Shown: piece after piece, positions 1 through 64,000 of the stretch | How the letters are laid out: each line of letters starts with the position of its first letter | Position numbering within the stretch: the first letter of the stretch is position 1 | From: Candidatus Culexmicrobium cathedralense | GTDB lineage: Archaea; Thermoproteota; Methanomethylicia; Culexarchaeales; Culexmicrobiaceae | DNA length: 64,000 bases | Direction: 5' to 3' | Assembly (NCBI GenBank): GCA_025061115.1 | Contig: JANZKC010000004.1 | Coordinates: 32,001-96,000 of the forward strand | Translations under genes and position numbers: made by a program | Notes under the pieces: generated by a model | Databases searched by the model: none | The model's input: the letters and a program-made list of their open reading frames with translations, nothing else | What the model was told of the DNA's origin: nothing

Positions 1-71
1 ACGTAGCTATATGATTGCGGTATTAAAGTTAAAATGAACATTAATACATAGAACTGCGCTCTTCTAAGCAT
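1..71 (-). CDS. 5' end of a probable secreted protein (runs off the window)
   Basis: Manual translation MLRRAQFYVLMFILTLIPQSYSY..., signal-peptide-like, with GAGGAG SD upstream. Confidence 0.45.
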   Translation of the reverse strand, partial: MLRRAQFYVLMFILTLIPQSYSY

Positions 72-340
72 CAAGATTCTTCACTCCTCTCAATCTTGGT
101 CGCGCAAAATAAGCCTAAAAACATTATGAAGCGTGAACATAGAAATTTTCACATAAAGTAGTTACTTATGGCGGCTTCCTCACATTTCCGAGTCCAAGTC
201 GCTCAGTACCCCTCAATGGCAATGAATTTCTTAAGTCGTTAAGTACAACTCTGAAATGCCTTCAGACATTAGTCTTAAAGTGAAGCACTCGAATTAAGTT
301 TATAACTGACAAGGTAGAATATTCTTCAGCCGAAGGGAGA

Positions 341-416
341 GGCCGGGGTAGCTCAGTCTGGTTAGAGTGCTGGCCTGTGGAGCCAGTGGTCGCGGGTTCA
401 AATCCCGCCCCCGGCC
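341..416 (+). tRNA. tRNA-His(GTG), with genomically encoded G-1
   Basis: Cloverleaf: acceptor GCCGGGG/CCCCGGC, anticodon arm CTGGC-CTGTGGA-GCCAG, T-loop TTCAAAT, C73. Confidence 0.95.
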
Positions 417-507
417 TCCATGCATTTCAGTAATGTAAGTTGCCGTAACCGAAACATGATATAACTGCGAGAAAGTTTTATTATGGCCAAATCTTTAACC
501 TGTTATC

Positions 508-584
508 GGGCCGGTAGCTCAGACTGGAAGAGCACCTGCCTTGCACGCAGGGGGTCGCGGGTTCAAATCCCGCCCGGTCCACCA
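508..584 (+). tRNA. tRNA-Ala(TGC)
   Basis: Cloverleaf, G3:U70 pair, anticodon loop CTTGCAC, encoded CCA. Confidence 0.96.
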
Positions 585-831
585 CTCATATGATTCTCTC
601 CTTAACGCAGTCAATGAGCGTTTCATGCCTCAAAGCTTCTTGCCTCTACAAGAGTCAGCCAACCTTATTTTCTACATTACGTTAATACATTGCTCCTTTC
701 AGATCTTTAATGAATGACTTCAGCTTTCATTAATTAAAACGGTATTACCCACAATGCAATTAGCCTTCACCAATTAAGTTCCATCAATGATCAAGAACAC
801 ATTTATCTGCATGGATTTACATTATATTTTA

Positions 832-896
832 AGCTGATGATGACAAGAGGGTCAATGAGGTTAAAACCCGTGAATTAAGCTGGAAAAGCTGAAGCT
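832..896 (+). ncRNA. candidate box C/D guide sRNA
   Basis: C box ATGATGA 837-843, D' ATGA 855-858, D box CTGA 889-892, terminal AGCT/AGCT stem; C' box degenerate. Confidence 0.6.
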
Positions 897-1605
897 ACTT
901 AAATGTTTTCCACGCATTTTGGTAAATTCCAACTTCTTGTTCATATGCGTGAATGATCATTGTGGCTACAGTCCATGCATCGAGTGGTTTCGGATAAATG
1001 GCTATTTTCGTATCCGTTAATTCCAATGTTTTATCTGTAAATGTTCCATGCGGAAACCCCCCTATTATGACTGCAGGTTTTTTCTCATGAATAAGCCTCT
1101 CAGCTACTTCCTTAGGTGTACTTTTGGCTCCTCTCGATGTGAGCAGAATCGTCATTGTTGGGTTGATCTCCATTAGCAGCTCCTTCAACGTCTTATCTTG
1201 AACTTTAAGTAGAGGTTTATCTGCTCGCGGAGGCACTTGCCCTACTTTAAATAGTTGCTCAATTAGCCCGATGAACCTGAGGTAATTTCTCGGCAATCTT
1301 GTCGTTGAATTTATGTATATGACCTTTTCATTTATTGTATGCACGTACACTTGCAGATGCCCTTCCAGATTTGCTGGTGAGCTTAATACCTGGAGAAGTG
1401 TTATGTGCGTTATGTCTGGCCTTCCTCTCTTCCAACTATACTCTAGTTTTTTCATTGCATGATGGTGACGTGAAACATCTAGCAACATCTCATGTGGTTT
1501 TTTCCCTCTTTTCCTTGCGTGTTTCACAATTACGGGGTGATTTTGAATCGACTTTGGCACCGTCTCCAGCGCTGCTTCAGCTATTATTAATTGTAAGCGC
1601 GCCAT
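895..1605 (-). CDS. nep1: rRNA small subunit pseudouridine methyltransferase Nep1/Emg1
   Basis: RGRPDITH, RLPRNYxRFxGL, IGGFPHG motifs; start moved to ATG 1605 behind a GGTGA SD. Confidence 0.93.
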   Translation of the reverse strand: MARLQLIIAEAALETVPKSIQNHPVIVKHARKRGKKPHEMLLDVSRHHHAMKKLEYSWKRGRPDITHITLLQVLSSPANLEGHLQVYVHTINEKVIYINSTTRLPRNYLRFIGLIEQLFKVGQVPPRADKPLLKVQDKTLKELLMEINPTMTILLTSRGAKSTPKEVAERLIHEKKPAVIIGGFPHGTFTDKTLELTDTKIAIYPKPLDAWTVATMIIHAYEQEVGIYQNAWKTFK

Positions 1606-1668
1606 TTTTTCACCGCTTACTATTAGCTTATTATTAACGTAATTTTTATAATTTGAATTGGTGGTCTC

Positions 1669-1971
1669 TTGCAGCGACTGATTAAGGATGTGGCTCTTCA
1701 AAGAATTATCCGCCTTTTTGAGTTGGCTGAAGATGTTTTCTTAAGCAATCCGAAATTGGCTGACAGATATGTTGAGCTTGCTAGACGTATTAGCATGCGC
1801 TGTAAAGTTCGCATTCCCCGAAAGTGGCGCAAGCGCTTTTGCCACTTTTGCGGGGCCTTTCTCTGGCCTGGCATTAATTGCCGTGTTAGGCTTCGCTCCA
1901 ATAGAATGCCACATATAGTTATTACCTGTCTGAAGTGTGGGCGGCAAATGCGCTTTCCGATTAGGCGTTGA
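1669..1971 (+). CDS. rnp4: ribonuclease P protein component 4 (Rpp21)
   Basis: RYVELARRI, CxxC...CxxC zinc ribbon. Confidence 0.92.
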   Translation: MQRLIKDVALQRIIRLFELAEDVFLSNPKLADRYVELARRISMRCKVRIPRKWRKRFCHFCGAFLWPGINCRVRLRSNRMPHIVITCLKCGRQMRFPIRR

Positions 1972-2016
1972 GAGCGCGAAGTTTTTGTTCTAATTTAACT
2001 CTTTAGATATGGTGAT

Positions 2017-2316
2017 GTGATGTCTAAATTATCCCCTAAGGAGAAGCGCAGGCTTGCTGACCTAACTCAGCAGAAAGCGCCGCACGTCCACATTGGAAAG
2101 CGTGGATTATGCAGCGAAGTCCTCGACGAGATTGACAGACAATTAAAAGAGCATGAAGTAATTAAAGTCAAGATACTTAAAAGTGCACTCCAAGTTGAAA
2201 AGTGCGATCGTAAGACGCTGATAGCAAAGCTAGCTAAAGCAGTAGACGCTGAAGTTCTGGACATCCGCGGATTAACTGCTGTGTTGTATAGGAAGCGAAG
2301 ACTTTATAAGAGGTAG
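2017..2316 (+). CDS. YhbY/CRM-domain RNA-binding protein
   Basis: IGKxG, HEVIKVK, RGxTAVLYR motifs. Confidence 0.9.
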
Positions 2317-2351
2317 TCTTACTTTCAACGCTGAGATTACTCTATGCGCTT

Positions 2352-2834
2352 ATGGTGAGCAACATGGTTACGCCCTATAGCGTGCCGCCTCAACTCCTAA
2401 TAAATCAGCTAGCAAAGTATTTGAAAGAAAATTATCCTCAGATTAGGCCTCCAGCTTGGGCTCCATTCGTCAAGACTGGAGTTCATAAGGAGCGACCCCC
2501 TCAAAATCCTGACTGGTGGTACGTTAGGTGCGCCTCCATACTTCGCAAGTTATACATACATGGCCCAGTCGGTGTCTCTAGGCTGAGAACTGCTTATGGC
2601 GGTAGAAAAAGACGCGGCACGCGTAAAGAGCATTTCAGAAAGGGGAGCGGCGCAATTATAAGGAAGGCTCTTCAACAACTTGAAGCCGCTGGCTTAGTTG
2701 CTAAAATTGAGGGTGAAGGACGAGGTTTAACTCCTGAAGGTCGCTCACTTTTAGATAGGCTCTCTAACAGAATTTTCAGAGATCTTCAAAAGAAAATGCC
2801 TGAGTTAAAAAAATATGTGACGACTACTAAGTGA
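2352..2834 (+). CDS. rps19e: 30S ribosomal protein eS19
   Basis: [29 protein letters not shown]. Confidence 0.97.
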
Positions 2835-2856
2835 CGAATGATGAGGTGCTAATAGA

Positions 2857-3192
2857 ATGGCTGAAGTCAGCGACGAAGAGCTGGAAGCTATAAAGCAGCG
2901 AAAGCTGCTTGAGCTTCAGAAGAGAATTATGGAAGCTAAGAAGCGAGAGGAAGAAGAAGCTGAAAAGCAAGCTATATTACGTGTTATTTTAACCCCTAAA
3001 GCTAGAAGTAGATTAATGAACCTCAAAATAGTTCGCCCCGAATTTGCCCAACAACTTGAGCTTCAGCTTATTCAGCTTGCTCGTGCAGGTCGCCTTCCTG
3101 TTCCGTTAACTGATGAACAGCTTAAAGCTATTTTAATTCAACTAACTAGTGGTAGGAGAACCACCCGTATTGTGTTTAAGAGGAAGTCTTAA
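2857..3192 (+). CDS. PDCD5-like DNA-binding protein
   Basis: ILTPxARxRLxNLK...LIQLA motif; conserved position after eS19. Confidence 0.92.
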
Positions 3193-3203
3193 GGGTGATG
3201 GTT

Positions 3204-3359
3204 ATGGCTAGAAACAAACCCCTAGCTAAAAAGCTCAGGCTTGCGCGAGCTTTAAAGCAGAATTCCCCCGTTCCGTTTTGGGTTGTAGTTAAGACTAGGG
3301 GGGGATTTAGGCGTCATCCAAAGCTCAGACATTGGAGGCGTAGTAGGCTTCAGCTGTAG
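3204..3359 (+). CDS. rpl39e: 50S ribosomal protein eL39 (not in ORF track)
   Basis: Manual translation [31 protein letters not shown]...[10 protein letters not shown]. Confidence 0.96.
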
Positions 3360-3370
3360 TGGTGATATAA

Positions 3371-3652
3371 ATGAGTAGTGATAAGGAGCAAGCAAAAATA
3401 GTCGAAGAGAGAATTTACGTAGTTCCATTCAGAATCGCCTTCTTCGTGCCGCGTCCAAAGCGAGTTCCAAGAGCAATTCGCTTTCTCAGAAGCTTCATAA
3501 AGAGGCACATGAAAACTGAAAACGTCTGGATTTCGCCTGAGGTGAATGAAGTCATTTGGAGTAGAGGTAAAAAGAAGCCTCCTAGAAAAATTAAAGTTAG
3601 AGCCGTTAAAGAAGAAGATGGTATGGTGAGAGTGTACTTGGCGGAGCTCTGA
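3371..3652 (+). CDS. rpl31e: 50S ribosomal protein eL31
   Basis: ERIYVVP, VNEVIWSRG..KPP. Confidence 0.95.
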   Translation: MSSDKEQAKIVEERIYVVPFRIAFFVPRPKRVPRAIRFLRSFIKRHMKTENVWISPEVNEVIWSRGKKKPPRKIKVRAVKEEDGMVRVYLAEL

Positions 3653-3662
3653 GGTTTAAAAG

Positions 3663-4340
3663 TTGATTGAGCGTGTCACCATTTATGGAAGTTCAAGTAT
3701 AGGCGTATTCTGCTTAGCTACGGATTCATATGTAATACTGCCACCAGATGTGGCGGATAAAACATTGAAAGTCGTTGAGGAAGTGCTTCAAGTTTCAGTG
3801 GCGCAAACTAGAATAGGCGGATCAGTTCTCGTAGGTGCTTTAGCCGTAGGTAATAATAACGGCATACTTCTTCCCTACTACGTCTCTGAAGAAGAAGTCT
3901 CTTTCCTAAAATCCGCATTAAAAATTAATGTAGATACGCTGCCAAGTAAGAAAACAGCTTTAGGCAACGTAATTTTAGCAAATGACAATGCTGCAGTTAT
4001 ACATCCAAAACTCGAAGCTAAAGCGAAGCGAGTAATCGAAGATGTTCTGGGAGTTGAAGTTATTGATGCTTTGATTGCTGGATTACCCATAGTGGGTGCA
4101 GCAGCTGTCATAACCAATAAGGGTGGATTAGTGCATCCTCTCGTCACTGAAGAAGAATTAAAAAATATAAGCAGTATCTTCAAAGTAAACGTCGACGTGG
4201 GCACCGTTAATGCGGGTTTCCCCTTCGTGGGCATTGGAATCGTGGCGAATTCGAGGGGGGCACTAGTCGGTGCAGCAACTACAGGCCCTGAGCTCGCTCA
4301 TATCGAGCGAGCTCTAGGACTATTGGAGGGTCCTCCATGA
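3663..4340 (+). CDS. eif6: translation initiation factor 6 (aIF6)
   Basis: [21 protein letters not shown] repeats. Confidence 0.95.
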
Positions 4341-4579
4341 ATGTAAAAGTCTTTAGAGTTGAAGGGAAAATGCTCCTACGAACTGGTGAGTGGCAAAAGT
4401 TCGTAATAGATCTTCCCGGAGTTAAGCCTGAGGATGTACTGGAGAGAATATACTCTACTTTAACTGGCCTTCATAAACTCAAACGATCTCACATACGTAT
4501 TAAGAGCATAACCATAATTCCGCCAGAAGAATCCAAAAATCTACTGATTAAAGGAATCATGGAGATGAAGAGTTCATGA
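4337..4579 (+). CDS. rpl18a: 50S ribosomal protein eL20 (L18a/LX)
   Basis: [20 protein letters not shown]; operon position. Confidence 0.9.
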
Positions 4580-5004
4580 GTAGCAGCGGCCTTAATGAAA
4601 AAATCAATAAGCTTTATGCAGAAATCAATATGCTAAGTGCAATTGCAGAATCTCTTCAGCGCCACTATGACGCTCTATCAAGAATGGTGCTTGACGTGCA
4701 ACTCACTTTAAACACTCTAAAAGAAATTCGAGAGGTTGGCAAGGGACACAAGGTGTTAATTCCCTTAGGGTCTACTGTCTTGATAAATGTCTTAATTGAA
4801 GATAATCAAAATGCCTTTCTAAAGGTTGGATCCGGCATAATAGTTAGGAAGCCAATACCTGACGTTGAAGAATATTTGGAGAGCTACCTATTAAAGCTGC
4901 AAAGAGAGCAGCTGGAAACGCAAAAGAGGCTTGAAAGCGTCGTGAGCAACATCTCAAATTTGCAAGTGGAGCTTAATAAATTGCTTCAAAAAGCAGGACG
5001 ATAG
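4576..5004 (+). CDS. pfdA: prefoldin alpha subunit
   Basis: Coiled coils flanking LIPLG..VGSG hairpins; operon position. Confidence 0.88.
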   Translation: MSSSGLNEKINKLYAEINMLSAIAESLQRHYDALSRMVLDVQLTLNTLKEIREVGKGHKVLIPLGSTVLINVLIEDNQNAFLKVGSGIIVRKPIPDVEEYLESYLLKLQREQLETQKRLESVVSNISNLQVELNKLLQKAGR

Positions 5005-5928
5005 GTGTACGCTTTGTTTAGTAAGCTGAGAAACACCTTCAAATACGTTTTCGATGCTCTATCATCAAAAACGATAAGTGAAAAAGATTTAGAAGATGTG
5101 ATGTTTGAGTGGCAATTAAAGCTGATTGAGTGCGATGTCGCCTTTCCAGTTGCCGAGTACATTACTAATGAAGTTAAAAAGGCAATTGTAGGTCTAAAAG
5201 TTCGCAGATTTGGAGGCGAAGTTGCCAATAAAGTTAAGAATGCAATTAAAACTGTCCTTGTAAACCTGATTGAAAGTTCAGGTAAACTCAATTTTATGGA
5301 GCTAGTTTACAAGCACAAAGAAGCAGGAATTCCCCTTAAAGTTGTCTTTGTAGGCGTGAATGGTAGTGGTAAAACAACTACAATAGCTAAGATCGCTTAC
5401 ATGTTAAAGCAGGAAAAAATTCTGAGCGTCCTAGCTTGCAGTGACACTTTTAGAGCAGGTGCACAAGAGCAGTTAGCTACGCATGCAAAAAGGCTAGGGT
5501 TAAAGATGATTAAGCACCAATATGGCGCCGACCCAGCTGCAGTAGCATATGACGCAGTTAATTATGCTTCTGCCCACTCTATACCTGTAGTCTTGATAGA
5601 TACTGCTGGAAGAATGCAGACTGACAAGGGCTTAATGGACGAGTTAAGGAAGATAATTCGCGTAATTGAAGCTGATCTAATAATCTTCATAGGCGACGCG
5701 CTAGCAGGTAACGATGCGCTGCTTCAAGCAGAAAAATTCAACGAAGCTGTTGGAATAAACGCGTCGATAATAACAAAGGTTGATGCAGACGTTAAGGGAG
5801 GAACGGCCTTATCTATTTTATATGCAACTAAAAAGCCAATAATCTACCTGGGCGTCGGCCAGAAATATGAAGATTTAATTCCTTTCACGCCTGACTGGCT
5901 ACTATCTCTTCTAATTGACGGTAAATAG
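5005..5928 (+). CDS. ftsY: SRP receptor FtsY
   Basis: GVNGSGKTTT, DTFRAGA, DTAGR, TKVD. Confidence 0.96.
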   Translation: MYALFSKLRNTFKYVFDALSSKTISEKDLEDVMFEWQLKLIECDVAFPVAEYITNEVKKAIVGLKVRRFGGEVANKVKNAIKTVLVNLIESSGKLNFMELVYKHKEAGIPLKVVFVGVNGSGKTTTIAKIAYMLKQEKILSVLACSDTFRAGAQEQLATHAKRLGLKMIKHQYGADPAAVAYDAVNYASAHSIPVVLIDTAGRMQTDKGLMDELRKIIRVIEADLIIFIGDALAGNDALLQAEKFNEAVGINASIITKVDADVKGGTALSILYATKKPIIYLGVGQKYEDLIPFTPDWLLSLLIDGK

Positions 5929-5970
5929 TTTTCAATAATAGCTTTATAAGTATACTTTGCTGAGGATTTT

Positions 5971-6918
5971 ATGGTGATTAGCTTGAAGAAACTAAAAGGC
6001 CGAGATTTTCTCACTCTACAGCACTATACTTCAGAGGAACTATTGACGATACTTGAATTTGCTAAATACTTGAAGTTAAAATACTACGCTGGCGAACGAT
6101 TCGTTCCTCTACTTGAGGGAAAGACCCTTGCAATGATATTTCAAAAGCCGTCAACGAGGACGAGGGTGTCCTTTGAAGTTGCTATGCATCAACTTGGTGG
6201 CCACGCACTCTACTTGAATTGGAACGACTTGCAATTAAGGCGTGGAGAAACGATTGAAGATACTGCCAGAGTGCTAAGCAGATATGCTGATGGAATTATG
6301 GCCAGGGTTTATTCGCACTCCGATTTAGAGGACCTCGCAAAGGCAGCTTCAATACCAGTAATAAATGGATTGAGCGATATGTACCACCCTTGCCAAATAC
6401 TCTCCGACATGCTTACAATATGGGAGAAGAAGGGCAGATTGAAAGGCGTTAATGTGGCTTACCTGGGTGATGGAGCAAACAATGTCTGCCACTCGCTCCT
6501 GATCGGTTGTTCCAAGCTTGGGCTAAACATCAAAGTTGCTTGTCCAAAGGGCTACGAGCCGAGGGAAAATGTAATTAAAAGAGCAACTGAAAATGCTGAA
6601 GAAAGTGGCTCCCAAATTCTAGTAACAAACTCTCCGACTGAAGCAGTCTCAGATGCAGATATAATTTACACTGATGTTTGGGTCAGTATGGGGCAGGAAG
6701 CAGAAGCTAAAGAGCGACTGAAGGTTTTCCCACCATTTCAAGTGAATGAAGACTTGTTGAAAAAGGCTCCGCCAAGCGCCCTAGTAATGCACTGCCTACC
6801 AGCACATAGAGGCCAAGAAATTACGGATGAGGTAATTGATGGCCCCCGATCAATCGTTTGGGACCAGGCTGAAAATCGATTGCACGTGCAAAAAGCATTA
6901 TTAGCCTTGTTGCTCTAG
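5971..6918 (+). CDS. argF: ornithine carbamoyltransferase
   Basis: STRTRVSF, HPCQ, SMG, HCLP. Confidence 0.96.
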   Translation: MVISLKKLKGRDFLTLQHYTSEELLTILEFAKYLKLKYYAGERFVPLLEGKTLAMIFQKPSTRTRVSFEVAMHQLGGHALYLNWNDLQLRRGETIEDTARVLSRYADGIMARVYSHSDLEDLAKAASIPVINGLSDMYHPCQILSDMLTIWEKKGRLKGVNVAYLGDGANNVCHSLLIGCSKLGLNIKVACPKGYEPRENVIKRATENAEESGSQILVTNSPTEAVSDADIIYTDVWVSMGQEAEAKERLKVFPPFQVNEDLLKKAPPSALVMHCLPAHRGQEITDEVIDGPRSIVWDQAENRLHVQKALLALLL

Positions 6919-6984
6919 TAATGCGCACACACCAACAAATTTTTAAGATTTCAAGACTTCTTTATTTCGGCGGCTAGGTGATGC

Positions 6985-7158
6985 TTGTTGAGCAATTTTA
7001 TCAAATCGGTGAAAAGGATAATTTACCTCTCTCGCAAGCCTTCATTCAACGAGTTCTGGCTCTCACTTAAAGTATGCCTGCTAGGCCTCCTAATTTTAGG
7101 TTCCTTCGCTTTCATAATCCAATTAATGTCTGCAGTAATCCAAGCCTTGCCCCCGTAG
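6985..7158 (+). CDS. secE: protein translocase SecE/Sec61-gamma (not in ORF track)
   Basis: Manual translation (TTG start) ...LSRKPSFNEFW...LGLLILGSFAFII; directly upstream of spt5. Confidence 0.9.
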   Translation: MLSNFIKSVKRIIYLSRKPSFNEFWLSLKVCLLGLLILGSFAFIIQLMSAVIQALPP

Positions 7159-7608
7159 GTGACCATAATGGCTCCATACTTCGCCGTTAGAATAACTGCT
7201 GGACAGGAGAAGAATACTGCTCTCCTTATACATGCCCGCTGCATTTCCAGAGGTCTTCCAGTGAAAGCAATAATTGCTCCAGATGAAGTAAGGGGCTTCA
7301 TCTTTATAGAATCGCCTAGCTTACATGTGGTTGAGCAAGCTATAACTGGTATAAAGCACGTCAAAGGATGGGTGCCTGGGAAGGTTGCTCCTTCTGAAAT
7401 AGAGCGCTTCCTAATTCCCCGCTCGCCGCTTGAAGGGCTCAGCGTTGGAGATGTGGTTGAAATTATCAGTGGGCCATTTAGGGGAATGAAAGGTAAAGTT
7501 ACGAGGATAGATCATGCAAAAGAAGAGGTAACCCTAGAGTTGCTAGAAGCTGCCTATACTCTTCCTATAACTGTTCACGGAGATGCAATAAAGAAGGTGA
7601 CCGGCTAA
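7159..7608 (+). CDS. spt5: transcription elongation factor Spt5
   Basis: TAGQE, GFIFIE, KOW motif GDVVEIISGPF. Confidence 0.96.
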   Translation: MTIMAPYFAVRITAGQEKNTALLIHARCISRGLPVKAIIAPDEVRGFIFIESPSLHVVEQAITGIKHVKGWVPGKVAPSEIERFLIPRSPLEGLSVGDVVEIISGPFRGMKGKVTRIDHAKEEVTLELLEAAYTLPITVHGDAIKKVTG

Positions 7609-7692
7609 GTAAAATAAGAAAAATATAAGAACACCCCTACACATTCCACCTTAGCTTTAGGCTAATCTCAAAAATGGGCAAGGTGAAGGAAG

Positions 7693-8196
7693 ATGGGGAC
7701 AAAAAAGACATTCAACTTCCTAGTTGAAGGCGGTAAAGCAACAGGAGGCCCTCCAATTGGGCCGGCGCTAGGTCCCCTAGGCGTAAATATCATGCAAGTC
7801 GTAAATAGGATTAATGAGCTAACGAAGGAATTTTCTGGAATGAGAGTTCCAGTCACGGTGACCGTGGATATCGATACTAAGGAATTTGAAGTTTCGGTTG
7901 GAGTTCCAACAACAACTGCATTGATAATAAGAGAATTAAAAGTCGAAAAGGGCTCCGGCCTCCCTCATGAAAAGAAAATAGGAAATCTCTCAATCGAGCA
8001 AATTGTTAAAATCGCACTTATAAAGCGAAAGCAGCTTTTGGCAAAGAATCTGAAAGGTGCAGTTAAAGAAGTTCTGGGAACCTGCTTAAGCATGGGAGTA
8101 ACTGTGGAGGGCAAAGATCCAAGAGTTGTGCAAAAAGAGATTGATGCTGGAAAATACGACGAGATCCTCTTAAAGTACGAGGAGGGTGAGGGATAG
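7693..8196 (+). CDS. rpl11: 50S ribosomal protein uL11
   Basis: GGKAT.GPPIGPALGP. Confidence 0.97.
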   Translation: MGTKKTFNFLVEGGKATGGPPIGPALGPLGVNIMQVVNRINELTKEFSGMRVPVTVTVDIDTKEFEVSVGVPTTTALIIRELKVEKGSGLPHEKKIGNLSIEQIVKIALIKRKQLLAKNLKGAVKEVLGTCLSMGVTVEGKDPRVVQKEIDAGKYDEILLKYEEGEG

Positions 8197-8852
8197 TGTC
8201 TGCTCTTTGTGAATCGCTTGTTAATGCAATTGATGAAGCTAAAAGATCCTCCAAGAAGAGGAACTTTGTCCAGTCAATAGATCTCATAATAGTCCTCAGA
8301 GATGTTGATATGAAAAAGCCGGAAAATAGGATAAACGAGAAAGTAATTCTGCCAAATCCAATAGATAAACCAGTTAAGGTATGCGTATTTGGAGAGGGCG
8401 ACTTCGCATTAAAAGCAAAAGAAGCAGGCGCTGACTTAGTGCTGGGGCGAGCGGATATCGAAAGATTAGGTGGCGATAAAAAGTCTGCGAAGAAGTTAGC
8501 TAAAGAGTACGATGCTTTCATAGCTAGGGCAGATCTCATGCCGCTGATTGGAAGATATCTCGGCCCAGTTCTAGGACCTCGCGGAAAAATGCCAGATCCA
8601 ATTCCACCTACCGGAGATGTAGTTTCCGCTATAAGGCAGGCTAGAGCCTGCGTTCGAATAAGATCTCGTACGCAGCCAATAGTTCAGTGCCGAATAGGCA
8701 CTGAAACAATGCCATCCGAGAAAATAGCAGAAAATGCCGAAGCAATAATTTCGGCAGTTGAGCGAAAGCTTAAAAGTCCGCATAACATTGGAGCAATATA
8801 TGTCAAAACGACCATGGGGCCGCCCATAAAAGTGAAGCTCACGAGGAGGTGA
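8196..8852 (+). CDS. rpl1: 50S ribosomal protein uL1
   Basis: RNFVQSIDL, LGPRGKMP, KTTMGP. Confidence 0.97.
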   Translation: MSALCESLVNAIDEAKRSSKKRNFVQSIDLIIVLRDVDMKKPENRINEKVILPNPIDKPVKVCVFGEGDFALKAKEAGADLVLGRADIERLGGDKKSAKKLAKEYDAFIARADLMPLIGRYLGPVLGPRGKMPDPIPPTGDVVSAIRQARACVRIRSRTQPIVQCRIGTETMPSEKIAENAEAIISAVERKLKSPHNIGAIYVKTTMGPPIKVKLTRR

Positions 8853-8857
8853 TTCCG

Positions 8858-9874
8858 ATGCTCGCTATAAAGCGTCGACACAAAATTCGCCCCGAAAAGG
8901 CTATGGCGGTCCAAGAACTGGCCAAATTAATTAAATCTCACAAGATTATTGGTGTTGCAAGCCTTCATGGGCTAAGAGCTCGTCAAATGCAAGAGCTAAG
9001 GAAAGTACTCCGAGGCATAGCTACAATAAAGGTTGCCAAGAATACATTAATGAAAAAGGCAATTGAACTTGTTATAAATGAAAAGCCTGATATTGAAAAG
9101 TTAATCCCCCACCTTAAAGGGCAAAATGCATTTCTATTTTCAAATGAAAATCCCTTCACGCTCGCTCTAACCTTAGAGAAGTATAAGGTGCTGGCTGAAG
9201 CAAAACCCGGCGACATTGCACCCAATGATATTGTAATTTCCTCAGGAAATACTGGAATAACTCCAGGACCAATAATGAGCAAGTTCAGTGCATTCAAGGT
9301 TCCCGTTAAAATAGAAGAGGGATCAATATGGGTCACTAAAGACACTGTGGTTGCAAGAAAAGGTGATGTAATTTCGGCGGATTTAGCAGATTTGCTTAAG
9401 CGTCTTGGCATTAAGCCGATTGAAGTAAAGTTGAGCTTAAAAGTTGCGTATTTTGATGGTCATACGTTGACATCGGAGGACCTGTACTTAGATCTAAATG
9501 AACATAAGGTCCAAATAGCTAATGCATATAAAGCTGCACTGGCCATATGCGAAAGCTCTTCATTCATAACTCCGGAAAGTGCGCCATTGATATTTAGAAA
9601 AGCGCTATTAAGTGCGAGAGCAGTAGCTGCTTTTTCAGCGCTGCCTGAACCAGAAGTGCTTTCAATGTCTATGCAAATTGCGAATGCTCATGCCATAGCG
9701 CTGGCTGCTCGTATTTCTCATGTTTCCCCCGACTTTAAAGTAGAGGTTCCTCAACTGCCTACCACAGTGGAGAGGGAAGAGAAAGTGAAGGAGGAGAAGA
9801 AGGAGGAGGAAGAGGAGAAAGAGGAAGCATCTGAGGAAGAGATTGCTGAAGGACTAGCAGCACTATTCGGATAA
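8858..9874 (+). CDS. rpl10: 50S ribosomal protein uL10 (P0)
   Basis: KNTL motif, acidic tail ending GLAALFG. Confidence 0.96.
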   Translation: MLAIKRRHKIRPEKAMAVQELAKLIKSHKIIGVASLHGLRARQMQELRKVLRGIATIKVAKNTLMKKAIELVINEKPDIEKLIPHLKGQNAFLFSNENPFTLALTLEKYKVLAEAKPGDIAPNDIVISSGNTGITPGPIMSKFSAFKVPVKIEEGSIWVTKDTVVARKGDVISADLADLLKRLGIKPIEVKLSLKVAYFDGHTLTSEDLYLDLNEHKVQIANAYKAALAICESSSFITPESAPLIFRKALLSARAVAAFSALPEPEVLSMSMQIANAHAIALAARISHVSPDFKVEVPQLPTTVEREEKVKEEKKEEEEEKEEASEEEIAEGLAALFG

Positions 9875-9877
9875 AGT
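9783..9877 (+). repeat. 95-bp perfect direct repeat, copy 1 (copy 2 at 10172-10266)
   Basis: Identical 3' ends of rpl10 and rpl12, including stop codon and 3 nt beyond. Confidence 0.9.
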
Positions 9878-9933
9878 GATGTAACGAAATAAATTTAAAT
9901 ATCCGTATTGGTTTTCGTAATATCGCGCTGGAG

Positions 9934-10263
9934 GTGGTTGAAATCGAGTATGTATATGCTAGCCTCCTATTGCATCAGGCTAAAAAACCCATAACTGAGG
10001 AGAACCTCAAACGTATCTTGGAAGCTGCCGGTGTCCAAGTTGACGACATCCGGCTAAAAGCTCTAACTGCCGCACTCAAAGAAATAAACATTGATGAAGT
10101 AGTAAGTGCTGCTGCATTCGTTGCTCCTACTGCAGCTGTTCCAGCCGCTCCCTCAGCTGCTCCTCCTGCTGAAGTGAAGGAGGAGAAGAAGGAGGAGGAA
10201 GAGGAGAAAGAGGAAGCATCTGAGGAAGAGATTGCTGAAGGACTAGCAGCACTATTCGGATAA
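9934..10263 (+). CDS. rpl12: 50S ribosomal stalk protein P1 (L12)
   Basis: [10 protein letters not shown], Ala/Pro linker, acidic tail. Confidence 0.96.
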
Positions 10264-10375
10264 AGTACCTATAGGCAAATCTTAGTAATTACTTTTCCTA
10301 GCCACTTATATTAGGTGGTTTATGCATAAGCTCAGTGTGGATAATAGTTATTAATACTCACGATCGGTGATCCTG

Positions 10376-13120
10376 ATGATTAATGAGAAAGAGTATGTGC
10401 TTTCATTTTTCCTCAATAATTCCTTTCGCAGGAAGAAATGCAAAAAATGTGGCGCCTATTTTTGGACGCTGGACTCGGACAGAGAATTATGTGGAGAAGC
10501 TCCGTGCGAGCCCTACACCTTTCTAAGAACTTCAATATTCAATAGACGCCTCGACTTAAATGATATGCGGAGCGCTTTTCTCAAGTTCTTCGAAGAGAGG
10601 GGCCATGCAATCCTAAAACCATATCCTGTTGTAGCTCGGTGGAGAGACGACCTATACTTAACTATCGCAAGTATCGCTCTCTTTCAGCCGTTTGTGACCA
10701 ACGGCATTGCCCCCCCACCAGCAAACCCTTTAGTAGTTTCACAACCTTGCATTCGGCTTGTTGATATTGATAATGTAGGGATTACAATGGGCCGACACTT
10801 AACGATTTTCGAAATGGGCGGTCATCATGCTTTCAACTATCCTGAGCACAAAAAATACTGGAAAGAAGAAACTGTGGAATATTGCCATGAATTTTTAACA
10901 AATGTGTTAGGTGCAAGCCCTGAAGATATCACCTATAAGGAAAGCTTTTGGGAAGGAGGGGGAAACGCGGGGCCGTGCTTTGAAGTATGTCTAGGTGGCC
11001 TTGAAGTGGCTACCCTCGTGTTTATGTGCTACAAGGTGATTAATGGTCAATATTTGAGCATGCCCCTCAAGATCGTCGACACTGGTTATGGTATGGAGCG
11101 TCTCACGTGGATTTCACAACAAACGCCAACTGCCTTTCACGCAGTATTTTCGGATGTGATGGATGTAGTGCTTCAAAATTCGGGTATAACGCTGCCAAGT
11201 GACGATCTTCTTGTAAACTATGTTTTCCACATGAGCACTCAGCATGATTTGTCCGATGATGCAAGGCGTAAACTAGCAAAGATGTTAAACATCAATGTTG
11301 AACAACTTAAAGGTTTCATATCCCCCCTTGAAAATGTTTTTGCCATATTAGATCACACGAAGTGCCTAGCTTTTATGCTTGCAGATGGTATTGTCCCCTC
11401 AAACGTAGGTGAAGGTTATTTGGCAAGACTTGTATTGCGTAGAACCTTAAGATTGATGTCATCACTAAACCTAAATCTTTCCCTTTCAGACATTATTGCT
11501 CTCCAAATAGACTTTTGGGGGAAATATTTCCCGCGTTTAAGAGAGATGAAGGATATTATACTCGATATTGTAGCAGTTGAAGAGGAGAAATACAGCAAGG
11601 TCTTGGCTAAGGGCTCCAATATAGTTAAGCGTATATGTAGCAAGATCGTTCAGAAAGGAAGCCGGGAACTCCCTCAAGATGTGCTCATAGACCTATATGA
11701 CTCCCACGGCATTCCGCCAGAACTTGTAAGTAAAATAGCTTCAAATTTCGGCGTAAAGGTAAATGTTCCAAGCAATTTCTATGCTATTGTCGCTGATAAG
11801 CATCAAAAAAAGGTTGAAAAAGCGGAAGAGCAGGCTATCTCCGTACATGACGTTGAGCAGCATCAGCCTACGAAACAGCTTTTCTATGAAAATCAGTACC
11901 TATTCGATTTTAAGGCTAGAGTTGTCGGATTAATCAAGAACCACGTAATTCTGGATAAAACAGCCTTTTACCCTGAAGGTGGAGGTCAGCCTTCAGATAC
12001 TGGCGTATTAAAATGGCGTAATAAGGAGGCAAAAGTGGTTGATGTACAGAAAGTAGGAAATGTAATTCTGCACAGATTAGAAGGGGAACTTCCATCAATA
12101 GGAGAAGTAGTGCGTGGCATTGTTGACGTAAATAGAAGATTAGCTCTTATGAGAAGTCATACTGCAACGCACTTAATTCTTGCTGCAGCCATGAAGGTTT
12201 TAGGAAAGCATGTATGGCAAGCTGGCGCGCAAAAGGGAGTGCAGTACAGCCGACTGGACGTCACCCACTACAAGTCAATAGGAAGAGACGCATTAAGGAA
12301 AATCGAGCTGCTGGCAAACAAATATGTCATGGCAAACTTGCCAATTAAAACATACTTCATGGACAGAACCGAGGCCGAGCAGAAATTCGGCTTCAGGCTG
12401 TATCAAGGCGGGGTGGTGCCCGGTCGCAAAATAAGGATAGTCGAAATCGACGGCATAGACGTGCAGGCATGCGGAGGAACGCACTGCAGACGGACGGGAG
12501 AAGTTGGCTTTATCAAAATTGTTAGAGCAAGTAAAATACAGGATGGCGTAGTTCGTATAGAATTTGCATGCGGAGAATTTGCAGTAGAGTATGTGCAAAA
12601 GCAGGAAGGCATGATATTCAGTATTGCTAATGCCTTGAACACTCCTGTAGAGCGTGTCCCTGAAGCAGTACGCAAGTTAAAGGATGAATTGAAGAACTTA
12701 AAGAGGCGTGCAAAACGGCTGTGGAAAGCACTGGCATCAACAATCGCTAGAGAATTAGCCTCCAAAGAAATCGCAGTAGGGAATCTAAGTATAATAGTAG
12801 AAAGATTTGAAGGACGTTCAATTGAAGAGCTGTTGGACTTGGCCTCCATATTGATAAAGGAAAAACCTGAACGGATAGTGTTCTTACTCAATATAGGCGG
12901 TGAAGCTGTAACTTTCATAGTGTCTGCCGGCAAAGTCGCTGTTGAAGCAGGTTTCAACGCTGGCAAAATATCAAGAGATCTTGCAGTAGCTATGGAAGGT
13001 AAAGGAGGAGGAAAAATAGATTTAGGTCAAGGACAAGGGAGGGCATTAAACAAAATTGATGCTGCCCAAGAACTTCTTATAAAATATGTAAAATCCCTAG
13101 TCGCCGCCCAGCGTAGTTAA
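10376..13120 (+). CDS. alaS: alanine--tRNA ligase
   Basis: SQPCIR, HLTIFEM, DTGYGMER, HTATH and CGGTH editing motifs. Confidence 0.97.
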   Translation: MINEKEYVLSFFLNNSFRRKKCKKCGAYFWTLDSDRELCGEAPCEPYTFLRTSIFNRRLDLNDMRSAFLKFFEERGHAILKPYPVVARWRDDLYLTIASIALFQPFVTNGIAPPPANPLVVSQPCIRLVDIDNVGITMGRHLTIFEMGGHHAFNYPEHKKYWKEETVEYCHEFLTNVLGASPEDITYKESFWEGGGNAGPCFEVCLGGLEVATLVFMCYKVINGQYLSMPLKIVDTGYGMERLTWISQQTPTAFHAVFSDVMDVVLQNSGITLPSDDLLVNYVFHMSTQHDLSDDARRKLAKMLNINVEQLKGFISPLENVFAILDHTKCLAFMLADGIVPSNVGEGYLARLVLRRTLRLMSSLNLNLSLSDIIALQIDFWGKYFPRLREMKDIILDIVAVEEEKYSKVLAKGSNIVKRICSKIVQKGSRELPQDVLIDLYDSHGIPPELVSKIASNFGVKVNVPSNFYAIVADKHQKKVEKAEEQAISVHDVEQHQPTKQLFYENQYLFDFKARVVGLIKNHVILDKTAFYPEGGGQPSDTGVLKWRNKEAKVVDVQKVGNVILHRLEGELPSIGEVVRGIVDVNRRLALMRSHTATHLILAAAMKVLGKHVWQAGAQKGVQYSRLDVTHYKSIGRDALRKIELLANKYVMANLPIKTYFMDRTEAEQKFGFRLYQGGVVPGRKIRIVEIDGIDVQACGGTHCRRTGEVGFIKIVRASKIQDGVVRIEFACGEFAVEYVQKQEGMIFSIANALNTPVERVPEAVRKLKDELKNLKRRAKRLWKALASTIARELASKEIAVGNLSIIVERFEGRSIEELLDLASILIKEKPERIVFLLNIGGEAVTFIVSAGKVAVEAGFNAGKISRDLAVAMEGKGGGKIDLGQGQGRALNKIDAAQELLIKYVKSLVAAQRS

Positions 13121-13187
13121 TCCATTTAAGCCACGAATATTATAAGATGTGCAAATATAATTGAGAATGGCGATCGGAGGCACATTC

Positions 13188-16085
13188 ATGGCCAGCGCTT
13201 TCAAATTAAGGGATATTGAAGAAAAGTGGATCAAACTATGGGAGGAGCACAGAATCTTTGAGGCGGATCCCGATTCCCGCCCTAAAGTTTTCGTTACATT
13301 TCCCTTCCCATATATGAACGGTCCACTTCACTTAGGTCACGCGTTTACGGCTCTAAGAGTTGATGTTTATGCTCGTTTCAAGCGAATGCAAGGGTACAAT
13401 GTGCTCTTTCCTTGGGCATGGCACTGGACTGGCGCGACCATCGCTGGAGCCGCTAAGAGAATAGAGCAAGGCGATGAGAAGCTAATAAAAGTTCTCGTTG
13501 AAATTGATGGTGTTTCTCCCGATGAGATAAAGAAGTTTGTTGATCCAGTTTACATGGCTCGGTACTACACAAATGAAAATAGAAAAGTTGTAAAGCGTAT
13601 AGGCTTCTCTGTTGACTGGAGACGTGAATTTCACACTACGAATTACCATCCAGCTTTCAACAGGTTCATCTCTTGGCAATACTTAAAGCTTAGAGAAAAA
13701 GGCTTCGTAGTTAAGGGCACTCACCCAATCGTCTGGTGCCCAAGATGTAAAAGCCCAACTGGAGATCATGATAGACTTGAAGGAGTAGGCGTAGGCCCCG
13801 AAAGATACGTTCTAATGAAATTTAAGATTGGCGAAACATACCTACCAGCAGCAACTTTTCGGCCCGAAACAATTTATGGGGTAACAAACTTCTGGATTAA
13901 TCCTGATGCAACATACGTTTTAGCTCAAGTGAATGGAGAGAAATGGATAATAAGCGAGCCCGCAGCAAGAAAGCTATCTGAACAACTTAAGAAAATCAAG
14001 ATAATCAAGAAGATTTTAGGCCGTGAACTTGTGGGACGCACATGCAAAGATCCAATCAATGGAAGAGAAATCCTAATTCTCCCCGCTCCCTTCGTCGATC
14101 CTGAAAATGGCACTGGATTAGTTTATAGCGTGCCCGCCCATGCCCCATACGATTGGTTAGCTCTCAGAGACCTTCTAGAAAACCCGAGTATACTTCAAAA
14201 ATACGGTATACCTGTTGAAAAAGTAAAGGAAATAAAGCCGATCTCTATAATCACCGTCGAAGGCTTTGGAGATTTTCCGGCAATAGAAATTGTGGATCAG
14301 CTTAACATTAAAAGTCAACTTGACTCCAAAGCTGAGGAAGCTACCCAAATAATTTACAAGAAGGAGTTTCATAAAGGAATATTAAAGGAAAACTGCGGCG
14401 AATATGCTGGCCTGAAAGTTTTTGAAGTAAAGGAACGTCTAATACAAGACTTCATAGCTAAAGGCTACGCCGACTTAATGTACGACCTCACTAGACCAGT
14501 AATTTGCAGATGCGGAACTAAATGTGTGGTTAAAGTCCTCGAAGATCAATGGTTCCTCAAGTATTCAGATCCAAATTGGAAGGCGCTAGCGAAAAAGGCA
14601 TTAAGTGGCATGAAGATTTTCCCTCCAGAAGCTAGGAAGAGCTTTGAAGAAGTCATCGATTGGCTGGAGGATAAGCCGTGTGCTAGGTTTTCCGGCCTTG
14701 GAACGCCTCTTCCATGGGATCCAAACTGGCTAGTTGAAACTCTAAGTGACTCTACAATTTACATGGCTTTTTACACCATAAGCAAGTACGTAAATGAGGG
14801 TTTAATTAGTCCAGAAAACTTAACTAACGAGGTCTTCGACTACGTATTCCTTGGCATCGGCGACCCTGATGAAACTTCCAAGAAATCAGGAATTCCCAAA
14901 GGAATTCTAGAAAAAATGAGAAACGAATTTAACTACTGGTATCCTATCGACTTAAGAGTTTCAGCTAAAGAGCTGCTTCCAAACCACTTAACATTCTACA
15001 TATTCCATCACGTAGCAATATTTCCAGAGCATCTATGGCCTAAAGCAATTGGAGTAAATGGCATGCTCATGATCGAAGGGCAGCCCATGTCTAAGTCCAA
15101 GGGAATATTCGTCACACTAAAGGATGCAATTAAAAATTACGGTGCCGACACCATTCGTGCAACGCTACTTTTCAGCGCTGAAGATTTGGATGATCCTGAT
15201 TGGCGGAGTAAAAATGCAAATGACATGAGAAAGAACCTTGAATCGCTTTACCGATTTATTTTAAACATCTACTCGACAGCTATAAAGTGTGAAGAGAAAC
15301 CTCTTACTGACATCGATAAGTGGCTTTTAAGCCAAATTCAGCGCATCATCATTAAAGTGGTCGATAATTTAAATGTACTGAAAACGAGAACAGCTTTTCA
15401 TGAAGCTTTCTTCGGCTTTTGGAACGCCTTCAAGTGGTATCTACGAAGAGTTGAATCAGTAAATAAGAAGGCAGTTCTCGAAGCAATAGACACGTGGCTT
15501 CGCCTATTAGCCCCCTTCATACCATTTACCTGCGAAGAGCTGTGGGAGAAAACTGGACACAACCCATTTGTTTCAATTGCAAAATGGCCTGAAATAGATG
15601 AAAGTAAAATCTCCCCTGAAATTGAATTATCAGAATCTCTAATACGGAAAACGCTAAGTGATATTCTCGAAATAATTCGAGTAATTAAGGTTAAGCCCTC
15701 AAGAATAGTATTGTACGTTGCTCCAGATTGGAAGTGGAGAGTATACGTGGATGTGGCTAAGCTCATGGGAAGAGAAATATCTGACATTAAGGAGATAACG
15801 CGCGAGATAATGCGCAGGGATTATGTAAAAGGTAGAGAGCGCGATACCATCAAGGTGATTAAGTACTCATATGAAGACCTAATAAACCTATCAAAAGATG
15901 AGCGAGTTGCACGTGCAAATATAAAAATTGACGAGCTCAAAGTATTCCTGGATGCTGCAAAGTTCTTGGAAAAGGAGACGGGAGCTAAAGTCACCGTATT
16001 TAGAGCTGATGACCCTGCTCGCATAGATCCCAAAAGCAGAGCTCAGCATGCAATGCCTCTAAGGCCAGCAATTTATATTGAGTAG
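13188..16085 (+). CDS. leuS: leucine--tRNA ligase
   Basis: PYMNGPLHLGH, PMSKSKG, ATFRPET. Confidence 0.97.
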   Translation: MASAFKLRDIEEKWIKLWEEHRIFEADPDSRPKVFVTFPFPYMNGPLHLGHAFTALRVDVYARFKRMQGYNVLFPWAWHWTGATIAGAAKRIEQGDEKLIKVLVEIDGVSPDEIKKFVDPVYMARYYTNENRKVVKRIGFSVDWRREFHTTNYHPAFNRFISWQYLKLREKGFVVKGTHPIVWCPRCKSPTGDHDRLEGVGVGPERYVLMKFKIGETYLPAATFRPETIYGVTNFWINPDATYVLAQVNGEKWIISEPAARKLSEQLKKIKIIKKILGRELVGRTCKDPINGREILILPAPFVDPENGTGLVYSVPAHAPYDWLALRDLLENPSILQKYGIPVEKVKEIKPISIITVEGFGDFPAIEIVDQLNIKSQLDSKAEEATQIIYKKEFHKGILKENCGEYAGLKVFEVKERLIQDFIAKGYADLMYDLTRPVICRCGTKCVVKVLEDQWFLKYSDPNWKALAKKALSGMKIFPPEARKSFEEVIDWLEDKPCARFSGLGTPLPWDPNWLVETLSDSTIYMAFYTISKYVNEGLISPENLTNEVFDYVFLGIGDPDETSKKSGIPKGILEKMRNEFNYWYPIDLRVSAKELLPNHLTFYIFHHVAIFPEHLWPKAIGVNGMLMIEGQPMSKSKGIFVTLKDAIKNYGADTIRATLLFSAEDLDDPDWRSKNANDMRKNLESLYRFILNIYSTAIKCEEKPLTDIDKWLLSQIQRIIIKVVDNLNVLKTRTAFHEAFFGFWNAFKWYLRRVESVNKKAVLEAIDTWLRLLAPFIPFTCEELWEKTGHNPFVSIAKWPEIDESKISPEIELSESLIRKTLSDILEIIRVIKVKPSRIVLYVAPDWKWRVYVDVAKLMGREISDIKEITREIMRRDYVKGRERDTIKVIKYSYEDLINLSKDERVARANIKIDELKVFLDAAKFLEKETGAKVTVFRADDPARIDPKSRAQHAMPLRPAIYIE

Positions 16086-16099
16086 CTCCCTATGATTGT

Positions 16100-16756
16100 T
16101 TGATGAATAAGTTGAGAGACGCAATAGTTGATATGCGATACTTACTTAGCCGGGGATATAAGCGGGAACAAGCCGCAAACTTTGTAGCAAATAGGTATGG
16201 GCTTTCAAAGGAGGAAAGAGCTATATTATATAGAGCTGTTTACGACGAAAAGCAAGCTAAAGATCATAAAATGAAAATAGTCGAACCAGACTACGTCGAA
16301 GGTAGAGTCCTTTCAATTGATGGATTTAACGTCTTAATAACCGTAGAAAGTGCCTTCCGCGGCAAACTTTTAATCGAATGCGACGACGGTTTCATACGTG
16401 ATGTCTCAGCGGTATTTGGCAAGTATCGCTTATCAGAATTCACTTGGAAGTCGACAGATCTGATATTGTCCTTTCTATCCAAGTGTAAGCCGAAATCAGT
16501 TTTATTTTTCCTAGATAGCCCCATAAGCCGCAGCGGTGAGTTAGCTTCCCAAATTCGCCGGCGGCTATCATACTTCAATTTGAGTGGAGACGCAAAAGCG
16601 GTGAAGCAAAGTGACACTGCTGTACTATCATCAGGGGAAGTAGTCGCGACAAGTGATCATATAATAATTCAGCGAGCTAATGCCGTTCTAGATCTGGCAG
16701 GGCAAATAGTCCGCAGCTATTTTCCACACTTGATCCTGAGAATTAATGATTTATAA
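16100..16756 (+). CDS. DUF434 family (PIN-like) protein
   Basis: YLLSRGY, IDGFNVLIT, DGFIRD, ATSD motifs. Confidence 0.85.
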   Translation: MMNKLRDAIVDMRYLLSRGYKREQAANFVANRYGLSKEERAILYRAVYDEKQAKDHKMKIVEPDYVEGRVLSIDGFNVLITVESAFRGKLLIECDDGFIRDVSAVFGKYRLSEFTWKSTDLILSFLSKCKPKSVLFFLDSPISRSGELASQIRRRLSYFNLSGDAKAVKQSDTAVLSSGEVVATSDHIIIQRANAVLDLAGQIVRSYFPHLILRINDL

Positions 16757-16763
16757 TGAAAAT

Positions 16764-16864
<101 letters not shown>

Positions 16865-16963
16865 TTGCCAATAATCGTTTATGCAAGCTGCAAATTAAGA
16901 TTTCGCTGGTAAAGCGATTAGCTATAATTGGCTCTCCAACATAAATTGAGTTAGTGGCTAACT

Positions 16964-17758
16964 ATGCTGGCGTTTGTTGGCCTTGGGCTTTACAGCGAAA
17001 GAAATATGTCAATTGAAGGATTGGAGGTAGCAAAGAAAGCTGACAGAGTGTACCTTGATACGTACACCAGTTTTATGCCGGGCTTATCAGTTGCTAGATT
17101 GGAAGAAATGATTGGCAAAAAGATCATCAAGCTGAAGCGCGAGGATATAGAATCGCAAAAAGCTCGAAAAATTTTAGAGGCAGCAGAAGAGGGAAACGTT
17201 GTTCTGCTTGTTCCTGGCGATCCATTTGTAGCAACAACACATATGCAGTTGCGTTTAGAAGCCGAGCGAAGAGGAATTAAGACTAGAGTTATTCATGCAT
17301 CATCTATATTTTCAGCTATATCGGGGGAAACTGGGCTTTTCAGCTATAAATTCGGCAGATCAGTCACTGTTACCTTCCCTCATGAAGGGTATGTTTCAGA
17401 AACAGCATATGAAGTCGTCAAGGAAAATAAGGAGCGCGGTTTGCATACGCTGTTACTATTGGATATTGATGTAGAAGGTAGGCGCTTTATGAGTGTAAGT
17501 GAGGCGCTCACAATTCTAACCCAAATTGAAAGTAGAAGGAAAGAGGAAATAATTAAGGAAGACACCTTGATTGTTGGGCTGGCCAGATTAGGAGGAGCGG
17601 ACGCAATTGTAAAAGCTGATTTTCTGTCAAACATAATTAACTATGATTTTGGCGGCCCTCCTCACTCAATCGTCATTCCTGGGAAGCTGCACTTCGTGGA
17701 AGCAGAGGCGCTAATTACTCTGGCTGGAGCGCCACGCACAATTTTAAATTACAAATAG
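16964..17758 (+). CDS. dph5: diphthine synthase
   Basis: VGLGL, GDPFVATTH, YKFGRS, GLHTLLLLD. Confidence 0.96.
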   Translation: MLAFVGLGLYSERNMSIEGLEVAKKADRVYLDTYTSFMPGLSVARLEEMIGKKIIKLKREDIESQKARKILEAAEEGNVVLLVPGDPFVATTHMQLRLEAERRGIKTRVIHASSIFSAISGETGLFSYKFGRSVTVTFPHEGYVSETAYEVVKENKERGLHTLLLLDIDVEGRRFMSVSEALTILTQIESRRKEEIIKEDTLIVGLARLGGADAIVKADFLSNIINYDFGGPPHSIVIPGKLHFVEAEALITLAGAPRTILNYK

Positions 17759-17783
17759 GGCTACACTCTTTTGGGCGAAGTGT

Positions 17784-18503
17784 ATGGAGCAAAAAGCCGT
17801 TACTGAAAAGGTCAATAAATATATTAATAGTTTAGCTTATGTTCTAAATCAAATTAAGAAAGAGAATATAGAAGAAGATAACGTTAAAAACGTCGTTGAT
17901 TTAGCTGGAAAATATTTGGCAGACGCAAAATATTACTTTAAAGCTGGGGACATCTTCACGAGTTTAGTCTGCGTAGTTTATGCTGAAGGCTTACTTGACT
18001 CGCTACGCTTTCTTGGAAAGCTTGAATATCATTGGCAATTTGAAGTGCCAAAAGCTGAGGAGAAGAAGGTAGTTATCGCTGGTACATTTGACCTCATACA
18101 TCCTGGTCATTTGTGGTTCATAAGAAAGGCGAGTGAGTATGGGAAGCTCACGGTAATAGTTGCTAGAGATGAGAGTGTAAAGAGGTTTAAAGGGCATTTA
18201 CCTATTATTCCGGAAAATCAGAGGCTTATGGTTGTTAAGGGTCTAAAGCACGTTGATGATGCAGTGCTCGGATACCCTGGTGAGGATATCTTGAGAATTA
18301 TGGAGAAGTTAAAGCCAGATGTAATAATTCTAGGACCTGATCAACACTTTGTGTCTGAGAAAGATCTTGAAGAGAAGTTGAGATCGAGGGGCCTTAGCAC
18401 TAAAGTGATTAGAATAGGAGAGCAGTACACTGATTGTAAGTTCTTCAAGACATCTGACATTATTAGAGAGATAAAACGTAGAGCTAATTTAAACAGGATC
18501 TAA
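17784..18503 (+). CDS. DUF357 domain fused to FAD synthase (RibL-type cytidylyltransferase)
   Basis: N-term YLADAKYY...YAEGLLD; C-term GTFDLIHPGH, VARD, LGPDQ. Confidence 0.8.
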   Translation: MEQKAVTEKVNKYINSLAYVLNQIKKENIEEDNVKNVVDLAGKYLADAKYYFKAGDIFTSLVCVVYAEGLLDSLRFLGKLEYHWQFEVPKAEEKKVVIAGTFDLIHPGHLWFIRKASEYGKLTVIVARDESVKRFKGHLPIIPENQRLMVVKGLKHVDDAVLGYPGEDILRIMEKLKPDVIILGPDQHFVSEKDLEEKLRSRGLSTKVIRIGEQYTDCKFFKTSDIIREIKRRANLNRI

Positions 18504-19155
18504 ATGACTTGCACAAATTATGTGCTACTCTAATTGGCTCAGGGACACTTTGATGCGAAATGCATTGAGAAACTACTTTTATCGCCGAGTTAAGGCTGAT
18601 TTTATGTCCTATGCTCACATAGATGAATTTAGATTTAACTTGAATTGCCGCGCCCAAAACTTTCCCCTTTAAGAGAATAGGGTAGACATTACTTTGAATA
18701 GGAGAGCTCAATAATATTTCGCCGCATAACTTCTTCTTTGCCACGCCTATTGAAGGAGTATCAACGGCAAGTCCAACATGGCAAGCTAAGCCAAAAAATC
18801 TGGGGTGCGCTCTGCCATGTCCATCAACTAAAATTAGATCTGGATTTCTCCTCAGTTTTTTCAATGCAAGGACTATTGGGCGCAGCTCTCTAAAGGCGAG
18901 AAATCCTGGGACATAGGGGAACTCCACTTCGCATGAGATGACTGATTCCTCGACAACCTTCAAGGATTGAAAGTCTAAAAGGGCTGCAGCAGCTATCGCC
19001 ATACCCTTTACATATGACGCATCGACGCCGCAGATCAATTTGGGAGGATAAACAAATACATCGCGATCTATAACTTTCATAGACAAAATCTTTTGAAGTT
19101 CCCTGGCTCTCTCAGGACTGAATTTCTTCCCCATTTTATTATAACTTGGCCACAC
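18484..19155 (-). CDS. nfi: endonuclease V
   Basis: GVDASY, PYVPGFLAFRE, VDGHGRAHPR, GVAKK. Confidence 0.95.
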   Translation of the reverse strand: MWPSYNKMGKKFSPERARELQKILSMKVIDRDVFVYPPKLICGVDASYVKGMAIAAAALLDFQSLKVVEESVISCEVEFPYVPGFLAFRELRPIVLALKKLRRNPDLILVDGHGRAHPRFFGLACHVGLAVDTPSIGVAKKKLCGEILLSSPIQSNVYPILLKGKVLGAAIQVKSKFIYVSIGHKISLNSAIKVVSQCISHQSVPEPIRVAHNLCKSFRSCLN

Positions 19156-19213
19156 ACTATACTGCGCGTCGCACCGATACTTTTAAATTTTTATTTTATT
19201 AGTCACACGTGAA

Positions 19214-20170
19214 ATGAAGATTCCAAGGCAAATCATTGAAATTTACAAGCGGCAGGGTTATCACTTTGTGGGTAAGACTAGCGTAGTAAAGCCCTGCCAT
19301 TGGCTTAAAGCATCTCTGTTAACTAAAGGAGAGAAGCACTGTTACAAGCAAAAGTTCTATGGAATACCTTCTCATAGGTGTCTTCAAATGTCGCCTACTC
19401 TTGCTTGCACTCAGCAATGCTTATATTGCTGGAGAATTCAAGCTTCAGATCTCAAGATTTCTTGGAATGAAATGTCATTAACAAACTACGATGAACCGGA
19501 GGAAATCGTGGTTAAAGCTATCTTGAAACAGAGACAAATTCTTTCAGGGCTAAAGAGTAACAAGAAAGTCGATAGAAGAATGCTCGAAGAAGCATTTAGG
19601 CCTATTCATGCTGCAATTAGCCTTGTTGGAGAGCCCACGCTTTACCCGAAAATTGGGGAGTTAATCGGCTCATTCTTTAGTCATGGATTTAAAACGGTCT
19701 TCTTAGTGACTAACGGAACCAATCCAAAGGTTCTCAGCAACTTGGATTATGAGCCAAGCCAACTTTATGTAAGCCTTTCAGCTCCAGATGAAGAGACCTA
19801 TAGAAAAGTCTGCAGACCAATAATAAACGACGGGTGGCAGCGATTAAATGAAACGTTAGAGCTTCTTAAGAGCTTTTCATGCCCGACTGTGATAAGAATT
19901 ACTCTAGTGAAAAAGTTAAACATGCATAGCCCAGAAAAGTATGCAAAGCTCATATGCAAGGCAGATCCAACGTATGTTGAGCCAAAAGCGGCAATGAGCC
20001 TCGGATGGTTTAGATATAGGCTTCCACTAGACGCGATGCCAAGATTTGAGGAAGTTAAGGATTTTGGAGAGCTATTGTCGAGGCACACGGGATACAATGT
20101 AATTGACTCTTCAATTAACTCGAGAATTGTCCTATTAAGTAGGTTGAATAGGCCTATGAAACTAATTTAA
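19214..20170 (+). CDS. taw1: 4-demethylwyosine synthase (Taw1/TYW1 radical SAM)
   Basis: CYKQKFYGI.SHRC, CTQQCLYCWR, SLVGEPT. Confidence 0.95.
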   Translation: MKIPRQIIEIYKRQGYHFVGKTSVVKPCHWLKASLLTKGEKHCYKQKFYGIPSHRCLQMSPTLACTQQCLYCWRIQASDLKISWNEMSLTNYDEPEEIVVKAILKQRQILSGLKSNKKVDRRMLEEAFRPIHAAISLVGEPTLYPKIGELIGSFFSHGFKTVFLVTNGTNPKVLSNLDYEPSQLYVSLSAPDEETYRKVCRPIINDGWQRLNETLELLKSFSCPTVIRITLVKKLNMHSPEKYAKLICKADPTYVEPKAAMSLGWFRYRLPLDAMPRFEEVKDFGELLSRHTGYNVIDSSINSRIVLLSRLNRPMKLI

Positions 20171-20172
20171 GC

Positions 20173-20769
20173 TCAGCTTTCAACTGGAACAAACTTTTCC
20201 TTAGCTCCTTCAGCGGTTATTGTTAAAACGTCGATTCCATCTCCTGAAATTGCATCTCTCTTAATGGCGGCTTTTACTGCTTCAATGGCAAGCTTTTCAC
20301 CATCAGTCACGTCCATGTTTGGCTTGTAGTTTGATTCAATAATGCTTATGGCCAAAGCCGCTCCTGAACCCACTGCTGCATACTTATCCTCTATTAGAGA
20401 GCCGAGGGGATCTAGCACATACAGGTGAGGTCCTGAAGAGTCAACGCCTGCAATTATCGTTTCAGTTAAGTATGGAATGAGCTTTTGACCATATAATATT
20501 ACGGAGAGAAGTTTCGCTAAGCTCCGCACTGGCATTGGGCGTTTATGATCTAAGTTGTACAGGCTTGCCTCTGCAGCTAGTGAACGAGCTATAACCTGCA
20601 TGTCTGAAATAAGGCCTGCACAGGCCATTCCCAAATGATTTGTAATTTTAAATACCTTCTTCCCAACCTTGCTTATTATTGTATAACCGTAAGCTACTCT
20701 TTTTTCAGAGGCTAATACAACACCATCTTTACAAACTATTCCCACTGCAGTTGCGCCTACAGTAGCCAT
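20173..20769 (-). CDS. psmB: proteasome beta subunit (Thr1 replaced by Ala)
   Basis: GATAVGI..DGVVLASE, GSG, RDAISGDG. Confidence 0.93.
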   Translation of the reverse strand: MATVGATAVGIVCKDGVVLASEKRVAYGYTIISKVGKKVFKITNHLGMACAGLISDMQVIARSLAAEASLYNLDHKRPMPVRSLAKLLSVILYGQKLIPYLTETIIAGVDSSGPHLYVLDPLGSLIEDKYAAVGSGAALAISIIESNYKPNMDVTDGEKLAIEAVKAAIKRDAISGDGIDVLTITAEGAKEKFVPVES

Positions 20770-21004
20770 GAGTTAAACCTCCACCTTCCACCGTCTATCA
20801 TAGTGGATTTAAAGTATATTAACGTTCTCAACCCACGTTCCTGCTATAGCGCTGAGAATTTAGGTTAAGTGAAATTAGTTCCCCTTGATTGCATCTCTAA
20901 GTGTCATCACAATTCCATGCTTACTTCAATTAGCTCTTGGCTGGCCCAAAAATATTAGTCTCAAGCGGCAATTAAGTTATCTGGTGAGACTCTATTAAAA
21001 TGAG

Positions 21005-22546
21005 ATGAACTCTATGGCTAGCGAGCTAAGGAGAGCTATAGCAAAAATACTCAGCATAGGCCTTCAAATAAGCCCAGATGCGGTCGACGTTCTTGCAAGG
21101 AGGAAGGATGCTCTTGAAATAGCCTGCAAAGTAGTTGAGAGACTTAAAGAATTAGATGAGAAGCCCATTGTTCTAACTGCGGACTTAATGTTTAAACTCA
21201 TTCAAGTTGAAGAAGCAAAGCAAGAAGAAGAGGAAATTGATGCTGAAAAAATTCCTGTGGATGAAGAAGTCATATTCGATCCAACGCAAGTTATACGCTC
21301 CGAAGGTAGTGCTGAAAGCTTTGTAAGTTACTTCGTAAGCCGGTATAACAAGTTAAAGAGGATAATGCTGAGAGAGCGCTTTGACGTGCGCAATGCCATT
21401 ACAATTAGTCAAATTAGGAAGTGGAGTCACAGGGGAAAAGGCACAGTAAAAGTGATCTGCATGGTAACTGGAAAGAGAAAAACTGCTGAGAGAAAAATTA
21501 TTCTCGAATTAGAAGACCCCACTGGCAGCATAGTAGCTGTAGTCAACGATAGAGACCCAAATGTCCTAAGCAGGGCTGAAAAAGTAATTCGAGATGAGGT
21601 GCTGTGTGTTGAGGGGCAATTAGTGGGTGACATACTATTAGTTTCAGATATTATTCAGCCAGAAGTTCCAATACCAAGTGTTCGCGAAAAGGGATCTGCG
21701 CCACCAGTATTTGCAGCCTTGATTTCTGACTTGCATGTAGGAAGCAAATACTTTATGCGTTCAGCATTTAATCGATTCCTACTCTGGATCAATGGCAAAC
21801 TAGGGGTGGAGAGGTATAGGAGTCTTGCTCGAAGAGTGAAATATTTGATAATTGCAGGGGATGTAGTTGATGGAATTGGAATATATCCTGAGCAGGAAAA
21901 AGAGCTGCTTGTTAAGGATATAAAAAAGCAATATAGAATGGCTGCAGAGTACTTAGCTCAAATTCCTACGCATATAAGGGTAATAATTATACCTGGAAAC
22001 CATGACGCCACCAGGCAGGCGCTTCCTTCACCATCAATTTTCAGAGACTGCGCTGAGCCAATATATCGGCTGCCCAACGTAAGGGTCATTGGCGACCCAG
22101 CATACGTTAAGCTTCATGGAGTGTTATTCCTAATAACCCATGGACGAAGCCTTGATGATGTACTGGCTACAACTCCTGGAGTTAGATATGATAAACCTGC
22201 AGAAGTCATGGTGGAGTTACTAAAGAGGAGGCACATTGCTCCCATATACGGTGGGAGAACTCAAATTGCACCGGAGAAGGAAGATTACCTTGTTATAGAT
22301 AAAATTCCAGACGTCTTTCATGCGGGGCACCTACACACTTTCGGATACATGAATTATAGGGGGGTAGTAATCGTGAATTCAGGTGCATGGCAAGAGCAGA
22401 CCGACTACATGAAGTCCATGGGGATCAAGCCGGATCCAGGAAAAGTCACGCTGGTGGATCTAAGTAATAAAAGGGTTCATGCAATATTGGACTTTGCTAA
22501 GGAGAAGAGTGTAGAAATGTTCAGTTCACTTAGCGCCATCATATAA
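21005..22546 (+). CDS. DNA polymerase D small subunit DP1
   Basis: SDLHVGS, AGDVVDG, PGNHD, HG, GHLH, NSG plus OB fold. Confidence 0.93.
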   Translation: MNSMASELRRAIAKILSIGLQISPDAVDVLARRKDALEIACKVVERLKELDEKPIVLTADLMFKLIQVEEAKQEEEEIDAEKIPVDEEVIFDPTQVIRSEGSAESFVSYFVSRYNKLKRIMLRERFDVRNAITISQIRKWSHRGKGTVKVICMVTGKRKTAERKIILELEDPTGSIVAVVNDRDPNVLSRAEKVIRDEVLCVEGQLVGDILLVSDIIQPEVPIPSVREKGSAPPVFAALISDLHVGSKYFMRSAFNRFLLWINGKLGVERYRSLARRVKYLIIAGDVVDGIGIYPEQEKELLVKDIKKQYRMAAEYLAQIPTHIRVIIIPGNHDATRQALPSPSIFRDCAEPIYRLPNVRVIGDPAYVKLHGVLFLITHGRSLDDVLATTPGVRYDKPAEVMVELLKRRHIAPIYGGRTQIAPEKEDYLVIDKIPDVFHAGHLHTFGYMNYRGVVIVNSGAWQEQTDYMKSMGIKPDPGKVTLVDLSNKRVHAILDFAKEKSVEMFSSLSAII

Positions 22547-22575
22547 TTGCCCTTAATGCTGGGGGAATTGATAAA

Positions 22576-23562
22576 ATGGTTAAGATACGAGATGTTGGTG
22601 AATGGAGAATAATTGAAACAATCTTCAATGAAATAAGAATGTATCGAGACATGCCGCTGCCCTACGGTGATGACGCTGCAGCACTTAAAGCCACTAAACA
22701 AAAATTCATTGTAGTCAACTCCGACATGTTAGTGGCATCAACAGACGTTCCTCCTGAGATGACGTACAAGCAGGTTGGACGTAAAGCAACTATAATGTGT
22801 ATAAGTGATCTAGCTGCAAAAGGTGCAAGGCCAATAGCGCTTCTTTTCGCGCTTGGACTAAAAGCGGACATGAATCTAAGCGACTTCAAGGAGCTGATTA
22901 GGGGGCTTGATGAGGGGGCAAAAGAGTATAACGCCTACATAATTGGCGGAGATGTAAATGAAGCTTGTGACCTAATAATTTCAGGGACAGCCATAGGCGT
23001 AGCAGACAACTTGATAAGTCGAAGTGGAGCAAGAGAGGGGGATATAGTTGCAGTTACTGGTGAATTTGGCAATACAGCAGCAGGGTTAAAAATCCTTCTT
23101 GAAGGCATGGATGCGCCGCTCCCACTTAAAAAGCGATTACTAAAAGCAGTGTACATGCCAAGGGCGCAAGTAAAAGAGGGGGTAGCATTAGCCGAAAGCA
23201 ACACTATTACATCAGCCATCGATAGCAGTGATGGACTTGCAATTTCACTGCATGAAATAGCGTCAAAAAGCGGAGTGGGCTTTGAAATCGGTAAATTGCC
23301 AATCTCAAAAGAAGCCGCCAAGTTCTCTCAAATGCACAATTTAGATCCATTTGAGCTCGTCTTCTACGGTGGAGAGGAATATCATCTGGTTGTCACGGTT
23401 AAGAGGGAAGAATTTTCTAAAGCGCTTGAAGCTGTGCAATCGGTTGGAGGGCAATTAATACCTATAGGAAAAGTCGTGAAAGAGAATAAAGTAATATTTA
23501 AGAGAAGGGGTGTTGAGAGGATTATCGAAAAAAGAGGATGGGAGCACTTTACAAGTAAATAA
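22576..23562 (+). CDS. thiL: thiamine-monophosphate kinase
   Basis: GDDAA, SDLAAKGA, GGD, DSSDGL, GGEEY. Confidence 0.94.
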   Translation: MVKIRDVGEWRIIETIFNEIRMYRDMPLPYGDDAAALKATKQKFIVVNSDMLVASTDVPPEMTYKQVGRKATIMCISDLAAKGARPIALLFALGLKADMNLSDFKELIRGLDEGAKEYNAYIIGGDVNEACDLIISGTAIGVADNLISRSGAREGDIVAVTGEFGNTAAGLKILLEGMDAPLPLKKRLLKAVYMPRAQVKEGVALAESNTITSAIDSSDGLAISLHEIASKSGVGFEIGKLPISKEAAKFSQMHNLDPFELVFYGGEEYHLVVTVKREEFSKALEAVQSVGGQLIPIGKVVKENKVIFKRRGVERIIEKRGWEHFTSK

Positions 23563-23579
23563 GCCACATAAGTGTCCAT

Positions 23580-25316
23580 ATGAAAAATGTTGAGCGCGTT
23601 TTCATAATTGATGGATACAATGATGAGCCAGCAGGGTTAGGGGTACCTCCATACCTAGATGTATATGCCAGATATTCTGCTGGAGCCATATGGACATATG
23701 ACAGAAGCATCCAAGTCTTCTACTTCACAATTGATGAAGTTAGGAAAAACTTTGATTTCGTAATTAAGAAGGCAAACTCCTCACAGTTAGTGATCGTGAT
23801 AGGTGGAATGATAGTTCCAGGGAAATATTTAGGTGGGGAGCCTATAAAGCCAGAAGAAGCATTAAAAATTGGAAAACTTCTCACAAAGCCTGTGAAGATC
23901 CTTGGAGGCCCTGCAGCGAAGTACGGCTTTGGATTGGAGGGTGGAAAGAGCCCAAAAAGAATGAAGGAGCTAGAAGACCACTATGACATCATAGTTAAAG
24001 GCGACTTAGAAGTAATCACATACCGCTTACTAACCGAGAAACTGCGCGTAGAAGCCGTAGATCCTTATGAGAAGAGGAAGAACGCCAGTGAAATAAGGGA
24101 CTATGCAATTAGAGGAGCAAAAATAGCTTTAGACCACCCAAATTACGGCTTAAACCTGATATGTGAAATTGAAACTTATAGAGGGTGCCCCCGCTTCATT
24201 ACAGGCGGGTGCTCGTTTTGCGCTGAAGTACTTCATGGTCTTCCGGATTTCAGGCCAATAAAAGACATTGTTGATGAAATAGAGGCGCTGTATAGAGTGG
24301 GTGTAACGCACTTTAGACTTGGAAGACAGCCTGACATATATAGCTACATGGCTTTAGGCGTGGGAGAAACGGAATTCCCTAAATTAAATCCATCAGCCAT
24401 AGAAAAGCTGTTCTCAGCAATAAGAAATGTCGCCCCCAACATCAAAGTGCTTCATATAGATAATGCAAATCCGGGCGCTATAGCGCATCATCCAGAGGAG
24501 GCCAGAGAAATAACGAAGATAATAGTCAAGTATCACACTCCAGGTGACGTAGCAGCTTTCGGTGTTGAATCGGCGGATCCAGCAGTAATAAAAGCTAACA
24601 ACTTAAAAGCCCAGCCTGAAGAAGCAATGAAAGCTATTGAAATAGTAAATGAAATAGGCGCTAGAAGAGGGTGGAATGGGCTTCCAGAGCTCTTACCAGG
24701 AGTAAACTTTGTTCATGGACTAATTGGCGAAACAGCAAAAACGTATCAACTAAATCTGGAGTTCATGAGAGAAGTGCTTGCCAGAGGATTACTAGTAAGG
24801 AGAATAAACATCAGACAGTGCATACCACTTCCAGGAACGCGGATGTGGAGTGTTGGAAACAAAATTATCAAGCGCCATAAGGGCATTTTCAAAAAATATA
24901 AAGAGAAAATGCGCAGAGAAATAGATTTGCCGATGCTTAAAAAGGTCATACCTACTTGGACTATTCTCAGAAAAGTATTCACTGAACAATCTGATGGTAG
25001 AATGACGCTGGCGAGGCAAGTTGGTTCTTACCCAATCCTCGTATCAATACCAATTAAAGTAGAATTAGGTAACTTTCTAGACGTGGTTATTGTTGATCAC
25101 GGTTACCGATCAGTAACCGGGCTACCCGTGCCACTAAGGATCAACAAAATGAGCGTGGAAACTCTAGCTAGAATACCTGGGGTAGGTAAAAGGCGTGCAG
25201 CTAAAATAGCAGTTAAACGTCCAATAAAAGGCGCTAAAGATTTAGATGAAATTATAGGCGACAGAAGCTTGGTTGAAAAAATATGCGAGATCGCTGACTT
25301 CACCGATGAAGGATAA
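23580..25316 (+). CDS. archaeal radical SAM protein with C-terminal HhH (COG1031-like)
   Basis: [15 protein letters not shown], Cx7Cx2[10 protein letters not shown] HhH. Confidence 0.85.
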
Positions 25317-25349
25317 ATTCTTAAATGTAACCCCAAACTATCAGATATG

Positions 25350-25455
25350 GGGCCCGTAGCTCAGCTTGGATAGAGCAACCTCATCCTAGCAGGATGAGGC
25401 TCGAGCCGGCCTTCTAAGCCGGGGGCCGCGGGTTCGAGTCCCGCCGGGCCCGCCA
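25350..25455 (+). tRNA. tRNA-Arg(TCT) with 28-nt intron at the D-arm/anticodon-arm junction (25/26 or 26/27)
   Basis: Anticodon arm CCGGC-CTTCTAA-GCCGG; intron hairpin CCTCATCCT/AGGATGAGG; encoded CCA. Confidence 0.92.
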
Positions 25456-25504
25456 TAAACATTAAGTTAACTGTAATTGAACCATTAGCTAATTTTAAAC
25501 CTAT

Positions 25505-26197
25505 TTAGATTACAAATCTCTCATAATCAATCAACTTAATTGCTAAGATAAAACATAGGAATAATATTAATGAAACAAGTAAAAGAGGAAACTGCATCCT
25601 CATCAAAGAAGCCAAATACGATACACTCCCCATAATTCTAGCCATAAGAACAATAAAGTTTATAATAATCAAGCTAATAATCGCAGGAATATACAAAACC
25701 AAGATATTCCTAGAAATAAGCTGTAATAATCCAACATTAACTATTAAAGAAAAAGACAATAAAGGATAGGATAAAAATAGAGAGAAAAGCATTTCCCAAC
25801 TTAAATTTAAGTTAACACCACCAACTATACAAGAAATATATGTTGCCACAGAACCTAGAGAAACATACAAATATGTTAGCAAGAGTATTGACAGAGATTT
25901 CCCAAAAATTATAATTGCTGGAGATAACGGCAAAGTAAGGAGATATTCAATAGTTCTAGAACTTTTCTCTCTAGAAAAGAACTGACCACAAAGAATTAAT
26001 GGCAGAAACATTGTATAGGGTTGAAAAAGATAAAAGAAAGCATACGACACCCTTGATTCATCAATCAAAAAAGGAATAAGTGATGAAGGTAAAAGAACAC
26101 TGATAAAGAGAACTATAAATTGCAACTTACTTCTAAAAACCATTTTTAAATCCTTCCTCATTATCAGCACTACTAGCTTAAAATTATTCAGAAACAA
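25505..26197 (-). CDS. ABC-2 type exporter permease (start uncertain)
   Basis: About 6 TM segments, EKSSRTIEYLLTLP..IIFGK motif. Confidence 0.88.
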   Translation of the reverse strand: MFLNNFKLVVLIMRKDLKMVFRSKLQFIVLFISVLLPSSLIPFLIDESRVSYAFFYLFQPYTMFLPLILCGQFFSREKSSRTIEYLLTLPLSPAIIIFGKSLSILLLTYLYVSLGSVATYISCIVGGVNLNLSWEMLFSLFLSYPLLSFSLIVNVGLLQLISRNILVLYIPAIISLIIINFIVLMARIMGSVSYLASLMRMQFPLLLVSLILFLCFILAIKLIDYERFVI

Positions 26198-27092
26198 ATT
26201 TCCTATACACCTCCTCCAAGGAAAATTCCTCAACTCCAATGCTCTTAAACCTACAATTAACCCTCATTAAAATCTCAGCAATTTTATTTGGATGCGAATC
26301 AACAAAAATTTCCAATTTCTCTCTATCAACCCAGAAGGATAGAGCATTAGATTTAAAAGCATTAACAGCTAAAACAAAGTTCTCCCCATCAAAAAATGTA
26401 ACCTTAACAACACCTCTAGAAAGCATCTCTTTAATCTCACTCTTAACACCTTGAATAACAAGCCTACCCTTATCTAGCAATATAATTTTCTCAGCTAAAT
26501 CATCAACTAACATCAAATCATTAGATGTTATAAAAATAGTCTTCCCTTCATCCCTCAAAGATCTAATTAAACGCTTAATTCTTTCCTGCCAAGTTAAATC
26601 CAAGAAAACAAGAGGTTCATCAAGAATTAGAAGCTCAGGATCATGAATTAAAGCTCCAACAAGAGAAAGTCTTCTCCGCATACCCTTAGAAAGTTTACCA
26701 ACAATAGTATCCAATTCATCTTCTAAACCAACCTGTCTAAGTAAATCCTTCAACTTCGATCTTCCAGCATCCAAGTTATAAGCTCTACTAAGAAAAAGAA
26801 GATTATCATATACTGTGAGTTCATCATACATACCATCAAAATCCAATAGTAAACCAATTCTAAACTTAATATTAACATTATTAAATGGATTTTCACCAAA
26901 AACTTTCACTATCCCTCTAGTAGGCTTAAGTAATCCAGCCATCAACTTAGAAATAGTAGTTTTACCAGCACCGTTTGGACCAATACAGCCTACAATTTCA
27001 CCACAATTCACTCTAAATGAAATATCATTAACACCAAGCCTGCTATGATAAAACTTCGATACACTATCAAATATAACAATATAATCACCCAT
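26184..27092 (-). CDS. ABC exporter ATP-binding subunit
   Basis: GPNGAGKTT, LSKGM signature, LILDEP; switch His appears as Asn. Confidence 0.92.
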   Translation of the reverse strand: MGDYIVIFDSVSKFYHSRLGVNDISFRVNCGEIVGCIGPNGAGKTTISKLMAGLLKPTRGIVKVFGENPFNNVNIKFRIGLLLDFDGMYDELTVYDNLLFLSRAYNLDAGRSKLKDLLRQVGLEDELDTIVGKLSKGMRRRLSLVGALIHDPELLILDEPLVFLDLTWQERIKRLIRSLRDEGKTIFITSNDLMLVDDLAEKIILLDKGRLVIQGVKSEIKEMLSRGVVKVTFFDGENFVLAVNAFKSNALSFWVDREKLEIFVDSHPNKIAEILMRVNCRFKSIGVEEFSLEEVYRKFVSE

Positions 27093-28464
27093 TAGAATCA
27101 CCAAATATTTTTGCACGTAAATTCATTTTACAACCCCAAGTACACTCATCTTTCAATGACTCCCACATTTTAATCCCTCTGGCAATACACCCTAAACAAA
27201 ACGCTAAATGAGAACATTTTTTGCAGACATCTTTATTAGGAAATGTAAGATGTAGGTCATTAAATATTAACATAATATTCTCTAAAGAATCACGAAAAAT
27301 ATTGCCCATATATAAATAAGTGGAAGGTAGCATTATGCAAGGTCTTACTTCACCTTTAGGATTGATAACTATAGATTTTCGCCCTGCACCACATCCAATA
27401 TTAATGAAACTTTCAACAATATGTTCAGGAATTATTTGTATAAATCCTCTAAATTTACGCCGTAGCTTTTTTACTTTTCTCATAAGCATTTTTACTTGAT
27501 TAGATGAGAGTTTAAGAGTATTATAGCTTCTTGAAGCTCTTCCAAAGGGTAATATCGGAGAGTAAGCAAAGGACGAAGCACCTAATTTTTTTGCAAGTTC
27601 AATAACATTTTCAATTTTAGTATAATTCTGAGGTGTAATACACGTTGAAACTCTCACTCTTATTTTAGCATCTGCTAACATTTTTATACTATTCACAGCT
27701 CTGTCAAAAGAGCCAGAAACTCCAGTAAAATAGTCATGATAATCGGAAGAATCGCTAAATAGAGTTATGCTAAAGCTAATAACATCTCTATACTTCTGAC
27801 ATATTTTGACTAAATTTCTATCAATATAATAACCATTAGTAATTACACTTACTATGAGAAAGTTTTTACAACAAAACTCAAGGATGTCAAGGAAATTACT
27901 ATGCAGAAGAGGCTCTCCCCCCGTTAATTCAACAATTCTAGAACCAGCTTTAGCATATTTTTTAAGAATGAATAATAATGCATCTGTTTTAATTTCTTCA
28001 CTGTAATTAAATGAGGAAAAAGCATAACAATGTTTACACCTAAAATTGCATTTATAAGTTAATTCAATGACTAGATGTAAAGGAATAGTGTACTTGTAAC
28101 TTCCTTTAATAATACTTGAAAAATCTTTGCCTCTAGCCAATGGAGAGTCCAGCAGATAAATATGGTTAAAATTCAATGCTTTTAAAATAAAAATTAAATT
28201 ACCTTTAAACTCTTGCTCATTTTTTGACAAAATTTCCAAAATTTCCTTGACTGTTCGTGTTCCATTGCATAAAAGAAGTAGATTAAGAGCATCTTGATTT
28301 ATTAATGCGTATCTCATGGAAGATCTAGTTGATGATTCGTTTATACGTGGTCGTTCTATTAGATATGCTCCCTCGGGTGCTTTGTGTAGCAAAATAGAAT
28401 CCGAAAGTACAGGATATTTCGTAAGTATATTCTCTCTTGAAGAAGTTTGTACATAATGTTTCAT
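27085..28464 (-). CDS. RRE + radical SAM + SPASM peptide maturase (AlbA-like)
   Basis: PqqD-like INQDALNLLLLCNGTRTVKEI; CNFRCKHC; GGEP; SPASM CGAG...GEVRPC...CxxCx5CxxC; ATG 1 nt after precursor stop. Confidence 0.9.
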   Translation of the reverse strand: MKHYVQTSSRENILTKYPVLSDSILLHKAPEGAYLIERPRINESSTRSSMRYALINQDALNLLLLCNGTRTVKEILEILSKNEQEFKGNLIFILKALNFNHIYLLDSPLARGKDFSSIIKGSYKYTIPLHLVIELTYKCNFRCKHCYAFSSFNYSEEIKTDALLFILKKYAKAGSRIVELTGGEPLLHSNFLDILEFCCKNFLIVSVITNGYYIDRNLVKICQKYRDVISFSITLFSDSSDYHDYFTGVSGSFDRAVNSIKMLADAKIRVRVSTCITPQNYTKIENVIELAKKLGASSFAYSPILPFGRASRSYNTLKLSSNQVKMLMRKVKKLRRKFRGFIQIIPEHIVESFINIGCGAGRKSIVINPKGEVRPCIMLPSTYLYMGNIFRDSLENIMLIFNDLHLTFPNKDVCKKCSHLAFCLGCIARGIKMWESLKDECTWGCKMNLRAKIFGDSNG

Positions 28465-28465
28465 A

Positions 28466-28612
28466 TTACTCTCCAAAAAGCACTGCTACAGTTGTTGAAT
28501 TAGCTACAACGATTATTGCAGGAGAAGTACCGCATGAAAGACAACCCTCACATAGGAAGCATGCAAAACAAAATTCTGCTATTGGTTCTACTTCGTACTT
28601 AGCTACCATCAT
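28466..28612 (-). CDS. putative sactipeptide-like RiPP precursor, 48 aa (not in ORF track)
   Basis: MMVAKYEVEPIAEFCFACFLCEGCLSCGTSPAIIVVANSTTVAVLFGE; GGAGG SD and TATA upstream; abuts rSAM gene. Confidence 0.85.
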   Translation of the reverse strand: MMVAKYEVEPIAEFCFACFLCEGCLSCGTSPAIIVVANSTTVAVLFGE

Positions 28613-28635
28613 CCATCTCCTCCACTTTCTTCTAT

Positions 28636-28657
28636 TTTTTTAAATATATATTTTTCG
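28636..28657 (-). promoter_or_regulatory. candidate BRE/TATA promoter of the RiPP operon
   Basis: Minus strand CGAAAAATATATATTTAAA about 30-45 nt upstream of the precursor start. Confidence 0.5.
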
Positions 28658-28754
28658 TTAAATAAAAGAGTAATAGTGTATATTATTATACATCAAACTA
28701 TAAACTATATAAGGAGACCACTATAGGCTAAGTTATAAAATCAATATATTTTAA

Positions 28755-28868
28755 TTATTTTAAAATAAGATTTGAGAAATGTCTTCGTATAATATGGCCA
28801 GCCAGGTCAAGAACCTTAGTTGCCCGCTCAATAATTACACAATCACTTGTAGCAATCACTGTCACCAT
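28755..28868 (-). pseudogene. 3' fragment of a DUF434 gene homolog
   Basis: VIATSDCVIIERATKVLDLAGHIIRRHFSNLILK aligns ungapped to the C-terminus of 16100-16756 (21/34 identical by hand count). Confidence 0.85.
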
Positions 28869-28974
28869 AATTGTTTTTCCAGCTATATATTGCAGTTAAA
28901 GTTTTAGCCGTATAATTTAGCTGGCCTAGTATGTTGTTTTTAGTTAGCCATGAGCTTGCCTTTAAGTTATAGTT

Positions 28975-29274
28975 TCACTCTTTCGAGTATGGTCCGAAGT
29001 TTAGTGTCTGGCTTTTACTTGATAGTTTTGGACCGCCTTTTTCACTGAAGCTTTCAACAAGATTTGCCCATTCTGGTGTTTTAATTGTTATTTTTCCACT
29101 TACTGGATACTTCTTAACTTCACGTTTATACAACTTATATCCCATGAATTGTCCGTTTGGTGGTGGATTGTCATGCCATTGGTTGTTCCAATAATACTTG
29201 TCTATGTAAATAATCTTCTTAGTGGATGTATGTGTTACCTTGATTTTTGTTAAGGTTGAGCAGTAATTGTACTT
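28975..29274 (-). pseudogene. startless open frame, probable truncated gene of unknown family
   Basis: About 99 stop-free codons in AT-rich DNA (..KIKVTHTSTKKIIYIDKYYWNNQWHDNPPPNGQFMG..). Confidence 0.35.
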
Positions 29275-29625
29275 TTAGAGCAGTTGAGAGAGATATAGCT
29301 TTGGTTCCGACGCCAATGGAAGTTTTAGGTGTAATTGTTTCTAGGGATCCAACAGTTAAATGGTTAAAGTTCTATAGATATGTGATAGATGACTTTGAGA
29401 ATAAGGCTATTCAGCGAAACATTCTTTTTGTCAGTGCTATTCCATACATGATTTTTAGGAGAATTACTGATTTCATGGAAAGTAAGATCAGTAAAGATGA
29501 TGAGAGAAAGCTATTCCAATTAATATTCCATAAATGCTACTGGACTCATCTGCTAAGTGTTTCACATGTGATAAATTTCAGTTTAAAATGAAAAACGCTA
29601 AGAAGTGCGCAAATAAGTGGCTTTT
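29247..29625 (+). pseudogene. possible frameshifted uracil-DNA glycosylase-like gene fragment
   Basis: IVSRDPT, then YWTHL / frameshift / KCF...NAKKCANKWL. Confidence 0.35.
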
Positions 29626-29962
29626 TCTTGGTTGTATATATTTTCTTTTATTGCGAATGCTAGGTAGTATTTTCTAAGTATTTTGTATTCTCTTGGTATG
29701 GCTCTTCCTTGCAATGCGTCTATTACTTTTCTCATAGTATTCTTATTAGGCTCATATGGGTTGTATATAATGCTCTTTAGATCATCCAATCAAACATAAT
29801 AATGAAGTTATAAACACTCGCCAATTAATTTGATTATAAAAATTAACATCATTCTCTACTAATGTTTCATTCTGCAATTTTGATGATCATTTAGGATAAT
29901 ATGGTGTGATGAAGTGTTTCAGTTTATCATGAATTACTGAAACGTTAGTATATAAATTTCAA

Positions 29963-30010
29963 GCCTTCTAAGCCGGGGGCCGCGGGTTCGAGTCCCGCCG
30001 GGCCCGCCAT
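29963..30010 (+). repeat. att site: duplicated 3' half of tRNA-Arg
   Basis: GCCTTCTAAGCCGGGGGCCGCGGGTTCGAGTCCCGCCGGGCCCGCCAT identical to 25409-25456. Confidence 0.95.
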
Positions 30011-30126
30011 TTCCCTAAACAACTTATTAGCTCGACATTTCATGGTATGTACTATCTGCCTACTAGTTGCGTGGAGTGCTGAATTTCGAAAAAGTGTTTA
30101 AAGCAGGTTTGTGTTTTCCTTTAGTG

Positions 30127-31185
30127 ATGAGCAAGGCCATTAAAGTTGATAAGAGACTTGGAAGTAAAGCTATTTCCACATTGAAAAAGATGAAGTTGCT
30201 GGATAGAAGGAAAAAAGTTAAGTGTATTGGTAATTTTCTGTTAATACCAATTTTGAGAGTCCTAAATGATGATGAAGCCCAGTTCTTTATGAATCAAGTG
30301 GGTTCCTTTGATATTTGCAAAACGTCTTTTGAGCCTAGAAAGCTAAGACCTAGAAACCTGATTGAAGCTCTTGATGGCATTCTATCTCCTTCAGAATTAG
30401 CTTCTCTCCCTCGATCTTTTGATATTATTGGAGACATCGCGATTGTGGAGATCCCTCCCGAGCTATCTGATGTCAAGGGAATAATTGGTGAAGCAATTGT
30501 CAAAGTACATCCAAAGGTAAAAGCCGTGTTTGCCAAGGCAGGACCTGTGGCCGGCACCTTTAGAACTCGAAGTTTAGAGCATATTTACGGTGAGTTCAAA
30601 ACTATAACAGTACATAAGGAGTACGGCTGCACTTTTAAGGTCGATGTTCTTAGAACGTACTTTAGCCCGCGCCTTTCATTGGAACATTATCGCGTGGCAA
30701 GCCAAGTTAAGGATGGAGAGATTGTTGTTGACATGTTCTCTGGGGTCGGGCCATTTTCAATCATGATTGCAAAATATGCTAGTGCAACAGTATATGCAGT
30801 TGATGCAAATCCACATGCTATTCGCCTCTTAAATGAAAATAGGAAAATTAATAAGCTCAAAGGCGTTGTCTACCCGATTTTAGGAGATGCCAGGTCTGTT
30901 TTATCTTCATGTAGACTTGAGAATTCGGTGGACAGGGTGATTATGAATTTACCTGAGCAAGCGCATCTATTTCTCGATGTTGCCTGCAAACTATTAAGGT
31001 GTTCTGGAGTAATTCACTACTATGCGTTCGCTAATGGCGCGAATCCCATAAAGGATGCTGAAGCTAGGCTTATTGAAGCATTATCATCCTGCTATAAAGG
31101 TGACTTTCTGATTCTTTCCTCTAGAAAGGTTAAAATTATTGCTCCCCGCCGCTGGCACGTAGCTATTGATGTTAAGTTGCTGTAA
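30127..31185 (+). CDS. trm5: tRNA m1G37 methyltransferase Trm5 family
   Basis: [30 protein letters not shown]. Confidence 0.92.
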
Positions 31186-31193
31186 GTTTCACT

Positions 31194-31628
31194 TCAAGCT
31201 CCGAGTTCTGCTACTATTTTCACGGTAACTTCCTTCCAGAACTCTCTCCTCAACTTCATTATTAGCTTTCTGTCCAAGTCCTTGGCAGCTTTATTCGCCC
31301 TTATCATAAAGGTTCGTGGGCAAATAAAATCGCTTTTCCTGCCAACTAGGCTTATAGGGTCTGTTAAGGTTAGCTTAGGATTTCCAATGCCGACAATTTC
31401 ATCACGTAAGTCATCTACTTCAATTATCACTTTCACCTTTGCTCCGCTTCTGATGAGCTCTTTTAAATTGTTTGATAGGTTTAGGGCTCCTTTATCCGCG
31501 CCTACAACTATTATGCAGTCTCCTCTTGGAGTCAGACGCTCTTCCCTTGTTATTTCAAAAGTTGTTTCATGGAGTGCTCGAATATTCGGATGACCATGTC
31601 CCTTTATCACTTCTTTCACTATTTTCAC
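31194..31628 (-). CDS. DUF371 family protein
   Basis: GHPNIRALHxTTFEIT, LTPRGDCII, RKS. Confidence 0.9.
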   Translation of the reverse strand: MKIVKEVIKGHGHPNIRALHETTFEITREERLTPRGDCIIVVGADKGALNLSNNLKELIRSGAKVKVIIEVDDLRDEIVGIGNPKLTLTDPISLVGRKSDFICPRTFMIRANKAAKDLDRKLIMKLRREFWKEVTVKIVAELGA

Positions 31629-31673
31629 ATACTTTTATACCAGTGTTTTATTCAATTATATTTTGTGTGCTTT

Positions 31674-32360
31674 ATGCAGGGCGACAAGTTTGTGAGAGAA
31701 AGAGAGCGATTAATCAATAGGCTGATTCGCGAGGGGATTCTCAAAGATCCTAAAGTTATTAAGGCGATGCTCAAGGTGCCAAGAGAGGAGTTCGTTCCGG
31801 AGAAGTATAAGCAACATGCCTATATTGATTCACCTCTGCCTACGCTGAATGGACAGACTATTTCTGCTCCTCACATGGTCGCGATGATGTGCGAGTTACT
31901 GGACTTGGATGTTGGGCATAAAGTTCTAGAAGTGGGAACGGGGTCGGGCTATCATGCAGCAGTTTGCGCTGAAATCGTTGCTCCATCAGATGTTGATTCT
32001 AAGCTTTGGGGCCACGTGTATTCCATTGAACGGGTTCCAAGACTTGCAGTTTTCGCCAGGAACAATTTAGAGAGAACAGGGTATAGCGATAAAGTTACAG
32101 TTATTGTCGGCGATGGGACATTAGGTTATTCACCGGCCGCTCCTTACGATAGAATTCTCGTCACAGCAGCAGCACCAAACATACCTAAACCGCTTATTGA
32201 GCAGCTTGCACTTAATGGCAGGATAGTCATTCCTGTTGGTGGCACTTACTACCAAGAGTTAATTGTCGGAGTTAAAATTTCTGACAGCGAAATTAAGACT
32301 TATAGTGCAGGCGGCTGCGTTTTCGTGCCATTAATTGGCAGATATGGATGGCGCTTCTAG
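31674..32360 (+). CDS. pcm: protein-L-isoaspartate O-methyltransferase
   Basis: QTISAPHMV, LEVGTGSGY, APYDRI, FVPLIG. Confidence 0.96.
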   Translation: MQGDKFVRERERLINRLIREGILKDPKVIKAMLKVPREEFVPEKYKQHAYIDSPLPTLNGQTISAPHMVAMMCELLDLDVGHKVLEVGTGSGYHAAVCAEIVAPSDVDSKLWGHVYSIERVPRLAVFARNNLERTGYSDKVTVIVGDGTLGYSPAAPYDRILVTAAAPNIPKPLIEQLALNGRIVIPVGGTYYQELIVGVKISDSEIKTYSAGGCVFVPLIGRYGWRF

Positions 32361-32372
32361 CCATTCTAGGTG

Positions 32373-33422
32373 TTAGCGCACCTTAAACCAGAGCTCTAAG
32401 CTAGCTTGCTTATGATGTTCTTCAAACGCCTTTAAAGCTCTTCCTACAGCTTTCTTAACTCTCTCGGGTGAAAAATCATGTTCTTTACATAAAATGTCCA
32501 TTATTGCTTCTTCATCAGGTTTCCTCCACTTTAACTTATAGTTTCCAGATACCTGAGGCTTCAAGAATATCTCCCTTATCGCGCTTGGTTCAACTGGAAA
32601 TGCGGCTTCCCTTAATTGTTTTAGCGCATTTTCAAGCGATCCGTGCATTTTAATTAGTCGTAGTGCGGTTTTAGGTCCAACTCCTTTAATTCCTTCTGGA
32701 TTATAATCTGTTCCGATGAGTATTGCAATATCTATTAATTGCTCTCTTGATATCCCTAAGCCGCTAAGCACCTTATCGAGTCGGATGACTTCAGGGTTTA
32801 TTTCGATGTACTCCCTCTTCCTAGGCAGCTTCCTCCTGCCTGAAATTGTTAAGTTTCTAACTAAGCGGGGGGCTCCGAAAAGTAGTGAATCATAATCTTG
32901 GCTGGCAGTCCCCCATACATCTCCTTTCTGAGCCATGTATGCTGCTTGAGCCTCTCCCTCCGAGGGAGCCTGAACCCAAGGTATTCCTAGGGCGTCAAGC
33001 AGTTTCTTTGCGTCATCAACCATTTCCTCAGTTAGCCTTGCCGTTTGCTGGGCATAAATTCTGGCGTCCTCTAAATCTCCTCGCCTTAGAGCTTCTTCAT
33101 ATTTCACTGCAGCTTCTTCCTTGAGCTTCTTGCGCCTCATGATCTCCATTTCTTTAATTTCTGGCGGCGTCCCATCAAAAACGTAAACTGGCTTTATTCC
33201 CAGTTCTATGAAGTTCACCGTCCTGTAAAAAAGCCCGCTTAAGTGACTTGTAATTCTACCACGGGAGTCCTTTAAAGGTGTTCCATCGGGTTGCCTAATT
33301 ATTGCTAAGAACTGGTAAAGCGCGTTATAAGCATCAATTGCGAGTTTCTTCCCTTTAAAGAAGCTCATGTCAACTTGCTCTACAGCTTTTTCGGGGATGA
33401 TGTCTCTTAAGTTTACCCCCAA
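32373..33422 (-). CDS. fen: flap endonuclease 1
   Basis: IDAYNALYQF, EGEAQ, SQDYD, GTDY, C-terminal PIP box. Confidence 0.97.
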   Translation of the reverse strand: MGVNLRDIIPEKAVEQVDMSFFKGKKLAIDAYNALYQFLAIIRQPDGTPLKDSRGRITSHLSGLFYRTVNFIELGIKPVYVFDGTPPEIKEMEIMRRKKLKEEAAVKYEEALRRGDLEDARIYAQQTARLTEEMVDDAKKLLDALGIPWVQAPSEGEAQAAYMAQKGDVWGTASQDYDSLLFGAPRLVRNLTISGRRKLPRKREYIEINPEVIRLDKVLSGLGISREQLIDIAILIGTDYNPEGIKGVGPKTALRLIKMHGSLENALKQLREAAFPVEPSAIREIFLKPQVSGNYKLKWRKPDEEAIMDILCKEHDFSPERVKKAVGRALKAFEEHHKQASLELWFKVR

Positions 33423-33426
33423 AAAA

Positions 33427-33666
33427 TTAACCTCCAGTTGTTAGTAGGCTGACATTTCTTAAGCCCTTTTTCGTGGCCGTGACCATGATTACCCCCCAGA
33501 TTTCCAGCTTCATTAATGCTTTATTGAATTCCCTGAGGGAAACGCTGTTAAACCTTTGTTTCAAGCTTTCAAAAAGTTCATCCTCTCTCATAGCTTTTCT
33601 TCTCTGCAATATTGTGATTATGGCTGTCTCTAGGGGCTCCGGGGTCCAAATATCGTTCTTCACCAT
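33427..33666 (-). CDS. small winged-helix protein downstream of cdc48
   Basis: FNKALMKLEIxGxI motif; operon context. Confidence 0.7.
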   Translation of the reverse strand: MVKNDIWTPEPLETAIITILQRRKAMREDELFESLKQRFNSVSLREFNKALMKLEIWGVIMVTATKKGLRNVSLLTTGG

Positions 33667-33674
33667 GTTTTCAC

Positions 33675-35897
<2,223 letters not shown>

Positions 35898-35952
35898 CTA
35901 CTTTAAACTTCTCTGCTTGATGTATATACTTTGTGGGGACAAGAGCTCTCAA

Positions 35953-36225
35953 TTACATCATCCTAGTCACATATTCGACATCGACTTGGCTCACTGATGG
36001 CACACTCAGTATTGCCTCCTCTATGGCCGTCGTGCCCCCCTCGCTCTGCTCTGGCATAACTATCGCCATTTTCAGCGCTTTTAGCCCGAAGGCTATGGGT
36101 TCTTCGGCTGTTTGAGCAACTTTGACGCCTTCTGGAAGCGCGGCGGCTATTTCCTTAGCCATATCTTCTAGGTTGACTTCAACTTCCTTGGGATATACTT
36201 TTACTATGACTAGCACCTTTCCCAT
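35953..36225 (-). CDS. ef1b: elongation factor 1-beta
   Basis: EEPIAFGLKAL. Confidence 0.95.
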   Translation of the reverse strand: MGKVLVIVKVYPKEVEVNLEDMAKEIAAALPEGVKVAQTAEEPIAFGLKALKMAIVMPEQSEGGTTAIEEAILSVPSVSQVDVEYVTRMM

Positions 36226-36237
36226 AAGCTTCCCTCC

Positions 36238-36420
36238 TTAGGGCCCCACGAACCCACACTTAGGGCACTTGTACGCATTTGCTATGGATCTACAGCGCTT
36301 GCATCTCCACATTATGATTTCTCCACAGTTGGGGCATGGAAAGTTAACGCCCTTTTCTCCAGGCACAATTGGGCTTTTGCATGATATGCATATTGGCAGT
36401 TTTAGCTCCTCTGCAGCCAT
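36238..36420 (-). CDS. Zn-ribbon protein (DUF1610/HVO_2753-like)
   Basis: Four CxxC motifs, FPCPNCG, CPKCGFVGP; upstream of EF-1beta. Confidence 0.92.
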   Translation of the reverse strand: MAAEELKLPICISCKSPIVPGEKGVNFPCPNCGEIIMWRCKRCRSIANAYKCPKCGFVGP

Positions 36421-36572
36421 TCTCTTAGGACCTCCAAGTCTTGATTCAGTTTATAAATCCAAAATAAAAGCTTTCTCTTTCAAATACTGAAATGAACGTG
36501 CAAGAGGTCGCTGCAAACCATGGGTGAGGAAGCAATGTTCTTTAATTCAAGTTGGCAATATCACTAGTAGTT

Positions 36573-36932
36573 ATGATCGAGGAGATTAAGCAGGTCATAG
36601 TGGTTAGAAGTGACATTAGCATGAGTAAGGGAAAACTTGCAGCTCAAGTTGCGCATGCAGCCGTAAGTGCTGCTGAAGAAGCGCGTATTAGACATCCCTT
36701 CTGGTGGAGGCTGTGGTTTTCTACGGGGCAGAAGAAAGTGGTTTTAAAGGTAAAAGGTAAGGAAGAGCTTTTAGAAATACTACGTCAAGCTTATTCTTTG
36801 AATATCCCTGCAGCATTAATTAGAGATAGGGGGTTAACTGAGCTTCCTCCCGGAACTATAACATGCGTTGGAATTGGACCGGCTCCTTCCAAGATTATTG
36901 ATAAGATAACGGGCAACTTATCACTACTTTGA
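36573..36932 (+). CDS. pth2: peptidyl-tRNA hydrolase Pth2
   Basis: MSKGKLAAQVAHA, DRGLTE, GIGP. Confidence 0.95.
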   Translation: MIEEIKQVIVVRSDISMSKGKLAAQVAHAAVSAAEEARIRHPFWWRLWFSTGQKKVVLKVKGKEELLEILRQAYSLNIPAALIRDRGLTELPPGTITCVGIGPAPSKIIDKITGNLSLL

Positions 36933-36942
36933 GGTAAGAGAC

Positions 36943-38271
36943 TTGTTTACTAAGACTCTCTCAGATTTAGAACGAGAGCTAGGATTAAAGTATTACTTGA
37001 CAAATGTCCCTCCAATTGGCGGGAAGATTCGATTACATTATGAGGACTTCATTGTTGAGGAAGTCTTAAGAGATGGGACTGTAATTTCTGCAGATTCACG
37101 TAAAAAGGTAAGGATTCCCATCGGCGGCGAAGGCGATTATGTCCGAGCAATTTTGGTTAAACGAGGCTGCGATACGCTATCAGCAATATACCTCCTAGCA
37201 AGAACCTGTAATGTGCCTCTCCATGCAATCTCATATTTAGGATTGAAGGACGCAAGAGCTGTGTCCGCACAACTCATAAGCATTAAAAATTGCGAAGTAC
37301 CGTTAATGCGTTTTGAAGATAAGAGAAAGCGGGTGGCGATTACTCAATATGTCCGCTCTCCTTTTCCAGTAAAGCGCCATGAGCTATATGGAAACGTGTT
37401 CACTATAACTATACGGAGAATTCCTCTACCTCCAGAAGAAATATCCTCCAGATTAAATGAATTTCTAAGGCAAGTACGTTCTTTTGGAGGTCTTCCAGCC
37501 TACTTTGGACATCAGCGATTTGGAACTATAAAGCCAGTGTCACATAAAGTTGGTAAAGCTCTTCTGCTAAATGATTTTGAAGGTGCCGTAAAGCACATCT
37601 TAACGAATTCTCAAGATGATTTTTTACGTAAAAGGCGAGGAATCACAGCTAAGGCGCTGAATTATGAAGTTTTAATTATTAATCATCTATTGAAGAAGCG
37701 AGGGGACTTTGCTGGCGCACTTAGGAAGGTTCCAACAATACTTCTGAGGTTATTTATCCATGCATACCAATCGTACTTATTCAATAAAATGTTGAGCAAA
37801 CGCATAGACCTTGGCTTACCTCTAAATCGCGCAGTCATAGGTGATGTAGTGGGCTTTCCAAAGGCTGGCAGCATTGATCCGTCACGCGTCTTCCTGGTTG
37901 AGAAGCACAACCTTGAGAAGATTAACAAGCTTATTGAGAAGGGCTTAATGTCTGTGGTCTTGCCAGTTGTTGGATTTAAGACGAAAGTTTTTCCCAAGTA
38001 TAATGCTGCGGAGCCAGTACTATCCATTCTCGAAGAAGAGGGGATATTAAGGGGTTCATTTGCTGTCCCTCATTCTCCCAAACTCAAATGTCCTGGAACC
38101 TATCGCCCAACAACCTTTAATTTTGAAAATTTCAAAATTGTTCAACTTTCATCAGATAGGGATGGCAGTTCCAAGCTCGTACTGCGCTTCCAATTGAGGC
38201 GCGGTTTTTATGCGACGGTAGTTTTGAGAGAGATCATTAAGCCCAGCAATGTCTTGGAATGTGGCTTTTAA
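36943..38271 (+). CDS. truD: tRNA pseudouridine(13) synthase TruD
   Basis: DFIVEE, GLKDARAVSAQ, YFGHQRFG, HAYQSYLFN. Confidence 0.93.
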   Translation: MFTKTLSDLERELGLKYYLTNVPPIGGKIRLHYEDFIVEEVLRDGTVISADSRKKVRIPIGGEGDYVRAILVKRGCDTLSAIYLLARTCNVPLHAISYLGLKDARAVSAQLISIKNCEVPLMRFEDKRKRVAITQYVRSPFPVKRHELYGNVFTITIRRIPLPPEEISSRLNEFLRQVRSFGGLPAYFGHQRFGTIKPVSHKVGKALLLNDFEGAVKHILTNSQDDFLRKRRGITAKALNYEVLIINHLLKKRGDFAGALRKVPTILLRLFIHAYQSYLFNKMLSKRIDLGLPLNRAVIGDVVGFPKAGSIDPSRVFLVEKHNLEKINKLIEKGLMSVVLPVVGFKTKVFPKYNAAEPVLSILEEEGILRGSFAVPHSPKLKCPGTYRPTTFNFENFKIVQLSSDRDGSSKLVLRFQLRRGFYATVVLREIIKPSNVLECGF

Positions 38272-38275
38272 GGAA

Positions 38276-39610
38276 TTAAGGCACAAGTCTATTTTTGTCT
38301 CGCGGAAATAGCGTTACTTCCCTTATGTTTCTCATGCCCGTCATGATCATTAGAAGTCTTTGAAACCCTAGTCCCCAACCTGCATGTGGAGGCATTCCAT
38401 ATTCAAAGTATGTTAGGAAGGGCTCGAATTTTTCTGGGTTCAAGTTTTGCTCTTTCATCCGTTCAATAAGCAATTCCTTTATATGAATTCTTGTTCCACC
38501 GCTAGCTAGTTCAAGCCAGGACCAGTTTAAGTCGAAGGAGTCTGTAATTTCCGGCTTATCCTCTTTTGGTTTTATGTAGAATGGCTTCAATATTCTGGGC
38601 CAATCAACAATAAAGTATGGCTCATCAAATATTTCTCCTAGCTTTCTATTAGCTGCGGTGGGTAAATCCTCTCCCCAATTTATCTCGAATCCCTGTTCTC
38701 TAAGTATTTCAAGCGCCTCATCATATGTTATTCTTTTAAATGGCGTTCTAGGAACTTCAATCTTGCGATTTAATAACTTGAGCTCCGCTGCGCATCGTTT
38801 TTTAACCTCTTTAATTACGCTCACTATTAGTCTCTCCAAGACGTCCATAACGTCTTTGGCATCAGCGAATGCAACCTCAATATCCACTGATATGAATTCA
38901 TTCAAGTGATAAGTCGTATCCGACTCTTCAGCTCTATAAAATTGAGCAATTTCAAATACCTTCTCGAATGCTGACGTCAATACTTCCTTGTATAGTTGAG
39001 GGCTTTGAGCTAGAAAAGCCTCTTTTTCAAAGTAGGCAACGGGAAAAAGCGCTGCTCCTCCTTCAGTGGCAGTTGCCAGTATCTTAGGCGTGACAACTTC
39101 CATGAAGCCTTCTCCTATCAAGAACTTCCTTATGGCATTGAGTGCAGTGTGGTGTACTTTGAATATGGCTAGGTTTTTCGGAATGCGCAAGTCAAGTATG
39201 CGCGCATTCAATCTAGTATCTAGATCTGCAGGTACTCTTCCAGTAGTATCTATTGGAAGGGGCGATTTAGCGACATTTAGTATTTTTATTTCAGATGGAA
39301 TTAGCTCCACTCCTCTAGGAGCTGTAGGCATAGCTCGTACCTTTCCCTTAATTCCGATAACGCTCTCCCTCTTCAACTTCTTTACTTTCTTGAGAATTTC
39401 CTTTGAAACCAACTTCTTAGGCATTGTCACTTGGATGGCTCCCTCTCTATCTCTCAGTATTAGGAATTTTATTCCGCCAAGATCCCTTACTTCTAATACC
39501 CATCCAAATACAACTACTTCCTTTCCGTCTATTTCAGGGGTGATTTGGCTAGTGTAATGCGTTCTTCTCCAGCTTCCCAAGTCGTCTAGGAGCATCTTCA
39601 GAGGCCTCAC
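38276..39610 (-). CDS. aspS: aspartate--tRNA ligase (archaeal type)
   Basis: LAQSPQLYK, YRAE, GMPPHAGWGLG, FPRD. Confidence 0.96.
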   Translation of the reverse strand: MRPLKMLLDDLGSWRRTHYTSQITPEIDGKEVVVFGWVLEVRDLGGIKFLILRDREGAIQVTMPKKLVSKEILKKVKKLKRESVIGIKGKVRAMPTAPRGVELIPSEIKILNVAKSPLPIDTTGRVPADLDTRLNARILDLRIPKNLAIFKVHHTALNAIRKFLIGEGFMEVVTPKILATATEGGAALFPVAYFEKEAFLAQSPQLYKEVLTSAFEKVFEIAQFYRAEESDTTYHLNEFISVDIEVAFADAKDVMDVLERLIVSVIKEVKKRCAAELKLLNRKIEVPRTPFKRITYDEALEILREQGFEINWGEDLPTAANRKLGEIFDEPYFIVDWPRILKPFYIKPKEDKPEITDSFDLNWSWLELASGGTRIHIKELLIERMKEQNLNPEKFEPFLTYFEYGMPPHAGWGLGFQRLLMIMTGMRNIREVTLFPRDKNRLVP

Positions 39611-40110
39611 TCTGCTAGTATACGTACAGTCTCTTTAGTAAATTCGGAAATTACTCTTTCTGCCTGCTCCTTTCCAATGCTTAGCCTTCTCAGATCTGAC
39701 TTAAGTACTCTGATGTAATTCTCTCTACTGCCATCCGGCAGCCAAACAATATTAACGCCCAAAACTCTGGCTGGGGCAAGAACTTGCTCAGCTATTTGGC
39801 GTATACTTGCGGTTTTCTCAATTATTCTCACGGGCTTACCAATTTTACTGGTTAACACTCTTGAAATTCTATTCCATAATGGTCGAAGGGACCTTCCATC
39901 ACTTTTAACTAATACTATAAGCATTTTCTCCGTATCTACAGCCTTAAAGAAGGTGGCATCCTTTAATGCGGGGAACCTATTCTCTAATTCAAGAAAGTGC
40001 TTCCCAATTTCAATATCTAAAGAAGTTATTTCTCCTCTATCTAATTTCTCTTGGCAACTTGGACATAATATTCCGCTTTTTATGCACACGAGGCATATAG
40101 GTAGTTTCAC
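39607..40110 (-). CDS. archaeal NusA-like KH protein with N-terminal Cys cluster
   Basis: PICxxCxKSGILCPxC, VLGVNIVWLPDG. Confidence 0.85.
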   Translation of the reverse strand: MKLPICLVCIKSGILCPSCQEKLDRGEITSLDIEIGKHFLELENRFPALKDATFFKAVDTEKMLIVLVKSDGRSLRPLWNRISRVLTSKIGKPVRIIEKTASIRQIAEQVLAPARVLGVNIVWLPDGSRENYIRVLKSDLRRLSIGKEQAERVISEFTKETVRILAE

Positions 40111-40173
40111 GAAAGTTTAACCCCCAGCTATTAAAGAAATAAGGAATAATTGTATGTTGGCAAAGCGCTTGAT

Positions 40174-40455
40174 CTACTTCTTGCCTCTTGTTAGTACGAC
40201 TGATATTGTGCTGGTGTTTATTGTTCTTCCGTCCTGGGTGGTTATCTGCTCTGTTCCTATTTCGATGTTCTTAATTTTAACGTCCGTTAGGAACCTATTC
40301 CTAACGATTTCAACTATGTCAACAGCTTTGCTTATAGCTCTGCCCCTAGCTTTTACACTTATTTCCTTTGCTCCTTGGTGAAATAGCGTCAAACATGCTA
40401 GGACATAGTTCATTATTGGCTTGTTTCCTACTAGCACAGCGTTTTCCTGAGCCAT
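40174..40455 (-). CDS. albA: chromatin protein Alba
   Basis: [22 protein letters not shown] (DNA/RNA-binding Alba, unrelated to the subtilosin maturase AlbA). Confidence 0.96.
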
Positions 40456-40613
40456 TCAACTCCCTCCCTTATGTTTTCTAGATATAGGCTTAGAGATAGT
40501 TCTACTTGGACCTTTATAAGATTTAGGCTGTCTTGTTGGAAGTTCGTCCTCCAGTTTTCTTTGAGCGAAACATATTAGAGGAGGTCTTTTACATATGTCA
40601 CAAGGGTTTACTT

Positions 40614-41099
40614 ATGACAAGTAATGCGCAATCAGATTTCATGTTGACAGAGCGACAGCGCTTCTTACTTATGAAGCTATACGAGAGCTCGAAAAGCATG
40701 AACGTTTATACCGTCACTAAATCTCAAAGCGAACTTGCAAGAGAGCTAGGCATCACTCGCCAAGCACTTAGCATACATCTAAGGAAGTTCAAGGAGGAAG
40801 GATTGATACGAACGGGGAGGGGGTTCATCGACTTAACTGAAAAGGCGCTTAAAGCATTGCAGATCAGATCAGCGGACGCTTTCGTATTTATCAAGGTTCA
40901 GCCTCAATTGCGAAATGAAGCTTATAGAAAAATCAGTAAATTGCAAGCAATAAACAAACTATTTAGAGTTACTGGAGATATAGATCTGATAGCAGTTGTA
41001 GATCAGTCCACTCTGGATAAATTTCTTAAAGATGTATCTAAAGTTGAAGGAGTAGTTTTGACTTCAGCTCACATCGTAATCGAACCATTAAAGGAGTAG
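40614..41099 (+). CDS. Lrp/AsnC-family transcriptional regulator
   Basis: HTH QSELARELGITRQAL; RAM domain RVTGDIDL. Confidence 0.88.
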   Translation: MTSNAQSDFMLTERQRFLLMKLYESSKSMNVYTVTKSQSELARELGITRQALSIHLRKFKEEGLIRTGRGFIDLTEKALKALQIRSADAFVFIKVQPQLRNEAYRKISKLQAINKLFRVTGDIDLIAVVDQSTLDKFLKDVSKVEGVVLTSAHIVIEPLKE

Positions 41100-41112
41100 G
41101 GGGTCTACTGAC

Positions 41113-42252
41113 GTGAAGTTCTTTGAATATGAGGCAAAGGAAGTTTTTAAAGCATATGGAATTCCAACACCAGAGGGTCGTGTTGCGTTTACGCCTGCTG
41201 AGGCTAGGGAAATTGCTGCGGAGTTAAATAAACCAGTTGCAATTAAGGTTCAAGTGCTCGTCGGCGGAAGAGGGAAAGCTGGCGGAATTCGCTTTGCAAA
41301 CACGCCTGAAGAAGCTGAAAAAATCGCCGCTAACCTTCTTGGAAGCACTTTTAAGGGGCTTAAAGTTGATGCCGTTCTCGTCGAGGAAAAACTATCCATT
41401 GGGAGAGAATTTTACCTGGGCATTACCATCGACCGGGCAGCTAAGAGGCTCGTAGCTATTGCGAGTGCAAAGGGCGGAGTAGACATTGAGGAAATAGCTA
41501 GGCAATATCCCAACTTGATAGTTAAAGAGCACATCGATCCTCTAGTTGGGTTCTATCCCTTTATGGCACGGCGAATGCTTAAAGCCCTAAACTTTGAGGG
41601 CTCTCTCCTCACGGCAATGTCTCAAATTATGAAGAAGCTATATGACATAGCTATTGATTATGATGCAGAGCTAGTCGAGATAAACCCTCTAGTTTTAACA
41701 GAAGATGGCCGCCTCATGGCGGCAGATGCAAAGTTAAACGTTGATTCAGATGCACTATTTCGCCATCCGAACATAAAGAGCAAAGCAATTTCACATGAAA
41801 TCTCCTCTATTGAGGCTGAAGCTAAGGCAGCTGGCCTATCGTATGTTGAGCTAAATGGGGATATTGGAATTATAGGTAATGGAGCTGGACTAGTTATGAC
41901 GACGTTGGACCTCGTAAAGATATACGGCGGTTCTCCAGCAAACTTCCTAGATGTCGGAGGCGGCGCGGAAGAGAAGGTCATAGCAACTGCCCTTAAAATA
42001 TTAATAAACCACCCCCGGGTTAAGGTTATTCTAGTGAATATTTTCGGCGGCATAACTCGATGCGACGTTGTTGCAAGAGGAATTGTTTCAGCTTTAAAAT
42101 CCATTGAAAAGAGAAAGCCCATAGTAATAAGGCTTATAGGGACCAATGATGCAGAAGGCAGAGCCATTCTAGAGAATGAGGGTCTCTTAGCTTTATCGTC
42201 CATGGAGGAAGCCGCGAAAGCAGCTGTTGATGCAGCTCGCCGGGAGGTGTGA
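41113..42252 (+). CDS. sucC: succinyl-CoA synthetase beta subunit
   Basis: GGRGKAGG, EINPL, GNGAGL, NIFGGI. Confidence 0.94.
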   Translation: MKFFEYEAKEVFKAYGIPTPEGRVAFTPAEAREIAAELNKPVAIKVQVLVGGRGKAGGIRFANTPEEAEKIAANLLGSTFKGLKVDAVLVEEKLSIGREFYLGITIDRAAKRLVAIASAKGGVDIEEIARQYPNLIVKEHIDPLVGFYPFMARRMLKALNFEGSLLTAMSQIMKKLYDIAIDYDAELVEINPLVLTEDGRLMAADAKLNVDSDALFRHPNIKSKAISHEISSIEAEAKAAGLSYVELNGDIGIIGNGAGLVMTTLDLVKIYGGSPANFLDVGGGAEEKVIATALKILINHPRVKVILVNIFGGITRCDVVARGIVSALKSIEKRKPIVIRLIGTNDAEGRAILENEGLLALSSMEEAAKAAVDAARREV

Positions 42253-43124
42253 TTTTGGGGATAATTGTAGATGAGAAATCAAGAGTTATTGTTCAGGGTA
42301 TAACTGGTAGGCAGGGAAGATTCCACACCAAGCTCATGCTCGATTATGGAACGAAAATTGTAGCAGGAGTAACTCCCGGAAAGGGAGGGCAAAGCGTTCA
42401 CGGCGTTCCAGTGTATGATACCATTGCTGAAGCAATGGAGAAATCTCCTGCAGATACATCAATAGTATTCGTGCCAGCTCCATCTGCCCTAGATGCAGTA
42501 TCCGAAGCAATAATGTCTGGAATTAAAAACATCGTAGTTATTACTGAACACGTTCCCGTTCACGACGCCATAAAAATGATGGCGCTAGCGCGATTAAAAG
42601 GAGCAAGAATTGTAGGTCCAAACACGCCGGGCATAATAACTCCAGGAAAATGCAAAGTAGGCATCATGCCAGGCAACGTTTTCACCCCTGGAACCATTGG
42701 AATAGTTTCTCGAAGTGGAACTTTAACTTACGAGATAGCCCTAAATCTCACTAACGCTAATTTGGGCCAATCAACATGCATAGGAATCGGCGGCGACCCG
42801 GTAGTTGGGTTAAGCTTCATAGATGTTCTTGAACTATTCAGGGAAGATGAGCATACCAAAGCAGTTGTAATTATAGGCGAAATTGGAGGAGATGCGGAGG
42901 AAAAAGCTGCGGAGTACATCAAGCGAACCAACTATCCAAAGCCAGTGGTAGCCTTCATTGCTGGCAGAACCGCTCCTCCAGGCAAGAGAATGGGACATGC
43001 AGGCGCAATAATAACCGGCACATCAGGAACAGCTGAAAGCAAAATAAAAGCCTTCAACAATGCGGGAGTTCCCGTTGCTGAAAAACCCTCTGACGTCCCA
43101 AAGCTACTCAAGTCAGTAATGTGA
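42249..43124 (+). CDS. sucD: succinyl-CoA synthetase alpha subunit
   Basis: QGITG, GPN.PG, RMGHAGA. Confidence 0.94.
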
Positions 43125-43772
43125 CATATACGTCTTCAATTGCTTAATCGCTTCCCTCACTTTCCTTTCTATTTCTCCTTTCCCGACATGCCTTATGATC
43201 TTTTTCACTTCTGTGCTTACAATGCCTTCCCTCATGATTTCGCGCTTCCTCTCAAGCGCTGCACGCCCTGCATTCACAGCTTCATTAAGCCTTCTCAATT
43301 GACTATCCAGCCTGATTAAACCAATCATAATAAAATGCATATTTCTCATAACTCTCCCAAATGCCTTTACATCCACTTCTTTTATAAGAGTTAAATCCAA
43401 ATTCTTTTTTAAAGTATTAATTACCTTCTCGACATTGTCTAATATGCTCGATACTCTTTCTACTTTTTCTTTTATCCTCTTTGAAGCTTCCGCAAGCTCG
43501 TTCATTAACACTTTCTGAACTTCCGCTAAAATTAAGATTTCCTCAGCCAAATCCCCCCTATTTCTCTCAAGTGCTAAGAATGCTTTAACTCTACCATCCA
43601 AAACTTCCTTTGACATTCTTTCTAATTCATCCTCTATCCACCTAATCACTTTACGTGCAGCCTCGCAATCTCTTCTAGCTTCCCTAACCACTTGCTCAAA
43701 ATTCTTTGCCTTCCTTTCAAAATCCCGCAATAGCGACTCTACAACGGCCTTCACGCTAATCCTACCACTCAT
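43113..43772 (-). CDS. coiled-coil protein, possibly PspA/IM30 family
   Basis: 219 aa all-helical; [18 protein letters not shown] resembles the PspA hairpin motif. Confidence 0.55.
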
Positions 43773-43875
43773 ATCAAATTTCTCCTCTTAATTCCAATAC
43801 CTCTAATACATAGTATGATGCAGCAAAAGCTTTATAATTCTGCTCATAATGATTTTCGCAAGCAGGTGAACAAGC

Positions 43876-44037
43876 ATGCCAATACACGACCCTGAAAAAC
43901 TCAAGATCGCACAGCAACGAAGACTATTTGTAAAAATATGCAGAAGATGCGGCGCAAGAAACGCTCCATCCGCAGAGAAGTGCAGACGATGCAGAAGCAA
44001 AAATCTGCGATGGAAGAGAAGAGAGCGCTCACGCTAA
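43876..44037 (+). CDS. rpl40e: 50S ribosomal protein eL40 (not in ORF track)
   Basis: [25 protein letters not shown]. Confidence 0.95.
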
Positions 44038-44135
44038 ACTCCAAGACAATAAATAACTACATTATTCTGATCACCTTAACCAACTAAAAGTAGATTTAAT
44101 AGTAAATTTTTAAGGTGCAATCCAATATTTTAACT

Positions 44136-44212
44136 GGGCGGGTGGTCTAGCTGGCTAGGATTCCGCCCTCACACGGCGGAGGTCGTGGGTTCGAATCCCA
44201 CCCCGCCCACCA
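44136..44212 (+). tRNA. tRNA-Val(CAC)
   Basis: Cloverleaf, CCGCC-CTCACAC-GGCGG, encoded CCA. Confidence 0.95.
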
Positions 44213-44322
44213 CTACCATCAAATTGATGATTGTAATTATTGCTCTATGCTCCACATTTATTACACATATTCTTGATATAATGCCCTGCAATTCTGCTTT
44301 AATAGAGAAATGAATCATTACC

Positions 44323-44889
44323 TCATTGAACAACTCTCAAATTAATTTTATATTCAACAGTTTGCAATGGAAAATAACCTACAAACATTAATGCATATAT
44401 CCTAAATCTTAGCGTTATGGTTAAAACATAATTTTTAGGAGGAATCTGATATTTGACTAGATGCATATTAATAATTATGTGATCGCCCATATTCCACCAA
44501 TAATCACCAATGTTAAAAATGGTGAAGTATTTATCAAAACATATCAAATCAATTATTTCAATAGTAAACCCAGTTATAATTGGAATAGTAATGTTTTCAG
44601 AAATTTTTCCAATAATTATTTTAAATAAATGTGGCACTCCCTGCGCAAGTTTAGAAGCATTAACATAAATTGGATGTATGCCTACGAGCAATTTTAATGA
44701 GCCAAAATTTGATTTAATTAGTATATACTCAAAGTGCCATGGATATGTCGAGTTCATTTCTAATAACTTATTAACAGTATTCTCTTCAATTGTGTTTAAT
44801 TTTTTAGGAGAAAAATAATTATATATGAAGATTGATGATATAAATAGAAATATAATAAATATAAAGAAAAATTTCTTATATCTTTTCAT
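44323..44889 (-). CDS. hypothetical membrane-anchored protein
   Basis: N-terminal TM helix; AT-rich islet. Confidence 0.7.
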   Translation of the reverse strand: MKRYKKFFFIFIIFLFISSIFIYNYFSPKKLNTIEENTVNKLLEMNSTYPWHFEYILIKSNFGSLKLLVGIHPIYVNASKLAQGVPHLFKIIIGKISENITIPIITGFTIEIIDLICFDKYFTIFNIGDYWWNMGDHIIINMHLVKYQIPPKNYVLTITLRFRIYALMFVGYFPLQTVEYKINLRVVQ

Positions 44890-44916
44890 TTTTTATCACC
44901 GATTCTATCTTAATAG

Positions 44917-45714
44917 TCATGGTGGTATAACATTTACTATTATTTGAAAGCTTATTTGATAAGTGCCGATGTATATGTTCCTAAGTGTCAGGGGTTGAAT
45001 TATCTCCGAAGATCTTCCTGAAGGCGATATTGAGTCTAGCCATCCAGGATCATTTGTCTCAAGGTATATGCTGGCTTCAGCAGTTATCGTAACAACATAT
45101 TGTCCTTCATAATCAAAAGCAGTAAACATTTTTGAAGCAGCTGTAACTGAATGATCATTCATTGTAAATTGAATCCAATGACCACCTGAACCTATAGTGA
45201 GAGAAACTGGCGATGGATAATATTTTAGTAGCATTTCTATAACCCCCAATATGTCAAGTAGCGTTTCAAGTAACTCCCTATACTCAAAAGTCCCCTCATC
45301 ACCACTACCTAAGTTAGTTTCGATATATTCTACGTGCGAACTAAATACGCAATGCTCCCCGCCATCTATCTTTACCCACATACTGCCGACATAAGGTTTA
45401 TAATAATACGTTTCACCACTTGGAGTAGTTCTAGTCCATTCATCTTCTAGTCTAACTGCTAATGAGACTTTCCATAGCCAATCATCCCCTTGCGGGACAT
45501 CCGTATAATACTCAATAGCGACAGCAAATCCTTTTGAGACAACGTGACTGCCAGAGCCATCATCATAGTAATAATAGAACCACGTTGTATCTCCGCTACT
45601 TTCACGTTTAAGTGTTGGAGCATATGCTTTCAATGTTATTAATGGGACCATCATTAATAGTATCAAAATTATTATTAATATTTTTACTTTGAAATTTTCC
45701 ATATTTTCACCCAC
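44917..45714 (-). CDS. hypothetical secreted protein
   Basis: Signal peptide ending AYA; acidic, Tyr/Ser/Thr-rich. Confidence 0.72.
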   Translation of the reverse strand: MGENMENFKVKILIIILILLMMVPLITLKAYAPTLKRESSGDTTWFYYYYDDGSGSHVVSKGFAVAIEYYTDVPQGDDWLWKVSLAVRLEDEWTRTTPSGETYYYKPYVGSMWVKIDGGEHCVFSSHVEYIETNLGSGDEGTFEYRELLETLLDILGVIEMLLKYYPSPVSLTIGSGGHWIQFTMNDHSVTAASKMFTAFDYEGQYVVTITAEASIYLETNDPGWLDSISPSGRSSEIIQPLTLRNIYIGTYQISFQIIVNVIPP

Positions 45715-46025
45715 TTTTATTTTAATTTTTTCCTATATATATATTTTTTAAACTTCATAATAATAGAAAATTTTAAACTATTATCATTTTCTTGGGAAAA
45801 TTAAGAGCAATTTAAGGTGAACTAAGAACCTCAAGGAAAGCTGATGAGCGTTCATAATTATAATATTTGATTTTGGTGTGGATTTAGGCATTGATGGAAC
45901 TGAATTAATAAGCTTTTCTTATTTGAGATTCTAGGAGAATAGTTGAAAACTCATGATTATTTGGACTAGATCTGATATGCCATTTCAGTGTTCTGAAGAT
46001 GAGTTGTGATTATGCAGATTTATAC

Positions 46026-47288
46026 TTATATTTCAATTTCTTCTTCGTTTGATGGAGTTATTACTTCTATTCCAAGAGCGTCTTTTACTTCGTTTACAAA
46101 TGATTTTGCGCTATCTTCTTCGCTGTGGACCATGATTATTTTCGTATTTTTCTTCATTTTGCTAATTATGTTTAATAGGTCTTTTTTGCCGCAGTGTGAT
46201 GAGAAATCGAACCACCGTACTTCTGCTTTCACTCTTTCCACTCTTTTTCCAAAGTTGAATACTCCGCTTTCTAGTAGTATGTGTCCTGGTGTTCCGGGAA
46301 TTTGATAGGAGACTAAGATCACTGCGTTCTTTTCATTTCTGGCTATCTTTTTCATGTAGAATACTGCCGTTCCTCCCTTCAGCATTCCTGCTGGAGAGAC
46401 TATTATTCCCGGTTTTTTGCATGCTTTTCTTCTGTCGGACCACCCAGACACCCACTTTGCCTTTTCAAGTGCCTTGGTCAGTAATTTGTAATTTCTGAAG
46501 TATCTTGGATGTTTGAACATGATCTTGCTTGCCTTTCTAGCCATTCCATCAAGCGTTACTGGATATTTCAATTTATGCGCAGTAAGCACGCATAGAATTT
46601 CTTGGGATCTGCCTACTGAGAACGCGGGGACTAATGCTATTCCGCCTCTTTCAACAACTTCCGTGACTGCGGCGATGAACTCTTTTTCAGTTTCAGCTCT
46701 ATCTGGGTGGTCTACCGTTGCATAGGTTCCTTCAATGATAAGCGCGTCGAGTTTTGGAACTTTCATTGAAGCTCCTTTTAGCAGCCTGGTGTTTACAGTG
46801 TTTAGGTCGCCCGTGTAAAGTATTCGCTTTCCATCAGCTTCGACCATTATCATCATGCTTCCGGGTATGTGACCTGCATTTAAAATCTTGATTTTAGCCT
46901 TTCCAACTTTGAGCTCGTCTCCGTAGAAGACGGGGTTTAGCGCTTTCATCATGGTTTTCAGCTCTAGATTTTCGTATGGGAGATAGTAGCCTGTTAGATG
47001 AATGAAGTCTTGGATTAGAAGCTCCGTTATTTCGGCCGTTAGTCTAGTAGCGATGAATTTAGGTTTTTCAGTTATGTAGAGTAGTGGTATTCCTCCGGAG
47101 TGGTCTAGGTGGGCGTGACTTAGAATTACTGCGTCTAGATCTTTAGGTGAAACGTGTGATGGAAATTCGGGTTCACCATTTGTCAGCATTACTCCGTAAT
47201 CGAGTAGCAGTTGCTTGTTTTCCCCGAAGTTCACTAGTATTCCTGACCTTCCAACCTCTAATCCACCACCAAGTATTTTCACTTTCAT
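46026..47288 (-). CDS. beta-CASP metallo-beta-lactamase ribonuclease
   Basis: SHAHLDH, AGHIPGS, TGD, GRSQE, FSSH. Confidence 0.92.
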   Translation of the reverse strand: MKVKILGGGLEVGRSGILVNFGENKQLLLDYGVMLTNGEPEFPSHVSPKDLDAVILSHAHLDHSGGIPLLYITEKPKFIATRLTAEITELLIQDFIHLTGYYLPYENLELKTMMKALNPVFYGDELKVGKAKIKILNAGHIPGSMMIMVEADGKRILYTGDLNTVNTRLLKGASMKVPKLDALIIEGTYATVDHPDRAETEKEFIAAVTEVVERGGIALVPAFSVGRSQEILCVLTAHKLKYPVTLDGMARKASKIMFKHPRYFRNYKLLTKALEKAKWVSGWSDRRKACKKPGIIVSPAGMLKGGTAVFYMKKIARNEKNAVILVSYQIPGTPGHILLESGVFNFGKRVERVKAEVRWFDFSSHCGKKDLLNIISKMKKNTKIIMVHSEEDSAKSFVNEVKDALGIEVITPSNEEEIEI

Positions 47289-47365
47289 CGTCAATTTTTC
47301 CTCTCCGCTACTTATTTTGCAAGTTAACTTTAAATTCTATTTATCAAAGTTGTTTGAGGGGGTTA

Positions 47366-48091
47366 ATGTTGTCCATTAGGATCGTGCTGAATAAAAATGT
47401 TTCTTTCGATGGCTGCACTTTCATCTCTGGCTTTCATGGCATTGGATTGACTGGCTTTATTGCGGTTAAGCATATGGTTAAGCAGCTTGATGCTGAAAAG
47501 ATAGGTTTCATTGAAACTAAGCTGCTTCCACCATTCGTATCTATGGATGGAGATGAAATTGTAACTCCATTCGAGTTTTTCAGGCACTCCAACTTTGTTT
47601 TTCTTGTAGTTGAAGCTCCCCCACATGCTCGTGAGCAATATCTCTTTTCCACGTTTTTGGCTGATTGGATAGTGAAAAGCAATTTTTCAAAGGCAATACT
47701 GATTGGCGGCTTGGATAAGAGGTTTAAGCGTAATGAAGATTTGCTGTACAAATTTGCGATGACTCGCGCCTTTAAGAGGAAGTTTTCTTCTCAGAGCTTT
47801 CCTCCGCTTGAAAAGGAGCTTCATGCATTTGGACTATTAGCACTTCTTCTAGCTCGGCTTGAAATTAGGGATTTCCCTGCATTGGCTGTTTTGCCCTATG
47901 CTGATGCTTCCAGGCCGGATCCATTTGCAGCGGCAATGGCCATAAAATTTGTCAATAAATTCTGCAACTTGGATGTCGACGTTTCTGAATTAATTGAAGA
48001 GGCTGAGCGCATTGAATCTGAAGTTAACAAGCTGATCCAGCAATGGGCTGAAAGGGCTAAGCTAGATCAAAGAAGGACTTTGTACATGTAG
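47366..48091 (+). CDS. PAC2-family proteasome assembly chaperone
   Basis: GFHGIGLTG, GGL, PDP.AA, LIEEAERIE, C-terminal LYM. Confidence 0.88.
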   Translation: MLSIRIVLNKNVSFDGCTFISGFHGIGLTGFIAVKHMVKQLDAEKIGFIETKLLPPFVSMDGDEIVTPFEFFRHSNFVFLVVEAPPHAREQYLFSTFLADWIVKSNFSKAILIGGLDKRFKRNEDLLYKFAMTRAFKRKFSSQSFPPLEKELHAFGLLALLLARLEIRDFPALAVLPYADASRPDPFAAAMAIKFVNKFCNLDVDVSELIEEAERIESEVNKLIQQWAERAKLDQRRTLYM

Positions 48092-48102
48092 ATAAATGGA
48101 CG

Positions 48103-49719
48103 CTAATCAGCCCTTAATGTTTCACTTAAAACCTCTCTTATCCTTTTCCAATCATTATGCCATATCACTTTTATTTCTCTATTTAGCTTCTTGCACTCTC
48201 TCATTATCTCCATCTTTAATTGGTTGCTCCAGTCATCTGATTTTTCGAAGAATATCACCGTTTTATAATCGTTATTCTTGATAAGCTCATTGAGCGCTTC
48301 CAATACGATGCTTTCTGCATTAAGATCCTTAAATATGCTCTTTTCATACTGCGATAGCGGGTAAACTTCATCAAGCTCTAGTGGTACGATGCCAAATGGT
48401 AAACAGTATATGCATTCATGCACTTCGCCGCTTTTTTCCTTCGCTATCTCCTCGATAATTCTGAGGACTTTAACTACGTAATTGCTTTCGTGAAATGGTC
48501 TTTCATGAGGGTCGGGTAGGAGAAGAAGCACTCGCTTACCTGGAAATCTGACGTTTTCGCTTAGCCTCTTCACGTGCCTAGTGACTTCGGGGCGTATTAA
48601 TCCTTCACTTGTGGTATAGAATATTCCTCTTACTTTGCTTTTTACTACTGGATCGAATTTCTCCAAATAATGCTTATATTTTTTCAATCTAAGCACCGCT
48701 TGGTAGAGTTGCGGATGAGCTTTTGCGCGCATTTCAATTAATTCCCAAAGAGTGCCCTCATGGATGGCCTGCCTAATGTTATTCATCTCCTGCAACACTA
48801 CTGCCAAGTTGTGCTCTGCCAAGTAACGTATGCGCATTTCCCTGCTCATTTCCTTTAAGTCCTCTACATCCATTTTTCTGCATACGTCGCAGCTGCATGG
48901 TAGTGAATGAAGCCTAGAAAGCTTAATTGTCCCTCTCGATGTCATGTACCTTTCATCTCGCGCGTAAATGGCGTAAGCAGCTGAATCAAACGTATCGCAT
49001 CCAAGTGCGACGAGGAGTGGGAGCGTAATTGGGTGCCCTGCACCGAAAAGGTGTATTGGGCGCTCTAGGGGGAGTGCCTTCTTGGCTGTTACTACTAGAT
49101 CTACAAGCTCGTCGAACTTGTACTTCTCCATGAACTGCGTTGGACCTCCAATTCCATGCATTTGAAAGTTCATCTCGCCGATTTTCTTCGCACAGTATTC
49201 GACTAAATCTAAGAATTTGCCTCCTTGAACTGGACCCACCCAAATAATGTCTTCACGGGTTGCTGCCTTTAGACTTATTTCTGCGTTCTTCAAAGTCTCC
49301 TTCACTCTTTTCAGCGCCTCATTGTATGCTGCCGCTCTGGGTGTCGGTATGTCGAGGATTACGGCAATATCACTGTTCAAGGCTTCTTGAACTCGTATGA
49401 CTTCATCCGGCCCGATAGATACAGCGCCATATACAAGTATTTGGTAAGCTCCTGAATCCGTCATTATGGTATATGGGAAGTTGAACATTTCATGAATATC
49501 CCTTATTGGTGAAGATGACTCATTTAAAAATTTCTTCACTAAATATGCATTTGTTATTATTGTCCTTAATCCGTACTTCTCCTTGATAACTTCTACTGGT
49601 ATCACATTTTTATGTGGACTAATCACAGGGAAAAAAGCTGGAGTTTCTATAGTTCCACTTTTCGTCCTCAGCCTTCCTATTCTACCTGCCAAGTCTCGGT
49701 CTAATATTTCAAAGATCAT
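48103..49719 (-). CDS. tgtA: archaeosine tRNA-guanine(15) transglycosylase
   Basis: ETP, TDSGAYQ, HLFGAGHP, FDSA, CxCxxC. Confidence 0.94.
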   Translation of the reverse strand: MIFEILDRDLAGRIGRLRTKSGTIETPAFFPVISPHKNVIPVEVIKEKYGLRTIITNAYLVKKFLNESSSPIRDIHEMFNFPYTIMTDSGAYQILVYGAVSIGPDEVIRVQEALNSDIAVILDIPTPRAAAYNEALKRVKETLKNAEISLKAATREDIIWVGPVQGGKFLDLVEYCAKKIGEMNFQMHGIGGPTQFMEKYKFDELVDLVVTAKKALPLERPIHLFGAGHPITLPLLVALGCDTFDSAAYAIYARDERYMTSRGTIKLSRLHSLPCSCDVCRKMDVEDLKEMSREMRIRYLAEHNLAVVLQEMNNIRQAIHEGTLWELIEMRAKAHPQLYQAVLRLKKYKHYLEKFDPVVKSKVRGIFYTTSEGLIRPEVTRHVKRLSENVRFPGKRVLLLLPDPHERPFHESNYVVKVLRIIEEIAKEKSGEVHECIYCLPFGIVPLELDEVYPLSQYEKSIFKDLNAESIVLEALNELIKNNDYKTVIFFEKSDDWSNQLKMEIMRECKKLNREIKVIWHNDWKRIREVLSETLRAD

Positions 49720-50169
49720 TTAAGCTTCACTTGGCTTCTTCTTCTCGGACACGAACTGCTCGTAAATGCGCTTAACTCTCTCCGCTACAGGGCCCGTGCC
49801 CTCAACAACACCTTCCTCTGTGACTCGCACTCTGTCCATAACTACAATTACCCCTGCTTCTTCATACAACTTAACCATGTTCGGAAACACTTTCTCAAGC
49901 CTTTCTGCTAATCCTCTTAAATCGAAAGGCTCCTCCTGTCTAATTATCTCGGAGACGACATCTCCTCGAATAAAAACTCTAGCATAAGTCGCTCCACTTT
50001 CATCCTTAGCACTAGACAAGCATAGGCTCAATGTATTGGGATCATATCCAATTAATCGCCCTGAATAGGTTCTTCCCAAGGTGGTCCTAACACTAACCAT
50101 TTTATCCAGCAACAAAGTTAGCTCTCTCAAGAACCTCGAGCTTCCAGTTGCAGTCAAACTACTAATCAT
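49720..50169 (-). CDS. Sm-like protein SmAP3 (Lsm plus C-terminal domain)
   Basis: Sm fold with IRGD, plus FPNMVK..V.V.E.GV.G.GP extension. Confidence 0.88.
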   Translation of the reverse strand: MISSLTATGSSRFLRELTLLLDKMVSVRTTLGRTYSGRLIGYDPNTLSLCLSSAKDESGATYARVFIRGDVVSEIIRQEEPFDLRGLAERLEKVFPNMVKLYEEAGVIVVMDRVRVTEEGVVEGTGPVAERVKRIYEQFVSEKKKPSEA

Positions 50170-50255
50170 TATTTTTCCTCCAACCGAATTTGGATTAGGC
50201 AGAAGCATTTATTTGCTTTTTCATTTAATAGACTTGCTGGTTGGTGGTGCAACTC

Positions 50256-50648
50256 ATGAACTTGTCACTTAAAGCTCGAATTGACAGAATTGAGCCTTCT
50301 GAAGTTAAGGGAATCAGGACTTACCACTTTTCCGTATACGATGAAAAGGTAAGCATTGTAGGAGAGCTTCCAGATAGGCTTGTAGATGAAAAAATGAAGA
50401 AAGGCGATGAAGTAATCTTCCTAATATCCGATGAAGACATCTCTTTATCAGATCTCTCACAGTTTGGCTCTCCAATCACAATGTTCGAAGGCGTACTTTT
50501 TAAAAAGTCAACTTTGGAAACTGAAGGCGCAATCAAGTACTGGATATCTGTTTACGGCTTACAATTCAGAATTTCAAGCGAAAAGGATTTGCTCCCGAAC
50601 GTTCGTAAAATTCAAATTGCAATTTGTAAGACACCTCCACGCGATTAA
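50256..50648 (+). CDS. rpo8: RNA polymerase subunit Rpo8 (G)
   Basis: OB-like, ISVYGLQFRI motif; divergent from SmAP3 as in crenarchaea. Confidence 0.7.
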   Translation: MNLSLKARIDRIEPSEVKGIRTYHFSVYDEKVSIVGELPDRLVDEKMKKGDEVIFLISDEDISLSDLSQFGSPITMFEGVLFKKSTLETEGAIKYWISVYGLQFRISSEKDLLPNVRKIQIAICKTPPRD

Positions 50649-50797
50649 ATACACTTTCACTTATCTCTCCTCTACCTAACTAATTGTTTAAAAATATTAT
50701 ATGTAAACTGAATGGTACTAATTGTTCTATTAAAAGTATTTAGATATAAGAAAAAGTTTAATAATTAAAACTAAATAATTTTATACTTGGTGTCTAC

Positions 50798-51787
50798 ATG
50801 ATTAACAAGAACATGCGATGCAAAGAGTGTGGAGGTCCCTTGGTTTTATCGAAGTATGGTGAATGGGTTTGTGCAAGATGTGGGCTTGTCGATGACCAAT
50901 TGCTTTTACCGCCGCTTTTCGAAATAGAGCCTTTATCAGACTTTTCGGCTTCATTTAAAATTTATGTTAGTCCAGATGGGAAGCCGATTAAGCGGGATGG
51001 CCTTGGATCAGTAATTCTAAGGTGTAAAGGCCAATTTAAAGATAGTAAGGGTAATGTTCTCAGCTATAAGCGCTTTTCAAAGTTGCAACGCACTCACACG
51101 CTTTACTCTCGCTCAGCAAGTATGAAGGTAGGGAGCAATGCGATGGACTCGCTTCGCAGGGCATGTGCATCTATGGATGTTCCAGCTCACGTGTATGAAA
51201 GATCATGCTATATTTACTTGAAGGCTTTGAAGTGCGTGAAGAGTAAGGGTTCAAGCTACTCTTTAGCTGCTGCTTCACTGCTAATTGCTTCAAGAGAGTT
51301 GAAATACCCCCTCACGTTAAGAGAAGTTGTCCACCTATTCTCGAGCATGGGTCATCGCGTAGTTCCTAGAACAGTTTCAAGACTTGCGGCTGAAATACTG
51401 AATAAGCTTGGAATTAAGCACGTCTCAAGAAGTCCTGAAGACTATCTGCCCAAAATTATCAATGAGCTTAGGAATGTGAAGCGCGTGAAGAGGCAGCTCG
51501 AGGATCTAGGTCTTGACGGCGATAAATATTTCGTGCTGCTCTCCCAAAAGGCATACTTCGTTTTTAACCTTTTAGGCAACCGCATAAAAGTAGGTAAAAA
51601 TCCATATCTACTTGCTGTCTCAGTGATTTACGTCGCTGATAAATTAGTTGCCAAAGAATTGAATTGTAAGCCTCTTCTTTCGCAAAAGCTACTTGCGGTA
51701 CACTTAAACTCAACGGAGTACACTATTAGGCAGCATTATAAGATTATCCGAAGCTGCTTGTCAAATGCTGATAAAAGGCAGGCGTGA
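50798..51787 (+). CDS. divergent transcription factor B paralog
   Basis: CxxCG..CxxCG Zn ribbon, two cyclin-like repeats, C-terminal TEYTIR helix. Confidence 0.82.
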   Translation: MINKNMRCKECGGPLVLSKYGEWVCARCGLVDDQLLLPPLFEIEPLSDFSASFKIYVSPDGKPIKRDGLGSVILRCKGQFKDSKGNVLSYKRFSKLQRTHTLYSRSASMKVGSNAMDSLRRACASMDVPAHVYERSCYIYLKALKCVKSKGSSYSLAAASLLIASRELKYPLTLREVVHLFSSMGHRVVPRTVSRLAAEILNKLGIKHVSRSPEDYLPKIINELRNVKRVKRQLEDLGLDGDKYFVLLSQKAYFVFNLLGNRIKVGKNPYLLAVSVIYVADKLVAKELNCKPLLSQKLLAVHLNSTEYTIRQHYKIIRSCLSNADKRQA

Positions 51788-51831
51788 TGCGAGGTTTAAA
51801 ATACCTTAATAGCTTCGCCAATTAAGGAGCA

Positions 51832-53901
51832 ATGAGCAATCTATGCCTACTGTCTTCAGTAATTAGGCGAAGCGCAGGAAAGGTTAAGGTGGCTTTTCTC
51901 TGCCCCAATAAATGCCGTGCTAGAAGTTCTCTCGGATTCAGTTTATGCATTTCATCTTACGTGTGTGCTACTGCTCCTCTTTTAAAAAGTGGTGCGAGTA
52001 CATTTTCTCTCTCCTTTAATTTTGCTCATAACGCTCACTTCTCCCAATACATTCTATCACTTGCAAAAGCTGTATACTTTCTTCGCTTTAAGAATTTTAG
52101 AAAGTTTAGAGAACTGTATGACTACCTATCTGAAGTTGACTCTCCCTTTAATTCTCTTAAGGATGCGCTTCTACTTCATCCAAGAGTGGGCTTCATTTAT
52201 TTTGACTTATCTCAAGCAATTAGCTGTTTAAATGACTTCATAAGAAGTGAAAGGCGCTTTCCCGGCCGTTTGATGTCCTACTTAAAATCATTACGGAAGG
52301 AATTGTTAGGTGCGTCAAAGCTGAAAGATTATGCTATTCCACTCTCTCTATCAGGTGAAAGCATTGCTGGTTTAGATAGCCCTATAGGTAAGGTTCTTGA
52401 GCGCTACCAGCTTGCTGCATTTCTAATTGAAGTAATTTCTACCTCAGAATTTTCCGAGCCAATTTACAAGGTGAATTACCTTGAAGAGTTAACACGTCTA
52501 TTGCCGGTTGTCTGGTCTGTAAGCACACTTATACGGCTAAAGAGATTTGGAAGTTTTTCTGCTGGGCATGGATACATATCAGCTCTGCTGGCTTCAAGGT
52601 TTCGCAAAGCTTTGAGAGCAGTGAAAACGTTTTTCCCGGAAGTTGATGACTGCCACGCTTCTCCTATTGCTCTTTTAGCTGCGTTTGATTCCATTGGCTT
52701 CATGAAGCTACTGCCCTTCCTCATCGACGACATGGTTGAAGAGTTCTTCATCGACAGTCCCGGCACCGGCATATACTTGGACCATTCTAGGTGGGGCCGC
52801 TGTAAATCCAATGTTTCAACAACCAATATCGATGTTAAGAGGATACTTACTCAACTTAGGGCAGAAAGCAGCCTTAGGCTAGATTACTCTTCCCCATCTT
52901 TGAAAACTGACGTAATTACGAAGTTCTTTCATGTTAGAGTTTCAGTTGATGCTCCACCGCTAACGGTTGAGGGGCCTTCTCTGATATTTAGAAGGTTTAG
53001 ACGGAGGCCGTGGACGATTGTCGACTTGATTAGAAATGGAACTATTTCAAGTGAGGCTGCAGCGTACTTGATTTTCTGCCTATTCAGAAGAAGGAACATT
53101 ATTGTAATTGGCGAGCCAGCCACTGGGAAGACTACATTAATAAATGCTCTTGACATACTGTCGCCGCCTCATTGGAGGAAAATCACGATAGAATCAATTG
53201 TTGAGAGCGTGGGTCAGTTAGATTTGGGGAAGCATCAAGTTCGATTTAGAGTTGACCCATTTGAAAGGTTAGCTCCCATGCGTCGAAAGTACTTAGAAGT
53301 TATAAGGCTTCTGCATAGATCTCCAAACTACCTCTACTTAGGGGAGATCTTAACGAAGGAGCATGTTAAAGCTCTGCTCTATGCGCTTTCATCTGGACTG
53401 CGGGGATTACAGACGTGCCATGCAAGTTCACCTGAATCCCTACTTGTAAAGTGGGTTATTCACTATGGCGTGCCTGCTTTCTGTCTAAGCGACTTAGATA
53501 CGATAGTCCTTATGAGGAGGAAGTTAACTTCCCACGTCAACCGCAGATATGTAGCAAGAATTACTGAGCCAGTTCTCACTAAGTTAGATAGCTCCTTGAA
53601 TTCAGTTAAGCTAATAGATGTTTTCAGGAGAAATTCTTACTTTGAACCTCTAAGATTGGTTATCGACTTGTACGAGTCTCCCACGTTGCAAAGGATTAGA
53701 GATGAAGATCCCATCGACAAGGATTCCTTCACTAGAGAGCTCCTATTCTATAAAAAGCTACTGGAGCTTCTCTGCAGCTTGGAAATTACTTCTCCTAAAG
53801 CTATTAGCCGCGTGTTTTTAAAGGCGTTTCTCCTTTCGCAAAATGGCGTTTTTGATGTTGAAGAGGTGATTGATGGTGTCAGCTTTTTTGAGTGTTTATA
53901 A
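51832..53901 (+). CDS. TadA/VirB11-like pilus assembly ATPase (divergent)
   Basis: GEPATGKTT, LGEI, TCHA. Confidence 0.85.
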   Translation: MSNLCLLSSVIRRSAGKVKVAFLCPNKCRARSSLGFSLCISSYVCATAPLLKSGASTFSLSFNFAHNAHFSQYILSLAKAVYFLRFKNFRKFRELYDYLSEVDSPFNSLKDALLLHPRVGFIYFDLSQAISCLNDFIRSERRFPGRLMSYLKSLRKELLGASKLKDYAIPLSLSGESIAGLDSPIGKVLERYQLAAFLIEVISTSEFSEPIYKVNYLEELTRLLPVVWSVSTLIRLKRFGSFSAGHGYISALLASRFRKALRAVKTFFPEVDDCHASPIALLAAFDSIGFMKLLPFLIDDMVEEFFIDSPGTGIYLDHSRWGRCKSNVSTTNIDVKRILTQLRAESSLRLDYSSPSLKTDVITKFFHVRVSVDAPPLTVEGPSLIFRRFRRRPWTIVDLIRNGTISSEAAAYLIFCLFRRRNIIVIGEPATGKTTLINALDILSPPHWRKITIESIVESVGQLDLGKHQVRFRVDPFERLAPMRRKYLEVIRLLHRSPNYLYLGEILTKEHVKALLYALSSGLRGLQTCHASSPESLLVKWVIHYGVPAFCLSDLDTIVLMRRKLTSHVNRRYVARITEPVLTKLDSSLNSVKLIDVFRRNSYFEPLRLVIDLYESPTLQRIRDEDPIDKDSFTRELLFYKKLLELLCSLEITSPKAISRVFLKAFLLSQNGVFDVEEVIDGVSFFECL

Positions 53902-54712
53902 GATCTTTAATGCTTGTTTGCCTAGCAAGCTGTTTTCCAAGTTTGTTTCTCATGACTATAGAACGGCCATAAACTACCTTTCTATGAAGTATGGATTTTT
54001 CAACCTCTCTCCTGAAGATTTCCTTTCTTCAGCTGTTTCATTAGCGCTTATTTCTGGAGTGCTTTCATGTGCAATCCTAACCTACGTTCTTCAAGTAAAC
54101 CTTCTTTCTAGCTTGGCATTTTCAATTTTGTTGTTTATCGCCACTTACTTTTTCACGGCGTCATATCCCTTAAGAATATATCAGTATGAGCGCTCCATAT
54201 ACTCTCGCTATGCATACTTTGTGTTGAAAGAGCTGAATCTAGTTCTATTATCGACTAACTCTATTTTTGAAGCGATTAACTTCATAAAGTCTGGAGGCTA
54301 CCCTCTAATATCGCGGGACTTCGATGAAATTATAATGAATTGCGTTAATGGCTTCACTCCAGAAGAACTACTCCAAGAATATGCCCTTAATCAACCTTCA
54401 ACAACACTGAGGCAAGGTTTAATGGCGATTGAAAGTACGTCTGAAATTTCCGCATCTACTTTGAAGATCTTCTCTAGGTTTTCTTCCTCCGAGATAAGGA
54501 GGATTTACAAGGAGCAAAGTGTAAAAATGGAGATGTATTGTTTGCTCATCATAGTTTTGGGGCTGCTGTTCCCATTTACATATACATTCCTACTTTCGTA
54601 TCTTGGCTTCTCATCCTCTCCACTAGCGTTTCTTATGGCCCCCATTCAGCTGTTTTTCCTGATAATTACTTCCAAAGCTCTACTTGGTCGCGTTGCTGAG
54701 CCATTGGGGTGA
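53870..54712 (+). CDS. TadB/TadC-like membrane platform protein
   Basis: TM segments around a GYPLISRDF...QPS cytoplasmic domain; follows ATPase. Confidence 0.7.
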   Translation: MMVSAFLSVYKIFNACLPSKLFSKFVSHDYRTAINYLSMKYGFFNLSPEDFLSSAVSLALISGVLSCAILTYVLQVNLLSSLAFSILLFIATYFFTASYPLRIYQYERSIYSRYAYFVLKELNLVLLSTNSIFEAINFIKSGGYPLISRDFDEIIMNCVNGFTPEELLQEYALNQPSTTLRQGLMAIESTSEISASTLKIFSRFSSSEIRRIYKEQSVKMEMYCLLIIVLGLLFPFTYTFLLSYLGFSSSPLAFLMAPIQLFFLIITSKALLGRVAEPLG

Positions 54713-54718
54713 AAGCTT

Positions 54719-55570
54719 ATGCGTAGATCATTTTCCTTTAAGCTTTTCCCTATCGCCTTAATTCTTTCCCTTTCAATTAGCTTTTTCATAGTTAAGTTTT
54801 TCACACTGCCTCGGCTTCTCCTTCCCTTCATAACTGCTTTAATCGCTTTGCCATTGATTTTTCTCAGTTCCTCGCTGCTTCCCAGCTGGAAGGTGGAGGA
54901 TAATGAGTTTAAGCGTCAGGAAATTGTGGAGCTAGAGAATTTCTTAACGCTTTTTAGCTCCTACCTTAAGCTTGGTTTGAGCCCGGAGGCGTCATTGTTA
55001 AAGGCTTGCAATCAGTACTCTGGAGCGTTAAAGTCCTTATTTACTTCAGTTATTCAGTCAGCAATTACTACGGGTGGATCTGCATCCGATACATTAATCT
55101 ATTTAAGTAGAAAGCTAAGATGCCCTGAAAGTAGGCGCATATTAATTCTCTTTTCTAGAGCCTTGAAAATGGACTCCAAACGTTTTGGTAATTCAGCTAT
55201 GGCTATTATTTCTTGCCTTAAGGAGAATAGAGCTCTTAAAGAGTATGTCGACCTGCTTTTCTCCAAAATGAGGCTGAGAGCTTCGCTCTTAGCAGTGGTG
55301 TCATCAGCTGTATTAGCTGTTATGACAAGATTGGCTCCGCTTTTTTCAATTTTGAGAATTGCAGCATCTAGTACGGAGCTACCCTCAGCTTTTCCTCAAT
55401 CACCTGCAAGCTCTACTTTATTTATGGCATTATCAATGTTGGCTTTCATGAACTCCTACTTTGTTTCACTAATTGTTCATCATAGGCATCCACTTCTGCT
55501 ATCTGCTGCTTCAATCGTAGTGTATGCTTTAGTGTATCTCCTCTTTCCTCAGCTCCTACTTAGCTTTTAA
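54719..55570 (+). CDS. TadC/T2SS-F-like membrane protein
   Basis: LKLGLSPEASL motif, multiple TMs. Confidence 0.72.
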   Translation: MRRSFSFKLFPIALILSLSISFFIVKFFTLPRLLLPFITALIALPLIFLSSSLLPSWKVEDNEFKRQEIVELENFLTLFSSYLKLGLSPEASLLKACNQYSGALKSLFTSVIQSAITTGGSASDTLIYLSRKLRCPESRRILILFSRALKMDSKRFGNSAMAIISCLKENRALKEYVDLLFSKMRLRASLLAVVSSAVLAVMTRLAPLFSILRIAASSTELPSAFPQSPASSTLFMALSMLAFMNSYFVSLIVHHRHPLLLSAASIVVYALVYLLFPQLLLSF

Positions 55571-55603
55571 ATATGTTCTTTCTCAGTAGTCTGGCGGGAG
55601 CAA

Positions 55604-55849
55604 TTGAAGAAACTGTATTATGCATTTAGTAATTTGCTCAAGAATCGGAAGGGATCTCCCTTACTTGAGGAAGGGATGCTTATTGCTCTCGCCATAATGA
55701 CGCTTGCAGTAATTTTTTCGATAGCTCTCGGCATATTGGGTGAAGTTCAGGAGATTGTTGAGAATATGGGCTTCACAACAGACAACTTCGTGAATTCGTT
55801 GGATGCACTATGGAATAAGATATTAGCGTTTCTCGGTCTCCAAAGCTGA
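55604..55849 (+). CDS. Flp-like pilin with class III signal peptide
   Basis: RKG|SPLLEEG (Glu at +5) followed by hydrophobic helix. Confidence 0.8.
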   Translation: MKKLYYAFSNLLKNRKGSPLLEEGMLIALAIMTLAVIFSIALGILGEVQEIVENMGFTTDNFVNSLDALWNKILAFLGLQS

Positions 55850-56434
55850 GTAAGTGCGCAGGAAGTCGTCGAGAATGCCTTCATCGCTCAACTTCTTAAT
55901 CCAATTAATTCTTCCAGGCTTATACTGATCGCCATCACTTATCGCTTTCAGTATTTCATTAACGATTTCATCCGAGTTTTTGCCAGTAGCATCTATTTCT
56001 CTAACCATATCCTCTCCATAGGCTTGTATTGCCCTTATCAAGCATTCATCCAGCACTTCAGCCAAAACGTTTTCTCGCACCTTCTTTATCGGCCATTTGC
56101 GCTTAATCAGCCTTTTTTCAAGCTCTCTAGGGTCGACTCTTAGAACTATTGCGCACTTGATGAGCTTCCTTGGCACTATGTCGGCAAAGTGCCCTTCTAC
56201 CACCACATCTCTATCGCTGCTTTCAATGATTTCTACAAGCTTTTTCAGCAGCCTTCTTTTATCTGCAATTTTCGCTCCACTTCGCCTTTCATCTATTCCA
56301 ACATAGAGCTTCTCATCCTCAATTAATCTAGAAATGTCAATGTGAGTTGCATTGAGAACGGAGGTCAGCTTTTTCGCAACCGTGGACTTCCCCGTTCCGG
56401 GTGATCCTTGTATAACTATAACCTTTTTCATCAT
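55823..56434 (-). CDS. atypical adenylate kinase AK6/Fap7 family
   Basis: GSPGTGKST, VVVEGH, KVRENVLAE. Confidence 0.9.
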   Translation of the reverse strand: MMKKVIVIQGSPGTGKSTVAKKLTSVLNATHIDISRLIEDEKLYVGIDERRSGAKIADKRRLLKKLVEIIESSDRDVVVEGHFADIVPRKLIKCAIVLRVDPRELEKRLIKRKWPIKKVRENVLAEVLDECLIRAIQAYGEDMVREIDATGKNSDEIVNEILKAISDGDQYKPGRINWIKKLSDEGILDDFLRTYSALETEKR

Positions 56435-56489
56435 TTAATCCCATCTACTTATTTATTTGAAGACATAATAATTTGTTGAGGTTAACTAA

Positions 56490-56774
56490 ATGAGCAGAAT
56501 TAGAGAAATTCTCAACCGCATATTCTGGCACCCTAATGAAGACCCCAAAAAATATGAAATCGTATTTGTGCATAGGGGGGCTCCGAACAATCTAAAGGTG
56601 ATACCTGCGTGGTGCATAGTTAAGGTTAATCCTGGAAGCTTCGAGTACTCGATTGGTGGGGAATATGCCAGAATTCCTTTCCACCGCATTGTAGTGATTA
56701 GGGATGTTAAGTCCGGTAAAATCGTGTGGAGGTCGCGGAGGCATGGTGCAGCAGCCTTTCTCGAAGGTGCCTGA
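56490..56774 (+). CDS. DUF504/UPF0248 protein
   Basis: ILNRIFWH, HRGAP, IPFHRI. Confidence 0.9.
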   Translation: MSRIREILNRIFWHPNEDPKKYEIVFVHRGAPNNLKVIPAWCIVKVNPGSFEYSIGGEYARIPFHRIVVIRDVKSGKIVWRSRRHGAAAFLEGA

Positions 56775-57783
56775 AATTCCCTCGGCTGAATCCCTAATTG
56801 ACGTAGCGGTCCGACGAAGTTTGAAAGCTTCTCCCTCCGTACCCTTACAGGCTCCCCGAATATTGAAGGTTAAGCGTATTGCGGAGGCGAGAATCAGGTC
56901 CTTGGGAGACATCTTATGTAGCAAGCTTAATTCAATTTACGCTGCGCTGCCGAGCTTGAGGGATTTACACTCCTTTTACAAGTCTCTTTTAGGTTTGGTG
57001 GTAGAATATGAGGACTACAGTAAGGCTAGAAATAGGTTGAAAGCTTCTCAGAGAATTATAAGGAAGCTGATTAAGGAGTACTCTAATAAAGTAAGGGGAG
57101 CAGCAACTCCTGAGGATGTCACCAGAATTCGAAGGGAAGCTTACGGTAGAATACTTTCAGTTATTAGGAGAATTAAAAAGCAATTGGACCTCCTGGAAGA
57201 AGTCAGAAAGGCTCTGCACAAGGTTCCTTCAGTAGATCCTCAAGGCGTGATAGTGGTTGTTGCAGGCTACCCAAATGTGGGTAAGTCTACTTTTGTCAGT
57301 AAGGTCTCCACGGCAAAGCCCAAGATCGCGGAGTATCCTTTTACGACAACTGAGATAATTGTAGGTCACTTAACTCTAAATAACTTTAGAGTTCAAGTTA
57401 TAGATACTCCTGGGCTGCTTGATCGCCCAATCTACAAGCGAAATAGAATTGAGAGAATGGCAATTGCCGCCATCGAGCACTTGGCGGACTCCATAGTCTT
57501 CATCATAGATCCCTCAGAAACGAGTGGTTACACCATTGAAGAGCAGCTTTCGCTTCTCAACGAAATTAAAAGTACCTTCAAAAATACGCCTATCATACTG
57601 GCATTAAATAAGGTGGATGTATCTTCTCCAAGTCAGATTAAAGCATGTGAAGATGCTTTAGGCGCACCCCTATTCAAGATGGTGGCGAAGGATGGCGTTG
57701 GCATACGGGAAGTTCTAAATGAGGCGATAAAATTGGCTAAAGCTTCTGATCGGTTAACCGTGATAGGGGTTAATCAGTCCTAG
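56743..57783 (+). CDS. NOG1-family GTP-binding protein
   Basis: GYPNVGKS, YPFTT, DTPGLLDR, NKVD. Confidence 0.92.
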   Translation: MVQQPFSKVPEIPSAESLIDVAVRRSLKASPSVPLQAPRILKVKRIAEARIRSLGDILCSKLNSIYAALPSLRDLHSFYKSLLGLVVEYEDYSKARNRLKASQRIIRKLIKEYSNKVRGAATPEDVTRIRREAYGRILSVIRRIKKQLDLLEEVRKALHKVPSVDPQGVIVVVAGYPNVGKSTFVSKVSTAKPKIAEYPFTTTEIIVGHLTLNNFRVQVIDTPGLLDRPIYKRNRIERMAIAAIEHLADSIVFIIDPSETSGYTIEEQLSLLNEIKSTFKNTPIILALNKVDVSSPSQIKACEDALGAPLFKMVAKDGVGIREVLNEAIKLAKASDRLTVIGVNQS

Positions 57784-58848
57784 TCCATGTACTTTAATTT
57801 TCGCTCTGCCATTCCGGTGCTTTTCGACCTGGAATTTCACGCCTAAAATTTTCTCGATGATGGCAATATTAGTCTCAGCGTGCAATGTTAATTCTGTAAC
57901 CAGTATCTCTGAAAGTCCACTTGCTATTGCCATGTATGGGGGGAGCATATCTCCGAGATGTCTGTCGATGGGAGCTCTCTTTGAAATTTCACTTACAAGT
58001 TTCCTAGCTGCCTCCACGCCTACATTTTCAGCTCTTTTCCCCCGCTCGCCGAGAGCATCTGATCCCAGAATTGCTCCTCTATTGCTGCTAGCCCAAAGCA
58101 CTATCCCGCTGCCAGGCCCTAAGTGCCTATCTTCTTCAGGCTTGTACCACTCTACGCCTATGTTTACATTGGTAAATCCTGCTTTCTCGAGGAATGAACG
58201 GGCTGCATTAGCTTGCCTTTCAGCGACGTGCCTAGGCAGCCTGACGCAGTGGGATATTCCCTCTATTTTAACGATTTCTCCCAGCTCAACTGCTCTAATG
58301 GGATTTATTTTCCTAACCGGTTTCGCAATGACGCGTACTTTTCCTCCACCCTTAGGGTAGTGACCTCTTCTTAAAACATGAACTTCTACGTGATAGCCCA
58401 TTCTTGTTAAATGCGGTAGGAATACGTGCTTGATATAGTCTATTGGGGGGCTCCACTTAACGTCGGTTCCTCCAGTAATTTCAATCTCCGTTTTCTCCGG
58501 CGAAAATGCGAGTGCAGGCAGGATTGCTTGTAATACGAGTGAAATGCTTCCTGCCGTACCTATATTTACTTTGATTTTGCCTGAAGCTCTAGTTTTCGGA
58601 TGAAATGTTAGAGTTGTTGATCCTGGCTTTAATCCTTCAACCTTCGCTCTCGTCAGTGTGGCTAGTGCCCTTACTCCCTCCATGTGCTGCGGCCTTAGAC
58701 CTGGATTTGGCCGCTTAGCTCTAATGTTGTAAATTTTAACCGGCTTCATGCTTAGTGCCGAGAGGGCAATGGCAGTGCGAAGCACTTGCCCTCCGCCCTC
58801 TCCAATTGAACCGTCAATTTCAATTATTTCCAAATTAACTCCCTCCAC
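57754..58848 (-). CDS. rtcA: RNA 3'-terminal phosphate cyclase
   Basis: GEGGGQVLR, PGLRPQH, LHAETN. Confidence 0.95.
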   Translation of the reverse strand: MEGVNLEIIEIDGSIGEGGGQVLRTAIALSALSMKPVKIYNIRAKRPNPGLRPQHMEGVRALATLTRAKVEGLKPGSTTLTFHPKTRASGKIKVNIGTAGSISLVLQAILPALAFSPEKTEIEITGGTDVKWSPPIDYIKHVFLPHLTRMGYHVEVHVLRRGHYPKGGGKVRVIAKPVRKINPIRAVELGEIVKIEGISHCVRLPRHVAERQANAARSFLEKAGFTNVNIGVEWYKPEEDRHLGPGSGIVLWASSNRGAILGSDALGERGKRAENVGVEAARKLVSEISKRAPIDRHLGDMLPPYMAIASGLSEILVTELTLHAETNIAIIEKILGVKFQVEKHRNGRAKIKVHGLGLINPYHG

Positions 58849-58953
58849 TCCGAATGCTACTTACAAGGTGGAGCGCGCTGCATATATTTATCTTCCATCA
58901 ATTTCTTAAAGTTAAAATACTTGGCTACAATCAACATTTGTGGGGTTAGTCAA

Positions 58954-59505
58954 TTGAGCAGGTGGCATAGAGGCGCTTACGTCGGGAAGTTTCAGCCCTT
59001 CCATAAAGGACACTTGAAGTGCGTAAAGTATGTGCTTGACAGGGTTGAGGAGTTGATAATTGTTCTTGGAAGTTCCCAGTACAGCCATAGTTTAGAGAAT
59101 CCATTTACAGCTGGTGAGCGAATTGAAATGATACGCCTAGCTCTTAGGGAGGCTGGAATTCCCTGCGACCGCTACATGATTGTTCCCGTACCTGACACGA
59201 ATTGCGTACATGCTTTATGGGTTGCGCGCGTGGTCAGCTACACCCCCAAGTTTGAGGTCGTTTTTTCCAATGAACCATTAACTCGGCGCCTATTCTATGA
59301 ATCTGGCTTTGAGGTTCAGAACATCCCATTCTTTGACAGAGAGGTTCTTTCAGCAACGGAAGTTAGGCGTAGAATGATTAGCGGCGAAAATTGGGAAGAG
59401 CTTGTGCCTCCAATTGTGGCTAAGTATATCAAGTCCATTAAGGGCGTGGAGCGGCTAAAATCTCTAGCAATAAAAGATAAGCCTCCATTTAAAGTTCAAC
59501 TATGA
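58954..59505 (+). CDS. nadM: nicotinamide-nucleotide adenylyltransferase
   Basis: FQPFHKGH, NPFTAGER, SATEVR. Confidence 0.93.
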   Translation: MSRWHRGAYVGKFQPFHKGHLKCVKYVLDRVEELIIVLGSSQYSHSLENPFTAGERIEMIRLALREAGIPCDRYMIVPVPDTNCVHALWVARVVSYTPKFEVVFSNEPLTRRLFYESGFEVQNIPFFDREVLSATEVRRRMISGENWEELVPPIVAKYIKSIKGVERLKSLAIKDKPPFKVQL

Positions 59506-60286
59506 TCTCATCGCCAACTTTCACGCTGTACATTTTTGCTGCACTTCCCATGTTTACTGCTATTTCGAGTAGATTGAAGCTGTCTACTACGGCTAAAGTG
59601 CTGCCGGCTGAAGCATCTCCATACGCTCTGCTCAGTCTAACTTCCATCTTAACTTGCCCCTTCACATAGACGCTAATCTTATCGCCAAACTTCACGCCCT
59701 TCTTCCATAAGATCTCTTCAGGTATGTTTGTGACTATGTTGCCAAAGCCATCTATGTAAACAACTTCACCCACAACTCTTCCATCGGCAATCCTGGGCTC
59801 AGGAAATGGGCTTCTAATATAATCTGAAATTTCTACACCCACTTCTTCAGGGTCAACCCCTATGGCTATATGTGCTGCTACGGGTGCGAATATGTCTCTG
59901 CCGTGAAATGTTGACGATACCTCCTTAAGCATGTACTTGGGGTTGCTAATTTCAAGCACCTTTACAATTTCCTCGTTATGCGCAGCCAGCATTAAAAGCC
60001 CGTTATCAGGCCCGACAAATATGCTTCGCTTTGTGACTACAATTATTGGGCGCCTTGATGTGCCAACTCCAGGATCTACAACCCCAACGTGCACTGTCCC
60101 CTCCGGAAAGTAGGGGGTAACTGCCGCTAAAATGAATGCCCCCTCTCTCACATTGAACTTATCCACCTCATGCGTGATGTCAATGATTTTAGCGTTTGGA
60201 GCGATGCTTAAAATCACGCCTTTCATTGCCGCAACGTACGGATCCTTAACCCCAAAGTCGGTTAGCAATGTTATGATTCTGCTCAT
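59489..60286 (-). CDS. SAM hydroxide adenosyltransferase (DUF62)
   Basis: LTDFG, VVDPGVG, PDNG, TFHGRDIF, DGFGN. Confidence 0.93.
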   Translation of the reverse strand: MSRIITLLTDFGVKDPYVAAMKGVILSIAPNAKIIDITHEVDKFNVREGAFILAAVTPYFPEGTVHVGVVDPGVGTSRRPIIVVTKRSIFVGPDNGLLMLAAHNEEIVKVLEISNPKYMLKEVSSTFHGRDIFAPVAAHIAIGVDPEEVGVEISDYIRSPFPEPRIADGRVVGEVVYIDGFGNIVTNIPEEILWKKGVKFGDKISVYVKGQVKMEVRLSRAYGDASAGSTLAVVDSFNLLEIAVNMGSAAKMYSVKVGDEIIVEL

Positions 60287-60348
60287 TTCCTTCTCACAAT
60301 AAGCTTTTAGTATTATTAAGTAGATAAGCTTGGTGACGAGGTGATGCT

Positions 60349-61485
60349 ATGTTAATCATGCTTCCTGGCCCCACAAATGTGCCGTCTAGAGTGCTTCAAG
60401 CAATGGTTAAACCGATAATCAGCCATAGGGGACCCGAATTTCACGAGCTTTATGAGAGAATTTCGGAAAACTTGAAGTACGTATTTCAAACAGGCAATGA
60501 CGTCTTTGTACTGACTTCTTCGGGGACTGGCGGCGTAGAGTGCGCTGTAAGCAATTTAATTGCCCCCAACGACAAAGTGGTAGTTCCCGTGAACGGCGTT
60601 TTTTCGAAGCGTTTAAGCGACGCCATTAGAGTCTATGGAGGTAAGCCGATAGAGGTAAGCTTAAAGTGGGGATCAGCTCCTTCCTACGATGATGTGAAGA
60701 GAGTTTTGGAAGAGGAGGAAGACGTCAAAGCTATAGCTGTTGTTTACAATGAAACTTCAACTGGAGCTAAGTGCATCGACTTGGGAAGAATCGGCGAGCT
60801 GGCAAGAAGCTACGGCTTACTCCTCATAGTTGATGCAATTTCAATTCTAGGTGGAGATGAGCTGCCCGTAGATAAGTGGAATATTGACGTATGTGTAACT
60901 GGTAGTCAAAAGTGCTTAGCTTGTCCCCCAGGCCTAGCCCTCATCTCCGTAAGTGAGCGTGCCCTAAAAGCGGCAGAGAAGAATTCTGCAAGAAAAGCTT
61001 ACTACTTCGACTTCGTAAAGTTGAAGAATTTTCATGAAAAAAGTGAAACCCCATTTACTCCAGCCCTACCGCTGCTATATGCCTTGGATGAAGCCCTAAA
61101 AGTGATAGTAGAGGAAGGGTTGAAAGCTCGAATTGAAAGGCATAGGCGATGTGCGAGTGCTTTCTACTCTGCACTTGAAGCTCTAGGTTTAGAAATTTTC
61201 CCTGAAAGGGATGTTCGATCTAACACCGTAATAGTTGCTAAAGTTGCAGGCAGAGTTGATGATGCTGAGTTGAGGCGCTACCTGAAAGAAGTTCATGGGA
61301 TAGTCATAGCTGGAGGAATGGGCGCTCTTAAAGGGAAGGTCGTAAGGATTGGCTGCATGGGGATGATCTCGCAGGACATGGTGCTGCAAACGGTGTCAGC
61401 ATTAGAGGATGCTTTGATGTCTCTTGGGTGCAATATAAAGCGAGGTCAAGCTGTCAATGCAGCTAAGGAAGCATTGGCTAAGTAG
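60349..61485 (+). CDS. class V PLP aminotransferase (Ser/Ala-glyoxylate type)
   Basis: PGP, NETSTG, VDAIS, GSQKCL. Confidence 0.92.
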   Translation: MLIMLPGPTNVPSRVLQAMVKPIISHRGPEFHELYERISENLKYVFQTGNDVFVLTSSGTGGVECAVSNLIAPNDKVVVPVNGVFSKRLSDAIRVYGGKPIEVSLKWGSAPSYDDVKRVLEEEEDVKAIAVVYNETSTGAKCIDLGRIGELARSYGLLLIVDAISILGGDELPVDKWNIDVCVTGSQKCLACPPGLALISVSERALKAAEKNSARKAYYFDFVKLKNFHEKSETPFTPALPLLYALDEALKVIVEEGLKARIERHRRCASAFYSALEALGLEIFPERDVRSNTVIVAKVAGRVDDAELRRYLKEVHGIVIAGGMGALKGKVVRIGCMGMISQDMVLQTVSALEDALMSLGCNIKRGQAVNAAKEALAK

Positions 61486-61546
61486 CGTGTCAGAGCTTTT
61501 AACTTTCCTCATCATTTTAAGCGCTCAGCCAGCTCATCATCCACGC
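61485..61546 (-). ncRNA. box C/D guide sRNA (predicted tRNA-Lys target)
   Basis: GCGTG/CACGC terminal stem, C ATGATGA, D' CTTA, C' ATGATGA, D CTGA; intergenic. Confidence 0.85.
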
Positions 61547-61590
61547 GAAAGAGTTATGATTTGCTGAGTTATATAGTTTTGCGATAGCAT

Positions 61591-62166
61591 ATGAAGGCGC
61601 TCGTCATAGGGGACTTCCACATACCTACTAGGGCTAAGTCCATACCTAAGCAGTTCTTACCACTAATTAATGAAGGCAACTTCGACTTAATTCTATCAAC
61701 AGGGGACTTCGTTGAGAGAAAGGTGCTCTCGTACTTAGAGAACATAGCAACTACAGTGTGGGTAGTGGGTAACATGGATTTTTTCGCGTATGAGCCGAGG
61801 GAGAGGGTAGTGGCATTGGAGGGCTTCCGCGTGGGATTGACGCATGGAGCTCAAATATACCCTAGGGGGGATCCCCGCAAACTTCACAGTTTAGCTTTAA
61901 CTTTGGGTGTGGACGTTCTGATTTCAGGTCACACGCATATTGCCTCTACGAAGCTGGTAAATGGCATTTTACTGCTAAATCCAGGAAGCGCTACTGGGTG
62001 TTGGAGTGGAACTGGGGGCTCCCTAGTTCCCAGCTTCATGATCCTAAGCGTTGAAGGAAGCAAAATTTCAGTTTCAGTTTATGAGCTCGTGAAGTCTGAA
62101 GTCCGCGTAACCGCCAAGACATTCATGAAGTCGAGCGGCGGTAAAATCGTACTAAGAGCTACTTAG
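61591..62166 (+). CDS. YfcE/Vps29-like metallophosphoesterase
   Basis: GDFHIP, GD, GNMD, HG, SGHTH, NPGS. Confidence 0.92.
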   Translation: MKALVIGDFHIPTRAKSIPKQFLPLINEGNFDLILSTGDFVERKVLSYLENIATTVWVVGNMDFFAYEPRERVVALEGFRVGLTHGAQIYPRGDPRKLHSLALTLGVDVLISGHTHIASTKLVNGILLLNPGSATGCWSGTGGSLVPSFMILSVEGSKISVSVYELVKSEVRVTAKTFMKSSGGKIVLRAT

Positions 62167-62373
62167 AATTTCCTCCCAAAGCTTAAGCATTGACACTGCA
62201 GTTTCTTCATCGAGCTTTTGAATAGCAAAGCCAGCATGAACTATGACGTAATCTCCAGGTAAAACTTCATCCTCAATTAGCGTGAGCAGTATTTCTCTCT
62301 GTACTCCGCCAAAGTCTACAGTTGCTCTATCTCCATTAACCGATACAACTTTTGCGGGGACTGCGAGGCACAT
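62152..62373 (-). CDS. hypC: hydrogenase maturation chaperone HypC
   Basis: MCLAVP, GDYVIVHAGFAI. Confidence 0.95.
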   Translation of the reverse strand: MCLAVPAKVVSVNGDRATVDFGGVQREILLTLIEDEVLPGDYVIVHAGFAIQKLDEETAVSMLKLWEEILSSS

Positions 62374-62454
62374 GTTCACTCGCTATTCTGTTCACCAAAA
62401 AAGTAATTTAACTGTTATGTTAAATGTTGTCGCGCGCCTAAGTGGTGAGGGAGC

Positions 62455-63204
62455 ATGCCTCTGAACAAAGGGGACTTCATACTAATCGACTTCGTAGCCA
62501 AAGTGAAGGACACCGGCGAAATATTCGATTTAACTATTGAGGAGGTTGCGAAGAAGGAGAACATCTACCGTGAAGATGAAATTTATGAGCCGATGCTAGT
62601 GGTAATAGGGGAAGGCTGGATTCTCCCTGGGCTTGAAGAAGAACTGATGAAGATGAAGCCGGGCGAGCAAAAGGTAATTGAGCTCCCCCCGGAAAAGGCC
62701 TTTGGAGCAAGAGATCCATCCAAAGTTAAGATTGTTCCAGCTAGGGAGCTAACTAAAAGAGGCATAACCCCGCGCCCGGGAACACGAGTCGAAATCAACG
62801 GCAACTTTGCAGTAATTAGGAGTGTTGGCGGAGGGCGAGTTGTACTCGACTTCAACCACCCCCTAGCCGGTAAGACGCTAGTGTATGATGTTAAGATAGT
62901 TAAGAAGCTGAAGAGTGCGAAGGAGAAGATTCTGGCCTTAATTCACAGGAGAATTCCGCGCGTACCTGAGGAGAAATTCGAAGTTAAGGTTAGAGGCGAA
63001 GATGTCACCATAGAGCTGCCGGAGGAGGCGTACTTCGTAGATGGACTTCAATTCGCCAAGCGGGGAATCGCAAGGGACATTGAAAAGTTTTTCTCAAACA
63101 TAAAGTCGGTGAAGTTCGTTGAGAAGTACGTTTTTAAGCGCGAAGCCGAAAAGGCGGCGGCTACTAAGAAAGAATCGGCCGAAGAACAGCCTTCAAAAGC
63201 TTGA
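62455..63204 (+). CDS. long-type FKBP peptidyl-prolyl isomerase (SlyD-like)
   Basis: PPEKAFG, DFNHPLAGK. Confidence 0.93.
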   Translation: MPLNKGDFILIDFVAKVKDTGEIFDLTIEEVAKKENIYREDEIYEPMLVVIGEGWILPGLEEELMKMKPGEQKVIELPPEKAFGARDPSKVKIVPARELTKRGITPRPGTRVEINGNFAVIRSVGGGRVVLDFNHPLAGKTLVYDVKIVKKLKSAKEKILALIHRRIPRVPEEKFEVKVRGEDVTIELPEEAYFVDGLQFAKRGIARDIEKFFSNIKSVKFVEKYVFKREAEKAAATKKESAEEQPSKA

Positions 63205-63625
63205 AATTCAATGGGCAGTTGATTTCATCTAGGAGCTTCTCGATTTTAACTTTATCTCCATCCCTTAGGCCCTGTGGCTGGCAAAGCAACTTAAACGCGC
63301 ATGTTTCTTGGCATAGTATGGGGTAATACGCTATGATTACTCCCTCAACAGCCAGCCGCTTCTCAATCGCTGCTTCAACAGCTGCCTCCACAACCTCTAC
63401 GACAACCACTCTTTCTTCATGTAGTGGGCATATGTGGCTTTTCCTTCTAACGCCTACAACTTCATATACTCTGCCAACCTTCAAGTTCTCTATACAAACT
63501 TTTCGCAGTGAGCAGTTGGTGCACTCCTCAGCTCCTCCCTCATGAATAAACTTGTAGCCAATTCTCGCGCATTTTTCGCTGAGCAATGTTATCTTCCTAC
63601 TCGATAACCCCTGTGATCCTTGCAA
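63164..63625 (-). CDS. UPF0179 family protein (start uncertain)
   Basis: ITL...F...CxxC...C..NL..GR.Y, CPLH. Confidence 0.85.
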
Positions 63626-64000
63626 CTTTCTCGGCAGCCTCCCATGAGAGTCCAGATTCCCCTAATATAGTATATCTATCAGGCCTTATTTTATGAGCTA
63701 TCGTTAGGGCTTTGATGATTTCGTAGTCGCTGACGCCAAGCTCCTTAGCAGTCGTTGGTGCACCTATGATCTTTAAGGTTTTTCTTATTTTCCTCCAATT
63801 TCCTCCATGAAGGTACATCATCATGATAGCTCCTACACCGCACTGCTCTCCATGCAGCGCTGGCTTCTTGGCTATCAGGTCGAGTGCGTGGCTGAAGAGG
63901 TGTTCCGATCCGCTGCAGGGCCTGCTACTTCCTGCTATGCACATTGCAATTCCACAGCTTATGAGTGCTTCAACAATTGTCCTCAAGCTTTCCGGCATCC
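63597..64000 (-). CDS. egsA: glycerol-1-phosphate dehydrogenase, 3' part (partial)
   Basis: [28 protein letters not shown]. Confidence 0.94.

What the first reader, a model, noticed from the sequence alone, without database searches (positions are those of the whole stretch)
25505..28657. Compact sactipeptide-like RiPP gene cluster in an archaeon
Seen: four tightly coupled minus-strand genes behind one promoter: Cys-rich 48-aa peptide, RRE/radical SAM/SPASM enzyme (starts 1 nt after the peptide stop), ABC ATPase (overlaps the enzyme stop), ABC-2 permease. Knowledge: this mirrors the core of the Bacillus subtilosin locus (sboA-albA-albC-albD). The segments PLHLVIELTYKCN, CGAGRKSIVINPKGEVRPC and GNIFRDS closely resemble AlbA as I recall it. 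Inference: an exported, thioether-crosslinked peptide, possibly an archaeocin. I know of no characterised archaeal sactipeptide.
Basis: partly seen in the sequence, partly recalled or inferred. Interest (0 to 1): 0.93.

Follow-up and report, generated by a model that had tools for sequence, protein, structure and literature searches.

The report
Mobile sactipeptide-type gene cluster, archaeon
An archaeon from hydrothermal sediment carries a four-gene cassette predicted to make and export a small cysteine-bridged peptide of the subtilosin/thurincin type, and the cassette sits on a small piece of foreign DNA inserted into a tRNA gene.

Summary
Four co-directional minus-strand genes (48-aa peptide with five Cys at period 3, RRE/radical-SAM/SPASM enzyme, ABC ATPase, ABC-2 permease) are packed as described.

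The enzyme's best curated match is AlbA over its full length (201.8 bits, far below the 850-bit cut-off). Its best solved relative is the sactisynthase SkfB.

In 60 of 80 loci encoding relatives of the enzyme, an upstream peptide has the same Cys ladder. Two of ten such peptides tested pass Pfam's Subtilosin_A threshold. The window's own peptide does not.

The reading as a nested-hairpin sactipeptide cluster is therefore well supported by homology. The chemistry is untested.

Archaeal sacti/ranthipeptide clusters are already listed in surveys, and subtilosin-like clusters were predicted in Thermococcus in 2026. I found no archaeal sactipeptide that has been characterised.

New here: the cluster lies on a 4.5-kb low-GC insert flanked by a perfect 48-nt repeat of the 3' half of tRNA-Arg(TCT). 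The insert holds an integrase remnant and a fragment of another genus's neighbour gene. The enzyme is 96% identical to that genus's copy, while the two housekeeping orthologues compared are 54-68% identical. This points to recent transfer on an integrative element.

The parts
25350..25455 (+). tRNA-Arg (anticodon TCT) with a 39-nt insertion at a non-canonical place (intron). Its 3' half is the left copy of the repeat.
   Evidence: Rfam tRNA 25350-25452, 47.3 bits (gathering score 29), E 4.3e-8, anticodon loop CUUCUAA. ARAGORN missed it. It is 97% identical over 106 nt to a tRNA in the same-genus genome G001.
25409..25456 (+). Left copy of the 48-nt perfect direct repeat (attL-like)
   Evidence: the repeat finder family D1, 100% identity, spacing 4554 nt
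25505..26161 (-). ABC-2 type permease. The ATG start is at 26161; the ORF is open up to a TTG at 26239.
   Evidence: PF12730 ABC2_membrane_4, 8e-8, 32.9 bits against a cut-off of 27. ORF.
26184..27092 (-). ABC transporter ATPase of the DrrA/NatA-like kind. It overlaps the enzyme's end by 8 nt.
   Evidence: PF00005 2.3e-28. TIGR01188 drrA 190 bits, below its 312-bit cut-off; lantibiotic-protection ATPase family 134.8 bits.
27085..28464 (-). RRE / radical SAM / SPASM peptide maturase, 459 aa, AlbA/SkfB-like
   Evidence: CxxxCxxC at C139/C143/C146. Seven further Cys are invariant in 32 homologues (C358, C376, C414, C417, C423, C426, C441).
28466..28612 (-). Precursor peptide, 48 aa: a leader of about 14 aa, five Cys at period 3, a Gly-Thr-Ser-Pro turn, and a hydrophobic or small-residue tail of 17 aa
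   Evidence: The G002 copy differs by one leader residue.
28613..28754 (-). AT-rich upstream spacer with a TATA-like run and a GGAGGAG ribosome-binding-like site before the ATG. Putative promoter.
   Evidence: Sequence. The homologous G002 spacer has 20% GC. The promoter itself was not tested.
28755..28868 (-). Relic of the 3' end of a DUF434/DUF5616 gene, of foreign (G002-like) type
   Evidence: 31/34 aa identical to the G002 gene that directly precedes G002's copy of the cluster, against 21/34 to the window's own intact gene at 16103-16744. Pfam DUF5616 0.007. The nucleotide identity with G002 begins here.
28869..29597 (.). Rest of the insert, unexplained: open frames of 99 aa (-) and 115 aa (+) with no family
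   Evidence: No Pfam or PHROGs match better than E 0.1. No DNA match in 40 relatives.
29598..29789 (-). Remnant of the C-terminal (catalytic-Tyr) part of a tyrosine integrase
   Evidence: tblastn gives 35% over 60 aa, E 2e-6, to ORF2 of an integrase next to tRNA-Val elsewhere in the same genome. That ORF hits PF16795, archaeal phage integrase, 2.4e-6. The remnant itself has no Pfam hit.
29963..30010 (+). Right copy of the 48-nt repeat (attR-like): a tRNA 3' half with no 5' half
   Evidence: Region 29644-30010 is 85% identical to a stretch in genome G005 with the same layout.

Best explanation
This is a compact RiPP operon of the subtilosin/thurincin (type 1, nested-hairpin sactipeptide) kind. 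It is carried as cargo on a decayed integrative element.

Proposed steps (only the gene anatomy and homology are shown; the rest is inferred from family knowledge):
1. The 48-aa precursor is made. Its roughly 14-residue leader is bound by the enzyme's N-terminal RRE.
2. The radical SAM cluster cleaves SAM. The 5'-deoxyadenosyl radical abstracts an alpha-hydrogen from a residue in the C-terminal tail.
3. [quoted passage not shown]
4. Repetition over the four invariant Cys (C18, C21, C24, C27), and perhaps the fifth (C15), zips the peptide into a ladder-like hairpin around the Gly-Thr-Ser-Pro turn.
5. The ABC ATPase and ABC-2 permease export the product and/or protect the producer. No leader protease or cyclase is encoded, so the leader is removed by a host protease or kept.

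The whole cassette lies in a 4.5-kb insert at the 3' end of tRNA-Arg(TCT). It reached this lineage recently from a genome like that of a sister genus. Most likely an integrase-bearing element excised imprecisely from beside the cluster and took the cluster and a piece of the next gene with it.
For: Enzyme:
- AlbA is the best NCBIfam model, full length (1.3e-59, 201.8 bits). SkfB scores 133 bits; PapB and StsB 93 bits each.
- Against PDB sequences, SkfB scores 107.6 bits, PqqE 56 bits and CteB 44.9 bits.
- AlphaFold2 model: pLDDT 88.9, pTM 0.88. Foldseek top hits are SkfB 3.2e-25, then SuiB and CteB, all RRE-bearing peptide maturases aligned over 394-478 columns.
- Cys pattern for three clusters.
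- RRE.

Peptide family:
- 60 of 80 genome loci encoding relatives of the enzyme have an upstream ORF of at most 130 aa with C..C..C. One of these (L034) looks spurious. 38 of 80 have an ABC ATPase downstream, and many loci are cut by contig ends.
- Seven more loci show longer precursors.
- 2 of 10 tested precursors pass Pfam Subtilosin_A: L048 at 34.3 bits and L054 at 26.7 bits, cut-off 25.
- A profile of the 8 peptides with that loop finds the window's peptide at E 6.7e-4 among 7617 frames, composition correction off.
- The nearest full four-gene match is L001, a Thermoproteota archaeon (enzyme 40% identical).
- The Cys period of 3 equals that of thurincin H, whose Cys4/7/10/13 bridge to residues 28/25/22/19 (review PMC8172795, passages). 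AlbA and ThnB are described as highly similar (PMC10288494, passages).

Selection: dN/dS 0.11 over 404 codons; the peptide core is unchanged despite 4 synonymous changes.

Complex prediction: weak support only. Score 0.57 (three runs: 0.01, 0.61, 0.57), best of 3 controls 0.00. The runs agree in at least 23% of contacts and partner pLDDT is at least 33. The mark was reached by 58 of 80 solved complexes and 2 of 110 mismatched pairs, but a score of 0.60 or under was seen in only 7 of those 80 and in both passing mismatches. Own alignments and ligands were used, so the calibration holds only roughly.

Mobile context:
- 48-nt perfect repeat equal to the tRNA 3' half.
- Insert GC 0.316 against 0.424 and 0.425 in the flanks.
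- A full-length orthologue of the enzyme occurs in only 2 of 41 related genomes, G000 and G002.
- G002's copy is 94.5% identical over 1629 nt and 96% at protein level. Trm5 is 54% and the DUF5616 protein 68% identical between the same two genomes.
- DUF5616 relic. Integrase remnant.
- In G001 and G003 the same tRNA-Arg is followed directly by the DUF5616 gene (22 and 136 nt), with no insert.
Against: - The window's own peptide matches no Pfam or NCBIfam family at E 0.1 or better.
- With HMMER's composition correction on, the family profile gives it only E 4.8.
- The enzyme has no direct PqqD hit. The PqqD match of the domain profile is weak (E 0.033) and ranks second to an unrelated designed protein.
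- The AlbA score is under a quarter of the equivalog cut-off.
- Sequence similarity does not fix regiochemistry. The literature stresses that sacti- and ranthisynthases interleave, and the one characterised archaeal enzyme of this kind, CrpC, makes ranthionines.
- No protease, no cyclase and no regulator are encoded.
- No RNA data.
- One of three complex runs scored 0.01.
- The integrated state rests on the assembly. The public contigs laid (k-mer contigs) break at the 48-nt repeat, and none bridges it.
- No intact integrase.
- The capture model is one of several orders of events that give the same map.
Confidence: 0.62

Rival explanations
1. Same operon logic, but the enzyme makes non-alpha thioethers (ranthionines) or small local rings rather than a nested sactionine hairpin. 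The product would then be a ranthipeptide.
For: - CteB (ranthisynthase) and PapB are also significant matches.
- The only characterised archaeal RRE-rSAM-SPASM thioether enzyme, CrpC, installs ranthionines (PMC13692751, abstract and passages).
- The literature says full-length similarity misleads for this superfamily.
Against: - AlbA and SkfB score far above PapB and CteB: 201.8 and 133 bits against 93 bits, and 107.6 against 44.9 bits.
- Related precursors include Pfam Subtilosin_A members.
- The tail lacks the Asp/Glu/Asn-rich C-x-x-x-D type motifs described for ranthipeptides.
- The donor block is followed by an acceptor tail, which is the hairpin sactipeptide layout.
Confidence: 0.17
2. 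The enzyme modifies the peptide by another radical reaction (C-C or C-O crosslink, epimerisation). The Cys ladder would serve as a metal or Fe-S binding site, not as a thioether donor.
For: - SuiB (Lys-Trp crosslink) is the second-best fold match.
- rSAM-SPASM enzymes catalyse many peptide reactions.
- CxxC repeats can bind metals.
Against: - The four Cys are the only invariant columns in 22 precursors, as expected of reacting residues.
- The closest curated families are thioether formers.
- There are no conserved aromatic or Lys partners in the tail.
Confidence: 0.08
3. The cluster is decaying cargo of a dead element and is no longer expressed or functional in this host.
For: - The integrase is reduced to a remnant, and a gene fragment lies beside the cluster.
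- No RNA holder is listed; this is no evidence either way.
- Contig depths hint that part of the population lacks the insert.
Against: - All four ORFs are intact with tight coupling.
- dN/dS is 0.11 and the peptide core is unchanged between the two copies.
Confidence: 0.1
4. The enzyme is a cofactor or protein maturase (NirJ/AhbD/anSME-like) and the small ORF is a chance frame.
For: NirJ2, AhbD and the mycofactocin maturase models match at 117-126 bits.
Against: - Those matches cover only the core from residue about 130.
- An N-terminal RRE-like domain is present.
- The small ORF is conserved next to homologues in 60 of 80 loci and is under purifying selection.
Confidence: 0.02

Closest known systems
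Subtilosin A locus of Bacillus subtilis (sboA-albABCDEFG), maturase AlbA
   Same: - The order is precursor, then RRE-rSAM-SPASM maturase, then ABC ATPase, then membrane protein.
- AlbA is the best curated model for the enzyme, over its full length.
- Precursors beside related enzymes pass Pfam Subtilosin_A.
- The AlbA mechanism is Calpha-H abstraction with three [4Fe-4S] clusters (PMC10114670, passages).
   Different: - 201.8 bits against an 850-bit cut-off, so it is not an AlbA equivalog.
- There are no AlbE/F (leader removal and head-to-tail cyclisation), AlbB or AlbG.
- Five Cys at a strict period of 3, instead of three Cys.
- The window's own peptide fails PF11420.
- The host is an archaeon.
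- AlbC and AlbD were not compared by sequence here.
Thurincin H (ThnA/ThnB), Bacillus thuringiensis
   Same: Cys donors at period 3 followed by an acceptor tail, forming a nested hairpin with four sactionines (PMC8172795, passages). ThnB carries a PqqD-like domain and is said to be highly similar to AlbA.
   Different: - Five rather than four Cys.
- No ThnP protease or peptidase-type exporter.
Predicted subtilosin-like clusters in Thermococcus celer and T. nautili (bioRxiv 10.64898/2026.07.27.741052)
   Same: Archaeal, hyperthermophile setting. Minimal set of precursor, albA-like and albC-like genes plus a membrane protein. Patchy distribution read as horizontal transfer. Untested experimentally (passages).
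   Different: - Those precursors are direct SboA homologues, whereas this one is a diverged Cys-ladder peptide.
- The host is in a different archaeal phylum.
- Here the vehicle of transfer is visible.
- I did not compare the sequences.
SkfB (sporulation killing factor maturase, PDB 6efn)
   Same: Best solved structure by sequence (5.7e-30) and by fold (3.2e-25, TM 0.62/0.74). It is a sactisynthase with an N-terminal RRE.
   Different: SkfB makes a single sactionine. It aligns only to residue about 398, whereas this enzyme has the full seven-Cys SPASM pattern.
CrpC/CrpA of Methanococcus voltae (PMC13692751)
   Same: An archaeal RRE-rSAM-SPASM enzyme shown experimentally to install thioethers on a neighbouring Cys-rich substrate.
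   Different: - It makes ranthionines, not sactionines.
- Its substrate is a large repeat protein.
- The paper places it in the orphan family TIGR04463, which is not among the 25 best models for this enzyme.
tRNA-targeting archaeal integrative elements with SSV-type tyrosine integrases
   Same: Direct repeat equal to the 3' half of a tRNA gene. Low-GC cargo. The integrase relative belongs to Pfam 'Archaeal phage integrase'. There are empty sites in relatives.
   Different: - Only 4.5 kb.
- The integrase is reduced to about 60 codons.
- No viral or plasmid genes are recognisable.
- It carries a chromosomal gene fragment from another genus.

Membership tests
Sactipeptide biosynthetic cluster (AlbA/ThnB/SkfB type) | Radical SAM core with a CxxxCxxC motif | tested here: met
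   PF04055 1.4e-23. C139/C143/C146 are invariant in 32 sequences.
Sactipeptide biosynthetic cluster (AlbA/ThnB/SkfB type) | SPASM or twitch domain with Cys ligands for auxiliary Fe-S clusters | tested here: met
   PF13186 9.1e-8, 32.7 bits against 21.5. Seven invariant Cys: C358, C376, C414, C417, C423, C426, C441. Cluster binding itself was not tested.
Sactipeptide biosynthetic cluster (AlbA/ThnB/SkfB type) | RiPP recognition element (PqqD-like winged helix), fused or separate | tested here: met
   - The model shows three strands (17-37) and three helices (57-98) at pLDDT mostly above 86.
- 15 of 32 aligned homologues hit PF05402.
- The domain profile aligns to PqqD 5sxy residues 15-93 at E 0.033.
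- The window's own sequence alone gives no PF05402 hit at E 0.1.
Sactipeptide biosynthetic cluster (AlbA/ThnB/SkfB type) | Adjacent short precursor with Cys donors N-terminal to an acceptor region | tested here: met
   The arrangement is conserved in 60 of 80 related loci.
Sactipeptide biosynthetic cluster (AlbA/ThnB/SkfB type) | Sulfur-to-alpha-carbon thioether in the product | not testable with these tools
   Needs mass spectrometry or NMR. The complex prediction gave weak support for binding only (0.57 against a best control of 0.00, with the caveats).
Sactipeptide biosynthetic cluster (AlbA/ThnB/SkfB type) | Catalytic-site proximity profile of hairpin sactisynthases (six residues; PMC10288494) | not tested
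   Position 1 is Tyr147, as in StsB Tyr113.
AlbA equivalog (NCBIfam NF012164) | Score at or above the curated cut-off of 850 bits | tested here: not met
   201.8 bits. It is a distant relative, not an AlbA orthologue.
Pfam Subtilosin_A (PF11420) precursor | Score at or above the gathering cut-off of 25 bits | tested here: not met
   The window's peptide has no hit at E 0.1. The cut-off is met by 2 of 10 precursors of related loci (L048 34.3 bits, L054 26.7 bits).
Integrative element in a tRNA gene | Direct repeat identical to the 3' part of the target tRNA, bounding the insert | tested here: met
   48 nt, 100% identity. tRNA confirmed.
Integrative element in a tRNA gene | Integrase gene at one end | tested here: inconclusive
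   Only a remnant of about 60 codons is present (tblastn 2e-6 to a PF16795-bearing paralogue). The remnant itself has no Pfam hit.
Integrative element in a tRNA gene | Empty site in relatives, and foreign composition | tested here: met
   In G001 and G003, rSAM-HHH gene, tRNA-Arg and DUF5616 gene are contiguous with no insert. GC 0.316 against 0.424. The right flank differs because an 8.7-kb segment is inverted here.

The most novel reading that the evidence does not exclude
The cassette makes the first archaeal sactipeptide. The product would be a five-rung thioether ladder peptide from a large, so far unnamed precursor family that is shared by methanogens, Thermoproteota-related archaea and many bacterial phyla. 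It would act as an exported weapon with a matching pump. The weapon-plus-pump module would hop between genera of hydrothermal archaea by a specialised-transduction-like pick-up on a tRNA-integrating element, and would still be polymorphic in natural populations.
Probability: 0.3. Interest if true: 0.72.

Novelty: new member of a known kind. Interest (0 to 1): 0.55.

Why it matters
No archaeal sactipeptide has been characterised in the papers I could search. Archaeal RiPP chemistry is known experimentally only for lanthipeptides and one ranthionine-installing enzyme.

This locus offers a minimal test case of four genes and a 48-aa substrate, with a natural near-identical second copy for comparison.

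The comparison also shows a broad family: AlbA-like enzymes beside Cys-ladder precursors. The short-leader members are annotated only as hypothetical proteins (14 proteins found, no family or name). The family is linked by profile to subtilosin.

The locus also shows how such a cluster moves between archaeal genera. That bears on whether archaea trade antimicrobial cassettes.

Tried and rejected
- ARAGORN did not find the tRNA at 25350. With introns allowed it gave inconsistent names, Leu/Ser/Lys/Ile for what are one tRNA-Arg(TCT) and one tRNA-Lys family by alignment. I went by Rfam and by reading the anticodon loop.
- Pfam and PHROGs on five frames of the insert's right part gave only the DUF5616 relic.
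- NCBIfam on ten related precursors gave nothing useful. One long-leader peptide had a weak nitrile-hydratase-alpha match at E 0.011.
- The first family-profile search ranked the window's peptide only 18th (E 4.8), because HMMER's composition correction removed 12 bits. I repeated it with the correction off for all frames.
- Before building that profile I dropped four frames that overlap real precursors or look spurious (L051_1704, L056_1002, L071_3773, L034_3094). I also dropped frames containing X and cores outside 18-60 aa.
- I first took the tRNA next to the Trm5-like gene in relatives for the empty site. It is a different tRNA (Lys), so I rejected that reading. The true empty site is beside the DUF5616 gene.
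- I tried to obtain AlbA from the control genomes. The family search reports them but gives no loci, so I built no tree with characterised sactisynthases.
- The plasmid search found only distant relatives of at most 31% identity, annotated as PqqD-family or radical SAM proteins. I did not follow them up.
- No RNA holder was listed.
- Laid contigs: none bridges either repeat copy, and no joint across the insert was reported.
- Contig depths: in run X2 the flanks are at 95-96 and the insert pieces at 25-42. In X1 the flanks are at 97 and the insert pieces at 79-89. This is only a hint that part of the population lacks the insert; the tool warns that depth is no share of cells.
- Supplements are closed. 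The RODEO precursor list and the catalytic-proximity table of PMC10288494 may already contain this family.
- Papers: I saw passages and one section (7) of PMC10288494; the abstract and passages of PMC13692751; passages of PMC12144867, PMC8172795, PMC10114670, PMC13635244 and the 2026 bioRxiv preprint. PMC3132745 had no hit for archaeal terms.

Full report
**What is there**

One search confirms four co-directional ORFs on the minus strand between 25505 and 28612.
- A 48-aa peptide.
- A 459-aa enzyme whose ATG lies one base after the peptide's TAA. One search shows GGAGAG TAA t ATG.
- An ABC ATPase whose ATG overlaps the enzyme's last 8 nt.
- An ABC-2 permease that starts 22 nt after the ATPase stop, or, from an upstream TTG, overlaps the ATPase by 56 nt.

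Pfam gives Radical_SAM 1.4e-23, SPASM 9.1e-8, ABC_tran 2.3e-28 and ABC2_membrane_4 8e-8.

The peptide has Cys at residues 15, 18, 21, 24 and 27. Among 1697 stop-to-stop frames of the window, no other has four or more Cys at period 3.

**The enzyme**

Of 86 NCBIfam models that match, the best is AlbA. It aligns from residue 21 to 450 against model positions 1-432 of 442 (1.3e-59, 201.8 bits). That is far under the 850-bit equivalog cut-off. SkfB also aligns from the N-terminal domain onward (133 bits). NirJ2, AhbD, the mycofactocin maturase, PapB and StsB match only from about residue 130, at 93-126 bits.

Against PDB sequences, SkfB leads (5.7e-30). PqqE follows at 2.7e-14, CteB at 6.3e-11 and SuiB at 1.5e-7.

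An alignment with 31 homologues of 29-35% identity has these columns invariant: C139/C143/C146, and C358, C376, C414, C417, C423, C426, C441. That is the pattern for one SAM cluster and two auxiliary clusters.

The AlphaFold2 model (pLDDT 88.9, pTM 0.88) has an N-terminal unit of three strands and three helices. Foldseek ranks SkfB first (3.2e-25), then SuiB and CteB. All three are peptide maturases with an RRE.

Direct evidence for the RRE is mixed.
- The window's sequence alone does not hit Pfam PqqD.
- 15 of the 32 aligned sequences do.
- A profile of the N-terminal domain aligns over nearly the whole of PqqD 5sxy, but only at E 0.033.

**The peptide is a member of a family**

A scan of species-representative genomes found 369 stretches encoding relatives of the enzyme. 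The best 80 were kept. They come from Methanobacteriota, Thermoproteota, Bathyarchaeia, Nanoarchaeota and many bacterial phyla.
- In 60 of the 80, an ORF of at most 130 aa upstream on the same strand contains C..C..C. One of these looks spurious.
- 38 of 80 have an ABC ATPase downstream.
- 8 of 80 have a permease detectable by simple phmmer.
- Many loci are cut by contig ends.

The nearest, a Thermoproteota archaeon (enzyme 40% identical), has the same order of peptide, enzyme, ATPase and permease.

The peptides share three features: a block of three to seven Cys at period 3, usually a Ser/Thr-Pro turn, and a tail of small and hydrophobic residues.

Leaders come in two kinds. Short leaders of 10-20 aa, often with a Pro near position 4-5, occur in archaea and some bacteria. 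Long leaders of about 65-85 aa occur in bacteria.

Two of ten peptides tested pass Pfam's Subtilosin_A threshold. A profile of the eight peptides with that family's Pro-x-Pro-Asp/Glu loop finds the window's peptide at E 6.7e-4 among 7617 frames, and every hit above it is a precursor of one of these loci. A profile of 62 cores built without the window ranks the window's peptide first of 1697 frames (E 6.5e-4).

Both figures need HMMER's composition correction switched off. With it on, the Cys-rich match is discounted to E 4.8.

In the large protein collection, the short-leader peptides found (14 with E at most 0.01 among 379 candidates) carry no family and only the name 'hypothetical protein'.

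**Selection**

A second copy exists in genome G002, which is in the same family but another genus. Over 404 shared codons the enzymes differ by 34 synonymous and 15 non-synonymous changes (dN/dS 0.11). The peptide genes differ by 4 synonymous changes and one leader residue. The small ORF is therefore a real gene under constraint.

**How it most likely works**

By homology with AlbA, whose mechanism is described in PMC10114670, the enzyme should bind the leader through its RRE. It should then abstract alpha-hydrogens in the tail and join Cys sulfurs to those carbons.

The Cys period of 3 equals that of thurincin H, whose four Cys bridge to residues spaced by 3 in a nested hairpin (PMC8172795). 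AlbA and ThnB are reported as close relatives (PMC10288494). I therefore expect a ladder of four, perhaps five, sactionines around the Gly-Thr-Ser-Pro turn.

The ABC pair is of the DrrA / lantibiotic-protection kind. It would export the product, protect the producer, or both. Nothing encodes leader removal or cyclisation.

A complex prediction of enzyme plus peptide, with SAM and three clusters riding along, gave weak support.
- Score 0.57 (three runs: 0.01, 0.61, 0.57), against 0.00 for the best of three controls.
- Agreement of at least 23% of contacts; partner pLDDT at least 33.
- The mark was reached by 58 of 80 solved complexes and 2 of 110 mismatched pairs. Scores of 0.60 or under were seen in only 7 of those 80 and in both passing mismatches.

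All chemistry is inference. A ranthionine outcome remains a live rival, because the one characterised archaeal enzyme of this architecture makes ranthionines.

**The surroundings change the picture**

A perfect 48-nt direct repeat lies at 25409-25456 and 29963-30010.
- The left copy is the 3' half of a tRNA-Arg(TCT) gene with a 39-nt non-canonical insertion (Rfam 47.3 bits).
- The right copy has no 5' half.
- The 4506 nt between them have 31.6% GC, against 42.4% and 42.5% in the flanks.

Besides the operon, the insert holds three things.
- (a) At 28755-28868, the last 34 codons of a DUF434/DUF5616 gene. They are 31/34 identical to G002's gene and only 21/34 identical to the window's own intact gene at 16103-16744.
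- (b) At 29598-29789, a remnant of the catalytic end of a tyrosine integrase. It is 35% identical over 60 aa to a paralogue that hits Pfam 'Archaeal phage integrase'.
- (c) About 730 nt that I cannot explain.

The last 370 nt, including the repeat, are 85% identical to a stretch in genome G005 with the same layout.

**Transfer**

Among 41 related genomes, only G000 and G002 have a full-length orthologue of the enzyme. The others match only the radical SAM core at E around 1e-30.

G002's contig shows a LeuRS end, then an intact DUF434/DUF5616 gene, a 142-nt spacer, the peptide and the enzyme. Nucleotide identity with the window (94.5% over 1629 nt) begins inside the last 116 nt of that gene. 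Orthologous housekeeping proteins of the two genomes are only 54% (Trm5-like) and 68% (DUF5616) identical. The enzyme is 96% identical.

G002's flanks have about 35-36% GC. That is much nearer the insert's composition than the window's 42%.

In G001 (same genus) and G003, the same tRNA-Arg is followed directly by the DUF5616 gene with no insert. In G001 it is 97% identical over 106 nt.

The map fits the following model.
1. In a G002-like donor, the cluster lay between the DUF5616 gene and tRNA-Arg.
2. An element that integrates into that tRNA excised imprecisely, taking the cluster and a piece of the gene.
3. It then integrated into tRNA-Arg of this lineage and decayed.

This is inference, and other orders of events give the same map.

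Caveats: the integrated state rests on the assembly, and the genome has 7.65% estimated contamination. Public contigs of four runs from four studies hold the stretch, but they break at the 48-nt repeat.

**What is known already**

- Surveys list sactipeptide and ranthipeptide clusters in archaea. Only lanthipeptides are validated (PMC12144867; PMC13635244).
- A 2026 preprint predicts sboA/albA/albC clusters in two Thermococcus species and argues for transfer from Caldicellulosiruptor.
- CrpC of Methanococcus voltae was shown in 2026 to install ranthionines.
- My searches for a characterised archaeal sactipeptide found none.

The finding is therefore a new member of a known kind, not a new kind. 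Its added value is the broad, unnamed Cys-ladder precursor family and the visible vehicle of transfer.

**Verdict**

- Interest is moderate (0.55).

Noticed in passing
window 16765-25455: This 8.7-kb segment, bounded by a tRNA-Lys(CTT)-like gene (16765-16863, minus strand) and tRNA-Arg(TCT), is inverted relative to G001, G003, G004 and G002. In those genomes the tRNA-Lys sits next to the Trm5-like gene. In G001 and G003 the tRNA-Arg sits next to the DUF5616 gene. The two tRNAs share nearly identical 3' ends in inverted orientation.
   Followed up: partly
window 16765-16863 and 25350-25455: Both tRNA genes carry insertions at non-canonical places. ARAGORN calls the first Arg(ACG), but by alignment with an intron-less relative it reads as Lys(CTT). 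ARAGORN misses the second altogether.
   Followed up: partly
window 44213-46000: A second low-GC stretch (0.327 in the 44001-46000 bin) lies directly after tRNA-Val(CAC) at 44136-44212. It holds two minus-strand ORFs of 188 and 265 aa with hydrophobic N-termini and no obvious family. No direct repeat of at least 20 nt was found. It may be another small islet.
   Followed up: partly
L117 (G000 contig C2, 458690-461825): An integrase next to tRNA-Val(GAC) is split into two frames of 331 and 104 aa. The second hits Pfam 'Archaeal phage integrase'. It is followed by a large gene I did not annotate.
   Followed up: no
L112 (G004 contig C13), local 214-1500: In G004, about 1.29 kb of AT-rich DNA lies between tRNA-Arg(TCT) and the DUF5616 gene, where G001 has 22 nt and G003 has 136 nt. 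It has no match to the window's insert. It could be the trace of another insertion at the same site.
   Followed up: no
window 25741-26132 and 26817-27181, in runs X1, X2, X4: Besides contigs identical to the window, lower-depth contigs with about 8-9% differences cover parts of the permease, ATPase and enzyme genes (for example 28 differences in 358 nt at depth 14 in X1). A second allele of the cluster therefore co-occurs in the same samples.
   Followed up: no
L116/L119 (G005 contig C8), local 542-1169 of L116: A VapB/VapC-like pair (AbrB-type antitoxin and PIN-domain toxin, judged from the translations only) lies beside the integrase and tRNA-half remnant that resembles the window's right insert end.
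   Followed up: no
L012, L017, L018, L042 (related loci): Several relatives carry two or three tandem precursor genes with differing cores before one enzyme. The review reports tandem precursor copies for thurincin H.
   Followed up: no

What the first reader, a model, noticed from the sequence alone, without database searches (positions are those of the whole stretch)
28466..28612. Hidden precursor peptide with five Cys at perfect 3-residue spacing
Seen: MMVAKYEVEPIAEF-CFACFLCEGCLSC-GTSP-AIIVVANSTTVAVLFGE, below the ORF-track cutoff (the track shows only its antisense shadow). It has a short acidic leader, Cys at 15/18/21/24/27, a GTSP turn and a Cys-free hydrophobic tail of similar length. 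Knowledge: thurincin H and subtilosin use N-half Cys donors and C-half acceptors in a nested hairpin, with 3-4 bridges. Inference: up to five nested S-Calpha bridges, which would give a very rigid and probably heat-stable scaffold.
Basis: partly seen in the sequence, partly recalled or inferred. Interest (0 to 1): 0.85.

Follow-up and report, generated by a model that had tools for sequence, protein, structure and literature searches.

The report
Archaeal five-cysteine sactipeptide-like precursor gene
A real 48-codon gene sits in front of a radical-SAM peptide-crosslinking enzyme and an export pump on a small mobile island in a hydrothermal archaeon, and most likely encodes a heavily cross-linked antimicrobial-type peptide of an uncharacterised but widespread family.

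Summary
ORF 28466-28612 (-) encodes the stated 48 residues, with Cys at 15/18/21/24/27.

It heads a tight operon: peptide, then an AlbA-like radical SAM/SPASM enzyme starting 1 nt after the peptide's stop, then an ABC ATPase and an ABC-2 permease.

It is not a chance ORF. In 10 of 11 loci encoding full-length relatives of the enzyme (29-40% identity, archaea and bacteria), a small upstream ORF has the same plan: (Cxx)3-5C followed by a Cys-poor tail of 19-30 residues. A profile of these peptides finds 44 cluster representatives among 1.84 billion proteins, 34 of them with five Cys. No Pfam or NCBIfam model matches.

A complex model docks leader residues 1-13 on the enzyme's RRE-like N-domain (ipSAE 0.62, best control 0.00).

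Best reading: a thurincin-H-type nested-hairpin sactipeptide with up to five bridges. The chemistry, topology and heat stability are inferred, not shown.

New context: the cassette lies in a 4.55-kb low-GC island flanked by 48-nt repeats of a tRNA-Arg 3' part. It is 94% identical to a copy in another genus, where neighbouring core genes are about 65% identical. A second contig of that bin keeps only the transporter.

Verdict: new variant of a known kind, moderately interesting.

The parts
28466..28612 (-). Precursor peptide gene (48 aa, or 47 aa from the second ATG at 28609). Leader about residues 1-14, (Cxx)4C donor block 15-27, GTSP, Cys-free tail 28-48.
28617..28623 (-). GGAGGAG ribosome-binding site upstream of the peptide start. 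An AT-rich TATA-like stretch lies just upstream (28624-28660).
   Evidence: read from the sequence; conserved in G002
27085..28464 (-). AlbA-like radical SAM/SPASM maturase with an N-terminal RRE-like domain. CxxxCxxC at C143/C147/C150 and seven invariant C-terminal Cys (362, 380, 418, 421, 427, 430, 445), numbered on P0002.
26184..27116 (-). ABC transporter ATP-binding subunit (DrrA/lantibiotic-protection-like). The likely ATG at 27092 overlaps the end of the maturase gene.
25505..26239 (-). ABC-2 type membrane permease (start uncertain: TTG 26239 or ATG 26161).
25350..25456 (+). Intron-bearing tRNA-Arg(UCU) gene. Its last 48 nt (25409-25456) form the left copy of the island's direct repeat.
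   Evidence: Rfam tRNA 47.3 bits; ARAGORN missed it
29963..30010 (+). Right copy of the perfect 48-nt direct repeat (tRNA-Arg 3' part). It marks the other end of the 4,554-bp island.
28755..28868 (-). 37-codon fragment of the 3' end of a DUF434/DUF5616 gene, carried inside the island. It matches the gene that flanks the cassette in G002, not the host's own copy at 16100-16756.
28869..29962 (.). Remainder of the island, with no recognisable gene. Its last ~320 nt (29644-29962) plus the repeat recur at about 85% identity (368 aligned columns) in G005 beside a tRNA 3' remnant.

Best explanation
The ORF is the precursor gene of a ribosomally made, post-translationally cross-linked peptide (RiPP) of the sactipeptide kind. 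It heads a four-gene operon: peptide, radical SAM/SPASM maturase, ABC ATPase, ABC-2 permease.

Proposed mechanism:
1. The short acidic leader (about residues 3-10) binds as an added strand to the RRE-like N-domain of the maturase. This step is modelled.
2. The enzyme's SAM cluster makes a 5'-deoxyadenosyl radical that abstracts H from an acceptor residue in the Cys-free tail.
3. A Cys of the (Cxx)4C block forms a thioether to that carbon. This repeats up to five times and gives a thurincin-H-like nested hairpin. Steps 2 and 3 are inferred from AlbA, ThnB and SkfB precedent.
4. The ABC-2 pump exports the product and probably protects the producer. This is inferred.

The likely role is an antimicrobial (archaeocin-like) weapon. 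The cassette is mobile cargo in a tRNA-Arg-flanked island.
For: Operon anatomy: a 1-nt gap between peptide and maturase, and overlapping or short gaps further downstream.

Enzyme:
- Radical_SAM, SPASM and Fer4_12 Pfam domains.
- Best NCBIfam match is AlbA, 201.8 bits over the full length, ahead of SkfB at 133 and PapB and StsB at 93. It is the only full-length AlbA-like protein in the genome.
- Best PDB sequence hit is SkfB at 5.8e-30, against CteB at 6e-11.
- The AF2 model has pLDDT 89.3 and a strand/three-helix N-domain. Foldseek ranks SkfB first (7.8e-26, TM 0.65/0.78), then SuiB and CteB.
- PqqD/RRE Pfam hits occur in 12 of 30 family members.
- CxxxCxxC and seven C-terminal Cys are invariant in 30 of 30.

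Peptide:
- The same plan sits upstream of 10 of 11 homologous enzymes.
- The profile search gives 44 representatives, all with a (Cxx)n C run: 34 with five Cys, 5 with four, 5 with six.
- The tail of 21 residues meets the >=18 needed for five acceptors in the thurincin H register (+6, +9 ... +18). That register comes from passages of PMC8172795.

Binding: ipSAE 0.62 (runs 0.65/0.57/0.62) against a best control of 0.00. In the tool's calibration this mark was reached by 58 of 80 solved complexes and 2 of 110 mismatched pairs. Contact agreement is >=47% and partner pLDDT >=42. Peptide residues 1-13 touch enzyme residues 35-105. RRE-leader complexes are solved, so the pass shows likeness.

Transporter: an ABC ATPase follows the enzyme in 6 of 6 short-leader loci.

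Selection: dN/dS between G000 and G002 copies is 0.11 for the maturase and 0.07 for the peptide (few sites).
Against: - No expression data: no RNA run holds the stretch.
- No chemistry can be tested here.
- The enzyme is far below AlbA's curated cut-off (201.8 against 850 bits), and P0002 itself has no PqqD Pfam hit at E<=0.01.
- Per PMC10288494 (passages), AlbA, ThnB and SkfB sit in a clade that also holds enzymes doing C-O, C-C and rearrangement chemistry. Enzyme similarity alone therefore does not fix the reaction.
- The complex model places only the leader with confidence; the core is not placed.
- No leader peptidase lies in the island.
- The peptide has no detectable sequence similarity to any PDB chain at E<=10.
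- The synonymous/non-synonymous count does not discriminate sense from antisense.
Confidence: 0.6

Rival explanations
1. It is a RiPP precursor, but the links are not sactionines or not nested. Options are a ranthipeptide (Cys to C-beta or C-gamma), a mixed product, or fewer than five bridges with the remaining Cys free or in disulfides.
For: Thioether rSAM/SPASM enzymes of both kinds share this architecture, and CteB and PapB are detectable relatives. An archaeal SPASM enzyme, CrpC, installs ranthionines on a Cys-rich protein (PMC13692751, abstract and section 8). Six-thioether ranthipeptides are known (search listing). Family tail length stays at 19-22 residues whether there are 4, 5 or 6 Cys, so one acceptor per Cys is not required by the data.
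Against: AlbA (201.8 bits) and SkfB (133) score well above PapB (93). No SCIFF or other ranthipeptide precursor model matches the peptide. The C-x-x-Q/D or Cys-Asp type motifs of ranthipeptides are absent, since residues between and after the Cys are mostly G/A/L/V/I. The split into a donor half and a Cys-free half is the type I sactipeptide layout (PMC8172795 passages).
Confidence: 0.2
2. The Cys block is not a donor set. It binds metal or an Fe-S cluster, or forms disulfides, while the enzyme modifies the hydrophobic tail in another way (for example epimerisation or C-C links), or the peptide is a small membrane-anchored protein.
For: The tail (AIIVVANSTTVAVLF) is hydrophobic enough for membrane association. 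rSAM epimerases (EpeE) appear among structural relatives. The AlbA clade is polyfunctional (PMC10288494 passages).
Against: What is invariant across the family is the Cys register: 4 Cys are invariant in 13 of 13 seeds and a run is present in 44 of 44 hits. The tail sequence varies. The full 7-Cys SPASM and the AlbA/SkfB likeness point to thioether formation.
Confidence: 0.1
3. It is silent or decaying cargo. The island is a remnant without an integrase, and the operon is no longer expressed or useful in this host.
For: No integrase or other mobility gene was found in 28869-29962. No RNA holder is listed. A related contig (G002 C24) has already lost the peptide and most of the maturase.
Against: All four genes are intact, with ribosome-binding sites and coupling. 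dN/dS is 0.07-0.34 for the four genes against the G002 copies. The promoter-proximal 260 nt are conserved at about 94% with G002.
Confidence: 0.07
4. It is a chance ORF, and the antisense 68-aa ORF or nothing is the real feature.
For: It is short. The antisense ORF is longer and shows the same 4:1 synonymous pattern.
Against: Peptides of the same plan lie on the enzyme's strand in 10 of 11 distant loci, against 1 of 159 control loci. The motif occurs in 5 of 14,296 genomic ORFs. The SD site and stop-start coupling are present. Leader docking scores 0.62 against 0.00.
Confidence: 0.02

Closest known systems
Thurincin H / ThnA-ThnB (Bacillus thuringiensis; type I nested-hairpin sactipeptide)
   Same: Short leader: 9 aa in ThnA, with the first Cys at precursor position 13, against position 15 here. 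Cys donors at exact 3-residue spacing in the N-half and a Cys-free C-half carrying the acceptors. An rSAM/SPASM maturase with a PqqD-like domain, and ABC transport genes in the cluster (PMC8172795 passages; PMC13239113 passages on gnavucin D).
   Different: Five donors here (4-6 in the family) against four. The host is an archaeon. The cluster has no protease, regulator or separate immunity genes. Sequence homology of the peptide to ThnA was not tested, because no ThnA sequence was on hand. The ThnB relationship is known only indirectly, through the AlbA model and the statement that AlbA and ThnB are highly similar (PMC10288494 passages).
Subtilosin A / SboA-AlbA, and the minimal sboA-albA-albC clusters predicted in Thermococcus
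   Same: AlbA is the best-scoring curated family for the maturase, aligned end to end. The minimal layout of precursor, maturase, membrane protein and ABC ATPase, without AlbE/F, resembles the Thermococcus and Caldicellulosiruptor clusters proposed as horizontally acquired (bioRxiv 10.64898/2026.07.27.741052, passages).
   Different: The score of 201.8 is far below the 850-bit equivalog cut-off. Subtilosin has 3 bridges from irregularly spaced Cys and is head-to-tail cyclised. The peptide shows no similarity to any PDB chain.
SkfA-SkfB (sporulation killing factor)
   Same: SkfB is the closest solved structure by sequence (5.8e-30) and by fold (TM 0.65/0.78). It is a sactisynthase with an N-terminal RRE.
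   Different: SkfB makes a single Cys-Met sactionine, and its auxiliary domain differs. About 26% identity.
Ranthipeptides (freyrasin PapA-PapB, thermocellin CteA-CteB) and archaeal CrpA-CrpC
   Same: Multiple thioethers (six in freyrasin) installed by RRE-rSAM-SPASM enzymes. CrpC shows such chemistry in archaea.
   Different: Links go to C-beta or C-gamma of nearby Asp/Asn/Gln-type acceptors, with Cys and acceptors interleaved. The PapB model scores 93 bits against a 340 cut-off. CrpA is a large repeat protein of >=100 aa.

Membership tests
Sactipeptide (RiPP class) | Small Cys-bearing precursor gene adjacent to, and co-oriented with, the maturase gene | tested here: met
   1-nt gap, same strand. 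The same arrangement is found in 10 of 11 homologous loci.
Sactipeptide (RiPP class) | Radical SAM enzyme with CxxxCxxC plus a SPASM auxiliary-cluster domain | tested here: met
   Pfam Radical_SAM 84.3 bits and SPASM 32.7 bits. C143/C147/C150 and seven C-terminal Cys are invariant in 30 of 30.
Sactipeptide (RiPP class) | RRE (PqqD-like) domain that binds the leader | tested here: inconclusive
   No PqqD Pfam hit in P0002 at E<=0.01, but hits in 12 of 30 aligned homologues. The AF2 N-domain has strands 21-59 and helices 61-102. The complex model scores 0.62 against 0.00, with leader residues 4-10 on strand 57-63. This shows likeness, not measured binding.
Sactipeptide (RiPP class) | Sulfur-to-alpha-carbon thioether in the product (the class-defining bond) | not testable with these tools
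   Needs MS/MS, deuteride desulfurisation or NMR.
AlbA equivalog (NCBIfam NF012164) | Score at or above the curated cut-off of 850 bits | tested here: not met
   201.8 bits, aligned 1-432 of 442. It is AlbA-like, not an AlbA orthologue.
Thurincin-H-type nested hairpin | Donor Cys at i, i+3, i+6 ... in the N-half, with a Cys-free C-half long enough for one acceptor per donor | tested here: met
   Cys at 15/18/21/24/27 and a 21-residue tail with 0 Cys, where >=18 are needed. The register is taken from PMC8172795.
Thurincin-H-type nested hairpin | Sequence homology of the peptide to ThnA and of the enzyme to ThnB | not tested
   No ThnA or ThnB sequence was available from any tool. The PDB search with the peptide found nothing at E<=10.
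Ranthipeptide / SCIFF | Match to SCIFF or ranthipeptide precursor models, or a maturase above the PapB/SCIFF-maturase cut-offs | tested here: not met
   Peptide: 0 NCBIfam families. PapB model 93.3 bits against a 340 cut-off.
tRNA-targeting integrative element | Direct repeats made of the 3' part of a tRNA gene flanking foreign-composition DNA | tested here: met
   Perfect 48-nt repeat at 25409-25456 and 29963-30010. tRNA-Arg at 25350-25452. GC 0.29-0.36 inside against 0.40-0.48 outside.
tRNA-targeting integrative element | Integrase gene | tested here: not met
   No Pfam or PHROG integrase hit among ORFs of 28755-30043. It is a remnant, or mobilised in trans.

The most novel reading that the evidence does not exclude
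This peptide is one member of an undescribed, cross-domain family of hyper-bridged sactipeptides whose norm is five nested sulfur-to-alpha-carbon bridges, with six in some members. The sactipeptides listed in the 2021 review and the gnavucin D paper have at most four. In hydrothermal archaea the cassette travels on a tRNA-Arg integrative island as an archaeocin weapon, and rival lineages keep only the ABC immunity pump after deleting the producer genes.
Probability: 0.3. Interest if true: 0.75.

Novelty: new variant of a known kind. Interest (0 to 1): 0.58.

Why it matters
If the five Cys all form nested sactionines, this would be the most densely stapled sactipeptide scaffold yet. It would also be the first from an archaeon backed by more than homology to subtilosin. 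A 34-residue core tied by five bridges from a hydrothermal organism would interest peptide engineers and researchers studying archaeal antagonism.

The family defined here has 44 cluster representatives, no curated model, short archaeal leaders and long NHLP-like bacterial leaders. It gives a ready set for genome mining and for testing how one enzyme counts 4, 5 or 6 bridges.

The island context gives a natural case study of RiPP mobility in archaea. It combines recent inter-genus transfer with a transporter-only deletion variant.

It is nevertheless a predicted member of a class for which thousands of clusters are already predicted, so the surprise is moderate.

Tried and rejected
- ARAGORN found no tRNA in 20000-36000. 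Rfam then found the intron-bearing tRNA.
- The integrase search in 28755-30043 with Pfam and PHROGs found nothing.
- A phmmer search of PDB with the peptide gave 0 hits at E<=10.
- The word-indexed search with the peptide found only the G002 copy. The exhaustive profile search was needed to find the family.
- The synonymous/non-synonymous count used as a strand test is uninformative, because the antisense frame gives the same 4:1.
- No RNA holder is listed among the 8 runs that hold the stretch. This says nothing about expression.
- I looked for an empty integration site by laying contigs of 4 runs. No contig joining 25456 to 30011 is listed, and contigs break at both repeat copies. Per-contig depth on the island is lower than on the flanks in X2 (24.8-54 against about 95) and slightly lower in X1 (79-111 against about 97). 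The tool warns that depth is not a share of cells, so this is not used as evidence.
- Tail-position statistics, meant to find a period-3 acceptor signature, showed only conserved small residues at +1 and N/P/D at +4. Nothing was decisive.
- The RODEO sacti/ranthipeptide paper (Hudson 2019) is not held. The supplements of PMC10288494, which show its 'six new sactipeptide groups', are closed, so I cannot say whether this family is among them.
- Literature searches found no description of a (Cxx)4C family or of a five- or six-bridge sactipeptide. 'Six thioether' hits concern PapB/freyrasin-type ranthipeptides.

Full report
**1. The observation**

Window 28466-28612 on the minus strand translates to MMVAKYEVEPIAEFCFACFLCEGCLSCGTSPAIIVVANSTTVAVLFGE followed by TAA. 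Cys lie at 15, 18, 21, 24 and 27, GTSP follows the last Cys, and the 21-residue tail has no Cys. A longer antisense ORF (28437-28643 +, 68 aa) overlaps it.

Read directly, a GGAGGAG site at 28617-28623 (-) lies 4 nt before the first ATG and 7 nt before the second. Other gene callers use the second ATG (47-aa forms P0169 and P0170).

One base after the stop comes the ATG (28464) of a 459-codon gene. The peptide's last two codons (GGA GAG) form that gene's ribosome-binding site, so the two are translationally coupled.

**2. The neighbours**

- The next gene (27085-28464 -) has Radical_SAM, SPASM and Fer4_12 domains.
- Among NCBIfam models its best match is the subtilosin maturase AlbA. The score is 201.8 bits, aligned over model positions 1-432 of 442, but far below the 850-bit equivalog cut-off. 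Next come GeoRSP (137), SkfB (133), MftC (117), and PapB and StsB (93).
- It is the only protein of this genome that aligns with the AlbA model end to end.
- Two ABC genes follow: an ATPase (26184-27116 -, likely ATG 27092, overlapping the maturase's end) and an ABC-2 permease (25505-26239 -).
- The surrounding genes are archaeal housekeeping genes: a DNA polymerase small subunit, FEN1, CDC48, Trm5 and PCMT.
- The nearest relative's maturase is labelled by its sources as an archaeon MAG, 'Candidatus Cul...'.

**3. More than chance**

In all six frames of the 1.98-Mb genome there are 14,296 ORFs of >=30 aa. Five contain (Cxx)3C and four contain (Cxx)4C. These four are this peptide and three extremely Cys-rich ORFs beside another radical SAM gene on contig C7.

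The decisive test is conservation. I aligned 30 maturase relatives (29-40% identity to P0002) and used them to fetch loci from genomes and metagenomes. Eleven loci encode near-full-length relatives:
- L013, Thermoproteota
- L014, Methanobacteriaceae
- L015, Brevefilum
- L016 and L018, Bacteroidales
- L017, Acidobacteria
- L019, Deltaproteobacteria
- L093-L096, metagenomes

In 10 of the 11, a small ORF upstream on the enzyme's strand carries (Cxx)3-5C followed by a tail of 19-30 residues with 0 or 1 Cys. L096 has two such genes. L093 has only 164 nt of upstream DNA.

Among the other 159 loci then held, which have only weak radical SAM relatives, one (L026, a CGP-repeat ORF) matched the motif.

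The Thermoproteota peptide (L013:3113-3268) has six Cys in register and a GPTP turn.

**4. The family**

A profile of the 13 peptides (A4) was run against 1.84 billion cluster representatives. It returned 44 proteins at E<=0.001, the best at 2e-10. About ten of these are the seeds or their cluster representatives.
- All 44 have the Cys run: 34 with five Cys, 5 with four, 5 with six. One of the 'six', P0163, has an extra Cys inside the run.
- 38 of 44 have tails of <=30 residues.
- The sequence before the first Cys of the run is <=25 aa in 7, 26-100 in 30 and >100 in 7.
- Two 47-aa members (P0142, P0168) share the GPSP/GTSP turn with the window peptide.
- Where sources name these proteins they are 'hypothetical protein', one of them from a Methanobacterium.
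- No Pfam or NCBIfam family matches any member tested. L017's long leader gives only a weak NHLP hit, at 17.8 bits against a 50.9 cut-off.

Five Cys is therefore the norm of this family, not a peculiarity of this locus.

**5. The enzyme and leader recognition**

CxxxCxxC (C143/C147/C150) and seven C-terminal Cys (362, 380, 418, 421, 427, 430, 445) are invariant in 30 of 30 relatives. The spacing C-x12-G-x4-C ... C-x2-C-x5-C-x2-C ... C indicates a full SPASM domain.

The AF2 model (pLDDT 89.3, pTM 0.89) has an N-domain of strands 21-24, 28-33, 36-41 and 55-59 and helices 61-68, 76-83 and 87-102. This is the RRE/PqqD layout. PqqD is detected by Pfam in 12 of the 30 relatives, though not in P0002 itself.

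By sequence the best solved relative is the sactisynthase SkfB (5.8e-30), well ahead of CteB (6e-11). By fold the order is SkfB (7.8e-26, TM 0.65/0.78), then SuiB, then CteB.

The complex prediction of enzyme plus peptide scored ipSAE 0.62 (runs 0.65, 0.57, 0.62) against a best control of 0.00. In the tool's calibration this mark was reached by 58 of 80 solved complexes and 2 of 110 mismatched pairs. Contacts agree in >=47%, and the partner's pLDDT is >=42. Those calibration counts hold only roughly, because my own alignments were used.

Confident contacts are peptide residues 1-13 with enzyme residues 35-105 and 353-360. The tightest are residues 4-10 against 57-63 and 92-99, that is, the last strand and last helix of the N-domain. 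RRE-leader complexes have been solved, so the pass shows likeness to them rather than proving binding. The core was not placed.

**6. How it most likely works**

Shown:
- The operon anatomy.
- The enzyme's family features.
- The conserved peptide plan.

Modelled:
- Leader docking on the RRE-like domain.

Inferred from AlbA, ThnB and SkfB precedent:
- SAM cleavage produces a 5'-deoxyadenosyl radical.
- The radical abstracts H from a tail residue.
- A Cys sulfur bonds to that carbon.
- The cycle repeats up to five times.

Thurincin H has donors C4/C7/C10/C13 bridged to S28/T25/T22/N19, a 31-residue core and a 40-residue precursor (passages of PMC8172795). That register places acceptors at +6, +9, +12 ... 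from the last Cys:
- Five bridges need >=18 tail residues, and the window peptide has 21.
- The six-Cys L013 peptide needs 21 and has 22.
- All four-Cys members have 19-21.

This register would put acceptors at I33, V36, S39, V42 and L45. That is a prediction, not a result. Tail length does not scale with Cys number, so one bridge per Cys is permitted by the data but not demanded.

An ABC ATPase follows the maturase in 6 of 6 short-leader loci and in 0 of 5 long-leader loci within the DNA held. This fits export and self-protection. No peptidase is present in the island.

**7.

A perfect 48-nt direct repeat lies at 25409-25456 and 29963-30010. The left copy is the 3' part of a tRNA-Arg(UCU) gene with an intron (25350-25452, Rfam 47.3 bits). 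ARAGORN missed this gene. The 4,554 bp between the repeats have GC 0.29-0.36, against 0.40-0.48 outside and 0.412 genome-wide.

The same cassette occurs in G002, a genome of the same family but another genus:
- On contig C241, the stretch from the last ~115 nt of the flanking DUF5616 gene through the promoter region and the peptide gene to the contig's end inside the maturase gene is 94% identical in DNA to the window. The adjoining core genes (LeuRS C-terminus, DUF434/DUF5616) are only about 65% identical to the host's own copies at window 15531-16722.
- The island even carries a 37-codon fragment of the G002-type DUF5616 gene (28755-28868 -).
- Together these point to recent transfer from a G002-like genome.

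A second G002 contig (C24) shows DUF5616, then about 80 nt, then a degenerate last ~200 nt of the maturase gene, then an intact ATPase and permease (92% and 89% amino-acid identity to the window's), then the tRNA-Arg repeat. This variant has lost the peptide and most of the maturase but keeps the pump. dN/dS against the window's genes is 0.19 for the ATPase and 0.34 for the permease.

That pattern fits an immunity-only remnant. It could also be decay in progress, and the bin (9% contamination) may mix two strains.

The island's last ~320 nt plus the repeat recur at about 85% identity (368 aligned columns) in G005, beside a MazE/PIN pair. The tRNA-Arg site therefore seems to be a recurrent integration spot. 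No integrase was found in the window's island.

**8. Comparison with what is known**

The architecture matches type I sactipeptides, with thurincin H closest in peptide layout and AlbA/SkfB closest in enzyme.

It is not an AlbA orthologue, since the cut-off is not met. The class-defining bond cannot be tested here.

Among the sactipeptides covered in the passages read, the highest bridge count given is four. These are the seven listed as characterised in the 2021 review (PMC8172795), together with gnavucin D (PMC13239113) and StsA (PMC10288494). My searches for five or six sactionines found none.

Archaeal sactipeptides have so far been proposed only from homology to subtilosin in Thermococcus (bioRxiv 10.64898/2026.07.27.741052, passages). 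An archaeal SPASM enzyme making ranthionines on a large Cys-rich protein was reported in 2026, in a screen restricted to proteins of >=100 aa (PMC13692751, abstract and section 8).

I could not see the supplements of PMC10288494 or the 2019 RODEO paper, which may already list bacterial members of this family.

**9. Verdict**

The peptide gene is real, and its reading as a sactipeptide-type precursor is well supported in silico. Five nested C-alpha bridges and heat stability remain inference.

It is a new variant of a known kind, and interest is moderate. Three things raise it: the donor count, the archaeal host, and the mobile-island and transporter-only observations.

Noticed in passing
G000 contig C7:3420-5677 (outside the window): Three adjacent ORFs are extraordinarily Cys-rich: 155 aa with 45 Cys, 172 aa with 46 Cys, and 90 aa with 8 Cys, full of CxxC repeats. 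They lie directly upstream of a 377-aa radical SAM relative (C7:4748-5677). They resemble the CrpA/CrpC type of Cys-rich protein plus SPASM enzyme reported from Methanococcus voltae (PMC13692751).
   Followed up: no
window 25350-25456: tRNA-Arg(UCU) carries a ~39-nt insertion in the D-arm region, a non-canonical intron position. Rfam finds it (47.3 bits) but ARAGORN does not.
   Followed up: partly
L179 = G002:C24:780-2900: This is a deletion variant of the cassette. The DUF5616 gene is joined, after about 80 nt, to a degenerate 3' remnant of the maturase gene. An intact ABC ATPase and permease follow, and then the tRNA-Arg repeat. The peptide and about 85% of the maturase are missing.
   Followed up: partly
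L180 = G005:C8:998-2307: A MazE-antitoxin/PIN-toxin pair is followed by about 300 nt that are 85% identical to the right end of the window's island, plus a 48-nt tRNA-Arg 3' remnant. These lie next to a class I (Trp/Tyr-type) tRNA synthetase gene and Trm5. This suggests a related element with other cargo at the same site.
   Followed up: partly
window 23580-25316 (+): A 578-aa radical SAM protein with a C-terminal helix-hairpin-helix lies just left of the tRNA. It is conserved at this position in G002 (577 aa) and is unrelated to the RiPP cassette.
   Followed up: no
window 25775-26132 and 26514-27181: Contigs from the same metagenome runs carry a second, 92-97% identical variant of the transporter genes at lower depth. 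More than one allele of the cassette therefore coexists in the habitat (tables 3 and 8).
   Followed up: no
P0146, P0149, P0155, P0158, P0162: Some family members are 251-297 aa proteins in which the (Cxx)4-5C block and Ala-rich tail are embedded after a ~170-220-residue N-terminal domain and followed by about 40 more residues. This is an unusually large 'leader' for a RiPP.
   Followed up: no
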